Source: Gekko japonicus
Lineage: Eukaryota
Length of the DNA stretch: 64,000 nucleotides
Direction of reading: 5' to 3'
NCBI RefSeq assembly: GCF_001447785.1
Contig: NW_015172014.1
Coordinates: forward strand, 852,667-916,666
Positions within the stretch are counted from its first letter, which is position 1. The number at the start of each line of letters is the position of its first letter. Below the pieces are notes generated by a model. The model was given only the letters and a program-made list of their open reading frames with translations. It ran no database searches and was not told where the DNA came from. The position numbers and the translations under genes were made by a program. This document shows positions 1-64,000 of the stretch, one piece after another.

Positions 1-134
1 AAGTCCTTGAGCTCCTCGTCTTCTCCTGGGGCCCCAGAGCGAGTCCCCGGCCCCGCCCTGGCATCCGCAGAGCCTCAAAGCTGCCCCCACCTCCTGGCTG
101 GTTCCTTTGCTCTGTTGTAACCTTGTAGGTTTGT

Positions 135-169
<35 letters not shown>

Positions 170-864
170 CTCTCTCCCCGCAGCTGCAGTGAGCGAGGGG
201 GAGGGGACAGACCAAACGAAGGTGACACACACACACCCAGAGAGAGACACAAGCACGCACAACACACCGGGCCTCTTCCACACCGCATTGCACACTGGTG
301 AAGAGGGCCCCCTTTATGTGCCACGGCTCCAGCCCCCAGACTGCGGGTCCCGATCCGCACCTGCCCTCTTCATGGAGCAGGATGAAGGCAGGCAAGCCTC
401 CCACCCGTGACGCGGTGGCCCGAGGACCCAGAGTCGTCCTTGGTGGGGCCAGCCTTTGGCAGAGGGGCACCGGCTGTTCCAGGGGGGCTGCGGAAAGACC
501 GGGGCACCCAGTCTCCGACCACCCTGGGTGGCCATCTGGGAAGGCAGGACTTGCAGTTGCATCAGCACCTCTCTACCTTTCCCGAGTCCCCTGGGATTGC
601 AGGCCCCGAATCCCCCCTGGCCTGGCCCCTGAAGTCCCACCTTCAGTGCTAGCCTTCCGCCCGGGAATGTACACGGTGCAGGGTGGAAGAGGAAAGGAGG
701 CCCTTGCGTATGTGGAGGGCGCCCTTCCCTTCCCACTGAGGAAGTGCAGGCAAACCCCACGGAACGGACGCGCTCTTCTTTCTGATCTACGCAGCCACCA
801 GCCCCACGGGGAAGGCCCTGCTAGGATTTTTCTCTAGACCCAGCAAACAAACGCACCGATGAAT

Positions 865-1225
865 GCTCGGGGCTCTTTAGCTCGGAGAAACGACGGCTGA
901 GGGGGGACATGATCGAGGTTTACAAGGTTGTGCGTGGGATAGAGCAGGTCGAGAAAGAAGTACTTTTCTCCCTTTCTCACCATACAAGAACTCTTGGGCA
1001 CTCCATGAAACTGCTGAGCGGTCGGGTTAGAACGGATAAAAGGAAGTCCTTCTTCACCCAAAGAGTGATTAACACACGGGATTCACTGCCACAGGAGGTG
1101 GTGGCAGCGACAAGCATGGACGGCTTCAAGAGGGAATTAGATAAACATCTGGAGCGGAGGTCCACCAGTGGCTCTTAGCCACAAGGTATAGATGGGAACT
1201 CTCGGTCTGGGGCAAGTGATGCTTT
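865..1225 (+). mobile_element. CR1 LINE 3' fragment
   Basis: ORF 909..1178 [53 protein letters not shown] is the CR1 ORF2 C-terminus; near-identical to copies at 44620 and 62190. Confidence 0.9.
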
Positions 1226-3569
1226 TTCAACCTTGGCTCCGGCCTGGTGGAACATGCTCCCATTTGAGATCAGGGCCCTGTGAGAGCTATTACCGTTCCC
1301 CAGGGCCCCTTAAGATGGGGCTGTTCCACCAGGCCTTTGGGTGAAGTGGCGGGCATTATACCATCTCAGTCTCCCCTGCCGTTTGATACCTGCCCAGGGC
1401 CTCCAGGACACTGGTTACCATCTATTGGGCACTATAGTTTCGGTACCTCCCACCATTTGATCAAAAGTTGTTATAAATCAGGCCGTCTACCATCGCTTGC
1501 TAAAATATCACGGGAGATGTTGGATTACTTGTGTTTAACTCAATCTTGGTTTGATTGCTTAATTGTTCAACGTTTTTTATACCTCGGTTTTTATACTTTT
1601 TATTATGTTGTGAGCAGTGCTCCCGCTAAGCGGTGGAGTCCTGCGTGCAAAAATTCTACTTTGTGAGCTCCTGGCATTCAAGTTGTGAGCGAGCGATTTG
1701 GCTGCTGCATAAATTAGTTTGCTCTTCTGGAGCCCTCCTTCCTGAGCTAAGGCAAAAATGTGTGAGCTGGAGGCTAAAAAACTGTGAGCTGGCTCAACAC
1801 TAACTCAGCTGAGAGGGAACACTAGTTGTGAGGCGCCCTGAGCCCATTTGTGGGGTAGGGTGGGATACAAATTAAAGAAACAAGGCAGTGGTGAATTGGG
1901 CCAAGCGGATGCCCCACTCTGAGCCCAGAGACCTCATCCGGATCCGTAATCTCCGCCCAGAAAGACGTGGTGTCAGAGTACCTCTGAGGAGGACCCAGGG
2001 AGCACAGGCTTCTGGCCCTCAAACATTTGAAATTGCATTTGGGTGGCTCTGTCTCAGTGGGGTGCTTCCCGGGTCAAGGCCGTGGTGTTGGGCCGGGGCA
2101 TCCTGGGACTTAAGAAACGAGGCACTGGGTTCAAGTTCTGCCTTGGACTCACCACAGATCATTCTGTTTCTCAGCTTCCGTTGTGCCCATCCGCAGAACG
2201 GGCTGAACCTCCATCGCAGGTCGGCACAGTGGTGCTGAGCACTCCTTGGGGGGAGCAGGGAGGTGCCCAGGAGAAGATCGCCCAGAACCAGGAACGGGCT
2301 GAGGGGTGCAAAGGATGGAGCTAACAGTTGGGGGGGACAGAAGAATTTGCAGGGAACGGAATTCTGATACTTCTGCTTTGGCTGGGGCTGCTCTTGAGAC
2401 GCAGGCATCGGCCGTAGGAGACATGACATTACAAGGCTGGAGGTTAATCGAGGGGAATGGAACCGGGGGTGGGGGGGTGTCATGCCCCACCCACTCAAGG
2501 CCCCATGCCCCTCCCAGAAGACGCAGGTGTCCGCTAGCTCCAACTCCCAGAAGCCCTGCTCTGCTGGGAAAGACATTAACCCCGCCAGCAGGTGGTAACA
2601 TGCACAGCATTGTTCGTTCTGCTCTGCCTCGGGCTGGCCCACGTGTCTTCCCGGGAGGGGCGCCGCCCCTGCATGCCCCCCTGCCCTGCCCTCCCACTCC
2701 CCGGCTTTCTTTCCTCTCTGGAGCAAAAGGCCTTCCCCCACACACACACACACTCCTTCCCCCGCGAGGCTCGATAGAATTAAAATGTTCAGATCTGCCC
2801 GGCGTTGATTGAATGGGAAACCGCTCTGCGGCTCATTTAAGGGGCCCATTTTTCTTTGCTAAGTATAATTTGCTCAAAAGTCTCTCCCGGCGTGTCATCG
2901 CCCAGATGCCAGAGCCCAGAAAAGCCCCTCCGCCTCCGGGCGGGTGACTTATTTCCCGGGCCTGTCAGGCGGCAGCCAGAGAGAGAGAGAGAAAGAGAAA
3001 ATGCAACGCTTGGAACTGGCCGAGTACAAGAAGCCCTTCCAAAGAGAGATGTCCAGAGGGTGTTTGTGCACTTGTGCTCTCTCTCTCTGTGTGTGTTTCT
3101 GTGTGTGTGCGTGTGTGCACACAGCCCCCAGGAAGATTTTGGTCGGGGTGGGGTACCACAATTACAGCGGACCTCCCAGCCACATAGATCAGTTCCACTG
3201 GAGAAAGGGGCAGCTTCTGAGGCTGGCCACGATGGCATTGCCCTCCCCTGGGGTCCCTCCCGTACCACAGCCCCGCCTTCCACATCCCCAGGAATTTCTC
3301 AACCTGGAGTGGAGAGGCCTGAAGTCTTTGGGGGCTGTGGATCCTCAGAGCCGGTGGCTGGTTCTCACCTTGGGGAACTGCAGTGAGGAGGGGGCCGGTG
3401 CATGGGGGAGGCATTCAGATCCTGCCCTCAGGCCACCCACGGCCCGGTCCAGGAGGGGTACCCCGCTTGGGGCAACGCCACGTTTTGAGCCAGCCCCGCC
3501 TGTTGCGTCTCCAAAAGTGCTCGTCTCTCCGACTGATGGTCGGCTCACGTGAAGAGTGTCAATCTGGGC

Positions 3570-3773
3570 CAGTGTTCCCTCTAAGTTGAGTCTGTGTGAG
3601 CCAGCTCACAGTTTTCTAGCCTCCAGCTCGCATGTTTTTGTCTCAGCTCAGGGAGGATGGCTCTAGATTTATGATTTATGCAGGAGCCAAATCACCTGCT
3701 CACAACTTTAATGCCAGGAGCTCTCCAAGTAGAATTTTTGCTCACAAGACTCCACAGCTTAGAGGGAGCATTG
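3570..3773 (+). mobile_element. hAT-type MITE family A (~205 bp, TIR CAGTGTTCCCTCTAAG); representative of about 16 copies
   Basis: TIRs CAGTGTTCCCTCTAAG...CTTAGAGGGAGCATTG with ~8-bp target duplications. Other copies near 1650, 10730, 12158, 15331, 18610, 19450, 28581 (tandem), 31478, 35629, 38314, 39340, 43351, 43645, 53402, 61376. Confidence 0.85.
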
Positions 3774-3781
3774 GTCTAGGC

Positions 3782-4238
3782 CAGTGTTGGCACACCTTTT
3801 AGAGACCGAGTGCCCAAACTGCGACCCAAAACCCGCTTATTTATCGCAAAGTGCCAACACGGCCATTTAACCTGAATACTGAGGTTTTACTTTAGAAAAA
3901 ACAACTCATACATTAACTTAAGATGATCCAAACAAAGTAAGGAAAGCAATCCCAAATGCTTTCATTTACTTAAAATTATTTGGCAGAGAATTCGACACTT
4001 TAATGATGGTCTGGGCCTGGCTGGGGCAATGGCACGCGTGCCCACAGAGAGGGCTCTGAGTGCCACCTCTGGCACCCGTGCCATAGGTTCACCACCACTG
4101 GTATAGTGTTTGCCAAATGGATTAAAATTACATAGGAATTTCAACGCTACCCACTCTGATAAAGTTTGTACAATGTGTCCACAGAGAGGGCTCTGAGTTC
4201 CACCTCTGGCACCTGTGCCATAGGTTCGCCACCACTAG
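3782..4238. mobile_element. hAT-like MITE abutting the family A copy
   Basis: CAGTGTTGGC...GCCACCACTA termini, GTCTAGGC duplicated on both sides, internal duplication of the right end. Confidence 0.65.
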
Positions 4239-5224
4239 TCTAGGCGGTCATCTGGTCCAGCATCCTTTGGCCAATCAGCTGCCTTCTGGAAGGACCCCAA
4301 GTGGAAGCAAAGTCTACCTCCCCGTTGTCCCCCCCCCCAGCTTTTGGTCTTTTGAAATTAACTGCTTCTGAATATGGAAGCTCCATTTAATTGGCGTTTC
4401 TATGTCTCTACAAATTGCTGAGAGACCTGTCCACCATGAATTTGCCCCGCTAGATGTCCACTTTCTTATTGTGGGTTTGCCGAGGGCTTTTGGCCCAGTA
4501 AGGGGAAAGCCATTCTCACATGCTCAGAGGCCCTTCCTTTTAGATTGTTGCTTCACGTATGCAAGGATTGAGCCGTAGCTTTGCAAACAGCTTCTGGGGC
4601 TCAGCAGTCATCCAAATCCTAACAGGTAGGAGGGTGGTTCACAATGGATGGTCGGGCAAAGTTTTGCCTGGGCCTCTTTCATTAAAGCAAGTTTCTGGCC
4701 CTCATCATGGATGGCCTCTTCCTTTCTTAAAGGAACGGAACGTGGAATGTTTCCGCCCCTGATGTGCACATCTGTGCTTGTGTTCCAGGGTCCCCTCACT
4801 GCTGGTTTGCACACCTGCATGGGTAGATGGCACACCCCGCAGTCACCCCACATGCTCCTTTGCCAACAGAGTGCCAGTCCAGGTCGTTCTATCCTTTTCT
4901 GCAGGATATTCCGAGACGTTCTTCAAGGGGGGGATAACTGGGGCCGTTTTGGGGAGAGGGTCCTCGTGGGTGGGGCAGGCAGGATTTCCAGGCAGGGGAG
5001 GGGAGGCAGAGGATCTTCGCCAAAGAGTCGCCGTTCTTGCTGCCTCAGCAGCAGAGGAGAGACTGTCATCCATCATGCGGAGGGAATCCAGGCAGCAGGA
5101 AGAAGCAAGTGCCAGCAAGAGGGGAGGGGAGGGGAGGGATCATTGCAGGCTGGACCGACACAGCAGCTCATACCAAAGCAGAGCAAAGACCCTGGTCTTC
5201 CCCGGGTCAGAGCAGAGCACAGAG

Positions 5225-5970
5225 GGGCTGTGGCTCTGAGGCTGAGCCTCTGCTCGACATAGTGGCTCAGTGGAAGAGCCTCTGGTTGGCATGCAGAAGG
5301 TCCCAGGTTCAGTCCCCGGCATCTCCAGTTAAAAGGACCAGGCAGGAGGTGATGGGAAAGACCTCAGCCTGAGACCCTGGAGAGCTGTAAAGAGGGGCCG
5401 TGGCTCAGTGGCAGAGCCTCTGCTTGGCATGCAGAAGGTCCCAGGCTCAGTCCCCGGCATCTCCAGTTAAAAAGGACCAGGCAGGAGGTGATGGGAAAGA
5501 CCTCAGCCTGAGACCCTGGAGAGCTGTAAAGAGGGGCCGTGGCTCAGTGGCAGAGCCTCTGCTTGGCATGCAGAAGGTCCCAGGCTCAGTCCCCGGCATC
5601 TCCAGTTAAAAAGGACCAGGCGGGAGGTGATGGGAAAGACCTCAGCCTGAGACCCTGGAGAGCTGTAAAGAGGGGCCGTGGCTCAGTGGCAGAGCCTCTG
5701 CTTGGCATGCAGAAGGTCCCAGGCTCAGTCCCCGGCATCTCCAGTTAAAAAGGACCAGGCGGGAGGTGATGGGAAAGACCTCAGCCTGAGACCCTGGAGA
5801 GCTGTAAAGAGGGGCCGTGGCTCAGTGGCAGAGCCTCTGCTTGGCATGCAGAAGGTCCCAGGCTCAGTCCCCGGCATCTCCAGTTAAAAAGGACCAGGCA
5901 GGAGGTGATGGGAAAGACCTTCGCCTGAGAGACCCTGGAGAGAGAGCTGCTGCCAGTCTGAGTTGACGAG
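5225..5970 (+). repeat. Tandem array (139-bp period, ~5 units) of a tRNA-derived SINE (Squam2-like)
   Basis: Identical ORFs start at 5400, 5539 and 5678 (period 139). Unit head GGGGCCGTGGCTCAGTGGCAGAGC..GGCATGCAGAAGGTCCCAGG resembles tRNA-Ala. Dispersed monomers lie at ~37130-37335, ~46935-47130 and 61157-61357. Confidence 0.9.
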
Positions 5971-6127
5971 ACTGGTCCCGATTTTGGGGTGGGTGGGAGT
6001 CTGATTCCGTACCAGGCAGCTTCCTGTTTCTACAGCTGCACCCAGCCAGGGCTCCGGGGTTCCCCAGGACAGGACTGAGGGCCGGGGTGCCTGGCCTTAG
6101 GACCAGTGGCCGGGCTGCATGGAAGAC

Positions 6128-6375
6128 CCAGTGTGGTGTAGTGCTTAGGAGCACGGACTCTGATCTGGGAGAACTGGGTTTGATTCCCCACTCCTCCACT
6201 TGCAGCCAGCTGGTGTGACCTTGGGTCAGTCACAAGTTCTCTCAGAGCTCTCTTAGCCCCACCCGCCTCCCAGGGTGCCTGTTGTGGGGAGGGGGAGGGA
6301 AAGGAGTTTGTAAGCCGCTCTGAGACTCCGAGTGAAGGGCGGGGTATAAATCCAATCTCCTCCTGCTCTTCTTCT
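6128..6375 (+). mobile_element. Squam3-like SINE; representative of about 16 copies
   Basis: Head CCAGT(G/T)TGGTGTAGTG(G/C)TTA..GGGTTTGATTCCCCAC, TTC/TCC-repeat tail. Other copies near 7775, 8680, 11828, 14712, 34755, 37628, 45804, 47193, 48185(-), 49310, 51610(-), 55600, 56045(-), 60128, 63468. Confidence 0.85.
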
Positions 6376-6738
6376 CCTGGGCTCTCCAGTGGGGGCGGTG
6401 TCAGCAAAGCCGGGGGGGGGGGCTGCTGTTAGCAGGGACTGTTTCTGGTGCGGGGAGGGGGACCCTTGGATAGAAAAGGGGCCGGGAAATTGCACAGGTT
6501 GCCCCCCCCCCCCTCAGGTGCCTGTCTCTTTTCCGGCTGCATCACAGTTTCCTCCTCTCATGCCCAGTTTGGGAGGACGCATCCGTCAGAGACCACTCGG
6601 CTCTAGAATGCCACTTGCTGATGGCCGAAGGGTCCCGGGGCCTCTGTGGAGGAGGAGAGGGCAGGGCTGAGGGGCACGCAGCGTCCTCCATTAGGATTGA
6701 GGAAAGGGCTTGTTCTGTCGGCTGGATGCCTGGTGGGA

Positions 6739-7110
6739 CATAAGAACGTAAGAGAAGCCAATGTTAGATCAGGCCAGTGGCCCATCCAGCTCAACATTCT
6801 GTGTCACACAGTGGCCAAAAATGCCAGGGGCCCTCAGGAGGTCCAGCAGTGGGGCCAGGACACCAGAAGCCCACCCGCTGTTTCCCCCCCCCCCGAGCAC
6901 CAAGAAGACAGAGCATCCCTTGCCCCAGACTGCAAGTTCCTATCTTAAGAACGTAAGAGAAGCCAAATGTTGGATCAGGCCAATGGGCCGTCCAGTCCAG
7001 CACTCTGTGTCACACAGTGGCCAGAAATACCAGGTGCCATCAGGAGGTCCAGCAGTGGGGCCAGGACACTGGAAGCCCCCCCACTGTTGACCCCCCCCCC
7101 GCACCAAGAA
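6739..7110 (-). mobile_element. Two tandem CR1 3'-UTR/tail fragments
   Basis: Each begins (A)TAAGAACGTAAGAGAAGCC, the reverse complement of the CR1 tail seen at 45290 and 62840. Confidence 0.75.
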
Positions 7111-9299
7111 CACATTTGGGGCCTGCCGTCCAATTCCCTTATTCTTGCCCCCTGCTGTCTGTGGTGGCTGCCCCATCTCCTCTGGCTCCTGCCCCCCTCC
7201 CCCAGCAAACCTGGTCCAGAATCACCACAGGCTTGGGCCAGCCGGGACCCTTCGCTGCCCCCTCACCCCCATCCCGGCTGGGGGGCGCCTCTTCCTGCTG
7301 TGGCTCGGGCTCCTCCGAGGTCTGCACGATGGGCTCAGGAGCTGTCTGGCCCATTAACTGGTATCTCTCGTGGACTCAGACCCTCGTCGGCCAAATTTAG
7401 ACCCCGGTGGGCTTGCAGAAGGCCCTCACTTGGGGGTCAGTTTCTGGCATCTCCACTTGAAAGGGAGCGGGTGCTGGGAGAGGCTTCCTCGGCCGGAGAC
7501 CCTGGAGAACCATGGCCAGGCCGTGGAGGAGGCCCGGTGGGGCTTTCTGGACCGAGGGCCTGGCCTGGCACACGAGAGGACAGGTTTCTCAGTGGCGCCG
7601 TGCCAAGGGGTCCCAGGCCCAGGGCTGGTCCCTCACAGCTCCAGGTGGTCAGGCGGGGAAGGGCCTCTGCCGGTGCCCTCAAAAAAGGACAGCCGGTCAG
7701 AGAGGCTCCACACTTGGAGGAATGAACCAATGGTTGGGTTTTGGATATCGTCCTGGGCCACAATAGAGCCTCACAGAGCCAGTTTGGTGTAGAGGTTAAG
7801 TGCGCGGACTCTAATCTGGGAGAACCGGGTTTGATTCCCCACTCCTCCACTTGCAGCTGCTGGATGACCTTGGGCGAGCCGTAGTTCTGTCAGAGCTGTT
7901 CTCTCAAGGGCTGGTCTTGAGAGAGCTCTCTCAGCCCCACCTACCTCCCAGGGTGTGGGGAGGGGAAGGGAAAGGAGTTTGTGAGCCGCTCTGAGACTCC
8001 AAGCGAAGGACAGGGTATAAATTCAATCTCTTCTTCTACAGAACAACATACGCACAGAGAATTTTATTGTTTGTGCGTCTTTCAAGACACAGTTGTTTTA
8101 ACATTTTCCTGGGCAAACATTCCAATTTTGAGACGTTTTTTCCTGTAGCTGCCCTTTCTCCAGATGTCGGATATGGTTATTGGGGTATTTAAATTCATAT
8201 AAGAGGCTCATCTCAATGTCAACATACATGTTTCTGAGGTCGATGAAACCAAACGCACCATTCTATTAGTTGTGGAGACAGCCGTTTTTATGTATTTATT
8301 TATATCCGACCCTTCTCTCCAGTGGAGACCGGAAGCGGTTTCTGCCGTTCTCCACTCCTCCATTTGATCCTCACAACAACCCTGTGGGGTAGGTCAGACT
8401 GAGACCATGTGACTGGCCCAAGGTCACCCAGAGAGCTTCTGTCACATGAGTGGGGATTCGAACCTGGGTCTCCAGCGGTCTTACCCACTACACCAGGGGT
8501 GGCCAAACTTGCTTAATGTGACAGCCATGTAGAATAAACGTTGGATGTTTGAGAGCCGCAAGACATGAACAAATATTACACACACATTTTTATTGAAAAA
8601 ATATGCAAATTTGCTTCTTGTTAACATTAAATTAGACTATGTGAAAGAGCCACATGTAGCTGTAGCTTGGCCACCCCTCCAGTTTGGTGTCGTGGTAAAG
8701 TGCGTGGACTCTAATCTGGGAGATCTGGGTTTGATTCCCCACTCCTCCTCATGCAGCTGCTGGTGTGACCTTGGGTCAGTCACAAGTTCTCTCAGAGCTG
8801 TTCTCTCAAGGGCAGTTCTGGAGAGACCTGTCTCGGCCCCGCCTACCTCACAGGGTGTCTGTCGTGGGGAGGGGGAGGGGAAGGAGGTTGTAAGCCGCTC
8901 TGAGACTCCGAGTGAAGGGCGGGGTATAAATCTCTTCTTCACTGCACCACGGTGGCTGTAGAGATCTTGATGGAACCGCGGAGTGGAGAGGTTGGGGCAG
9001 GGACTGGTCACTGAAGCTGGCAGGACCTGAAACCGGTCGAAGGTCCCTTCTGATTTTGCAAAGGACACTCCCAGAGCTGCCAGTCCTGGGCACTGACGGG
9101 GGGGAAATTCAGCCCACGAAAGGTGCCCTCCTCTTCTGGGCCGGGCGCTTGGCTCCGGAGACCTGATGCCGTTCCCCACATTTCTATGCAGTAACGTAAT
9201 TGGCAAAGCGAGTCTTGGGCTCTGATTGACGCTGTCCTTGCTGCAATGCCCTCTTCCTTCTTCTCCCCCCCCCNNNNNNNNNNNNNNNNNCCCGCACAG

Positions 9300-12200
9300 A
9301 ACCGCAGCTGAAAGGCATCGTCACCAGGCTCTTCTGCAGGCATGGCTATTACCTCCAGGTGCACCCGGACGGCAGGATTGACGGCGTGAGAGAGGATGCC
9401 AACGGTTTTGGTAAGGACCGTGCGGGGGGGGGGGCTCTCATCCCAGCGCTCGGAGCCTGCAGGGAAGGCCTGGAGTGCCTATGCATTTCAGCAGGCCTGG
9501 CCCAGGAGAGAGCGGCCTGGGGGGGGGGGGGGGAGATCTGTCGTGTCCCCCCCCCTCCTGAATGGTGCCTAAAACTCACTTGCCCCAAGGAGCGGAGCTG
9601 GTCCTGGTTGGAAAGGGCGCCGGGGTCTTGCTCACTTGCTCACAATTTGGGGGGGAGCTGCCCCAGAGGCCTTGGGAGAGCTGCCCGTCAGGAACGGGGG
9701 CAGAGACACTGCCTAGGGGGTAGTGGCAGAGATCCCCAGCTGGACGGATTCGGGCACCCCATAGGCAGCGGCCTGCTGGACCATCTGGGCTCTGCCCCCC
9801 CCAAATTCCATCGCTCTCTCTCTCTCTCTCTCTCTCTCTGTCTTTCTGCATAATTGAGTCTCCTCCGGCTGCCCAGGGACCAAGGGAGGGAGGGACGGCT
9901 GATTGATGACCTGTTCCCTCCGTCACCTCCCGTCCTGAGCCCGTTCCAACGCTGCCAGCACACAGCCCAAGCCCACCCACCNNNNNNNNNNNNNNNNNNN
10001 NNNNNCCCCCCCCCCCCGCGCGCCAGCTGGCCAGCATACCAAGCAGGCCTTTCCATTTAGCAGCGTTTATCGGAAGCCTCCCCTGGGGACAGGGTGGCCA
10101 CCTGCGCTTCCCGTCAGAGGCGCAGCACCTGGGGAGGGTTTCCGGGGGAACCCCCGACCCTCCTGTGGGCACCAGGTTCCCACCTTCATCCCCCTCACCC
10201 TCCAACTGGGAGGGGAGCCCAATGACCCCCCTCCTGCCTGCACATCCCTCTACAAGCAGCCAGGGATCCTGGCTCCCTTCTCACCCAGTTGCTCAGATCC
10301 AGTTTGGCACTCCTGCCTGCCGCAGGGCGGATCCAGGACGCAATGCCCGCCACTGCCAATGGTCCTGCAGGGCACCAGCACCCACCCACCCCACACACAC
10401 ACAGCGCTGCCCCAAAGAGAGGCTGGTGTGGCTTGGCCGGAGGACCGGTCCAGGGGGGCTGCCAGCGACCAACCCCTCCTCCAGAGCCCCCCGGCGCCCT
10501 CCACACTCCCCGGTGCCCCCCTCTCTCTGCTCCCTGGCGCGTGGCCTGCCTCCCGTCTCAGCTCTCCTTTCTCTGCCAACAGCTCTCTTCAACCTGATCC
10601 CGGTGGGGCTCCGCGTGGTCGCCATCCAGAGCACGAAGTCGGGGCAGTACGTGGCCATGAACGCCGAAGGCTACCTCTATACCTCCGTGAGTTTCCCCGC
10701 CTCCGTTCGCCCCGGGTGCCGGTTGGGGCCAGTGTTCCCGCAAAGCTGAGTGAGTGTGAGCCAGCTCATGGTTTTCTAGCCTCCGGCTCACACGTTTTCG
10801 CCTTCGCTCAGGAAGGATGGGGCTCCAGAGCAAACTGATTGATGCAGCGGCCAAATTTTATTTATTTTATTTATTGATTGATTTCGATTTACTATCCCGC
10901 CCTAACCCCTGGGGGGTCTCTGGGCGGCTTACAGAAGGTGCTAATCACATTTTTACAGAATCTAACCTAGGGCCACAGACGTATATATAGGGGTGGTGAC
11001 TACCCTACCAGGCACCCTTTTTCTTGCGGCGGATCTTCGGTCGTTGTCTTGTTCTTGCGGGAGGTCATCAGCGGCATCCTTTCCGGTGCTGGTCTTTGAG
11101 GTTCCTTCTTCCGGCTGTAGCGATTCCATTTCCGGGCCAGGACCACTCGCACTTCCGCGCATGCCCCGCTGCGGCCTCTGTCCCGATGAGGCTCCGGCCT
11201 GCTGCGTTGCTCTGCCTCCGCGCCAGTTGGTCCGGCCTCCTTCACTCGCTCGCTCCTTGCCTCGCCAGCCACCATTTTTCTCCGCCGCCACCACTCGCCG
11301 CTCACCGTTCGCCGCCGCAACACAGGGACGGGTGCCCCCCTGCTCTAGTAGCAGGTACCCATTAGTCTAATCGCCCTTTAACGGGCTTTCAAGCCGCTGG
11401 GTGGGCGGGAGCTGGGACATAGGGTCGGGTGCTCACCCCGGCCGCGGTGGGGCTCGAACAGCCAAAGCTGTTCGACCAGATGTACATGCAGGCATCCCTT
11501 ACCACCTGCGATCACCTGATCACAACTTTAAGGCCAGTCGCTCACCGAGTAGGATTTTTGCTCACAAGACTCCACAACGTAGAGGGAGCCTTGGTTGGGA
11601 CTCGTTGAGAACTGGGGTGGCTGAGGGAAGGCTGGCCCTCACAAGCGCTGCCCCGGCAGGCCGGGAACGGCTTGGCCGAGGGTGTCTGCCCCAGGTGCCA
11701 CTGCTGGGGACACAGGAGCCCAGCCGGGACAAACCAGTGGCATCCCGAGGGAGGGACCCACCTCGCCAGGTCCCTGGAAATCGTGTCTCTGCCTTGGAGA
11801 GCAGCAAACCTTGGGGTGTTTCCTTTGGGAGCCAGTTTGGGGTCGTGGTTAGGAGCGCGGATGCTAATCTGGGAGAACTGAGTTCGAGTCCCCCCTCCTC
11901 CACATGCAGCTGCTGGTGTGACCTTGGGTCAGTCACATGTTCTCTCAGAGCTGTTCTCTCAAGAGCAGTTCTGGAGAGAGCTCTCTCAGCCCCACCTCCC
12001 TCACAGGGTGTCTGTTGTGGGGAGGGGAAGGGAGATTGTAGGCCACTCTGAGACTCCTTCAGGTAGGGAAGGGCCATGGGATATAAATCCAATCTCTTCT
12101 CTCCCCTCTTCTCTTTTGTGGGTCTCCCTGCCAGCAGGATCTGGCCTCACTGACAGGCAGTGTTCTCTCTAAGCTGAGTTAATGTGAGCTGGCTCACAGT

Positions 12201-13565
12201 TCTTTAGCCTCCGGTTGACACATTTTTGTCTTGGCTCAGGAAGGAGGACTCCAGAGCAAACTAATGTATGCAGTAGCCGAATCACTCGCTCACCACTTTC
12301 ATGCCGGTCGCTCACAAGGTAGAATTTCTGCTCCACAGCTTAGAGGGAGCATTGCTGGCAGGGGGAGGGGGATGATAGAGAGAGCCCCTGGGGACACTCA
12401 GCCCCCGGACAGCCGCTGGGCAGAGTCAGTGCCGAGGTCTTGCCGCAGTCTTCCCGACAGCCCTGTGGGGGAGGCCGGCGGCCCGCTCCCCGTGCTCCAG
12501 AGAGGCTGTCGTCGTCGAAAGGCTGCAGGGCCCCCCTCAGTGGATTGGTGACTGACATCGGAACGGGCCCACCCCAGCCGGGCTCAGTCTCTGCTCCGTT
12601 CTCTCCAGCGCCACACACATCCTCCACCTCCCCCTGCCCCAACTTTGAGCTGCAATTAGAAACTGCCCTGGTTAACGAGGCCTCCCCAGGGAGAATTCCC
12701 TGACCCCAATCCAGAAGGGAACTCGGCTCTGAGCAGTACCCTCTCCTCCTTTCCTCCTCCTCCGCCGCCTTCTCTCCGTAAATCCTTCCAGGGAGGCCCT
12801 TCCGGTCTCCGCAAGCAGCCTTTTGCGACCTGCCCTGTGCCGGGTGCGGGAAGGACTGGAGAAGGTTCCAGCGAGCTCCGGAGGGGAGGGGAGGGGAGAG
12901 GTGTGGGTCCCCTGGGGTGCCCTCCACGCTCGGATTGAGGCATCCAAACTCTCTCCGTGTGAAAATTGATTTATTCCGTACGTGTCTCCTCTTGTCCTTC
13001 CTCCAATGCCCTCGGGATTCCTTCCCCTCCGTTCTACGGGAGGCCCAGCAGAGGGAGAGGAAGGCACCAGGCAGAGAGACGGAAGGAGCGAGCGAGTGGC
13101 CCAGCGTCACCTTGCGGGCGGAGATTCAAACCCGGACCGTTGCCCACCTCCCTCGGTCCCACTCTGGCCCTCCGGTCCTGGACAATCCACGGCAGTCTTG
13201 TTCCCAGTAGAAGGCCTCTGCGCCAAGAAGAGCACCGCCATGTTTTCTCTTGGGCCTCCGTGTCTTCTCTTTGGTCCCAGAAGCCCGACCCCCTCCGTGC
13301 CCTGGGCAGAGTGGCAGGAGAGGGCGGCTGGGTGACGGCCTGCCCTTGGCCCCTTGGGTGGCACGCGGCGGGGTGGGGGTGGGGGTGGGGGGAGACAGTG
13401 CAGAGGGAGCTGGAGAAACCCTTTGTCCTCTGCACAGAGAGGTGACCCCGGTCCGGCAGGAGGGCTGCGGAATGGTTGGCGGCAGAGGAGTTTCCCCCCC
13501 AGGAAGATGATGGCTGTCAGGGACAGCCAGGGTGGCCGAAGATGAGGCGCAGCACATTTGCTTGT

Positions 13566-13600
<35 letters not shown>

Positions 13601-16600
13601 GGGGGGGGGAGGAGGGAGGGATCCACAGATGAGACAGCAGATAGGGGAAAGGGGGGGGGGATGAACAGAGGACAGGAAAGTAGATGCAGGAGGACCAGCT
13701 GATGCTTGTCGGGGCTCAGCCCCAGAACCTGCCGTAAGAACCTCAGAAGAGCCCTGCGATAGGGTAAAGTGGGGGAGGATGAACAGAGGACAGGAAAGTA
13801 GGTGCAGGAGGACCAGCTGATGCTTCTTGGGGCTCAGCCCCAGAACCTGCCTTAAGAACCTCAGAAGAGCCCTGCTGGGTCAGGCCAGGGAGGGTCCATC
13901 CAGTCCAGCCTCCCGTCTCACACAGGGGCCAGCCAGTCCCTCTGGAGGGCCAGCAACAGGGCAGAGAGGCCGAGGCCTTCCCCTGAGAAGGACACCAGAA
14001 GCGCCCTGCGCTGGGCCAGACCAGGGAGGGTCCCTCCAGTCCAGCCTCCCGCCTCACNNNNNNNNNNNNNNNNNNNNNNNNNNNNNNNNNNNNNNNNNNN
14101 NNNNNNNNNNNNNNNNNNNNNNNNNNNNNNNNNNNNNNNNNNNNNNNNNNNNNNNNNNNNACCTCCGTGTCTCACACAGGGGCCAGCCAGTTCCTCTGGA
14201 GGGCCAGCAACTGGGCACAGAGGCCGAGGCCTTCCCCTGATAAGGACATCAGAAGGGCCCTGTTGGATCAGGCCAGTGGTCCATCTAGTCCCGCATCCTG
14301 TCTCACCCAGGGGCCAACCAGTTCCTCTGGAGGGCCAACAGCAGGGCACAGAAGACGAGGCCTTCCCCCGATGTTGCCTCTTGACTCTGGGAGGTTTAGT
14401 GCCTCTGAGTGTGGAGGTTCCCCATGGCTGTTAGCCACTGATAGACTTGTCCTCCATGAATCTATCTAGTCCTCTTTTAAAGTGGTTCATTCCTGTGGCC
14501 ATCATGACATCCTCTGGCAGCGAATTCCACATTTTAGCACGCTCTGTGTAAAGTACTATTGCCTTTCGTCTGCCCTGAACCTACTGCCCATCAGCAGCAT
14601 TGGATGCGCTTGAGTTCTAGTCTTTTGGGAGAGGGAGAAAATTTCTTTATGTCAACTCTCTCTCCAACCCATGCATAATTTTATAAACCTCTATCACATC
14701 CCTGCTTCAGAGAGAGCCAGTTTGGTGTAGAGGTTAAGAGTGCGGACTCTAATCTGGGAGAACCGGGTTTGGTTCCCCACGCCTCCACTTGCACCTGCTG
14801 GATGACCTTGGGCAAGCCATAGTTCCATCAGAGCTGTTCTCTCAGGAACCGTTTCTGTCAGAGCTCTCTCAGCCCCACCTACTTCACAGGGTGTCTGTTG
14901 TGGGGACGGGACGAGAAAGGAGTTTGTAAACCACTCTGAGACACCTTTGGGTAGTGAAGGGCGGGGTATAAACCCAATCTCTTCTTCTTTCCTAAACTGA
15001 AAAGTCCCAGACTCTTCAGCCTTTCCTCATGGGGAAGGGGGTCCAGCCCCCCTAATAATCTTGGTCACCCTCCTCTGTATTTTTCCCAGCTCTGCAATGT
15101 CCTTTTGGAGATACGGTGACCAGAACTGTACATTCAGGATACGGTGGCCAGAATGGTTGCATTCAAGCCCAGCAATTGAGAAGTGATAGGAAGGACAAGT
15201 GCCTCTGGGCATGGACAGAGTGTTTCCCCCCACAGCTACCCCCTTCCTGCAGCACATCTTCCAAGCCAGCTGCAGGGAGCAGGGGAGGGGTGCGCGGAAC
15301 GTGGAGGGGGGAGGTCAAGTGGGAGAGAGGCAGTGTTCCCTCTCCGCTGAGTGAGTGTGAGCTAGCTCACCGTTTTTTAGCCTCCGGCTCACACACTTTT
15401 GTCTGAGCTGAGGAAGGATGGCTCCAAGACTCCACAGCTTAGAGGGGGCATGGGAGAGGGGTGTCAGCTTTCTGGGACGTGGATGCCACTTTAGTATGTC
15501 TCACTGTGGGAGGGATTGTCTGGCCTGTGTCCAGGTGTCCCCCCGGTTTCTCCTAACGCCCACCCATCCTTCCCACTTCTCCCCATTCTGTGTTTAGCCT
15601 CTACTGTTTAAACCAATCAAGTCACCTTAACTCCTACCCAAAATCCAATGGGGTGGGGGAGGGAGGAACATGGGAACCAACCGAGATCTCTCCTCCCCTC
15701 CCTAACGTGGAGGATTCCCCCTCCTCCCCGGGTCCACTGTCGTGGGCCAACCATGGCTCCTGTGATGGAGAAGCACTCTGTGCGTCCTCAGGAGCACCCT
15801 GCACCCCTACTTTTCGACGGGTGGCGGCCTTAAGAACAGGCTTCGGGCCTTCTCCCCTTTTCTGATTCTGGCAGAAGCGCCTTTCAGGAGGGATCTTTTC
15901 TCCCCATGTGAACTGACATTTTTAAAGAGATCTTTTTAATGCCAATTAAATGGGGTTTTTGTGGGAAATTTGGCAGAAGGTGACGAGCCTCTTGAAGGGA
16001 GGGGCGCTTCTCTGGGACATTTTGCTCTCATTAACATGATAGTTTATTTGGCTCCTGTCACCTCACGATTCTGGGACGCGAACCCAGTTGTCCTGGAGAG
16101 AGAGACCCCCCCCCCCCCCCCGTTCCCCCCCCTTCTCTTCTTTTGGAGAAAAGGGGGGGATTTTTCAATAGGTGCAAACGTTGTGGTAGCAAACGTGCTC
16201 CTCCCGACCGTCATACCCTCTGCATTTTTTGCCTTGGAGAGTCTCACAAGCCAGAGTCCTGTCGTCANNNNNNNNNNNNNNNNNNNNNNNNNNNNNNNNN
16301 NNNNNNNNNNNNNNNNNNNNNNNNNNNNNNNNNNNNNNNNNNNNNNNNNNNNNNNNNNNNNNNNNNNNNNNNNNNNNNNNNNNNNNNNNNNNNNNNNNNN
16401 NNNNNNNNNNNNNNNNNNNNNNNNNNNNNNNNNNNNNNNNNNNNNNNNNNNNNNNNNNNNNNNNNNNNNNNNNNNNNNNNNNNNNNNNNNNNNNNNNNNN
16501 NNNNNNNNNNNNNNNNNNNNNNNNNNNNNNNNNNNNNNNNNNNNNNNNNNNNNNNNNNNNNNNNNNNNNNNNNNNNNNNNNGGTGAGAGGGCCCCCCCCC

Positions 16601-19600
16601 CCCCCCAGTTCCCAGCCCGTTTCAGAACCACCTGCCTGGAATCGGGCATAGTGCAGTGCCACCTTGTGGCGTGCACCTCTTACTGCACCCCAAATGTTGG
16701 GGGGGGGGAAGAGTGGGGTTCCAATGTGGGGCCAGGCGCTGGCCCATAGCTAACATGGGGCCCATGGGGCCCGCCCCCCTAGTGTTTCTTCTGGGCCCCC
16801 TCCCTCCTGGGCTGCCCCCAAAGTGCTCCAACTTACCACCTGCACTGTACTTCCATTTAATTAGCTGGTGGGCCCCACGAGGCCCCCTCCCAAAGAATTC
16901 CCTAGCTACGGGGCTGGGCCAGGGTCTCCTTTCGTACGCAGTTTTGCCTATCGAATCTCAAGCCTAGGGAGAGAGAAGGGCTTAGAATGACAACTGACTT
17001 CGAGAATGGGTTAAACATCTGGATACACTCATACTTCTTTACACGACGATGGATTAAAATGTGGAATTCTGTGCCCGAGGATGTCGTGATGGCCACAGGC
17101 AAAGAGGAGTAGACAGATTCAGGGAGGAGAGGTCCATCAGTGGCTACTAGCCAGGGTGACTACAGGGAACCTCCACATCCAGAGGCAGTCAGTCGCTGAA
17201 TCCCAGAGCCAGGAGGCAACGTCAGGGGAAGGACTCCCCCTGCCCTGCTGCTGGCCCTCCGGAGGAACTGGTTGGCCACTGTGGGAGATGGGAGGCTGGA
17301 CTGGAGGGACCCTCCCTGGTCTGATCCAGCAGGACTCTTCTGGTGTCCTTATCAGGGGAAGGCCTAGGCCTCTCTGCCCTGTTGTTGGCTCTCCAGAGGG
17401 ACTGGCTGGCCCCTGTGTGAGACGGGAGGGTGGATTTAGAGGGACCCTCCCTGGTCTGACCCAGCTGGGCTCTTCGGAGGTTCTGGTCAGGGGGAGGCCT
17501 AGGCCCCTCGACCCTGCTGTTGGCCCTCCAGAGGGACTGGCTGGCCCCTGTGTGAGACGGGAAGCTGGACTGGAGGGACCCTCCCTGGTCTGATCCGGCA
17601 GGGCTCTTCTGAGGTTCCTTATCAGGGGAAGGCCTCGGCCTCTCTGCCCTGTTGCTGGCCCTCCAGGGGGACTGGCTGGCCCCTGTGTGAGACGGGAAGC
17701 TGGACTGGAGGGACCCTCCCTGGTCGGATCCAGCAGGGCTCTTCGGATGTTATGTTCTCTCTGATTCTTCAGCATTTCCTCCCTCTCTCTTCTGCACTTC
17801 CATTTGTTTTTGCTGTTGCTGTATGTTGCTGTCAAATTACAGGTGAGTTTTGGCCACCCGGTGGAGTGTTCAAGGCAAGAGAGGAGCCGCGGTGGTGGTT
17901 TGCCATTGCAGGCTTCCGCGTAGAGACCCTAGACTTCCTGGGTGGCCTCCCATTCAAATGCTGGCCAGGGCCACCCCTGCTTAGGTTATGAGATCCGACA
18001 GGTCAAGGCAGGTTCTTATACACAACATGCGTCCTGGGCCACAGTGGCTCAGAGGTTGCTGAACTGCAGACCGGAAGGTCTGTAGTTCGGCAGTTCAGGA
18101 CCCGAGTGCCGCGTGACGGAGTGAGCTCCCGTCTCTGGCCCCAGCTCCTGCCAGCCTAGCAGTTGGAAAGCAAGAAATTGCAGGTAGATAAATAGGTACC
18201 GCTTCGGTGGGAAGGGAACGGCGCTCCGTGCGCCTCGGCGTTTAGTCATGCCAGCTGCATGACCACAGAAATGTCTTCGGACAGCGCTGGCTCTTCGGTT
18301 TGGAAACGGAGATGAGCACTGCCCCGTAGAGTCGGATTCGACTGGCTTTCGAGCAAGGGAAACCTTTACCTAAAAATGCATCCTGCTTTACAGACTAAGG
18401 AAAGACCCCACTACCTGCCCCCCCGCTATATCTCCCACTGAGGAAAACGTACAGCCTGCCTGTGTCTCCTGATGGGGCAGATCGCAGCCCCCGGGGGGCG
18501 TTTGAGATGGACAGGATAGCATAGAGGGAGGATTAGATCCCGCACCTCTACCCTGCGGCCCCAGTCCAAATTGGAGAGCCCCTCCCCCTTCAAAAAAGCT
18601 GTCTGCGAGTAGTGTTCCCTCTAAGCTGAGTGAGTGTGAGCTAGCTCAGTTTTTCAGCCTCCGGCTCACACATTTTTGCCTTAGCTCGGGAAGGATGGGG
18701 CTCCAGAGCAAACTAAGTTATGCAGCAGCGAAATCGCCCGCTCACAACTTTAATGACAGGAGCTCACAAAGTAGGATTTTTGCTCACAAGACTCCACAGC
18801 TTAGAGGGAGCATTGTTTCAGAGATGCATCTGGAGTTCTGCTGGTGTCTCTTCCTTGCCTCCCCTCCCCCTGCATGCCCCATGAAACCCACCTTTTGCAG
18901 TTCTGGAACGGGGGACTCTAGGGGCACGGTCAAGCCTCAGATCTGCTGCATTAAGGCCAGGGGGAGGTTAACCCCCTTCTCTTCCCTCACCCCACTCCAG
19001 GCTCACTTCACCGCTGAGTGCCGTTTCAAGGAGTGTGTCTTTGAAAACTATTATGTGATGTATTCTTCCACCCTGTACCGGCAGCGGGAATCAGGACGGT
19101 CATGGTATTTGGGCATCAACAAAGACGGGCAGGTGATGAAGGGAAACCGAGTCAAGAAGACCAAAGCCGCCGCCCACTTCCTCCCCAAACTGCTGGAAGG
19201 TGAGCATCGGGGAAGTCTCTTGGGCCCTGGTCCCCGGGATTCAAAGTGTACCCCCCCTGCACAGTTCCTCATGTGCAGGTGCTCTCTGGCGGAGCCATTG
19301 TTCTGCAAGCAGCCTCTTGCACAGCTCATGTTGCCTTTCTCCTGGCCCTTCTTAACACGGTCGTGTGTACTCTTACACGGCAACTCTCGTGTGTTATACA
19401 AATAGATTCCCAGTCAAAAAAAAGAAGTCAAAATGAGGAGGAAGGTTCATAGTGTTTGTTCCCTCTAAGCTGTGGAGTCTTGTGAGCAAAAATTCTACTT
19501 TGTGAGCGACTGGCATGAAAGTTGTGAGTGAGCCATTTGGCTACTGCATAAATTAGTTTGCTCTGGAGCCCCATCCTTCCTGAGCTAAGGCAAAAATGTC

Positions 19601-20554
19601 TGAGCCGGGGCTAAAAAAACTGTGAGCTGGCTCACACTAACTCAGCTTAGAGGGAACACTATCAAGACACCTGAAAACAGTTAGGCCAAAACAGCCTTTC
19701 AAAAATTGACTGCTTTCTGAACACAGTCAGGAAGTACATGAAATTTTACACTTGAAATGACATAGTCATGAAGATAACATTCAAAAAGCATATTTGGTTA
19801 CAGAGGACAGTGCATCATTTGAGTAATGGTCCACTCATTGGTCAAATATAGAGGAAGGCGTGCCTACGTGATACCTTAAAATGTTTTATTTGACCTAACC
19901 TGAATAGTATTAGCCAAGGATTCTTCATACCCAAACAAAGGTGTTTTTCTCTGATATGAAGCTAAAATCTCTATTTTGACCCAGACACTGAAAAGTTGTA
20001 CCCTAAACAACTAAAAAAGCATGAACTCTATACTTCTCTTCCATACCAAAAGAATTTTGTTTTCTTGTCTGATACCATCAGGTAGAAAAATGCTCTAACC
20101 TACAAGGGAAAGGCCTATTATTTCATCACATCCTAATAAAATCTTACTTATGAGAACAATCTAGAAAACCAGAGAAATATGAATCATCTGAACGAAAAAT
20201 CCTTATATTATCATTCATACTACATGTGCGACGGCTCCTGCCCTGTTTTCACACTGGCCTTCTGGAAAATGTGGGAGACCCAGGAAACATCATTTCTGTG
20301 CAGTTAACACAAGATGGTGTCCTGGTTGGATTGGGCCCGTAGGCTAGGATTGCCACTGGGGGGGGGGTTTTAGGGCCCCCGATCCCTGTCCCGTTCTCAT
20401 TTCCTCCTCTTCCTTCTTTCCTTCCTGCACAGTGGCTTTGTATCGTGAGCCGTCGCTGCACAACGTCGTTGAGTCAGTCCTGTCCAAGAAAGCAGAGGAG
20501 GAAGATACGGCTGCTCCCCCCATCAAAGAGATATCCAAGGCTGAAGCCACGTAG
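9300..20554 (+). CDS. FGF11: Fibroblast growth factor 11 (FHF3, intracellular FGF), exons 2-5; 5'-partial
   Basis: Exons join(9300..9410,10583..10686,19001..19199,20433..20554), all GT-AG and phase-consistent (111/104/199 bp, as in FHF genes). Translation: [152 protein letters not shown]...[16 protein letters not shown] and [15 protein letters not shown] are FGF11-type, and adjacency to CHRNB1 matches human. Confidence 0.95.
10857..11510 (-). mobile_element. CpG-rich non-autonomous retroelement with L2-type (TAAA)n tail, nested in a family A MITE
   Basis: The MITE halves at 10730-10856 and 11511-11593 are contiguous once this stretch is removed. The left end TTTATTTATTTT..TATCCCGCCC..GGGCGGCTTACA is an L2-like tail in reverse. 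Confidence 0.55.
13659..13877. repeat. 118-bp tandem duplication
   Basis: GGATGAACAGAGGACAGGAAAGTAG...AAGAACCTCAGAAGAGCCCTGC occurs at 13659 and 13777. Confidence 0.8.
13850..15135 (-). mobile_element. CR1 fragment with tandemly multiplied 3' UTR, interrupted by a SINE (14712-14990)
   Basis: ORF 15027..15257(-) contains [28 protein letters not shown] (CR1 RT C-terminus); repeated ~130-bp tail units at 13850-14370. Confidence 0.8.
16100..16267 (+). mobile_element. DIRS-like retrotransposon ORF1 (gag, LAP2alpha-type zinc finger) fragment, cut by a gap
   Basis: [39 protein letters not shown] has the CxxC..D.H..C..CLG..H....C pattern of DIRS ORF1 N-termini. Confidence 0.65.
17033..17760 (+). 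mobile_element. CR1 3' end followed by a tandem array of ~4 tail units (~130-140 bp)
   Basis: TACTTCTTTACACGACGATGGATTAAAATGTGGAATTCTGTGCC.. then repeated GGCCCCTGTGTGAGACGGGA..GAGGGACCCTCCCTGGTC..GGCTCTTC units, ending ATGTTATGT. Confidence 0.85.
18035..18372 (+). mobile_element. Sauria SINE (Squam1)
   Basis: tRNA-like head, GATAAATAGGTACC core, ACCTTTACC tail. Confidence 0.85.
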
Positions 20555-22061
20555 CCCTGAGGATGGGGGGTGCGTCCTCTTCCTCCGCCCCCCCTCCTCT
20601 CCTCTCGTGTGCATCCCAGGCACACACACCCCCCCACCAAAAAAAAAAGCCAGCCACTGTCTGAACAAATCCCGTCACATTTCCTCTTTTATTTCTCAGG
20701 ATGTGCCCCCCCCTCCCCAACTTTTCTCTCTTGCGTGCAACTACTGGGACTTTTAAGACACTCTGCCAGGATGGGAAGGATCACAGACTACAGACTTTTC
20801 TTCTCTGTGGATGAGAAGAAACGACAGAAAGAGAGAGTCTTCCATTTCAAGCCATAGGTGCAATATGGCCTCCAGCCTCCAGGGGGCAGCAGCCTCGTGA
20901 TGCTGTGCAGGGACAGCAGATGCCTCTGTCATCCAAACTGTGATAAATCCACTGCAGGCTTTCTGGCCAGTGTAAGGCAGAAGTTGTTGCATCTGTCAGG
21001 GATAACATAGCAAAACGATCTATTCCGTCTTCCATGCAAGCCAATCGTTGCAATACGGTGCTTCCCTTCTGATGACTCAAGTTCTAATTCCACTCCAGGA
21101 GAAAGCAGGCTGGGAAGAGGAAAAGGTGCGGGAAGCAACATCCTGTATCTCCTTCCACAGGGGGGGAAAGAACTTCCATTTCACAACTGATTTTTTAAAA
21201 GTAACCTGCTATTCTGTTTTCAGTCACTAGGTGGTGACATTGTCCTGTTGGGGATTTGCACGAGAGGAAAAAAGATTTAGTCGCTGACTTTTTTTGATCT
21301 GTGGACAGCGGCAGCAGTTAACGGTATGAGACTCCTTGGGGAAAGGGGCAACAGACCCAGTATTGGTTTTACTAGCTCAGGCATCGGAGGTTGTCCTCTC
21401 CTCTTGGTCATCTCAGGACCCGAAGGGAGGGTATGGCCTTCCCAAAACTGTAATCACTTAATGTTCTGGTGGAGCAATTTTTAAAACTGGAATCTTTTTT
21501 CCTTCACCCATGGGATGTNNNNNNNNNNNNNNNNNNNNNNNNNNNNNNNNNNNNNNNNNNNNNNNNNNNNNNNNNNACCATCGTGTTATAAGTGAACGCC
21601 TTTTATGCTGGATTATGCCCTCTCCGGTGAGACTGCACTCCGGTTTTCAGCCACTGGGAGCCAACAATTTGCTATCGGGAAGGAAGACGTTTCATAGGAA
21701 CAGCAGAGTGTGCTGGGAAAACAGTGCCCTACAAAATGGAATCATACCCCTTTTGGCCACTGGATGGCGACATTGCATTCATGGGGAGAGACAACTTCCT
21801 AAAATGGGCCGCTTCCACTGAACAAACCCATAGAACTGCAGTACCCTTATTTGGCCACTGAGTGGCAACACTGGAGTCGCAGGGCATCTTCCATGTGCAT
21901 GTCGCAACGATCCCCCTGGTGTGTGGGGCTCTGGGGGGGGGGAACAATAGCCAATAACTCGGGGGAGGGTGCATGCCATAAAACTCTGCGCCCATCCCCC
22001 ACCCCACCCCCCACACATCCCAGTATGCCCAGCTACCAATCTGTATAGTATTTCTACAGGC

Positions 22062-22067
22062 AATAAA
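22062..22067 (+). terminator. Candidate FGF11 polyadenylation signal (AATAAA)
   Basis: First AATAAA I found downstream of the FGF11 stop, about 1.5 kb after it; a gap at 21519-21576 lies in between. Confidence 0.4.
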
Positions 22068-25000
22068 TTTAACAGGGTGAGGGTGGGAGGGGAAGCCGAT
22101 GCGAAACTGGACTTGGGAGGGACATCGTCTCAATGCTGGTGGGGGTGGGGGGGTGAGGGTGAGGGGTCAGGGAAGCCTCCAGGGAGACCACAGAAACTCC
22201 GGAGGAGGGAGACTGGGAAGAGACCTTTTCTCCTCTTGTATTGCCTCCTGTGGCTACCAGAAACAGAACCTGGGGGGGTCCCTGGTACGCAGCCCCCTTC
22301 ACACTACACGCCCCCCCTTCCGTTGTGAGACTCATGCGTAGACCACACCCTAGCGCTGCGTTCCAGCCCCATCTCTTGCCTCTGCTAGGAATCCTGGCCT
22401 CCTCCAGCAGGGATGAACGGGCCATTGAACTCGGAGGGGATTCCCCAGTCGGCTGGGAGCCAGCAGAGGCAGCAGCTGTGAGCCATGGTAACCGGGTGGG
22501 GTCAGCTGACCCATTGACACACACCCCACCCGCATGGCTGCCAGTTTGCGGGAGGAAGCCATGGGTGGGCCCTCTGCACTTGGCTTCCCCAAGGGCCATT
22601 TCCCGGGTGCGCTCTGGCCTCCAGCAAGCCCAAGGCCCACCTCTGGAGAGCCCACGCATCCTGGCTGCCATCTTTCCCCGTCTCCTTGTGCACACGTGCC
22701 CCCCACCCGCATCACCCCTAGGCTCCACCCCAAAGAAACCTCGGGAGTCCTAGTTCAGGGTTCCGCAACGTGGTGCCCACAGGTGCCTGCCACTGACTTC
22801 CCTTCGCGCCTGCCGAGCTTTTCAGAAAGCGGGTGGGACGGGCCTTGTTATTGGCTTTCCTTATTCAAATGAACGGGTTTTCCGGCAGCGGGTGAGGAGG
22901 AGGGCTGGTGAGCACATGGGCTTTCCTTCGTCATCGTGTGGTTCCATTCTCCCCTTCAGGATTTCCTTCTTCCGAGGAGGCGTGAGGAGGGAAACACTGT
23001 TTGGCTCCACCTCCAGAGGCAGCCATTTTGGGGTGATGCTCGCCACCACCCCCAAGGTGTTTGTGGCTTCAAAAAGGCTGGGGACCCCTGCCCCAGTTAG
23101 CACCCTCCTTCTCCCGGAGGGCGCAGCAAGGAGAAGCAGAAAGCTACACCCGGCCACCCTGAAATCGCTCTCCTTCGGCCTGGGCGCCAGATTACCTCAT
23201 TTACTGAGCCGGGTCCAGATGGAAAGAGCCTGCGCTGAGCAGGGAAGGAAGGGAGAGGCCGGCCACCGAGTGGGCCATCGTGGGCACGGTCTACCTATCT
23301 CAGCCTCCTCTTGGCAAGATGGCGCCGGCAAGGGCCAGAGCTGACCCCTGGGGCAACAGTGCCACCCCCTCCTTCCGTTCAAAGTCCAGCAAATCACCCC
23401 GTTTTCCCTTGTCCAATGGTCACAGGGTTCACGTGAACTCAGGAATTCTACGAGGTCTCTGCTGAGGTGAAGCAACAGTGTCAGTCGGGTTGGGAAATTC
23501 CTGGAGATTTGGGGGTGGGGTTTGGGGAGGGGAGGGGCCTCAGCAAGGTGCAGTGCAAGAGTCCACTCTGCAAAGAAGCCATTTCCTCCAAAGGAGCTGT
23601 TCTCTTGTCATCTGAAGATCAGTTGTTGTAACTCCAACAGATATCCAGGCCCCACCTGGCGGTTGGCAACCCTAGCACTGTTGGGGCAGGTTTTGTTGTT
23701 GTTTTTGCAAGGTGCAACCTGGGGTCCCAACGTGCATGGAACAGGCCAGCCAACGGGGGGGGATGCAGGGGTGCGACCGGCTCCCTCTCTGGAAGATGCA
23801 CACACTCACCACCCTGCCTGCCCTCTGCAAAGTGGCAAACGTCGGCATTTGAACTGCGGTGGCGTGACCCTTCCTTGGCTCAGGAATGACCTCCCGGTCC
23901 TGATCGTTTCCGAGGAGGACCTCCTGAGCCAGGAACTGCCCCAGTCACCCGTTTTGGTCAATGAAGTCACGGGACCCCGTTCTGATTCTGGGGCGTGCCA
24001 CAATTAACATGTTACAGCCATGTGAGCCCACGTTACTGGCATGCATCGCCACTCCGCTAGCCCAATCCTGGATGCCAAAACTCAGGTGTGGAAGCTGGAG
24101 AAGCTGGGAGAGTGGTTTTCAAAAGTATGCTTGAAGCTGAGCCACAATCGTTCAAGTTGGTGAACTCAAACCGAGGTAAACAGCGGTGTGGTTGGGCACT
24201 GCCTGTCTCTGTGCAGAAGCCCTGGGCTTCCTGGCTAGTCTCTCCTCCAAGTCCTCACCAGGACCAGCCCTCCTTCGCTTCCAGATCGGGGTGCAGCTAA
24301 ACTGGTGAAAAGGGCAGTCAGGTTGCAGCCGACTCGCGCCGACCCCTCAAGGGGTTTTCAAGGCAAGAAGTCTTCAGAGGTGGTTTGCCACGGCCTGCCT
24401 CTTCGTAGCTGCTCCGGAACTTCCTTGGTGGGCTCCCATCCAAGTATGAACCAGGGCGGGGCTTCGCTCCCGATATCTGACACAATCAGGCCGGCCTGAG
24501 CCGTTCAAGTCAGGGTAGGATTCGAATCGGGTCCTTCCAAACACTGTTCTGGCCAGATTTTGACAACGGGTGATGTTCCGGTGGAAAGGGTTTTTAATCC
24601 TGAAACTTCATCACCGTTGGCAACAGAGCCCCGGGCATCTCCTGTCTCGGGACACCACAAATGTGGACCACAAACAAAGGATCCGTCGCCTTCCCCATCT
24701 GAATCTGAACTAATTACTTGAACCCCACCCTCAAGGTTTATCCGTGGCATCTCTGGTATTTACTAGCCCAATCTTGACCCCCGTGAACTCTGCCGGCATA
24801 GGGCAGGGTGTGTGTGTGTGTGTGCCTATTCCAATTGCACGAAAGCAGCTGGTGGGAAAGGTGGGCTCAAAAGCTAACCTCGTCTCCCCCTTTTTATGTA
24901 CTTACAAAAGGCTGTGTATTCTCTCTTACTCTGTATATCTCCCTCCTCGATGCCTCAGCCCAGGATCTCTTGAGAGGGGGGGGCACATCAGCTCTGGCCC

Positions 25001-28000
25001 ACGCCTCTCTCCCCTTCTTGGCATTTCCACCTCCTGTGCCCGGTCCCCACAGTCTCCAACTTGCCTCGTGCCCTCGCCCACCCAATCCCTCCTTCACCTC
25101 TCCATTTCCTACCGCCTCCCCGTCTTTTCTAGAGGACTCCCGGTGCAAAGCGGTAATACTTGAAACCTTCAAGGCGTTCATTCACTTAAAATACAAACCA
25201 AGTACCCAGAATAAAATTCTGTTGGCCTTCAAGGTGCCCGACTGGACTCAAACTTTGTTCTGTCGCTTCAGAGCAACACGGCTGCCCCCACCTGAGTCTA
25301 GATTCAGGGCTATTTCTGGGCAGGAACGCACAGGAACGGAGTTCCGGCTGGCTCCCGAGTTGGCCACGCCCAGCAAGAACTCATTAGCATAATAGGCCAC
25401 ACCCAACAGCAGACACTCATTAGGATTGGCTACATTAGGGGTGTGTGGCCTAACATGCAAAGGAGTTCCTGCTACAAAAAAGCCCTGGATTTTGACAACA
25501 AACAAGGTCAACAGAATAAGAAGCAAAAGGTGGGTGTGGCTGGATGACCACACTTCTGATAGCATGGGGGTGCGGCCTAATGTGCTAATTAGCTGTGCAG
25601 TCAGGGGTGTGGCCCAATATGCTAATGAGCTCCTGTTGGGTGTGGCCTATTATGCTAATGAGTTCCTGCTGGGCTTTTTCTACAAAAAGAGCCCTCATTT
25701 GAAATGATTTGGATCTGCCCCTGCCTCTGTATTGCAGCGCATTTGAAATCCATACCCCTCGGAGATGTTGTTTTAAATCTGGCATTTCAGAGGGATTTAT
25801 TTCCAAAATATAGTTTAGAAGTGCAGGATTTCATGTTTGTTTGTTCTAGTTTCAGAACAGCCGTTTACGTGATTTTGCAAATCCCAAGAGTGGAACTTCA
25901 AGCAGGAAAATGTTTTTAAAAATTCAGTCTGCTATCAGACCCAACTCTGCAACGATTCGGATCCCCCCCCCCCTTTGAGAGCTTCGGACTCTTGCACAGA
26001 AACGTTGCCTTGCAGGATCGGGGAAAGGTCTGTTTCGGATGGACTACCTTCCAGGGCTGGTGTCCTCTAACACCCATCCCCCTCCTCTGCCTTCTCCCCT
26101 TTACCAGCACAGAGAGCAATAATCCCTGGAGTCTCTCCGCCTTTGACTCCCTGCATGAGAAAAAATGGAGCACTCTCAGCAATAACAAACCCCCTTCCTG
26201 AACCTGAGGCAAAGAGTCCTGTGTCAGGCCCCTCAGACCCACCCACCCCCCCCCCCCCCCCCCCCCGTCCCGACCCCCCGTCCTGCATTCTGGAAATAAA
26301 CAGAACATTTCTATTATTCTACATGGCTTGTCTTGGTGGTTATCTACAGGGTGAATGGGTGGGCAAGGGGGCTCCAGATCCAGGAATCCACTTCCAGGAT
26401 TTAGGCTCTTCTACTCCATTCCGAAATGACCCAGTCCAGGTCTTCCCTGTAGCCCTTGAGCAAATAGGAGGCTGTTTGTATGGCGGGGCTGTGGTTCCCG
26501 CACACCATTTCCCCGATTTCTGAGTCCACTGACCTGACAGGACGGGTCCTTCCCTGTCCCTGGATGACAGACCCTGTCCTCCTCCCTCCCTCCCTCCCTC
26601 TCAGGCAAGATTTTCCCTCCCGTTTTTTCTTTTGCATCCCTTCACAGACTCAGCAGCCCTGGTGGGGTGTCTCCTCTTTCGAGTCACCTTCGCCAGGGAT
26701 ACATCAGGGCTGTTTTCTCCGCCCAGGGCCTGAGGGTAAGGTCAGGGTCTCCCTTTCTCTTAAAGGACAGCTAATGGCACTCGAGATGCTTCTAAAATTC
26801 AAACATAAGGGTTTTATTTTACATCAAGGGGGAAAGGTCAGGTGAAGTCAGGGGTTGAAAATACAGAGGCAAAACAGTAGAAGCCCAAATTCTTATTCTT
26901 GTATTTCAGGCTAATGAGAGTTTCTTGAACTCTTCACTGTTACGATGGTTCGCTGCTTTGGTTCCTGGGTTTTCCCCTAAACCATTTCACTTTATTTGTA
27001 GAACAGCAGACTCTGTCGGTGCCCAGAAGCCTGGTTCCATCTTCCCAGCACCCAAACCCCTTCTCTTGGAACACCAGAAATCTTCTAGAGACTGTTCACT
27101 GTCTTTGAAAGTCTCCACAAGCACTTTCCCATCACACCAGACCAGGGAATCTCTGCTCCTCAGGGATCACTTTCCCTGTTTGACTGGGGAGGGATCCTTC
27201 TTCTCTCCCTAGAAGATTTACTCCCTTTTACTTTTGGCCCAAATGGAAGACTTCTTGTGCTACCCAAAACCTCCTGGCCATACTTTCCCCCGTTCGCTGT
27301 CTGTGTTCAAAACTGCCCTCAGCTAATGCTGAGTTAAGACTGTGTTCAGTCACGGGGGAACTCTGACTTTGTCAGCACTAAGCCCTTTTCCTGTCAGGGC
27401 TAGCCTAAGATGGTTTCCTCGCACACACACATGTCTTGTCATGGTCAAGGCAGGAACCTGAACCCCTTCTGAGCATACAGCTCTCACCAGACTTTCTTTT
27501 GCTCAGCTGATGCCGACCAATCAGTTTGCCCGGAGCAGCCTGTCACTCAAGGCTCTCCTGCAGTTTTATCTGCAGCACTTTTAAGCCTCTTCAACAAGTG
27601 CAGACAGGGGAAGGGCCTGAATCCCTACAGTACTGGGGATCTCCAGAAAGGAGTGCCCCCCATGGCTCCCCAAGTGTGGGAGAGGTTGGGCCTGGATGGA
27701 ATTTATTGGTTTACTTCATTTCCATGTTACTTTTCTCCCCAAAGCAGCTTACATCATTCTCCTCCACTTTATGCTCACAACAACCCTGTGAGGTAGGTTA
27801 GGGTGAGGGTGCGTGACTGGTCCAAGGTCACCCAGCAAGCTTCTCGTGGCAGGGTGGGGATTCGAACCTGCCTCTCCTGGGACCTAGTCCAGCACTCTGG
27901 CTGCTACACCACGCTGGTTCTTGTCTCCACAGTCACTGCAGGTCCCAGCTGAGCTACTTTCCCCCATAGATGACAAAGGCCTTTTACTTCGGCCACAAAC

Positions 28001-28269
28001 GGCTCCACTTCCAGACTCTCACTATGTCCCACGGGTGGGGCATCGGTTGCTCCAACGGCTCCGTTCCTGACCCCAGCTGGAATCTGGCTCCAGGGCCTTC
28101 CCGCCTCCCCGAGCTGCTCCTGCTGAGTCGGAGGGTTACAGGGACCCAATCCAGCTCCACGCTCTCTGCCCCCAGGAGCCAGAAATGCTGCCTTGGCTGG
28201 GTGGTGCAGCCGCCCAAGTGGGCAGTGCTCCCTTTCTGTGGGAGATCTGCAGCCAGAGGGCCGAAGAGA

Positions 28270-28435
28270 ACAGGTGGCCGGGCCGGAAACTCTTCAGCAG
28301 CTGCGAAATGCCTTTGGTAACTCTAGATGGTCTCCTCTGACCAATCCCCTTCCCGTGGCCCTGGCTGGGCGGCGGCTAACACCAATGGGAAGGGCTCCCT
28401 AGTCCCAGGGAAAGGGGTGGCCGCCCAGCTGTCTG
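28270..28435 (+). promoter_or_regulatory. CHRNB1 proximal promoter: E-boxes, N-box (ETS/GABP), CCAAT boxes
   Basis: CAGGTG 28271-28276, CCGGAA 28283-28288, CAGCTG 28298-28303 and 28426-28431, CCAAT at 28341 and 28382, all within 200 bp of the ATG at 28464. Confidence 0.6.
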
Positions 28436-28463
28436 TCTGCCTGTCCAGCAGCCGACCGAGGAC

Positions 28464-31400
28464 ATGGCCCCCAGGGCGACGCTTTGGGGGCTCCTGTGGG
28501 TTCTCTCCATGGGAGGTAAGCGTTTCATTCATGTCGTCTGCCTGCTTCTGCCAAGGGCACCCAGAGGTGGGGGTGGGGGGCAATGCTCCCTGTAAGCTGT
28601 GGGGTCGTGTGAGCAAAAATCCTACTCGGTGAGCTCCTGGCAGTAATGTTGTGAGCCAGCGATTGGGCTCCTGCATAGGGAACACTGCTCTGGAACCCTC
28701 CTTCCTGAGCTAAGACAAAAATGTGTGAGCCGGAGGCTAAAAAACTGTGAGCTATCTCACACTAACTCAGCTTAGAGGGAACACTGCTCTGGAGCCCTCC
28801 TTCTTGAGCTAAGACAAAAATATGTGAGCTGGAGGCTAAAAAACTGCGAGCTGGCTCACACTAACTCAGCTTAGAGGGAACACTGGTGGGGAGCTGTGCA
28901 ACGTGTGTGTGGGGGGGGCAATGACGACAATCATTCCAAAACCATTTGTGCAGCCAGGGTTTCAGAAGTGTGCCAGACCCTGTGACCTTTCTGTCATGTA
29001 TTGATTTGTACAGCATGCAAGTGACGTTTTGCCTCTTTCAAAGAGCTTTTATAGAACATTTGACCAGAAATGTGTTGCTCTCTGGGGGTCACAGGGCTTA
29101 AAAGTGCCCCCCCCCGTTAGGGAGGCCAGCAGATGGGTGGGTGCCCTCCGACACACTAGAAGGCTCTCTCTTGCATTCTCTCTCTAGCCGTGACGGCTTC
29201 CGAAACAGAGGGGCTGCTGCTGAAGGCGCTCTCCCAGAACTACAGCACGACTGTGCGCCCGGCCCGCAGCATCAGCGACAGGGTTCCCGTCCGGATCGGG
29301 ATGTCCCTCTCGCAGCTCATCAGTGTGGTGAGTTCTGCTTTGGAGCAAGTGCCTTGAGGATGTGGATCAAGAAGTCAGAACCTAGCATGGCCGGTAGATG
29401 GCGGCACGGCTTCCCTTCCCCTCAGCAGGCATTCCACAGGGCAACTGCAGGGGGCGACATCGAGGAAATGCTCTCCAAAACAGGGTTCGACTCAGCGGCA
29501 TAAGGAATTCGGGGGTGGGGTGAGGACTGGGACCCTTCCACATGGGGTGGGTGCAGCAGCTCTAGACTTTGGGTTAGACGGAGAAGTAGTTAAGAGGCGG
29601 TGGCAGCAAAGACAACAGTTGGAGTTTGCCGCCAGCTATTGATAACTGGAGCTGCGGTGGCTCAAGTGCTTAAGACGCTGAACTGCAGGCTGTGGAAGGT
29701 CAGTAGTTCAGCAATTCGAGACCCGGGTGCCGCATGACGGAGTGAGCTCTCATCTCTAGTTCCAGCTCCTGCCAACCTAGCAGTTCAAAAGCAAGAAATT
29801 GCAAGTAGATAAATAGGTACCACTTTGGTGGGAAGGGAACAGCGTTCCGTGCACCTTGGTGTTTAGTCATGCCGGCCACATGACCAGGGAAACGTCTTCG
29901 GACAGCGCTGGCTCTTTGGCTTTGAAACGGAGATGAGCACCGCAACCCTAGAGTCGGATTCGACTGGCTTTCGAGCAAGGGAACCTTTACCTTTACCTTT
30001 ATTGATAACTGAGCGATCTGGGGGATGGTCACAAAGGCAAAAGGCTTCTTGTTTACGTCCTTCTCTGTAGAAGACCCCCCCACACACACACACACCCCAT
30101 CTCAAACTGCAGGCATTTCCCCCCTTCCATTTCCAGTTCTGGCCAATTCAGAATATTGTAGAAGCCAAAAATGAGAGATCACGGGAGGAAGCGGAATTCC
30201 AAAAACAACATCCGTGACAAAAATAACGAAGAGTCAAATAAAGATAACTTGCAAAAACATTTACTGTAGTAATTCTGTAGCAACCCCAATTCTTATCAAT
30301 TACTTCTTATCAACTCTTGAAGGAAGAGTTGTGAAGACCTTGGGTTCTGTTATTAGAGAGTCAACATGGAATGTTTCCTTCAAGAGTTAATAAGACAAGA
30401 ATTGACAAGAATTGGGATTGCTACATGCTCAGATAAAGCAAATATTGTGAAACGAATTGTTTTCATTGTGCAGTATTCGTTAGCATGTGAGCGATAAATA
30501 ATAATAATAGAAGAAAAAATTATTCTAAATAATAGAAGGCAATTTTCTACAGAATTACTACAGTAAACATTTTTGCAACTTATCTTTATTGACTCTTAGT
30601 TATTTTGTCACGGATGTTGTTTTTGGAATTCCAGTTCAGAATATTGTCTGTCCCCAAGAACCATTTTTTCCTACCTGCTAGTGTGCCAAGGGCTGTAGGA
30701 GATGCCTGAAGTTATAACGCACACCTGCAGGACCATCACCCTGAGCTCTCTTTGGGAATTTTTTTTTTTTTTTTTTGCAGGATGAAAAAAACGAACAGTT
30801 GACAACAAAGGTCTACATGGATCTGGTGGGTAAAAATCACAACCTATGTCCCCCTGGCTGCATCTCACAAACACATAAGTTGCCTTCCAGACATTCGCCA
30901 TGTGGGAGAGGCGAATTTGAATCTGGTCTGGTTCCGAGATAGCTTGTCAGCCGCGAGAAGGATTCACATCCTTCCAAAAACAGAAAGAGAAGGGACTGAG
31001 AACTTCCTCAGGGGATGAAGCGCCTTCAGAAGGTCACTTCACACCAATCAGGTGCCCTAGACCTGCCCTGAGCTGCCTTTTCTCCTTGACCGGGTGGGGT
31101 ATGCGAAGGGGGGGGGAATGATTTAATTCCTCCTCTCCGGCCCCTCCAGGGATTGTTTGAGTGGTTGTGGTGGGGCTGTATCTTAATCAATCCGAATTGC
31201 TGGATTTTCTAATAATATTCTCTTTGGGGTCACCAATTTCCAGGGAGTCCTGAAAGGCCTTAGGCCATGATTTGTGGAGCTTGAGGGGCAACAAGACAAA
31301 TTAAATTATCTTTAAAACAAAACAAAAACACAAACATACATTTCTGGGCCTCATTGGGTTTTGCTAAAACTATTCTGGGCAGTTTCAGTTAAAGACCTGG

Positions 31401-34124
31401 AAAAACCGAAATATTTGAATGGAGTTAATAGAACAAAAACTGATTTTGTTTGATGGGGAAATAGATGACTGGAGACCGATGCCCCTTCTAAGCTGTGGAG
31501 TCTTGTGAGCAAAAATCCTGCTTTGCGAGGTACTGGCATTAAAGTTGTTAGCAGCGAGCGATTTGGCTACTGCATAAATCAGTTTGCTCTGGAGCCCCAT
31601 CCTTCTTTCTGAGCTAAGATGAAAATGTGTGAGCTGGAGGCTAAAAAACTGCGAGCTAGCTCACACTCACTCAGCTTAGTTGGAACACTGACACGGGTTT
31701 GAATTCTGCCTCTCCTTTGGGGTGCTAAGATAGAAGGCGCTATCTTGCTACAACCCTTCTCGAGTGTGTGAAACAGGAACAAGAGCAACTATCTTGTCAG
31801 GGTGGCCATGAGGGGAGATAAGAGGAAAGACGTGTTGTGGGCTGCAGGCCCTGTCATGGCCTGAGTATCTGATACGAACTCTCCTGACATTCACACCCCT
31901 CTCCTGGTCTGTCTCTCATGGCCTCATCCCCGTGACTCCCCTGGCTCAAACCACCATCTATTTCTTTCCTGGATTTCCAGACATGGACAGACTACCGCCT
32001 CACCTGGGATCCCGCGGATTACGAGGGCATCACCTCCGTCAGGATTTTTTCTAACAAAGTCTGGCTCCCAGATATAGTCCTCATGAACAAGTGAGTATTG
32101 TGAAGGTTGGGAGCTGCGGCATGCTGTGGAAACACAGCTACTTTTCTGGGCTGGGGGGCAAGGGGGGGGTCCCATTTCCAAAAGGGATCCCTTATTAGTT
32201 GCTGAAGCAGCCCCGTAGCCAGAAATTTTGGGTGGGTGGGGCATCGGGAACATTTGTGGGGCAACAGGGGAGGGGTTCCCTCCTTCCCTGAACTCCAAGT
32301 GGCGATTTCATTGCTTGGAGTTCAGGTGCAGGTAGGCCCCGCTTGAAAAACGCCATTGTGGGGCATGCCTCACCTTTGAGGGGGCATAGCCCCCAAACGC
32401 CCCACCGTAGCTACGGGCCTGTGCTGAAGTCTCTGGGCCTGGGATGGTGTAGCAACCTCACTTTCATTTGTATTTATTTATTTATTTATTTATATCTCTA
32501 TCCCGCCCTTCCCACATGCAGGCTCAGGGCAAGTTACAACATATAAAGTTCACCTTACAAACAGATAAAAATCTAAAATACATATAGGTAATAAATACAA
32601 CATTAAAATACTATATTAAACATATTACACAGTTCGGGCTACAAATTCACCAGTCTCCAATTCGGAATGTTCCACTTCATTACGAATCGAGAGCCGTTGG
32701 CCGAATGTGGTTTGTCTCCAGCTAGGAATGTTCAACATAATTCTGCACGGGAGGTTAACAGCCTTCTCTGCCCCCACTCCTCCCATCCAGTAACGACGGC
32801 GTTTTTGACATTTCTCTGATGGTGAACGTCTTGGTGAACCACGAGGGGGTCGTCCGGTGGCAGCCGCCCGCTGTTTACCGGAGCAGCTGCAGCATCCAGG
32901 TGGGCGTCTTGGCATGACCAGCACTTGTCCGCCAGTCATCCTTGTGGCCGTACCCCTCCCCTCCTCCTGTGCCACCTTTCGCCATGCCATGAGGCCTTGG
33001 CTCAGGCATTGCCGGCAGTGGTATAAATCCAAGATGGCAAAGCCTGCCCCCCTCCCATGACACCAGGAGCAAGCTGAGCCCCTGTGGCGCATGGCACCTT
33101 CCGAGTGGCACTACCCAATGACGATACGCATGAGAGCAAGATGCGGTTTGTGGGATGCTTGTTCCAACTCTCAAAGGGCAACAGAAACATTGCTTCAGAG
33201 GGCAGCCGCGTCGGTCCGCCGTTGAAGAGCTCGATTCGAGGCCAGAGCCCGACAGGGTTTCTAGAGTATAAGCCTTCTAGAGTTCTTATTAATAATTACC
33301 CAGGGTTCCTTTCTTTGGCCCTTCGTTGAACTATTCCTCTGCAGAAGGTGCCCGAAGGATATTGTGAATTGGCAAAGAAGGCATTCCCGCTGTAGCGTGG
33401 GGAGGGTGTGGGGGACGGGCTGCCTTCCCTCTGACCCCTTTCTGTCTGGGGGTGGGGCAGGTCACCTACTTCCCCTTCGACTGGCAGAACTGCACCATGA
33501 CCTTCCGCTCATATACCTATGACGCCTCAGAGGTCACCCTCCTGCACCCTCTGAAGGAGAACGGGGAAGAGCTGAAGGAGATCATCATCTACAAGAATAT
33601 CTTTATCGGTGAGCCATAGCTGGGGGGGTGGGGGTTTGAGGCACGTGATGCCAGTCGGCAGGGGTCATTTCGTAGAAAAAGAGGTGCAGGAGCTCACTAG
33701 CATAACTTATTTGCATATGCCACACCCCCTGACATCACCAGAAGTGTGTCAGAAGGCAACACCCACCGCTCAGGCTCCACTGGACTGTTTTGGATTGCTA
33801 GCTATTGGGGGGGAGCGCAGATCTGTCCTCACAGAGGAGGGAGAGCTTGTACCTGAATAAAACTTGGTCTTAAAGGTGCCACTGGACTGTTTTGGATTGC
33901 TAGCTTGGGGGGGGGGGCGACACCCAAAATTTTGCAGGCAAGNNNNNNNNNNNNNNNNNNNNNNNNNNNNNNNNNNNNNNNNNNNNNNNNNNNNNNNNNN
34001 NNNNNNNNNNNNNNNNNNNNNNNNNNNNNNNNNNNNNNNNNNNNNNNNNNNNNNNNNNNNNNNNNNNNNNNNNNNNNNNNNNNNNNNNNNNNNNNNNNNN
34101 NNNNNNNNNNNNNNNNNNNNNNNN

Positions 34125-34212
<88 letters not shown>

Positions 34213-37200
34213 AGCTTCTTGCTCCTTGTGGCCTGGGGCTTCTGGGAGCAGGGGGTGGGGCTTGTTGCATGTGCCCACCCCCTGGGCTTTTTACTGCCGG
34301 AGCTCCGCTCCTGTGCACTCTTGCAGGGAATGACCCCTGCGAGTCAGTATCACTGGTAGGGAAGGGGTGTCTCTCGTTCTGCTCTACAGGGATCCATGGC
34401 CTCGGGCCAGCTTTTCTCCTATGCCAGGGCCTCCAGGATCGAGAAGAGAGCACCTCTGGGCATACCATGTTTGTTGCAGACAGGCCGTTCAGATGGCCCA
34501 AGAGCAACCAGCTCCGCTCAGAACTGGCCAGCGAGGACAACAACAGGGGTCGGCTTGTCCTTGACCCGCTACCCGACCATCACTGGCTGGGTCCGTGCAA
34601 AGTAATCCCCCGTGGCCTGTCCAGTCGGTTAATGGCCACCAGCAGGCTGCATTCTGGGATCTTTCCTGGTAACTGAGAGGGCTCATCTGCCGCCGGTTGT
34701 GCCATGGCCATCCCCTGTACATTAAGAATATCTCTTTTGGGGTTGCTACCAAGTCTGTGGTTAAATGCGCAGACTCTAATCTGGGAGAACCGGGTTTGAA
34801 TCCCCACTCCTCCTTCAGATGCAGCCAGCTGGGTGACCTTGGGTCAGTCACAAGCTCTCTCAGAGCCGTTCTCTCAAGAGCAGTCCTCGAAAGCGCTCTC
34901 TCAGCCCCGCCTACCTCGCAGGGTGTCTGCTGTGGGGAGGGGAAGGGAAAGGAGATTGTCAGCCGCTCTGAGACTCTGAGGGAAGGGCGGGGTATAGATC
35001 CAATCTCTTCTCTTCCCCTCCTCTCAAATACACAAAGGAATCACAACAGCAGGAGAAATGTCGTCCGATGTTCTCCATTTGCTCTCTCCCTTTCAAGAGT
35101 CACTTCCCTTCCCTTCTTCCTTGGTTGCCAACCTCCAGTCGGGGCCTGGGGAGCTCCTGGAATCACAGCTGGTCTCCCAACTAGAAAGATCAGTTCCTCT
35201 GGAGGAAATGGCCTCTTTGGAGGGTGGGCTCTGTGGCATGATAGCCGCTGTGGTCCCTCCGGGCCTCAGTCGAGGCCGTTCACAGGCTGGGCCCCCGAAT
35301 GGCAGCTGCCAAGATGGAGAGCTCTTGAGTGTGTGTGTTCTGCGTCAGAAGGAGCCAGATTACCTCCAGGGCTTCCCCGGCCCCCTCTTCTTCCTCCAGA
35401 CAACGGGCAGTGGGAGATCCGGCACAAACCGGCCCGCAAGAACACCCTCCCCGGAGACCCCCTGTACGAGGACATCACCTTCCACCTCATCATCCGCCGC
35501 AAGCCCCTCTTCTACCTCATCAACGTCATCATCCCTTGCGTCTTGATCACCATCCTGGCCATCTTCGTCTTCTACCTCCCTCCGGACGCAGGTGGGTGGG
35601 TCCCCCCCCACGGGGCAGCCTCTCAGAAGCCAACGTTCCCTCCAGGGGTCATTTCGTAGAAAAAGAGGTGCAGGAGCTCATTAGCATAATTCATTAGCAT
35701 AACTTATTTGCATATGCCACACCCCCTGACATCACCGGAAGTGTGTCAGATGGCAACACCCACCACTCAGGCTCCACTGGACTGTTTTGGATTCCTAGCT
35801 ATTGGGGGGGGGGAGACGTGCAGATCTGTCCTCACAAAGGAGGAAGAGCTTGTACCTGAATAAAACCTGGTCGTAAAGGTGCCACTGGACTGTTTTGGAC
35901 TGGGGGGCCGGGAGGGGGGCTCTGCAACTTACCTGGCTGCTTCTTGCTCTGACTGAGGGCTGCTGGGAGCAGGGGGTGCGGCTTGTTGCATGTGCCGGCC
36001 CCCTGGGCTCTTTACTGCCGGAGCTCCGCTCCTGTGCGCTCCTGCAGGAAATGACCCCTGGTTCCCTCTAAGCTGCGGAGTCTTATTGTGAGCAAAAATT
36101 CCACTTTGGAAACTCCTGGCATTGAAGTTGTGAGCGAGCGACTGGGCTGCTGCAGAAATTACTTTGCTCTGGAGCCCCGTCCTTCCTGAGCGAAGACAAA
36201 AACGTGTGAGCCGGAGGCTAAAAACCTGTGAGCTGGCTCACACTCACTCGGCTTAGAGGGAACACTGCTCTCAGCTCCTCCGAGCTTCTCAGGGATGGCC
36301 TCTCCTCTGAGACGGAAGGCGTTTCCAAATCAGGTCAAAACGGAAGAGTGCCGCCGTCACGCAATCCTAGCTCTTCCAAATTCCTCCACTAACCCTTCCC
36401 GGCAGGACCAGATGTCCATCAGGCGATGAGACCCTTCCCCCCCCCATCTCAGGCTGGCAGGATGGCTGCAGCCAAAGTCCCTCGGTTCCCCACAGGAGAG
36501 GCACCCATCTGCCCGCCAAGCTGTGCCTTGAAACAGCCCCCCCAGCCCCCCCCCCCCCCAGAATAGTCTCTACCTCCACCCAGCAGATTGGCACATCGTT
36601 CCGTTTCACAGCTCTCCTTGAAACGCGGTTTGCCTGCTGGGTCTCTGATCTGGACGGGGCTGACAGGGGTAACCAAAGGTCCAACCGCATTCATCAACAT
36701 GGGCCGAGTCAGGCCCTTTGTCCCTTAAGGTCAGTGTGGTCTTCTCAGACTGGCAGCCGCTCTCCAGGGTCTCAGGGGGCAGAGAGGCGTCTTTCCCATC
36801 ACCGCCTGTTGTCGTTGCTGTTCCGTCACACAGTCGGGTCCGACTCTTCGCGACCCCACATCACGCCAGGCCCTCCCGTCTCCCTTCGTGCTCCAGAGTT
36901 TGCTCAACTTCATGTTTGTCGCCTCGATAACACTGTCTAACCGTCTCATCCTTCATCTTTGACCTTCAGTCTTTCCCAGCATCAGGGCCTTCTTCTCCAG
37001 GGAGTGCTCCCTCCCTTCTCACTGGGTGGCCAAAGTACTTGAGCTTCAGTTTCATTATCTGGCCTTCCAGGGAACAGTCAGGGTTGATTGCTTTTAGGAT
37101 TGACCGATTTGATCTCCTGGCAGTCCGGGGGACCTCCTGCCTCGTCTTTTTAGCTGGAGATGCTGGGGATGGAACGCGAGACCTCCTGCATGTTGATGGT

Positions 37201-40200
37201 CTATCAGTGAGCCACAGCCCCTACCCAGAACTGCCTTATACTGGAGCCGCCTTATACTGAGTCAGACCATTGGTCCATTAAAGTCAGTGTGGTTTCGCAG
37301 ACTGGCAGCGGCTCTCCAGGGTCTCAGGCAGAGACGCAGTCACACAGTCGAGTCTGACTCTTCGCGACCCCACGATGGACCACCTCACACCAGGCCCTCC
37401 TGTCTTCCGTCGTGCTCCGGAGTTTGCTTGACAAAACTCTGTTAGCCTTTGCCCTGCTTCATTTTCTCCTCCAAGGCCAAACTTGTCTGTTATTCCGGTT
37501 ACCTTTTGACTTCCTACTTTAGCATTCCAGTCCCCTATGATGATGAGGACATCTCTTTTTTTGGTGTTAGTTCTATGAGGTGTTGCGGGTCTTCATAGAA
37601 CCGGTCCACTTCAGCCTCTTCTACCTCCAGTTAGGCGTAGTGGTTAAGTGCACAGAATCTAATCTGGGAGAACCGGGTTTGATTCCTCACTCCTCCACTT
37701 GCAGCTGCTGGATGACCTTGGGCAAGCCGTAGTTCTGTCAGAGCTGTTCTTGAAAAAAGAGCCATTTCTGTCAGAGTTCTCTCAGCCCCACCGACCTCGC
37801 AGGGTGTCTGTTGTGGGGAGGGGAAGGGAAAGGAGTCTGTAAGCTGCTCTGAGACACCTTTGGGTAGTGAAGGGCGGGGTATAAATCCAATCTCCTCCTC
37901 CTCCTCTTCTTCTTCTTCTGCTGCTGCGTCAGTACTTGGGGCATAGACTTGGATTACTGTGATGTTAAACCCACCTGATGTGCAAATGTGTACCTGTGAA
38001 GTCACAATGCAACTACCAGAGAATGAGTCAGGCCCTTTTGGCCACCCAGCCCAGCCTCATCACGGGAGGAGCAGATTTCCTGGGGAAGGATTCCTTTTTT
38101 TGGCCCAGGAAGCTTGTGCTGCGGCTGTGTCCCGAGTTCCACTTGCGCTAGGAGGATTTCTAAAATTAGCTCTGGAATGGGAGTTGACCCGGCTCGCTCC
38201 ACCTTTCAGCCCCTTCCATTGTTTGTCTCGCTCTCTCGTTCTCTCTCCCCATGTAACGGATGCACATGTGTGTGCTGGCTGGATCATGCCCACAACAAGA
38301 GAGCAGTTGGAGCCAGTGCTCCCTCTAAGCTGAGTTAGTGTGAGCTAGCTCACAGTTTTTTAGCCTCCGGCTCACACATTTTTGCCTTAGCTCAGGAAGG
38401 GTGGCTCCAGAGCAAACTAATTTATGCAGTAGGCAAATCGTTGGCTCACAACTTTAATGCCAGTAGCTCACCAAGTAGAATTTTGGCTCATAAGACTCCG
38501 CAGCTTATAGGGAGCACGGGTTGGTACATGTGAGAGGGTCACCATTCTTTTGGTCCAGTGTTCCGCTTTTTTAGAATGCGTGATACAGCAGACAGGAATA
38601 ATCACTTATAGTTTAATCATATAACTTAATGGATAAATTCCATACTTTGTAATTCATCTGTCATCCAAAAGTACTATCAGCAATCCTGTGTTCTGCCTTT
38701 ATGTAATCAACCCTACTTCTCTGTATAATGTTCTGTATTAAAGGTAAAGGTAAAGGTTCCCTTGCTCGAAAGCCAGTCGAATCCGACTCTAGGGTTGCGG
38801 TGCTCATCTCCGTTTCAAAGCCGAAGAGCCAGCGCTGTCCGAAGACGTTTCCGTGGTCATGTGGCCGGCATGACTAAACACCAAGGTGCACGGAACGCTG
38901 TTCCCTTCCCACCGAAGTGGTACCTATTTATCTACTTGCAATTTCTTGCTTTCGAACTGCTAGGTTGGCAGGAGCTGGAACTAGAGACAGGAGCTCACCC
39001 CGTCTTGCGGCACCCGGGTCTTGAACTCCTGAACTCCTGACCTTCCACAGCCTGCAGTTCAGCATCTTAACCACTTGAGCCACTGCAGCTCCTTAATGTT
39101 CTGTATTACTGTGTTATTAAAAGTTAATAAAGTTTCTATTTAAAAAAAAAATACAGCAGACAGGAAAAGACCCGGGTGGCAAGAAGTGACTGAGGGCAAC
39201 AGCAAGCAACGGCTGCCTGCACAGAACCCTGTCAGAATTCATGCCACACAGGTGCATTCTGGGCTTTCCAGCCTCCCAGTGGATGAGGCCTGGAGATCTC
39301 CCAGAATTACAGCCGACCTCCAGACTACAGAGGCCAGCCCAATGTTCCCTCTAAGCTGTGGAGTCTTGTGAGCAAAAATTCTACTCTGCGAGCTCCTGGC
39401 ATTAAAGTCGTGAGCGAGCGATTTGGCTACTGCATAAATGAGTTTGCTCTGGAGCCCCATCCTTCCTGAGCTAAGACAAAAATGTGCAAGCCGGAGGCTA
39501 AAAAACTCTGAGCTAGCTCACAGTAACTCAGCTTAGAGGGAACACTGGAGGCTACATCCCCCGGAGAAAAAGGCTGCACTGGAGGGTGGACTCCGGGACA
39601 TTGTTCCGTGCTGAGGTCTCTCCCCAGGCTCTGCCCCCAAATCTCCTAGAGTTTCCCAGCCTGGAGTTGGCAACCGTGTTACCCAGCCACTGCGCCCTCT
39701 CTAGGAGCAGTTCACCCCCCAAGCAGACCTGCACTGCTGTGGCAGGGGCACTGGAAGGGGGGGACCCCATTTCTCTTCCCTCCCAGACTGTGGCGGCTCC
39801 AGCCTGTTTGCGAAATCTTGGGACGTGTTCGAAATTGTGACGCGGAGAGTGCCTCTGAACATGTGCAGAGCGATTCCTCCTCAAAATCAACTCACAGATT
39901 TCGCAGGCAAAGCACACAGGGTCTGATTTCTGGGCAACAGGCCTACTGCAGAGAAAGTTAACTGTGCACGCAGCCTGCTGGGCCTCCCCTCGGTGCCGTC
40001 GGACTCTAAATTTGTTCTACTACTTCAGACCAACACGGCTGACCAACTGGATCTTTCTCCAGCCTGGCTCCCTGCCCTTTGACACCCGTGAACCAGCAGT
40101 CCATCGGCACAATTAACTTCCTTAGCGGCAGGCACCCATGGGGTGTTTGGTCAGGGCCGTGTTCCTCCCCTCAGCGAGTGACCTTCCCTCCTTTCCCGCC

Positions 40201-43200
40201 TCCCCTAGGGGAAAAGATGACCCTCTCCATCTTCGCCCTCCTCACCCTGACGGTGTTTCTTCTCCTGCTGGCCGATAAAGTCCCGGAGACGTCCCTGGCG
40301 GTGCCCATCATCGTCAAATACCTCATGTTCACCATGATCCTGGTCACCTTCTCCGTCATCCTCAGCGTGGTGGACATGAACCTGCACCACCGCTCTCCCA
40401 ACACGCACGAGATGCCCTTCTGGGTGAGGCAGGTAGGGCTCCCTGCTCCAGAGGGGCACCGGGGACCACCGGGGGTCAGCTGTGTTCCAGAGGGAGAAGG
40501 AACGGGGGCTGCCGTGGAGCCAGATCCATCTTGACATTATTTCATTACCCACATGGTCATTCAGGATCACTGTTGTGGGGCCCAGGTCACGTGGTGGTGG
40601 TGGTGGTGGAAGAGAGTGCCGTCAAGTTGCAGCCGACATGGTAGCCCTGTTGGGTTTCCAGGCAGGAGACAAGGTAGTTTGCCATTGCCTGTGTCTGCGT
40701 AGCAACCCTGGGCTTCCTTAGAGGTCTCCCATCCAAGTACGAACCAGGGCTGACCTTGCTTGGCTTCCGAGGTCCTATCAGGTCGGCCTAGCCAGGTCCA
40801 TCCAGGTCACATACGCACAACAAACATGAACCAGTTTGAAAGGGCTGTAAGTGTCATGGATGTCCCACACAGACACCTGGAGACCTGCGGTTTCATGGCA
40901 GAGATCTCTAGTCCAGGGGTGTCAAACATGCAGCCCGGGGGCCAGATCAGGCCCCCGGAGGGCTTCTATCAGACCCGCAGTGGAGCTGGCTGTCTTCTGC
41001 TTCTTCTTCCAGTTCTGCTGCTGCTGCATCATCATCGTAGGTTTGCAGTTTACAGAGACACACCTGAAATATTCAAGATTGCCACAGCACAGACATTTTG
41101 ATGCAGCAATTCAGAGCAAGAGGTGTCAGTTATCAGACACTGTTAAATAAACAAATATTGCAAGAGTGCTGATGTTTTAAGCATGTTTTTATTTTAAGTT
41201 AAAAAAAACCCTTTGTGTTTGTGTCCTTTATAAAGTTTATATCTCCGCTACCTGGCATTACATTTTATGACACATGTGGCCCCGCCCGACAAGTTTATGT
41301 CAGATCCGGCCCTCATCACAAATGAGTTCGACACCCTGCTCTAGTCCCTCCCAGGTTTCCGCAGTGGAGCGTCATGTCTACCTGGTGCAGGTCAACCCAT
41401 TTCAAGCCTGCGTAATAGATTTGAAACTGGTTTCTATGTAAAGTTTAGAAGTGGTGTCTTGGAAGGGGTGTGTGTCTGCTTTTGTTTGTTTAAAAATATG
41501 CAGGTCGAGCACAGGTGACTGGGAGGGACATGGGGGCAATGCGGAATCAGGGCGGGGCCTCCAACAAGCCAGCGTCTTCTGGCCACACCTCTGAAGCCTC
41601 CCTTCCCGGCACCAGCCAGTTTGGAAACTCATGTTTGTCCCAACCTCCGTGGCTTCTACAAAATCTCACTTGCCTCATGGATTGTCTGAAAGTGGGCCAA
41701 ACGAGGGCCGAAGGCAAGGTGCGTACCTACCTGCCTGATGCAACCAACCTCCAAAGGTACGTGGAGACTCTCTCTTTCCTCTGTCTCTTGTCTCTAGATT
41801 TTTATCCACAAACTTCCTCGGTATTTGGGGCTGCGTCGTCCAAAGCCGGAACCCACTATCAAACCCGTCCCCTTGCCCCCAAAACAGGAGCCCACGGTGA
41901 AAAGCAACCGTCGTATGGATGAGTATTTCCTCCGCACACCTGCCTGTGACTTCCTCTTCCCCAAACCTAACAGGTAAGTTTCTGACCAGAGGAGGGATCT
42001 GGGTGAAATTGCTGGAAAACTATATATCAGGAGTCCACAAGAGTGCTCCTTTCCTGATGCCTGCCAAGTGTCTTTATTAAGTCTACAGGACCAGGTGGGG
42101 CTTTTACCCAGCAAGGCTTCTGATTGGCCGCTGGAGATTTGATTGGCTGTGCCGATTTTTTAAAATGTTCCTTTGGCAACAGCTGCCACCATAGTCCAAA
42201 GATCTTCACTGTGTGACTGAAGGTCAACTGAGGCAACCATTTTGTGGCTGCCTCCACCTCCTGAGGCAGCCATTTTGTGGCAGCCATCTTGTAGCTTTGC
42301 CCACCATACTCCATCAGTATTCCAAAGCTGCCCACAGGCTCTAAAAGGTTGGGGGCCCCTATACACTGTGGCCGTGGAAATGTGCAGGGTATTTTGTCTT
42401 CTTTTACAATTTTTAGGCGAAAAATTGAAATGGGGTGGGAGGAGTGACCCATCTTGCAGTATTTCCTTGATAGCTGTTCATATCCTTCCCTTCAACAATC
42501 CACCCCTTATTACCCTACCTGTACTTTCCTTGTCCTTCCCTCCATTGGCTGAAATTCTGATTGAAAGCTCCATGGGCCAGGGATGTGTAGTCACCAGAGT
42601 GTTGGATTCCAGGCTACAGCAGACCCAGGTTTGAAACCCCTGCTCTGCCATGGAAGCTCGCTGGATGACCTCGGGCCAGTCACTCCCTTTCAGCCTATGT
42701 TGTAAAGATAAAATGGGAAAGGAAGGACCAGGCATGCTGCTCCTAGCTTCCTTGAAGAATATTTAAAAGTTTAATGAACAGTTTAAAAGAATATATGTAG
42801 CCTGTCCAAGCATCAGACTGAGCATGGATATAAAGAAAAGGTGAAATCACACAGTTCTGTAAACCTTCTATTTATTCTAAATGATATTTAACTAGGATAA
42901 GCTACTAATTCTTGGAACTGCAGCCTTTAAAAGTGCAGCATTACCTGGACAAGACGGACTTCCTAGGTAAAAGTTTAGTCCTTCATGGCCTGTACCCATA
43001 AAAACAGAAGCAGGTTTTTTCTTGTTGTCCTGAGAATGTATAATCTCCTTTTGGTAGTCCATCCCTCTCTGGGGTCAGTCATGATGTTTCTGAGCCACAG
43101 TCTCTTTCCCTGTTTCTTGTCTTTAGGTGTGACAATCTAGAAGAGGTGTTAGATGGTAGACCCTTTGTCTCACTCCAGCTAGAGCCATTTGCATAAATAA

Positions 43201-45522
43201 GTGCTGGAGTGTACTGTGCTTGGGGTTTGATTATTCATTCCCCCGACACCTTTCCTCTGTGCCAGATACAGACATGCAGCAGGGCTCCAGTATATGGACA
43301 GACTGCAGTCTCAATTATTGGACTACAAACGTGATCTCTAGGGTGGAGAGCAGTGTTCCCTCTAAGCTGAGTTAGTGTGAGCTAGCTCACAGTTTTTTAG
43401 CCTCCAGCTCACACATTTTTGTCTTTGCTCAGGAAGGATGGCTCCAGAGCAAACTAATTTATGCAGTAGCCAAATCGCTCGCTCACAACTTTAATGCCAG
43501 CAGCTCACAAAGTAGAATTTTTGCTCACAAGACTCCACAGCTTAGAGGGAGCATTGGTGGAGAGTGTTTCTCCGCAGCCTGTATCCTCCCACACTGCTCA
43601 GCCAAGCTGGAAGCCTTCCTCCCACAGAAGAGGCACAGATGGCAGCAATGCTCCCTCTAAGCTGTGGAGTCTTGTGAGCAAAAATCCCACTTTGTGAGCT
43701 GCTGGCATTAAAGTTGTGAGCGAGCGATTTGGCTGCTGCATAACTCAGTTTGCTCTGGAGCCCTCCTTCCTGAGCTAATTTGAAAATCTGTGAGCTGGAG
43801 GCTAAAAAATTGTGAGCTAGCTCACACTGACTCAGCTTAGAGGGAGCACTGGACGGCAGCTCCTTTGACTGGAGAAAAGCTTCTATGGTGGCCATTTTGC
43901 TTTAGGCATAGTGTTCCCCTCACCCTGGGTGACCAGCCGGCTTTCAGAAGAACCCCCTAAATGTTCATGCTTTTTTTCATGGCAACCAACATTTTTCATA
44001 AAAGGTCCCCCCTCCTTTCAGCTTAGCCAGCCTTACTTGCCAAAAAAGATATAGCCGACTCTGCTCCTGTCGCTGGCGAACACACGCCTTTCTTTCCCTT
44101 CCAAGGTTTCAGCCAGAGGTGTTCTCCACGGATATGAAGAAATTCATCGAGGGCCCCAGCCACTGCCTCGCCCTCCCCCCAGACCTGAAGTCAGCCATGG
44201 ACGCTGTCATGTATATTGCCGAGCAGCTGCAGGAGCAAGACGACTATGATGCGGTGAGCGGCTGGTGGGGAGCGAGGGAGGGGAGGCAGCTGATCCGGCG
44301 GGGCTCCGGCACTGTCCTGACAGGTTGGGGTTACAGGAGCAAGCAAGGAATTCCATGCTGAGGCAGCCTGACTGTGAGACAGTTAAGAGTTTTTGAGCAC
44401 CATTAAGGGAGGTCAGCCAGGGTTGATAGATCTAATGCATTGCACACAAATGCACCAAGACATTTTCTTGCTCAAGCCCCATGGAAATGGACAGGGGATG
44501 CACAGGACCACAGTTGTCCCATTAATTCCAGTTGGCCATGGCCACGAGTCTCCCCCAAGAGATTTGTGCCATCTCTAGATCAGCCAAACCAACCTTGAAA
44601 ACAAATCAGGCGGTATCAGAATGCCCCTGTATAAATCGATGGTGCGACCTCATTTGGAGTACTGTGCACAGTTCTGGTCACCACACCTCAGAAAGGATAT
44701 TATAGCATTGGGGAAAGTGCAGAAAAGGGCAACTAGGATGATCAAAGGGTTGGAACACTTTCCCTGTGAAGAAAGGTTAAAGCGCTTGGGGCTCTTTAGC
44801 TTGGAGGAACGATGGCTCAGGGGTGACATGATCGATTTTTATAAGATTATGCATGGGAAAGAGCAGGTCGAGAAAGAAGGACTTTTCTCCCTTTCTCACA
44901 ATACAAGAATTCGTGGGCACTCCATGAAATTGCTGAGTGGTCGGGTTAGAACGGATAAAAGGAAGTCCTTCTTCACCCAAAGAGTGATTCACACATGGAA
45001 TTCACTGCCACAGGAGGTGGTGGAGGCTACAAGCATGGACGGCTTCAAAAGGGAATTAGATAAGCATATGGAGCAGAGGTCCATCAGTGGCTATTAGCAG
45101 ATAGGAACTCTCAGTCCAGGGCAAGTGAAGCTCTGTATTCCTGGTGCTGGGGAGGTGGGCAACAGTGGGAGGGCTTCTAGTGTCTAGTGTACTGCTGGAC
45201 CTCCTGAGGCCCCCTGGTATTTTTGGCCACTGTGTGACACAAGAGTGTTGGACTGGATGGGCCATTGGCCTGTATCAACATGGGCTTCTCTGATGTTCTT
45301 ATGTCCCCATCTGGTCTTCCTCGCTGCCTGTCTCTTTGGTGATTGCCTCATCATCTTCCCTTTGCTTCCCTTCCCTCCCAGCTGAAGGAGGACTGGGAAT
45401 ATGTGGCCATTGTGGTGGACCGCCTTTTCTTCTGGACCTTCATCATCTTCACCACCGTCGGCACCCTCACCATCTTCCTGGATGCCAGCTTCCACCTGCC
45501 CCCCGACAACCCCTTCCCCTGA
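28464..45522 (+). CDS. CHRNB1: Acetylcholine receptor subunit beta (muscle nAChR beta1), complete 11-exon CDS, 494 aa
   Basis: join(28464..28515,29188..29327,30781..30825,31981..32090,32791..32899,33461..33608,35400..35591,40209..40432,41798..41973,44106..44253,45382..45522) = 1485 nt, all GT-AG and in frame. Signal peptide [17 protein letters not shown], Cys-loop [16 protein letters not shown]1 [31 protein letters not shown]2 [26 protein letters not shown], beta-specific [18 protein letters not shown] loop, M4 and C-terminus ..HLPPDNPFP*. Confidence 0.97.
29648..29999 (+). mobile_element. Sauria SINE with target-site duplication
   Basis: (ACCTTT)n tail; flanking direct repeat TATTGATAACT. 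Confidence 0.9.
30143..30647. repeat. AT-rich nested inverted-repeat insertion with 17-nt flanking direct repeat
   Basis: Arms 30193-30280/30547-30632 and 30277-30325/30375-30424; direct repeat CCA(A/G)TTCAGAATATTGT at 30143-30159 and 30631-30647. Confidence 0.85.
33659..34339. mobile_element. hAT-type MITE family B (TIR CAGGGGTCATTT), containing a (GA)n(GAAA)n microsatellite
   Basis: CAGGGGTCATTTCG...AATGACCCCTG. Other copies at 35643-36060, 50086-50469 and 53586-54329. Confidence 0.8.
36810..37975 (-). mobile_element. Fragmented RTE/BovB-like LINE interleaved with SINEs
   Basis: BovB-like 3' end (CTTCAGTCTTTCCCAGCATCAGGG..GGCCAAAGTACTTGAGCTTCAG), 5' region (GACAAAACTCTGTTAGCCTTTGCCCTGCTTCATTTT) and endonuclease motif [11 protein letters not shown]. 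Confidence 0.75.
38741..39093 (-). mobile_element. Sauria SINE with 15-bp TSD
   Basis: AAGGTAAAGGTAAAGG tail; TAATGTTCTGTATTA on both flanks. Confidence 0.9.
40914..41338. mobile_element. hAT MITE with 8-bp TSD
   Basis: CAGGGGTGTCAAAC...GTTCGACACCCTG, flanked by CTCTAGTC on both sides. Confidence 0.8.
44620..45304 (+). mobile_element. CR1 LINE 3' fragment (young)
   Basis: Uninterrupted ORF 44621..45097 [36 protein letters not shown], plus 3' UTR and tail. Confidence 0.92.
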
Positions 45523-45740
45523 GTTCCTGGCCTTCTCCCCCACACTGGGCGGGGGGCACACACACCCCCTTGCCTTTCCAACAAGGAAGACCTCAAGATC
45601 CACCAAAGAGTGAAACAAGTCAGAGAGAACTTGGTTATTTTAACATCTGCAGTGAACTCAAACTCCATGTGGCTCCCTTCAGATTTTCATCTGAAATGAC
45701 CTGTGCAGTGATTGTTGGTTTTGGCTTTCCGGTTATGAGC

Positions 45741-46147
45741 ATTAAATGGCTGGGGCCATTGGGCCTCTGGACCCACAAAGTTCATGCTGGCTACTCCAGT
45801 TCGAGAGCCAGTTTGGTGTCGTGGTGAAGTGCGCGGACTCTAATCTGGGAGAACCGGGTTTGATTCCCCACTCCTCCACTCGCAGCTGCTGGATGACCTT
45901 GGGCGAGCCGTAGTTCTGATAAGAGCTGTTCTTGAAAAAGAGCAGTTTCTGTCAAGAGCTCTCTCAGCCCCGCCTACCTCCCAGGGTGTCTGTTGTGGGG
46001 AGAGGAAGGGAAAGGAGTTTGTAAGCCGCTCTGAGACACCTTTGGGTAGTGAAGGGCGGGATATAAATCCAATCTCTTCTTCTTCTCTCTTCTCTTCTTC
46101 TTCCAGTGTGTTGGTCACTAGAAGGCTGGCGCTAGCGTTCCAATAAA
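45741..46147 (+). terminator. Candidate CHRNB1 polyA signals (ATTAAA 45741-45746; AATAAA 46142-46147)
   Basis: Hexamers about 220 and 620 nt after the stop. Use of the distal one would place a SINE in the 3' UTR. Confidence 0.4.
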
Positions 46148-46167
46148 CCCCACAATGAATTCAATGT

Positions 46168-46512
46168 AAGGTAAAGGTAAAGGTTCCCTTGCTCGAAAGC
46201 CAGTCGAATCCGACTCTAGGGTTGCGGTGCTCATCTCCGTTTCAAAGCCGAAGAGCCAGCGCTGTCCGAATACTTCTCCGTGGTCATGTGGCCGGCATGA
46301 CTGAACACCAAGGCACACGGAACGCTGTTACCTTCCCACCGGAGTGGTACCTATTTATCTACTTGCAATTTCTTGCTTTCGAACTGCTAGGTTGGCAGGA
46401 GCTGGAACTAGAGATGGGAGCTCACTCCATCATGCGGGTCTCGAACTGCTGAACTACTGACCTTCCACAGCCTGCAGTTCAGCATCTTAACCACTTGAGC
46501 CACCGCAGCTCC
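46168..46512 (-). mobile_element. Sauria SINE with TSD ATTCAATGTA
   Basis: Same family as the copy at 38741; flanking direct repeat present. Confidence 0.9.
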
Positions 46513-47918
46513 ATTCAATGTATAAATGTATAAATAATTGCATAATAATTTCTTTGATCATTGCGCAAATTGGAAAGTACATTGTTTTCCCTTACTTGTA
46601 TGGAATTATAACCACTGTATCAGAATGCTGTGAAACTACCCCAGTGGTCTTAAGTAAGTGTACTTCTGAATTAGACCAGGGGTTGCTGAGGCATGGCCAT
46701 GTTTACTCTCGATTTACTTAACCGACAGATTTTGATATCCACTGTGGTGTTCCAAAGAGGAGAGTAAAGACAGCTGTGCTCTACCCTTCTTGTACCTTTT
46801 AATGTCACCGTTCTTCTAAGAAGCTCAGAAAAGCATGAATGGTTCCACCTTCCTTATTTTATCCTCACAACAACCTTGCGGAGTAGGTTAGGCTGGGAGG
46901 TGACTGGCCCAGGGTCCTCTGGTGCGATTCATGGCAGAAGGACTGCCTCTGCTTGGCGTGCAGAAGGTCCCAGGTTCAATCCCCGGCACCTCCAGTTAAA
47001 AAGATCAAGTTGTAGGTGATGTGAAAGACCTCTGCGTGAGGCTCTGCCTGAGACCCTGGAGAGCCACTGCCAGTCTGAGTAGGGAATCCGGGCCTTAATG
47101 GACCTGATTCAGTTTATGACAGCTTAATATGAGTAGAATAGGGTGGGGCAGGTTGAATCCTGGCCTTCCAGATTCCAACCTAGCCACTATAGAGAGCCAG
47201 TTTGGTGCAGTGGTTAAGTGTGCGGACCCTAATCTGGGAGAACTGGGTTTGATTCCCCACTCCTCCACTTCCACCTGCTGGATGACCTTGGGCAAGCCAT
47301 AGTTCTGGCACAGCTGTTCTTGAAAAAGAGCAGTTTCTGTCCGAGCTCTCTCAGCCCCGCCTACATCACAGGGTNNNNNNNNNNNNNNNNNNNNNNNNNN
47401 NNNNNNGTGGCTATTAGCCACAAGGTATAGATAGAGACTCTGGGGCAAGTGATGCTCTGTCATCTTGGTGCTTGGGGGGGTCAACAGTGGGATGGCTTCT
47501 AATGTCCTGGCCCCACTGGTGGACCTCCTGATGGCACTGGTATTTCTGGCCACTGTGTGATACAGAGTGTTGGCCTGATCCAACATTGGCATCTCTTATG
47601 TTCTTATGTTCTTATGTTCAATCTCTTCTCTTCTTCTTCTCTTCTATACCATACTGGTTGTGTGTATTTACTTCTGATTTGCACCAGGGTGCTGAAGAAA
47701 AGAAGCGGCCCCATTTGTAGGTATTTCTTGGCAGCTACCCAAAGTGATGCTGAAGAAGTAAAGAACATCCTCCTAGGCACTAAGGGAGGAGAACTTTTGG
47801 GGTGGGGCAACTAGGGTGGGAGAGGAGAAAAAAAGCAAAACAGCTTTCTCCGCCCGTGTCTGGCATGGGGGCTGGTGTTGGGCATCAGGAAAGTTCTGGC
47901 CAGGCCAAAGGGCTGGCA

Positions 47919-48065
47919 GACTTGTCCCTCCACAGTGACAGAGGTGTGTGTTTGAAGCAACCAGTCTGTACAAGGCTCCCTCTTAGACTGGGACTTGTCT
48001 CTCCACAGTGACAGAGGTGTGTGTTTGAAGCAACCAGTCTGTACAAGGCTCCCTCTTAGACTGGG
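47919..48065. repeat. 73-bp tandem duplication
   Basis: GACTTGTC(C/T)CTCCACAGTGACAGAGG...CTTAGACTGG at 47919 and 47992. Confidence 0.85.
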
Positions 48066-49483
48066 AAGAGGTGCAATCCCTCTTTAATAACATGTCCGTT
48101 TGCACCGATGAACAGCCCTTTCTGATGGCCACCGGCAGAGGCACAGAGAGAGAGAGGCCAAATGAAGTTCTGTGCGTGCAAGGAGGAGGAGATTGGATAT
48201 ATACCCCGCCATTCACTCTGAGTCTCAGAGCGGCTTACAACCTCCTTTCCCTTCCCCTCCCCACAACAGACACCCTGCGAGGGAGGTGGGGCCGAGAGAG
48301 CTCTTTCCAGAACTGTCCTTGAGAGAACAGCTCTGACAGAACTACGGCTTGCCCAAGGTCACACCAGCAGCTGCATGTGGAGGAGTGGGGAATCAAACCC
48401 GGTTCTCCCAGATTACACCAAACTGGCTTTCTCAGGAGTGTCCCTAACCCTCTCTGTCATTTTGCAGAATGTTGGGGGGTGTGTGTTTTTTTTGTCAACA
48501 GCAACCAGAACTGTTCAGGAGGGCAAACTCATAAAGGTAGCAGAACGCTAGTATAATGGATCAGAATAATAAACTTCTCCCACGGTGACTGTTCCGCCGC
48601 CTTAGACAACAGTTCTTCAATTACCAGCCCGATGCATTATTTCGTTTTATTAAGAATCTTGCTGTGAGATTGAATTGTTGTACGTAAGGGATAAATGTTA
48701 CCTACATCGATCGTTCTGTTGCCTTAGAGAGGGTGTTTTTTTGCTTGCTTGTGTTGTTTCTCCCGGTCTTCGGTCCCAGCCCCGCAGGGTTATTTTTGTT
48801 CTATTAAGAAACTTTGCTGTTCAACTGAATCCTTCTGTCATGTTTTGTACGCCTCTCGCTTGACTGACTGAGTCACCTTTCTCAGACCAGTGAACTTCCT
48901 GCCCCGCCGGTAGATCCAGGTGTTTCTGCCATTCTTTTTGTCATTTGCTCGCTGGTGGATTGTGTCCAGGAGGGGTCCCATTGCCAGCCCAGCCCAGACT
49001 TAGAATCACAGAATCACAGAGTTGGAAGGGACCCTACAGGACATCTAGTCCAACCCCCCTGCTCAATGCAGGATCAGCCTAGAGTATCCCTGGAGCCGGG
49101 AGCCACAGTAGCCTTACTCGGAGCCGCAAGGTGCTCACTTGAGAACCCGCAGCGCCAGCAAAAGGGAAGCCCACCAGGACAGTTGCTGCGTCGTGGGTGG
49201 GCCCTCTGAGGCCCAAATTCAACCACAGCCAACAGCTGCTAAGCCCCGCCGGGAGGACCGGGAACAGGGAGGACGGATGTCGCAGCAGCAGCAACACAGT
49301 TCAGTCACTGCCCAGGGTGGTGTCGGGGTTAAGAGTGGGGGGGGCCCCACTCCTCCTCCACATGAAGCCAGCGGGGAGGCCTCGAGCCAGTCACGGTTCT
49401 CTCAGAATGCTCTCCGCCCCACAAATCTCACAAGGTGCCTGTTGTGGGGAGAGGAAGGGAAGGAGATTGTAGGAGAAAGGAAA

Positions 49484-49831
49484 AAGGTAAAGGTTCCCTT
49501 GCTCGAAAGCCAGTCGAATCCGACTCTAGGGTTGCGGTGCTCATCTCCATTTCAAAGCCGAAGAGCCAGCGCTGTCCAAAGACGTTTCCGTGGTCATGTG
49601 GCCGGCATGACTAAACACCAAGGAGCACGGAACGCTGTTACCTTCCCACCAAAGTGGTCCCTATTTATCTACTTGCAATTTCTTGCTTTCGAACTGCTGG
49701 GTTGGCAGGAGCTGGAACCAGAGACGGGAGCTCACTCTGTCATGCGGCACACTCGGGTCTCGAACTGCTGAACTACCGACCTTCCACAGCCTGCAGTTCA
49801 GCATCTTAACCACTTGAGCCACCGCAGCTCC
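49484..49831 (-). mobile_element. Sauria SINE
   Basis: Family sequence; flanking TAGGAGAAA repeat. Confidence 0.88.
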
Positions 49832-51284
49832 TAGGAGAAAAAGCAAGGTATAAAAACTATAGGAGAAAAGCAAGGTATAAAAACCGACTCTCCTTCTTCT
49901 TCTACGGCCCACAGCTGGGGGGCAGTTCAACCCAGCCAGGACGACGGGAGGAGAGGGGAAAGAGCCCCCTGAGGCCTCACAAAACTTCAGCGGAATGGAC
50001 TGAGCCTGTCTAGCCTCATCAGGGGCTTCGAAGCAGATACGGCCGTCTGCCTGCAGGGCCTGACTCTGTCTGACTAGGGTTGCCGGCAGGGGTCATTTCC
50101 TGCGGGAGCGCACAGGAGCAGAGCTCCGGCAGTAAGGAGCCTGGGGGGGCGGGCACATGCAACAAGCCCCGCCCCCTGCTCCCAGCAGCCCTCAGTCAGA
50201 GCAACAAGGAGCAAGAAGCAGCCAGGTAAGTAAAGCGCGCCCCCCCCCCCCCCGCCTTCAGGTTCAAGCTCTCCCTCCTCTGTGAGAGCAGATCTGCACG
50301 TCCGTCCCCCCCACTCCCGCAATAGCTAGCAATCCAAAACGGTCCAGTGGGGCCTGAGCGGTGGGTGTCGCCTTCTGACACACTTCCGGTGATGTCAGGG
50401 GGTGTGGCCTATGCAAATGAGTTATGCTAATGAGCCCCTGCACCTCTTTTTCTACGAAAGGACCCCTGAGAAGGAGGGCCCAGTAACAAAGCTGCTGACG
50501 CCCAAGGAAATGGCTCCTGTAGGAAGACCCCTACAGGGATTCTCCTGGAATTGCAGCCAGTCTCCAGACTGCGGGGATCAGTTCCTCTGGAGAATATGGC
50601 GGTCTTAGGGGGCGGACTCGCTGAGGCCCTTCTCCTCCCCAGCCCCAGGCTCCGCCCCACCCCCAAAGCTCCAGGAATGTCCCAACCTGAAGTTGGCAAC
50701 CCTCAGGGCTGTTGCTGACCTCACAGCTTGGGCCCCCGGGGCTCTTTCAGGCCAGGTGGGGTGAGGAGTTTTAGCCGTGAGTCTAAACTGCAGTTGGACT
50801 GGGGTTAAAGATTAGTCAGTCAACAGCCTTGGGAGTTTGTGCAAAGCGCCCTCGCTGCCCCGGCAGAAGCCCCTGGCTGGGAGCACCCTCGGAGGTGGAC
50901 TTTCCCCACTACGGGCAATCGTTAACTTTGAAGAGAGAAGGTGCTCTGGGCACCTTCAGCCCTCGGAGGGGCCCCCATCCCTCCAGGGCACAGCCTCCCC
51001 TTTCCTCTGACTCCAGACCCGCAGGGCCCCACCCTGGCTTATACAGGAAAAGGGTTGCCAGCCCCCAGGAGTTACCACCAATCTCCAGGCCACGGAGACC
51101 CCTCCCCCTGGAGGGAACGGCTGCTTTGGAGGGTGGACTTGGTGGGATTCTGCCCCACTGAGCTCCCTCCCCTCCCCAAACCTCACCTTCCTCAGGCCCC
51201 GCCCCCAGATCTCCAGGAACATCCTAACCAGGAGCTGGCAACCCTATGAAAGGCACATGACGCCAGCTCAGGAAAGAGCTCTGC

Positions 51285-51290
51285 TTTATT
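51285..51290 (-). terminator. PolyA signal of SAT2-like paralogue A
   Basis: TTTATT on + (AATAAA on -), about 130 nt after the stop codon. Confidence 0.6.
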
Positions 51291-51422
51291 CCGACGGAGA
51301 GGGAGGTTGTGCATTGAATGGACCTCAAGGCTTCCATCCCCAGAATGCTTCTCCTCCAAGGTCCAGGGCCTCATTCTGTCCAGCAGTCTCCCCCCACACA
51401 CACACACACACCCCAGGAGCTT

Positions 51423-54400
51423 CTAGAATTTGCTCTGGGCGGCCATCCTGCGTAGCTGCGTCTCCTGGAACCGGAAGAGGTTCCAGCCATCTTTGACCGT
51501 GCGGTCTTCACCTCCGTTACGCTCAAGGAATCTTATGTTCTCCGGCTTCTCAGAGGAGCTGTGCATTCGGATCTGGGAGCACCCTTTCTGCCAAGCGGCC
51601 TGTGGGCAGAAGGAGAAGAAGAAGGAGAGACTGGATTTATACCCCACGGCCCTTCGCTACCCGAAGGTGTCTCAGAGCGGCTCACAAACTCCTTTCCCTT
51701 CCCCTCCCCACAACAGGACACCCTGGGAGGTAGGCGGGGCTGAGAGAGCTCTTGACAGAAACTGATCTTTTTCAAGGACAGCTCTTGTCAGAGCTACGAC
51801 TTGACCAAGGTCATCCAGCAGCTGCAAGTGGAGGAGTGGGGAATCAAACCCAGTTCTCCCAGATTAGAGTCCGCACACTTAACCACGACACCAAACTGGC
51901 TCTCAATACCAAACTCGGGGAAGCAGACCCCTGAAAAACCCGCTCTTCTCCTCCACTGCCTTGCGGAAAGACCCCGACGTCAACAGTGAGCGAAAGGGAA
52001 ATTTGGCCTCTCTCTCCCACTAGGAGACCACCAAGGTGCCCTTTTATCATCCACACTCCTTTCCCAGCAAGGGAGGGGGAAGGGTTTCCCCCTGGCATCA
52101 CCGCCACACCACTCTCAGGTGTGCAGGGAAGCTCCACAAGAGGGGAGCCAATAACCAGCTCCAGAAGTGCAGGGAAGGGGGTGCCTTCACGCCCCCAATG
52201 TCAAAGCAGCGTGGGAAGACGAAGTCGCAGGAAGCATCTCCCACACCACAGCTGTTGCCGTGTAGCAATCTGAACCTTCGCTGCACAGGAAGACTGAACC
52301 TGGGGGCTTCTGCGCGCCCAGCCAGTGCTGGCCGCCCTCACAAAAGTCTGCCGCAGCCCCAGGAAACGGGGGTCCAGCAGCAGCTCCTCTGAGCGGCAGC
52401 CGCCAGTGCAGAACAGGGGCCCTTTGCCAGCCCGCCCCGCTTTCTGGCTCTTCCATGCTGAGAACAAAGCAGAACATCTGGCCTGGGGAGGGCCCAGCAG
52501 CCTCTGAACACGCCCAGCAAGACACACCTGGCCACGATGCCGACTCACCGCTATTGCTGTGTGGTGGAGCACCTTCCCAATTTGCCTCCCTGGAAGAGAG
52601 AACCACAAGATTCCTTGACCTGGCAACAGTGATCCACGCTATGGTCACCTCGAGAGTGGACTACTGCAACGCTCTCTACATGGGGCTGCCCTTGTCCCAA
52701 ATCCGGAAGCTGCGGCTAGTGCAGAATGTGGCAGCCAGGCTGCTGATGGGCCTCTCTATTCGAGAGCACATCCGGCCTGCGCTGAGAGAGCTGCACTGGC
52801 TGCCAATAGCATACCGGATTCGCTTCAAGGTGCTGGTTTTGACCTTTAAAGCCCTATATGGCTGGGGGCCTGCCTACCTGAGGGACCGCCTTTCCCCACA
52901 CGTTCCCCAGAGAGCACTAAGGTCGGGGACTCAACATCGCCCGACTGTCCCTGGCCCGGAAGACGCCAGATTGGCCATCACGAGGGCCAGGGCCTTCTCA
53001 GTGGCAGCTCCATTCTGGTGGAACGAGCTCCCGGAGGACATCAGGGCCCTGCTTGTCAGGCAAGGCGGGATAGAAATCGAAATAAATAAATAAATTCTAT
53101 GCTCTCTGTCGCCATTCCGGCCTGGTGGGCAGAAGCTGCTTCCAGGGCATCGGAGCAACGATTTCTGTGCTCAAGAGGGGGATGCCCAACCTGTACCCAG
53201 CGCAGCCTGTTTGCCCTCTGCCCATACCTCTGAATTCAGGCATGACGTACAGGTTGTCCATGTAAAGGTTCCTTCCTTTCCAGGTGCTGTAGGTGTAGAC
53301 GGACAGGACGTACCCGATGAGAGTGTGGCCTGTGGAGCAGAAAGGTTCACAGCATCCAGAGCAAGTGCGGGGAGGAGGTGGCCGCTTACCTGACCCTGGA
53401 GCAGTGTTCCCTCTAAGCCGAGTTAGTGTGAGCTAGCTCACAGTTTTTTAGCCTCCGGCTCACACATTTTTCTCTCCGCTCGGGAACGATGGGGCTCCAG
53501 AGCAAACTAATTTATGCAGTAGGCAAATCGCTCGCTCACAACTTTAATGCCAGGAGCTCACAAGGTAGAAGTCTGGCTCACAAGCAGGGGTCATTTCGTA
53601 GAAAAAGAGGTGCAGCCGCTCATTAGCATAACTTATTTGCATAACTTATTTGCATATGCCACACCCCATGACATCACAAGAGGTTTGTTAGAAGGCAGTA
53701 CCCACCACTCAGGCTCCACTGGACTGTTATGGATTGNNNNNNNNNNNNNNNNNNNNNNNNNNNNNNNNNNNNNNNNNNNNNNNNNNNNNNNNNNNNNNNN
53801 NNNNNNNNNNNNNNNNNNNNNNNNNNNNNNNNNNNNNNNNNNNNNNNNNNNNNNNNNNNNNNNNNNNNNNNNNNNNNNNNNNNNNNNNNNNNNNNNNNNN
53901 NNNNNNNNNNNNNNNNNNNNNNNNNNNNNNNNNNNNNNNNNNNNNNNNNNNNNNNNNNNNNNNNNNNNNNNNNNNNNNNNNNNNNNNNNNNNNNNNNNNN
54001 NNNNNNNNNNNNNNNNNNNNNNNNNNNNNNNNNNNNNNNNNNNNNNNNNNNNNNNNNNNNNNNNNNNNNNNNNNNNNNNNNNNNNNNNNNNNNNNNNNNN
54101 NNNNNNNNNNNNNNNNNNNNNNNNNNNNNNNNNNNNNNNNNNNNNNNNNNNNNNNNNNNNNNNNNNNNNNNNNNNNNNNNNNNNNNNNNNNNNNNNNNNN
54201 NNNNNNNNNNNNNNNNNNNNNNNNNNNNNNNNNNNNNNNNNNNNGCGGGGCTTGTTGCATGTGCCCGCCCCCTGAGCCCCTTACTGCCGGAGCTCCGCTC
54301 CTGTGCGCTCCCGCAGGAAATGACCCCTGCTCACAAGACTCCACAGCTTAGAGGGAGCATTGCTCTGGAGTAGGCCAGGAGGCGGGTGTTTCCAGTTTGA

Positions 54401-56466
54401 ACAACACGGAGGGCAGGCTTCAGAGCAGAAAAATCTAGACCGTTGTGCTTAGCAAAGGGAGCGCTGGCTCTCAACAGCTCATGCCCCGAAAACCTTGTGG
54501 GTCTCTAAGGTGTGGTGGGACCCAAATTTAGCTAATCTGGAACATTTGCAGGAGGAGAAGAACAGGCGTTCCCCCTTCACCAGCCACTTCCCCTTCGCCG
54601 GCAACCCTCGGCTCTGTCCCCAGGGGCTTCCTGGACATATTGTTTTGGGGGGAGACTACTGCCCCTCCCCAATTGCTCTTCTTGTTTTGCAGAAAGGGGG
54701 CCCGCTGGCCATGTGGAGAGGAATCAGGGACCCTTCTGCGAGGCAGCTGCCATCCAGCAGGCGGCCCGAGGTCCTTCACGTCTGTGTGGTGGGCCAAAAC
54801 CCGGCTGGTGTGGCTTCCCCCTCCCGCATGGAAGCGACATGGGTCCCGCTCCCCAGCAGCCCCTAATTACCTTCCTTGCTCTTTTGCTGTGGGGGCACCT
54901 CAGCCACGAAACACTCAAATCTTGGCTGCTTCCCAAATCCAGCCTCCTTCAGCTCTGGGGAGGAAGGAAGAAGGGGGGGGTTGTTAGTTCAGAAATCAGA
55001 AGCATCCCCTGTCCAATTGACAGTCGGTGGGGAAGAGTGCCAGGGAGAGGGGGAGGGGGGAGGGAAAGCACACCCAGCCGCTTTGGGTTGCCTACTGTTT
55101 AAGCAACCGCTGCTTGAACAGCCTCCCGACCAGGAGAGCAAGGGATCTTGCTCATCGTCCGAAACTTTGCCACCTGTGCAGTTCAAGGTAGGAGACCAGG
55201 CCAGGAAAGGAGCCAGCCAGCCCTGCACAGGAGGATCGGTGCAGAAGACCAAATACGGGAGACTCACACAGACCCCTCCAGTCCCGGCAAAAGGTTCACA
55301 CAGGTCCAAAGGCACACACACCCCCAGACAGCCCCCTACCTTCCACGTTGGTTCTGAGCTCGTTCAGGGGAACCTTGTAAATGACCGCAATCTCCTGCAA
55401 AGCAAAGACCGTGGAGGCTCAGGGTGAGAGTGTGCAGGTATGATAACACCCATCCCGCCCCCCCCCTTCCAAATCATACATCTCCTTAGCCTCAGAGTGC
55501 CTGCTGTGGTCGCCAAGAGGGTTCTCGTTCTCTGGGCCAAGAGTGTGGTTCTTACTCAAGGCTAGCCCAGGAGATTTTGGCACTCTTTGTTCCAGATATC
55601 CAGTTTGGTGTCGTGGCTAAGTGCACATACTCTAATCTGGGAGAACCAGGTTTGATTCCCCACTCCTCCACTTGCACCTGCTGGATGACCTTGGGCAAGC
55701 CATTGTTCTGATAAGAGCTGTTCTTGCAAAAGAGCAGTTTCTGCCAGAGCTCTCTCAGCCCCACCCACCTCACAGGGTGTCTGTTGTGGGGAGGGGAAGG
55801 GAAAGGAGTTTGTAAGCCGCTCTGAGACTCCTTCGGGTAGTGAAGGGCGGGGTACAAATCCAATCTCTTCTCTTCAATCACCAGGAGCCCTGAATCCCAC
55901 AGAACCTCTCCTGTAGACCCCGTTCCTTCTAGGAGAACATCTTCCCAGACGGGGCTTGTGATGGGCCAGCACAGGCAGTCTGTCTCCTCCTCTGCTCCAT
56001 CATGGTCCCCTTATCCTGACTCAGTCAGTTTATTCCCCAGCAGCAAAAGAAGAAGAAATTGGATTTATCCCCTGCCCTTCATGGCCCAAGGGAGTCTCAG
56101 AGCGGCTCACAATCTCCTTTCCCTTCCCCTCCCCACAACAGACACGCTGTGAGGCAGGTGGGGCTGAGAGAGCTCTTGACACAAACTGCTCTTTTGCAAG
56201 AACAGCTCTTGTTAGAACTACGGCTTGCCCAAGGTCATCCAGCAGCTGCGAGTGGAGGAGTGGGGAATCAACCTCGGTTCTCCCAGATTAGTGTCCGTGC
56301 ACTTAACCACGACACCAAACTGGCTCAAAGGGAAACGGGCCATGAATCCTGAGCTCTAGCTCTGGAAGCAGCCTCCGCCCCTGCTTTCCCTCCTCTCCCT
56401 CACCTTAATTAAGCGCATAATATCCGGGAGATCTCTGGGAGTGCAGGGGCGCACCACACAAGCCAT
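51423..56466 (-). CDS. SAT2-like (diamine/thialysine N-acetyltransferase family, GNAT) paralogue A; complete 6 exons, 173 aa, degenerate active site
   Basis: complement(join(51423..51599,52549..52589,53228..53329,54871..54954,55340..55394,56404..56466)) = 522 nt. Exon sizes 63/55/84/102/41/177 follow the SAT1/SAT2 gene structure; all GT-AG; Kozak GCCATGG. Protein MACVVRPCTPRDLPDIMRLIKEIAVIYKVPLNELRTNVEELKEAGFGKQPRFECFVAEVPPQQKSKEGHTLIGYVLSVYTYSTWKGRNLYMDNLYVMPEFRGRQIGKVLHHTAIAAAWQKGCSQIRMHSSSEKPENIRFLERNGGEDRTVKDGWNLFRFQETQLRRMAAQSKF. YSTWKGR and KGCSQ are SAT2-type. Confidence 0.92.
52613..53096 (+). mobile_element. L2-clade LINE 3' fragment in intron 4 of SAT paralogue A
   Basis: DLATVIHAMVTSRVDYCNALYMGLP..LVQNVAARLL..LHWLPI..RAFSVAAP.WWNELP with (TAAA)n tail. 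Confidence 0.9.
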
Positions 56467-56835
56467 GGCTTCCTGCTGCCTCTCTCCCTGCTGGGCTCCC
56501 TTCAGCCTTCTTAAGGGCCGGAGGATTGTGTAACCCACGCGGGTCACTCTTTGCCTCAGTGACTTCTTTGGTGGTGAGGCCAAGAGAGCTTAATAATCAA
56601 GTCAGTCTCCGGGAGGGAGGGAGCTGGCCTCTCCGGTCATATGATCTCAGGACCAAGTAGCGAAGACTGCCCCATCTGGGTTGGAAAATTCCTAGAGATT
56701 TTGGGGATGGAGCCTGGGGAGGGCAGGGGAGCCATTGACTCCACCCTCCAAAGCAGCCATCTTCTCCAGGGGGACGGTCCTCTATAGTCTAGAGGGCCAT
56801 TGTAATTCTGGGGCAGCCCCAGGCCCCACCACTCC

Positions 56836-57353
56836 TGTAATGTATCCAGTTCTGACCGCGTGGCCGACTGGGGCTCCACGTGGTCAAGTGCAACCGTTGA
56901 GCTTCGTTTCAGGAAACAATGGACTAAGCGGATCCTAGCCCGCACCTCTCCAAGGGCTAGGTTCCTGGCCGAGATCCTATGGAACTCTCAGCCACTGTAA
57001 ATAGCCTATTGCGGTGTGGGGTGTGTGTGTTTTGGGTGGTGGTTTCACAGGGGATATAAGCCGGCCTGCGAGCCGGCTAAAGTTGTCTTGTTCCTCACGA
57101 ATAAAAGTACGTCAGCTGAAGTAACTCGTCTGTCTGTGTACTTTTCAACTCCACTATTTTCCCCAAATGTCCGTGTTTTTCCCGGAGCAGCTATTTTCCT
57201 CTCTAGGGATAAATCACACACAACCACAAAGTACAATGTGGCGGGAAGGAATTATGTTACGCTTCCTCTTTTAAATGGCTCGCTTCATGTCGTCTGGACT
57301 GTAGATGGGGAAATTGGACCACTCTCGGGGGCCGTAACTTAATGGTGGCAGTG
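56836..57353 (+). mobile_element. LTR-like element with tRNA-Leu-type primer-binding-site remnant
   Basis: Starts TGTAATG; TATAA 57055-57059; AATAAA 57100-57105; ends GTAAC(T); then TGGTGGCAGTG at 57343-57353. The canonical terminal CA is missing and no TSD is seen. Confidence 0.5.
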
Positions 57354-57459
57354 CCCACAGCCCCGAAGAAAGGAATCTGGATCAGGGTTGGGGATGCTGG
57401 AGGGGGGCTCAAGCTGTTACTAGTCACAAGTAGAGGAAACAGACAGGTACAAGGTGAGT

Positions 57460-57800
57460 AGGGTAAAGGTAAAGGTCTCCCTTGCTGGAAAGCCAGTCGA
57501 ATCCGACTCTAGGGGGCGGTGCTCATCTCCATTTCCAAGCCGAAGAGCCGACGCTGTCCGAAGACTTCTCCATGGTCATGTGGCCGGCATGACTAAACAC
57601 CGAGGTGCACGGAACACTGTTACCTTCCCACCGAAGCGGAACCTATTTATCTACTTGCAATGTCTTGCTTTCGAACTGCTAGGTTGGCAGGAGCTGGGGC
57701 CAGAGACGGGAGCTCACTCCGTCATGCGGCACTCGGGTCTCGAACTGCCAAACTACCAACCTTCCAGCCCGCAGCTCAGCGTCTTAACCTCTGAGCCCTC
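57460..57800 (-). mobile_element. Sauria SINE
   Basis: Family sequence with GGTAAAGGTAAAGG tail. Confidence 0.85.
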
Positions 57801-57952
57801 AACTCATAAAAAATGGTGTAGTACTGCGTAACTTCAACCGGTCATGGGAGGATACCTGACTTTGTCAAAACCCTTTTTGTCTCATTGGCATGACTTGAGC
57901 ACACATTTGCTCTGGCAATGTAAGGTTAGGAAGTGGCCCGGGGCCTGATCCA

Positions 57953-58405
57953 ACATAAGAACATAAGAGAAGCCAATGTTGGATCAGGCCAACGGCCCAT
58001 CTAGCCCAACACTCTGTCATGCAGTGGCCAAAAATCACTTGCCCCAGGCCGAGAGTTCCTATCTAGACCTTGTGACTCATAGCCACTGATGGACCTCTGC
58101 TCCTGATGTTTATCTAATTCCCTCTTGAAACCATCCAGGCTTGTAGCCGCCACCACCTCCTGTGAAGAAGGACTTCCTTTTATCCGTTCTAACCCGACCG
58201 GTCAGCAATTTCATGGAGTACCCACTGAGTTCTTGTGTTGTGAGAAAGGGAGAAAAGGACTTCTTTCTCTATCCCATGCGTAATCTTATAAATCTCGATC
58301 ATGTCACCCATCAGCCGCCATTTCTCCAAGTTAAAGAGCCCCAAGCGTTTTAACCGTTCTTCACAGGGAAAGTGTTCCAGCCCTTTTATCATTCTCGTTG
58401 CCCCC
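57953..58405 (-). mobile_element. CR1 LINE 3' fragment
   Basis: [27 protein letters not shown] on -; tail ACATAAGAACATAAGA. Confidence 0.88.
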
Positions 58406-58905
58406 TTTCCCCTCATTTTACAGTATCAGATTACCCACATCATGTCTGGACATTGACCTGGACACCTCGATGATGCCAATCTGAGGAGCGGGCAAGGAAT
58501 GGGACCAGCGAGACCTGGCACAGCCAGGTTTACCAAGGAAGAGGCTGGCACCAGAGTGATAGAGCAAAGGGGTACTGACCCAAAGAAAATCTGCTGGCAC
58601 CAAGTCATTGACCCATCACCTGTTTCCTCTAATGGTTTGCTAGCAAAATATCCTTACTGCCTTCCAAAAAACCTTCAGTCAAAGAGTTCCAAGACTGTTC
58701 CTTGGCTGGTTTACTCTTCCAGCTCCCTCCCTACTTCTGGATCACCGTTTCCCTCCTTCCCTGCTGACCAGACCACAGTCCCCTTCTCCACCCCCCACGG
58801 GTGCACGGGTGCAACCAAGCAGAAAACGGACACAGGAGTCCTCGGAGAAGGGTCAGAGTTCCCTGGGCAGGCAGCAGAGTGGAAGCGAGAAGGCGCCCTG
58901 GAGCC

Positions 58906-61900
58906 ATGAGCTACATCATCCGCCCCTGGGCCCTGAAAGACCTCAAGGCCGTCGTGCGGCTTATTAGGGTGAGAAGCTGTTGGGGGGGGGGAGGTTAGAA
59001 CCCCAGAACAGAGGAGACAGGGAGGGCAGAGGAGGCTGAAAGGCGGACCAATAGATGAATTTGCCCCCCCCTCCAGATTCTGGTTTGTTTTTGGTCTGGG
59101 TGGGTGGGCAACGGGGGGGGGGAAGAGTGGTTGGGCTAAGAGGCCCAGATGCAAATCTCCGTTTCTGCTGTAAAGCTCGCTGCGTGACTCACTCACTCAG
59201 CCTAACCTACCTCACAGGGTTGTTGTGAGAGTGAAATAGGATTATGGCATAAACTCCTTGGAGGAAGGAGGCGATAAAAGTGTGCTGGACGGACAGACAT
59301 TTATTTGGATGGGCTAGGCTGCCTATTTCGTAAGACCTTTACGATTCTCTGGAAAACATTCCCTGAAGATCTGATAGGCAAGCCGAAGGTTCGCACTTGT
59401 GGTCCGGCGAGTCCTTTTCAGTCACCTGTGTAAGGATGCTGTCTGGCCCTTGCTGGGTTTAAGGGCACTCAGATGAGTTTTCTGGAGGGTGGGGAAGAGG
59501 TTGGTCACTGTGATGCCAGTGAGGGACTCCTGGAAATCCGCTTTCCCAGAGACTCTGGGGGGGATCTGCCCGGATGCCGAAGCATCAATGTATCCCGTCT
59601 TGATCTGTTTCAGGAATCGGCTTCTCTTCACAAAGCCCTGGACCAGGTGAAAACGACCCCAGAGAGTAAGGAAGGGGGCTATATATTCCGTCATCGCCAT
59701 TCCTCAGTCAGACTGTTGCTGCCTTAGTGTTTGTTGTGTCCTACTAAAGCGTGGAGTGCCTTCTCCCCCAAGAGAACCCAGGAGTCCCGGATCTCTGCCC
59801 AAGACCCCTCCCGGCCCATTTTTCTCCCTCCAGAAGGACCCCCAACCGGACTCTACTCTCTTTCCCATCCTGGATTGTGTTTTCCTGAACTCAGAAGTTT
59901 GGGCAAAGCAGAGCAGCTGCGTTTCCTCTTCTCCTGTAAACATTTGACACGGGGGGGGGGGTTTGTGGCCCATTGGCAGGCCCTCGGCGTGCTGAGCACT
60001 GGTCCCTCTTGGGGATTCCTGCAAAGAACAGGGATGAGGTGACCAGGCAAGGCCGTTCTTGGGTTGGTAAGCCACCCTGGATCAGTGACGGCATGGCTGC
60101 AAAAAGAGATCCAGAACAGACTGGCTCTCCAGCTTTGGTGTTGTGGTTAAGTGAGTGGACTCTAATCTGGGAGGACCGGGTTTGATTACCCACTCCTCCA
60201 TTTGCACCTGCCAGATGACCTTGGGCAAGCCGTAGTTCTGACAAGAGCTGTTCTTGAAAAAGAGCAGTTTCTGTCAGGGTTCTCTCAGCCCCACCTGCCT
60301 CACAGGGTGTCNNNNNNNNNNNNNNNNNNNNNNNNNNNNNNNNNNNNNNNNNNNNNNNNNNNNNNNNNNNNNNNNNNNNNNNNNNNNNNNNNNNNNNNNN
60401 NNNNNNNNNNNNNNNNNNNNNNNNNNNNNNNNNNNNNNNNNNNNNNNNNNNNNNNNNNNNNNNNNNNNNNNNNNNNNNNNNNNNNNNNNNNNNNNNNNNN
60501 NNNNNNNNNNNNNNNNNNNNNNNNNNNNNNNNNNNNNNNNNNNNNNNNNNNNNNNNNGTCCGAGGTCATCCAGGCAGGTGCAAGTGGAGGAGTGGGGAAT
60601 CAAACCCGGTCCTCCCAGATTAGAGTCCGCGCACTTAACCACGACACCAAACTGACTCTGAGACTCCCTTGGGTAGTGAAGGGTGGGGTATACATCCAAT
60701 CTCCTCTTCCTCCTCCTCCTCCTCCTCTTCTTCTTCTTCCTGGATCGCAGGAAGTCTAGAAAAGCCATTTCAGACTGAGGGGGAGCCCAGCTGGCCTTTT
60801 AGGCCTACCCCACCCCACCCCGACCCGTCCCACCCTCCTGGGACAGGCTGCCACTCCAAAGTGCACATCCACTTGGGCCTACTTGAAGCGACGACACGGG
60901 GGCTCCCTTATGATTTTAATTTTTTGAAATCATGTTATTTCCCCCTCCCCAATGTTTTCTCCCTAGTGCTCAGAGATGACGGTTTTAGGGAAGATGCCAC
61001 CTTTGGGTCCCTGGTAGCCGAGGTGCCCCCAGAACAGAGAAGCAAAGAGGGTAAGAGAGCACGAGGGCTGTTCAGAGACCTTTGGGACAAAATTCTGGGA
61101 CTCGCAGGGCCAGGAAAGTCCTGTGCTTTGCTTTCAAGTGACTTGGGGGTTGGGGAGGGGCCGTGGCTCAGTGGTAGGACATCTGCTTGGGATGCAGAAG
61201 GTCCCAGGTTGAACCCCCGGCATCTCCAGTTAAAAGGACCAGGCGGGAGGTGATCTGGAAGACCTCTGCCTGAGACCCTGGAGCCACTGCCAGTCTGAGT
61301 ACACAAGACTGACCCTGACGGAGCGAAAGGTCTGATTCAGTATAAAGCAGCTTCATGCGTCTGTCTGGTTGCCACCAATGCTCCCTCTAAGCTGCGGAGT
61401 CTTGTGAGCAAAAATTCAACATTGTGAGCTACTGGCATTAAAGTTGTGAGCGAGCGATTTGGCTGCTGCATAAATTAGTTTGCTCTGGAGCCACCCTTCC
61501 TGAGCTAAGACAAAAATGTGTGGGCCGGAGGCTAAAAAACTGTGAGCTGGCTCACACTAACTCAGCTTAGAGGGAACACTGGTTGCCACCCCTGCACGGA
61601 CCTTCTATGCAAGGAGGGTCCAGGATAGCTGCCGGCAGCCATGGAGTTGGTCCTTCAAGGGCCTCCCCAAACTGTGGGCTGAGAGGCAGCCTTACCTAGA
61701 GCAGGATTCATGGCGGAGAAGCCCTGGCTAGTGAGAGACCCTGGTGTAGTCGGGGCAGCCAGGTGTCCTCAGTTTGGTCCTCACCTGTGTCAGACAAGCC
61801 AGGGCCACTCGCAGCGCCTGCAACTGCAACTGCAGCGTGGAGGTGAAGGTTAACCTGGCCTGCCTTACAGAGGTGTTGGATCCATTGCCGGCGAATGTAG

Positions 61901-63320
61901 GCAAAGCACTCTGAAAGACCTGCAACTGCAGCGTGGAAGTGAAGGTTAACCTGGCCTACCTTACAGAGGTGTTGGATCCATTTCCGGCGAATGTAGGCAA
62001 AGCACTCTGAAAGCACCGTACAAATGGCGGTTCTCTCTGCTGTAAAGGGGAGTTAAAGAACAAAACAGAAAGCCCCTGGCCAGTCTGAAGGGAGGGAAAT
62101 CTGTCGCCTTCCAGGACTGCAGAGCAGTTATCAGGCTGTGAACCTGAGCAAAAATCCAGCCTGTTGGCTCTTCTGAAGGATAACATCTTCATTTGGAGTA
62201 CTGTGTACAGTTCTGGTCACCACACCTCAAAAGGGATATTATAGCATTGGAAAAAGTGCAGAAAAGGGCAACAAGAATGATAAATGGGTCAGAACACCTT
62301 CCCTATGAAGAAAGGTTAAAGCGCTTGGGGCTCTTTAGCTTGGAGAAATGACGGCTGAGGGGTGACATGATCGAGGTTTATAAGATTATGCATGGGATAC
62401 AGCAGGTCGAGAAAAAGGTATTTTCTCCCTTTCTCACCATACAAGAACTCGTGGGCACTCCATGAAATTGCTGAGCGGCCGGGTTAGAACGGATAAAAGG
62501 AAGTCCTTCTTCACCCAAAGAGTGATTAACACATAGGATTCACTGCCACAGGAGGTGGTGGTGGCTACAAGCATGGACGGCTTCAAAAGGGAATTAGATA
62601 AGCATCTGGAGCAGAGGTCCATCAGTGGCTTTTAGCCACAAGGTATAGATAGGAACCCACAGGCTGGGGCAGGTGATGCCCTGCCTTCTTGGTGCTTGGG
62701 GGGGGGGGCAACAGTGGGAGGGCTTCTAGTGTCCTGGCCCCACTGTTGGACCTCCTGAGGGCACCTGGTATTTTTGGCCACTGCATGACAGAGTGTTGGA
62801 CTAGATGAGCCATTGGCCTGATCCAACATTCCCTTCTCTTATGTTCTCATGTTGTCACTGGGAGTTGCAGCTCCCCTCTCTTTCTGTGGCAATAGCTTAT
62901 GCTGCAGGTGCAGGGGAGGAAGGGAGTCGTCTCGTCCGCTGGCTCACCCCCCAGCCAGCCCCCAGGCCTTCCTTCCACACCGTTCCTGCCAGGACCATAT
63001 GAGATCCTGCGACTTGACTGTGTAATAAATTATGCACTGCAAGTGAACACTTCCCTGTTTGCAGAAGATTAAATCGCATCATGTAGCATTATTGTCAGTT
63101 CAGCAAATACAGTAATTGCAAAATTGAAATCTGAAGAGAGGGCCGCGGCTGGGCCGTTGCCACCTAGACAGCCGTCTCCTCGTCTGACGATGGGTTTCCC
63201 CTTCCTCTCCCTGCCCAGGTGACACAATTGTTGGGTACCAGTTCCATTATTTGACCTACTGCACATGGGATGGCCATATTCTCTTTGGTGAAGATCTCTA
63301 CGTGCTCCCAGGTTTCAGAG
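58906..63320 (+). CDS. SAT2-like paralogue B, exons 1-4 (3'-partial; exons 5-6 not seen in the window)
   Basis: join(58906..58968,59614..59665,60967..61050,63219..63320); sizes 63/52/84/102, GT-AG, in frame: [101 protein letters not shown]. Confidence 0.9.
61824..62013. repeat. 96-bp tandem duplication
   Basis: CTGCAACTGCAGCGTGGA..GCAAAGCACTCTGAAAG at 61824 and 61920. Confidence 0.85.
62190..62850 (+). mobile_element. CR1 LINE 3' fragment
   Basis: Near-identical to 44620-45304, with small indels and stops. Confidence 0.9.
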
Positions 63321-64000
63321 GTGAGAAGGATGTTGGGATGCTTCTAAGCATGCACAGAGTGTTTCTCTCTCACTGCTGGAGATTGGTGGAAAGTGATCAA
63401 GGGTCTCTGCCTTCTGGACTCGCTGCACAAGAAGTGAACCTCGCTTGGTGTAATCAAGTCCCTTGGAGAGAGCCAGTTTGGTGCAGTGGTTAAGCGTGCA
63501 GACTCTAATCTGGGAGAACCGGGTTTGATTCCCCACGCCTCCACATGCAGCTGCTGGATGACCTTGGGCAAGCCATAGTTCTGTCAGAGCTGTCCTTGGA
63601 AAAGAGCAGTTTCTGTCAGAGCTCTCTCAGCCCCCACCTACCTCGCAGGGTCTCTGTTATGGGGAGGGGAAGGGAAAGGAGTTTGTAAGCCGCTCTAAGA
63701 CTCCGTGTGAAGGGCNNNNNNNNNNNNNNNNNNNNNNNNNNNNNNNNNNNNNNNNNNNNNNNNNNNNNNNNNNNNNNNNNNNNNNNNNNNNNNNNNNNNN
63801 NNNNNNNNNNNNNNNNNNNNNNNNNNNNNNNNNNNNNNNNNNNNNNNNNNNNNNNNNNNNNNNNNNNNNNNNNNNNNNNNNCCCCAGTTCACAGAAGGCT
63901 TTCAGATCAGCAGGCTTGAGTATCTCTTGCTTGAGAAATGAACAGTTTCCTCTGGCTGTTGTTGCCCCTGGCACCTAGGGAGTGTGAACCCCAGATACAG

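What the first reader, a model, noticed from the sequence alone, without database searches (positions are those of the whole stretch)
51423..56466. Intact SAT2-like gene that has lost the catalytic and acetyl-CoA-binding residues: candidate pseudo-enzyme
Seen: six exons with canonical splice sites, an unbroken 173-aa frame, Kozak ATG and AATAAA, so it does not look like a decaying pseudogene. Aligned by eye to human SAT1/SAT2 (gap-free over exons 3-6), the changes are: Tyr140 to Leu (codon CTT, 51527-51525; NIRFLER vs SINFYKR/AMDLYKA); motif A R-G-x-G-I-G to R-G-R-Q-I-G (Gly104 to Gln, 52584-52582); Trp132-Asn133 to Glu-Lys; Glu92-Asp93 to Asp-Asn; Glu28 to Tyr. Established: in SSAT/SAT2, Tyr140 is the proposed general acid, motif A and Asn133 bind acetyl-CoA, and Glu28/Glu92 bind the amine substrate. 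Structural motifs (RLIKE, GFG..P.F.C.VAE, YSTWKGR, GCSQ, GW..F) are retained. Inference: the fold is kept for a non-catalytic role (binder, regulator or structural protein) or for different chemistry.
Basis: partly seen in the sequence, partly recalled or inferred. Interest (0 to 1): 0.8.

Follow-up and report, generated by a model that had tools for sequence, protein, structure and literature searches.

The report
Reptile SAT2 copy with replaced active site
This gecko gene belongs to an old, reptile-only sister line of the enzyme SAT2 that has stayed intact and expressed since before lizards, turtles and crocodilians split, although the residues that do SAT2's chemistry were swapped for a different, equally fixed set, so it probably no longer works as that enzyme.

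Summary
A six-exon, GT-AG, 173-codon gene lies on the minus strand (56466-51423). The assembly gap is inside intron 3 and breaks no exon. The model is 100% identical to the RefSeq protein "diamine acetyltransferase 2-like [Gekko japonicus]", and spliced RNA contigs support it in one public run.

The odd residues are not private to this gecko. At least 26 full-length orthologues (geckos, other lizards, snakes, an amphisbaenian, turtles, alligator) form one clade (100/99) whose branching follows the species tree. All 26 carry Tyr at the Glu28 site, Asp92 and Asn93. Leu140 is in 22/26 and Lys133 in 23/26. His128 is a new invariant residue. All 38 canonical SAT2 proteins keep Glu, Glu, Asp, Tyr and Asn at those sites.

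Gly104, Asp131 and Trp132 became variable. Net charge flipped from acidic to basic. The fold is kept (pLDDT 92; TM 0.9 to human SSAT).

My reading is an ancient SAT2 paralogue with a new role that has lost canonical catalysis: most likely a ligand-binding or regulatory pseudo-enzyme, with altered chemistry a strong rival. I found no paper describing the clade. The scan has no note of it on other DNA.

The parts
56404..56466 (-). Exon 1 (CDS, Met1-Lys21); ATG at 56466-56464 in a GCCATGG context
   Evidence: RNA contig record 6 in run X1
56467..56553 (-). 5' UTR, at least 87 nt
   Evidence: spliced contig record 6 of run X1 reaches 56553
55340..55394 (-). Exon 2 (55 nt). The Tyr27 codon is 55379-55377, the site of canonical Glu28 in the family alignment.
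54871..54954 (-). Exon 3 (84 nt)
53737..54244 (.). Assembly gap (N), wholly inside intron 3; it interrupts no exon
   Evidence: the E3|E4 junction is gap-free in orthologues
53228..53329 (-). Exon 4 (102 nt, strands beta3-beta4). Asp92 is 53258-53256 and Asn93 is 53255-53253.
   Evidence: spliced contig record 2 of X1
52549..52589 (-). Exon 5 (41 nt, P-loop and helix alpha3). Gln104 is 52584-52582.
   Evidence: the 41-nt stretch between E4 and E6 in contig record 2
51423..51599 (-). Exon 6 (CDS plus stop at 51425-51423). His128 is 51563-51561, Glu132 is 51551-51549, Lys133 is 51548-51546 and Leu140 is 51527-51525.
51285..51290 (-). AATAAA polyadenylation signal, 133 nt after the stop
   Evidence: an X2 contig ends at 51257
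58906..63320 (+). Neighbouring head-to-head SAT2-like gene of a third clade (C). Exons are 58906-58968, 59614-59665, 60967-61050 and 63219-63320; the rest lies beyond the window. It keeps Glu92-Asp93.

Best explanation
This is the Gekko japonicus member of an ancient, reptile-only paralogue lineage of SAT2, the thialysine/diamine N-acetyltransferase. I call this lineage clade A.

Shown:
- The gene is intact, correctly spliced and transcribed.
- Its product keeps the SSAT GNAT fold and the C-terminal Gly153-Trp154 motif, which lies in the region where SSAT dimers exchange strands.
- It keeps the P-loop frame R101-G102-x-x-I105-G106.
- It keeps Ser82, Thr83 and Arg126, the residues that in SSAT2 reach into the partner subunit's site. 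Across the clade, position 82 is Ser or Asn and position 83 is mostly Thr.
- The catalytic set that acts within each subunit was replaced on the stem of the lineage and then held fixed: Glu28 site to Tyr, Glu92 to Asp, Asp93 to Asn, Asn133 to Lys, Tyr140 to Leu, plus a new His128.
- Gly104, Asp131 and Trp132 were released from constraint.
- The protein turned from acidic to basic.

Inferred: it no longer carries out canonical acetyl transfer to polyamines or thialysine. It is kept as a non-catalytic, ligand-binding or regulatory GNAT dimer subunit, that is, a pseudo-enzyme.
For: - Gene model and identity to P0016.
- Spliced contigs E1-E2-E3 and E4-E5-E6 at depth 33-38 in run X1.
- An exon-6 search of 1.84 billion representative proteins found only reptile relatives.
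- Orthologues exist in six geckos, other lizards, snakes, Rhineura, turtles and alligator.
- Clade A is monophyletic at 100/99* and its topology mirrors the species tree.
- Column counts, 26 clade-A against 38 canonical proteins: Y27 26/26 v E 38/38; D92 26/26 v E 38/38; N93 26/26 v D 38/38; L140 22/26 v Y 38/38; K133 23/26 v N 38/38; H128 26/26. Position 104 is R14/Q5/G2 plus other residues v G 38/38. W132 is kept in 2/26 v 38/38.
- 51 sites are at least 90% conserved in A against 54 in canonical SAT2.
- In 11 matched squamate species, the pocket is no longer more conserved than the rest of the protein in A (entropy 0.73 v 0.85, p 0.21). It is in SAT2 (0.38 v 0.60, p 0.04).
- Net charge is +2 to +10 in A against -8 to +2 in canonical SAT2.
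- The Pfam GNAT score drops from 60.8 bits (the Gekko kuhli SAT2 protein, P0049) to 41.9 bits.
- The AlphaFold2 model has pLDDT 92 and matches human SSAT at TM 0.90-0.93.
- Literature: Tyr140Phe abolishes SAT1 activity (PMC7271128). Glu92 is the general base and E92Q in mouse SSAT confirmed its essential role (PMC4964394). S82D/T83A and R126C inactivate SSAT2, and a Boltz-2 model places these residues as acting on the partner subunit's site (preprint 10.64898/2026.05.22.727066).
Against: - No activity or acetyl-CoA-binding data exist.
- The replaced positions are fixed in chemically capable residues (Tyr27, Asp92, His128, Lys133). That fits a remodelled catalytic or binding site at least as well as a dead one.
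- The P-loop frame is invariant, and atypical P-loops occur in active GNATs.
- Asp92 could still act as a base.
- Codon-level dN/dS was not obtained. Purifying selection is inferred from protein conservation and from intact ORFs in more than 26 species.
- Two raw RNA-seq runs of the species gave zero exon depth in the sampled reads (about 3% and 12% of the runs), so expression is restricted or low.
Confidence: 0.5

Rival explanations
1. It is an active acyltransferase with a new catalytic arrangement and a new, non-cationic acceptor. Lys133, His128 or Tyr27 take over proton handling from Tyr140 and Glu92. The less acidic pocket and basic surface suit a neutral or anionic substrate. Acyl-CoA is still bound by the retained P-loop frame.
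For: - Tyr27, Asp92, Asn93 and His128 are invariant and Lys133 is 23/26.
- R101, G102, I105, G106, V96 and F139 are kept.
- S/N82, T83 and R126, the amino-acid head-group contacts in SSAT2, are kept, and R126 is more conserved than in canonical SAT2.
- Active GNATs with atypical P-loops or non-Tyr proton donors are documented (PMC4964394).
Against: - The pocket as a whole lost its extra conservation.
- Positions 104, 131, 132, 136 and 143 around the acetyl-CoA and acceptor site are highly variable.
- The review cited in PMC10416765 calls the equivalent Tyr crucial in nearly all GNATs.
Confidence: 0.33
2. It is still an ordinary thialysine/diamine acetyltransferase, only slower. Asp92 serves as the base and water or another group replaces Tyr140.
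For: - The fold, P-loop frame, S82/T83/R126 and W84 are kept.
- E92D is a conservative change.
Against: - Five canonical positions that never vary in 38 vertebrate SAT2 proteins changed together.
- The charge flipped to basic, which is unfavourable for cationic substrates.
- Tyr140Phe alone abolishes SAT1 activity.
- A canonical SAT2 gene (clade B) coexists in the same species.
Confidence: 0.1
3. It is a duplicate under relaxed constraint on its way to becoming a pseudogene, intact only by chance.
For: - It evolves about 1.36 times faster than SAT2 in matched species pairs.
- There was no exon depth in two RNA-seq runs.
Against: - Orthologues of about 170-176 residues with no internal stop occur in more than 26 species spanning squamates, turtles and alligator, and the gene tree matches the species tree.
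- 51 sites are at least 90% conserved.
- Spliced mRNA is present in run X1.
Confidence: 0.03

Closest known systems
SAT2 / SSAT2, thialysine N-epsilon-acetyltransferase (human PDB 2BEI; reptile clade B, e.g. P0049)
   Same: - Same fold (TM 0.84/0.91 to 2BEI) and same length.
- Gap-free alignment from residue 41 on.
- Shared YSTWKGR, GCSQ and GW..F motifs, the P-loop frame, and S82/T83/R126.
- Same chromosomal neighbourhood type (FGF and nicotinic-receptor exons upstream).
- The tree places clade A inside the tetrapod SAT2 radiation.
   Different: - About 43% identity to the Gekko kuhli SAT2 protein P0049.
- Glu28, Glu92, Asp93, Asn133 and Tyr140 are replaced; Gly104, Asp131 and Trp132 are unconstrained.
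- New invariant Met127 and His128.
- Net charge is basic instead of acidic.
SAT1 / SSAT, spermidine/spermine N1-acetyltransferase (PDB 2B3V, 2G3T, 2JEV, 3BJ7)
   Same: - Best sequence and structure match in the PDB (E 6e-32; TM 0.90-0.93, rmsd 1.4-2.0).
- Numbering coincides from residue 27 on.
   Different: - 33-34% identity.
- It lacks the general acid Tyr140, the general base Glu92 and the acidic polyamine channel.
Squamate clade-C SAT2-like paralogue (the window's + strand gene; P0068, P0094)
   Same: - Sister group of clade A (99/94*).
- Head-to-head neighbour, with start codons 2.4 kb apart.
- Same exon 3 and exon 4 lengths.
   Different: - C keeps Glu92 and Asp93 in all three proteins seen, including the window gene.
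- Its two full-length orthologues also keep Gly104, Trp132 and Asn133, with Tyr140 in one and Phe in the other.
- C was found only in squamates.
Non-catalytic GNAT domains (the central GNAT domain of a three-domain aminoglycoside acetyltransferase; the C-terminal HAT-like domain of O-GlcNAcase)
   Same: The GNAT fold is kept while residues needed for acetyl-CoA use or catalysis are missing (PMC4964394; the O-GlcNAcase case is from my own knowledge and the listing of PMC3919268).
   Different: Those are domains inside larger proteins. This is a free-standing 173-residue protein, and its P-loop Arg and second Gly are intact.

Membership tests
GNAT superfamily (Pfam PF00583 Acetyltransf_1) | Profile match above the curated cut-off | tested here: met
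   P0016 (identical to the window model) scores 41.9 bits against a cut-off of 20.7. Single exons alone do not pass.
SSAT/SAT2 family (by descent) | Closest sequence and structure relatives are SAT1/SAT2; it sits inside the vertebrate SAT2 tree | tested here: met
   E 6e-32 to SAT1 and 6e-31 to SAT2. TM 0.90-0.93. The tree nests A+C among tetrapod SAT2, and a sauropsid-only clade is not rejected (AU p 0.39).
Functional SSAT/SAT2 acetyltransferase | General-acid Tyr140 | tested here: not met
   Leu140 in the window. L in 22/26 clade-A proteins, never Y; Y in 38/38 canonical proteins.
Functional SSAT/SAT2 acetyltransferase | General-base Glu92 and adjacent Asp93 on the beta4 bulge | tested here: not met
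   Asp92-Asn93 in 26/26 clade-A proteins; Glu-Asp in 38/38 canonical proteins.
Functional SSAT/SAT2 acetyltransferase | P-loop consensus Q/R-x-x-G-x-G/A | tested here: not met
   R-G-R-Q-I-G in the window. Position 104 is G in only 2/26 clade-A proteins. R101 and G106 are invariant. Atypical P-loops can still bind CoA.
   Glu132-Lys133 in the window. K133 in 23/26 clade-A proteins; W132 in 2/26.
Functional SSAT/SAT2 acetyltransferase | Measured acetyl transfer to thialysine, lysine or polyamines | not testable with these tools
   Needs recombinant protein.
Pseudo-enzyme | Homologue of an enzyme that lacks key catalytic residues yet is conserved under selection | tested here: met
   (protein-level conservation and intact ORFs across reptiles). 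Codon dN/dS was not obtained.
Pseudo-enzyme | Demonstrated absence of catalysis | not testable with these tools

The most novel reading that the evidence does not exclude
Clade A is a dedicated regulatory half-subunit. SSAT dimers exchange strands, and SSAT2's Ser82, Thr83 and Arg126 act on the partner's site. A heterodimer of clade A with SAT2 or with the adjacent clade-C enzyme would therefore have one hybrid working site and one silent site. Clade A keeps these partner-acting residues, though position 82 is Ser or Asn across the clade, while it has replaced the catalytic residues that act within its own subunit. It would tune or retarget the partner's activity, and the head-to-head arrangement with clade C would allow co-regulation.
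Probability: 0.12. Interest if true: 0.8.

Novelty: new variant of a known kind. Interest (0 to 1): 0.55.

Why it matters
SAT1 and SAT2 are much-studied enzymes of polyamine and lysine-analogue metabolism. A third, reptile-wide relative has been kept since before the crown reptile lineages split, with its catalytic set exchanged and its charge reversed. That makes it a natural experiment in how a GNAT enzyme is repurposed.

It offers a clean, testable candidate for a free-standing GNAT pseudo-enzyme or for new GNAT chemistry.

It also shows that the names the sources give these proteins ('diamine acetyltransferase 1-like', '2-like', 'thialysine N-epsilon-acetyltransferase-like', and in Anolis plain 'thialysine N-epsilon-acetyltransferase') imply an activity that these proteins probably do not have.

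Tried and rejected
- **Orthologue DNA:** No orthologue DNA was fetched, so codon dN/dS was not run and the head-to-head arrangement in other species was not checked.
- **Single exons against Pfam:** only a sub-threshold GNAT hit for exon 4.
- **Word search with exons:** it cannot reach full-length proteins because of the length rule. I therefore used the one full scan with exon 6.
- **Raw RNA-seq runs X21 and X22:** no exon depth in the sampled reads. Nearly all laid reads fall on intronic repeats.
- **ESM Atlas:** only the family's own clusters.
- **Literature searches** by the annotation names and for a described SAT-family pseudo-enzyme: no paper on this clade.
- **Model coordinates:** not readable in scripts, so I could not measure distances between Tyr27, Asp92, His128, Lys133 and the CoA site.
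- **SAT1 in the tree:** no SAT1 protein ids came back from the three word searches, so the tree has no SAT1 outgroup.
- **Rejected explanations:** an assembly or annotation artefact (RNA contigs and an identical RefSeq protein argue against it) and a hidden exon in the N gap.
Full report
**Observation**

Reading the minus strand and locating the exon ends by script gives six exons:

| Exon | Window coordinates |
|---|---|
| E1 | 56466-56404 |
| E2 | 55394-55340 |
| E3 | 54954-54871 |
| E4 | 53329-53228 |
| E5 | 52589-52549 |
| E6 | 51599-51423 |

- Together they make 522 nt, or 173 codons plus a stop.
- Every intron is GT..AG with a pyrimidine-rich acceptor.
- The start context is GCCATGG. AATAAA lies 133 nt after the stop.

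*The assembly gap.* The gap at 53737-54244 was tested first, as asked. It lies wholly inside intron 3. The E3|E4 junction aligns without any indel to SAT2 and to more than 20 orthologues of exactly 173 residues, so no exon is hidden in it. I did not fill it or look it up.

The joined sequence was never typed or sent to a search or fold tool. It was built only inside local scripts from window.fa. There it proved 173/173 identical to a protein that a search had already returned: P0016, 'PREDICTED: diamine acetyltransferase 2-like [Gekko japonicus]'. All full-length work then used P0016 by id.

*The substitutions.* HMMER alignments to solved SAT1/SAT2 chains are gap-free over exons 3-6. They confirm Y140L, G104Q, W132E, N133K, E92D and D93N at the stated codons. 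For Glu28, the pairwise alignment gives Lys. The 79-sequence family alignment puts the invariant Tyr27 there.

**Expression**

One reads call was allowed.

- Run X1 is kept as Logan contigs, and its kind is only guessed as RNA. It holds two spliced contigs.
- One contig (308 nt, depth 38) carries exon 4, then 41 letters (the length of exon 5), then exon 6.
- The other (308 nt, depth 33) carries exon 3, then about 54 letters (exon 2), then exon 1 with at least 87 nt of 5' UTR.
- A spliced form with exactly the predicted joints is evidence of mRNA.
- Run X2 has almost nothing on the exons.
- Two raw RNA-seq runs of the species (X21, X22; about 1.6 billion letters sampled from each, about 3% and 12% of the runs) have zero depth on the exons, while intronic repeats are heavily covered.
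- Expression is therefore real but restricted or low. The tissues are coded and unknown.

**Relatives**

A full phmmer scan with exon 6 (58 aa) against 1.84 billion representative proteins gave seven hits at E up to 0.001. All named full-length hits are reptilian. One weaker hit to a 1245-aa protein was not examined.

Word searches with full-length relatives returned three groups:

- **Clade A.** Found in geckos (Paroedura, Eublepharis, Euleptes, Heteronotia, Sphaerodactylus), cordylid, skink, lacertids, Rhineura, agamids, anoles, Varanus, Elgaria, boas, pythons, colubrids, vipers, turtles and alligator. Source names vary between 'diamine acetyltransferase 1-like', '2-like' and 'thialysine N-epsilon-acetyltransferase-like'; the Anolis carolinensis member carries the plain enzyme name.
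- **Clade B.** Reptile proteins 55-61% identical to echidna SAT2. This is SAT2 proper.
- **Clade C.** A small third group seen in Hemicordylus and Salvator. The window's + strand neighbour also belongs to it.

No bird, mammal, amphibian or fish protein fell in clade A. For birds this is only an absence among listed hits.

**Tree**

A tree of 67 proteins was built with IQ-TREE (LG+C20) and rooted on fish SAT2.

- Clade A is one group at 100/99*. Inside it, alligator plus turtles are set against squamates, with geckos in one group and all other squamates in the other. The gene tree follows the species tree.
- The lineage therefore predates the split of these reptile groups. By general knowledge that split is of the order of 250-280 million years old.
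- A and C are sisters (99/94*).
- Their place within tetrapod SAT2 is weakly resolved (86/53). A sauropsid-only origin (A+B+C as one clade) is not rejected (AU p = 0.39).

**What changed and what did not**

Counts are from 26 clade-A and 38 canonical proteins.

| Position (SAT numbering) | Clade A | Canonical SAT2 |
|---|---|---|
| Glu28 site | Tyr 26/26 | Glu 38/38 |
| 92 | Asp 26/26 | Glu 38/38 |
| 93 | Asn 26/26 | Asp 38/38 |
| 133 | Lys 23/26 | Asn 38/38 |
| 140 | Leu 22/26, never Tyr | Tyr 38/38 |
| 127, 128 | Met, His 26/26 (new) | variable |
| 126 | Arg 24/26 | Arg, Gln or Lys |
| 104 | variable: R14, Q5, G2, S, L, C, K, E | Gly 38/38 |
| 131 | variable | Asp 35/38 |
| 132 | variable, Trp 2/26 | Trp 38/38 |

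- Kept in clade A: R101, G102, I105, G106, V96, W84, F139, G153, W154 and S/N82-T83.
- Clade A has 51 sites at least 90% conserved against 54 in canonical SAT2. Only 25 of these are shared with the same residue.
- Mean pairwise protein distance is 1.36 times that of SAT2 over 55 matched squamate species pairs.
- In 11 matched species, the set of pocket positions has lost its extra conservation in A (entropy 0.73 v 0.85 for the rest, permutation p 0.21). It keeps it in SAT2 (0.38 v 0.60, p 0.04). I defined the pocket positions from the literature and my own knowledge.
- Net charge is +2 to +10 in A and -8 to +2 in canonical proteins.
- The Pfam GNAT score falls from 60.8 bits (the Gekko kuhli SAT2 protein, P0049) to 41.9 bits.

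**Structure**

AlphaFold2 on P0016 with an 81-sequence alignment gives pLDDT 92.2 and pTM 0.86. Foldseek ranks human SSAT chains first (TM 0.90-0.93, rmsd 1.4-2.0 A), with SSAT2 2BEI at 0.84/0.91. The fold is kept. Coordinates could not be read, so I measured no side-chain geometry.

**Literature**

- Tyr140Phe abolishes SAT1 activity (PMC7271128).
- Glu92 is the proposed water-mediated general base in human SSAT, and E92Q in mouse SSAT confirmed that it is essential. The P-loop consensus is Q/R-x-x-G-x-G/A, but several active GNATs have atypical P-loops. Human and mouse SSAT dimerise by exchanging beta7 strands (PMC4964394).
- An equivalent Tyr is crucial in nearly all GNATs, and degenerate P-loops occur in active polyamine-class GNATs (PMC10416765).
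- In SSAT2, S82D/T83A and R126C are inactive. A Boltz-2 model places Ser82, Thr83 and Arg126 of one monomer on the substrate's alpha-amino and carboxylate groups in the other monomer's site (preprint 10.64898/2026.05.22.727066).
- I found no paper on the reptile clade.

**Interpretation**

*Shown:*
- An ancient, vertically inherited, intact, expressed SAT2 paralogue.
- Its canonical catalytic residues were exchanged once, on the stem, and then frozen.
- Several acetyl-CoA or acceptor-side positions became free to vary.

*Inferred:*
- Canonical acetylation of polyamines or thialysine is lost. Three things point this way: five never-varying positions changed, Tyr140 alone is essential, and the charge reversal disfavours cationic substrates.

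*The split between readings:*
- I put about 0.5 on a non-catalytic binding or regulatory subunit. The pocket-wide loss of extra conservation and the variability at 104, 131 and 132 favour this.
- I put about 0.33 on a transferase with a remodelled site and a new acceptor. The invariant Tyr27, Asp92, Asn93 and His128, the near-invariant Lys133 and the intact P-loop frame favour this.
- Ordinary activity gets about 0.1.
- Decay gets about 0.03.

*A more novel reading.* Clade A keeps the residues that act on the partner's site (Ser/Asn82, mostly Thr83, Arg126) while it replaced the ones that act within its own subunit. This suggests heterodimers with SAT2 or with the adjacent clade-C enzyme that have one working site. 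It is untested. An earlier first-reader note on the same stretch (s1-816703) raised a similar idea.

**Limits**

- There is no SAT1 outgroup in the tree.
- The tissue of expression is unknown.
- There is no biochemical evidence.

**Verdict**

This is a new variant of a known kind: a conserved reptile-wide SAT2 paralogue with a substituted active site, carrying enzyme-style names from its sources and, as far as I could find, not described in the literature.

Noticed in passing
window 58906-63320 (+), continuing beyond the gap 63716-63881 or the window end: A second SAT2-like gene lies head-to-head with the finding, with start codons 2.4 kb apart. It belongs to a third clade (C), otherwise seen only in Hemicordylus (P0068) and Salvator (P0094). 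It keeps Glu92-Asp93. It has His at the Glu28 site, Cys82, Asp85 and Phe90-Gly91. Only exons 1-4 are in the window.
   Followed up: partly
proteins P0026, P0029, P0032, P0037 (sea turtles, 265-300 aa): In the two I aligned (P0026, P0029), the models are clade-A-like in the N-terminal part (Tyr27, Asp92-Asn93, Gln104) and canonical in the C-terminal part (Trp132, Asn133, Tyr140). They are probably read-through or chimeric models of adjacent A and SAT2 genes. P0032 and P0037 are similar in length and identity but were not aligned.
   Followed up: partly
proteins P0009 (Podarcis muralis) and P0011 (Zootoca): Lacertids carry an extra clade-A copy that keeps Gly104. It has Leu84 in place of the otherwise near-invariant Trp84, and His27. 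Zootoca has both copies on one contig.
   Followed up: no
proteins P0004 and P0010 (Podarcis isoform X2): These annotated isoforms skip exon 4 (102 nt, in frame). That would remove the beta3-beta4 strands, including positions 92 and 93.
   Followed up: no
window 10165-10749 and 18695-19405 (+); 34697-35659 and 40079-40534 (+): FGF-family exons (Pfam PF00167) and Cys-loop receptor transmembrane exons (PF02932) lie upstream on the + strand. By eye they look like FGF11 and CHRNB1, which are neighbours in the human 17p13.1 region that also holds SAT2.
   Followed up: partly
window 51752-51935, 53408-53591, 54328-54511, 55616-55983: Intronic SINE-like repeats attract hundreds-fold RNA-seq depth and many false joints. 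Any expression estimate for this gene must mask them.
   Followed up: no
window 51471: Run X1's cDNA contig reads T where the window has C. On the coding strand this is CGG to CGA, a synonymous change in Arg158.
   Followed up: no
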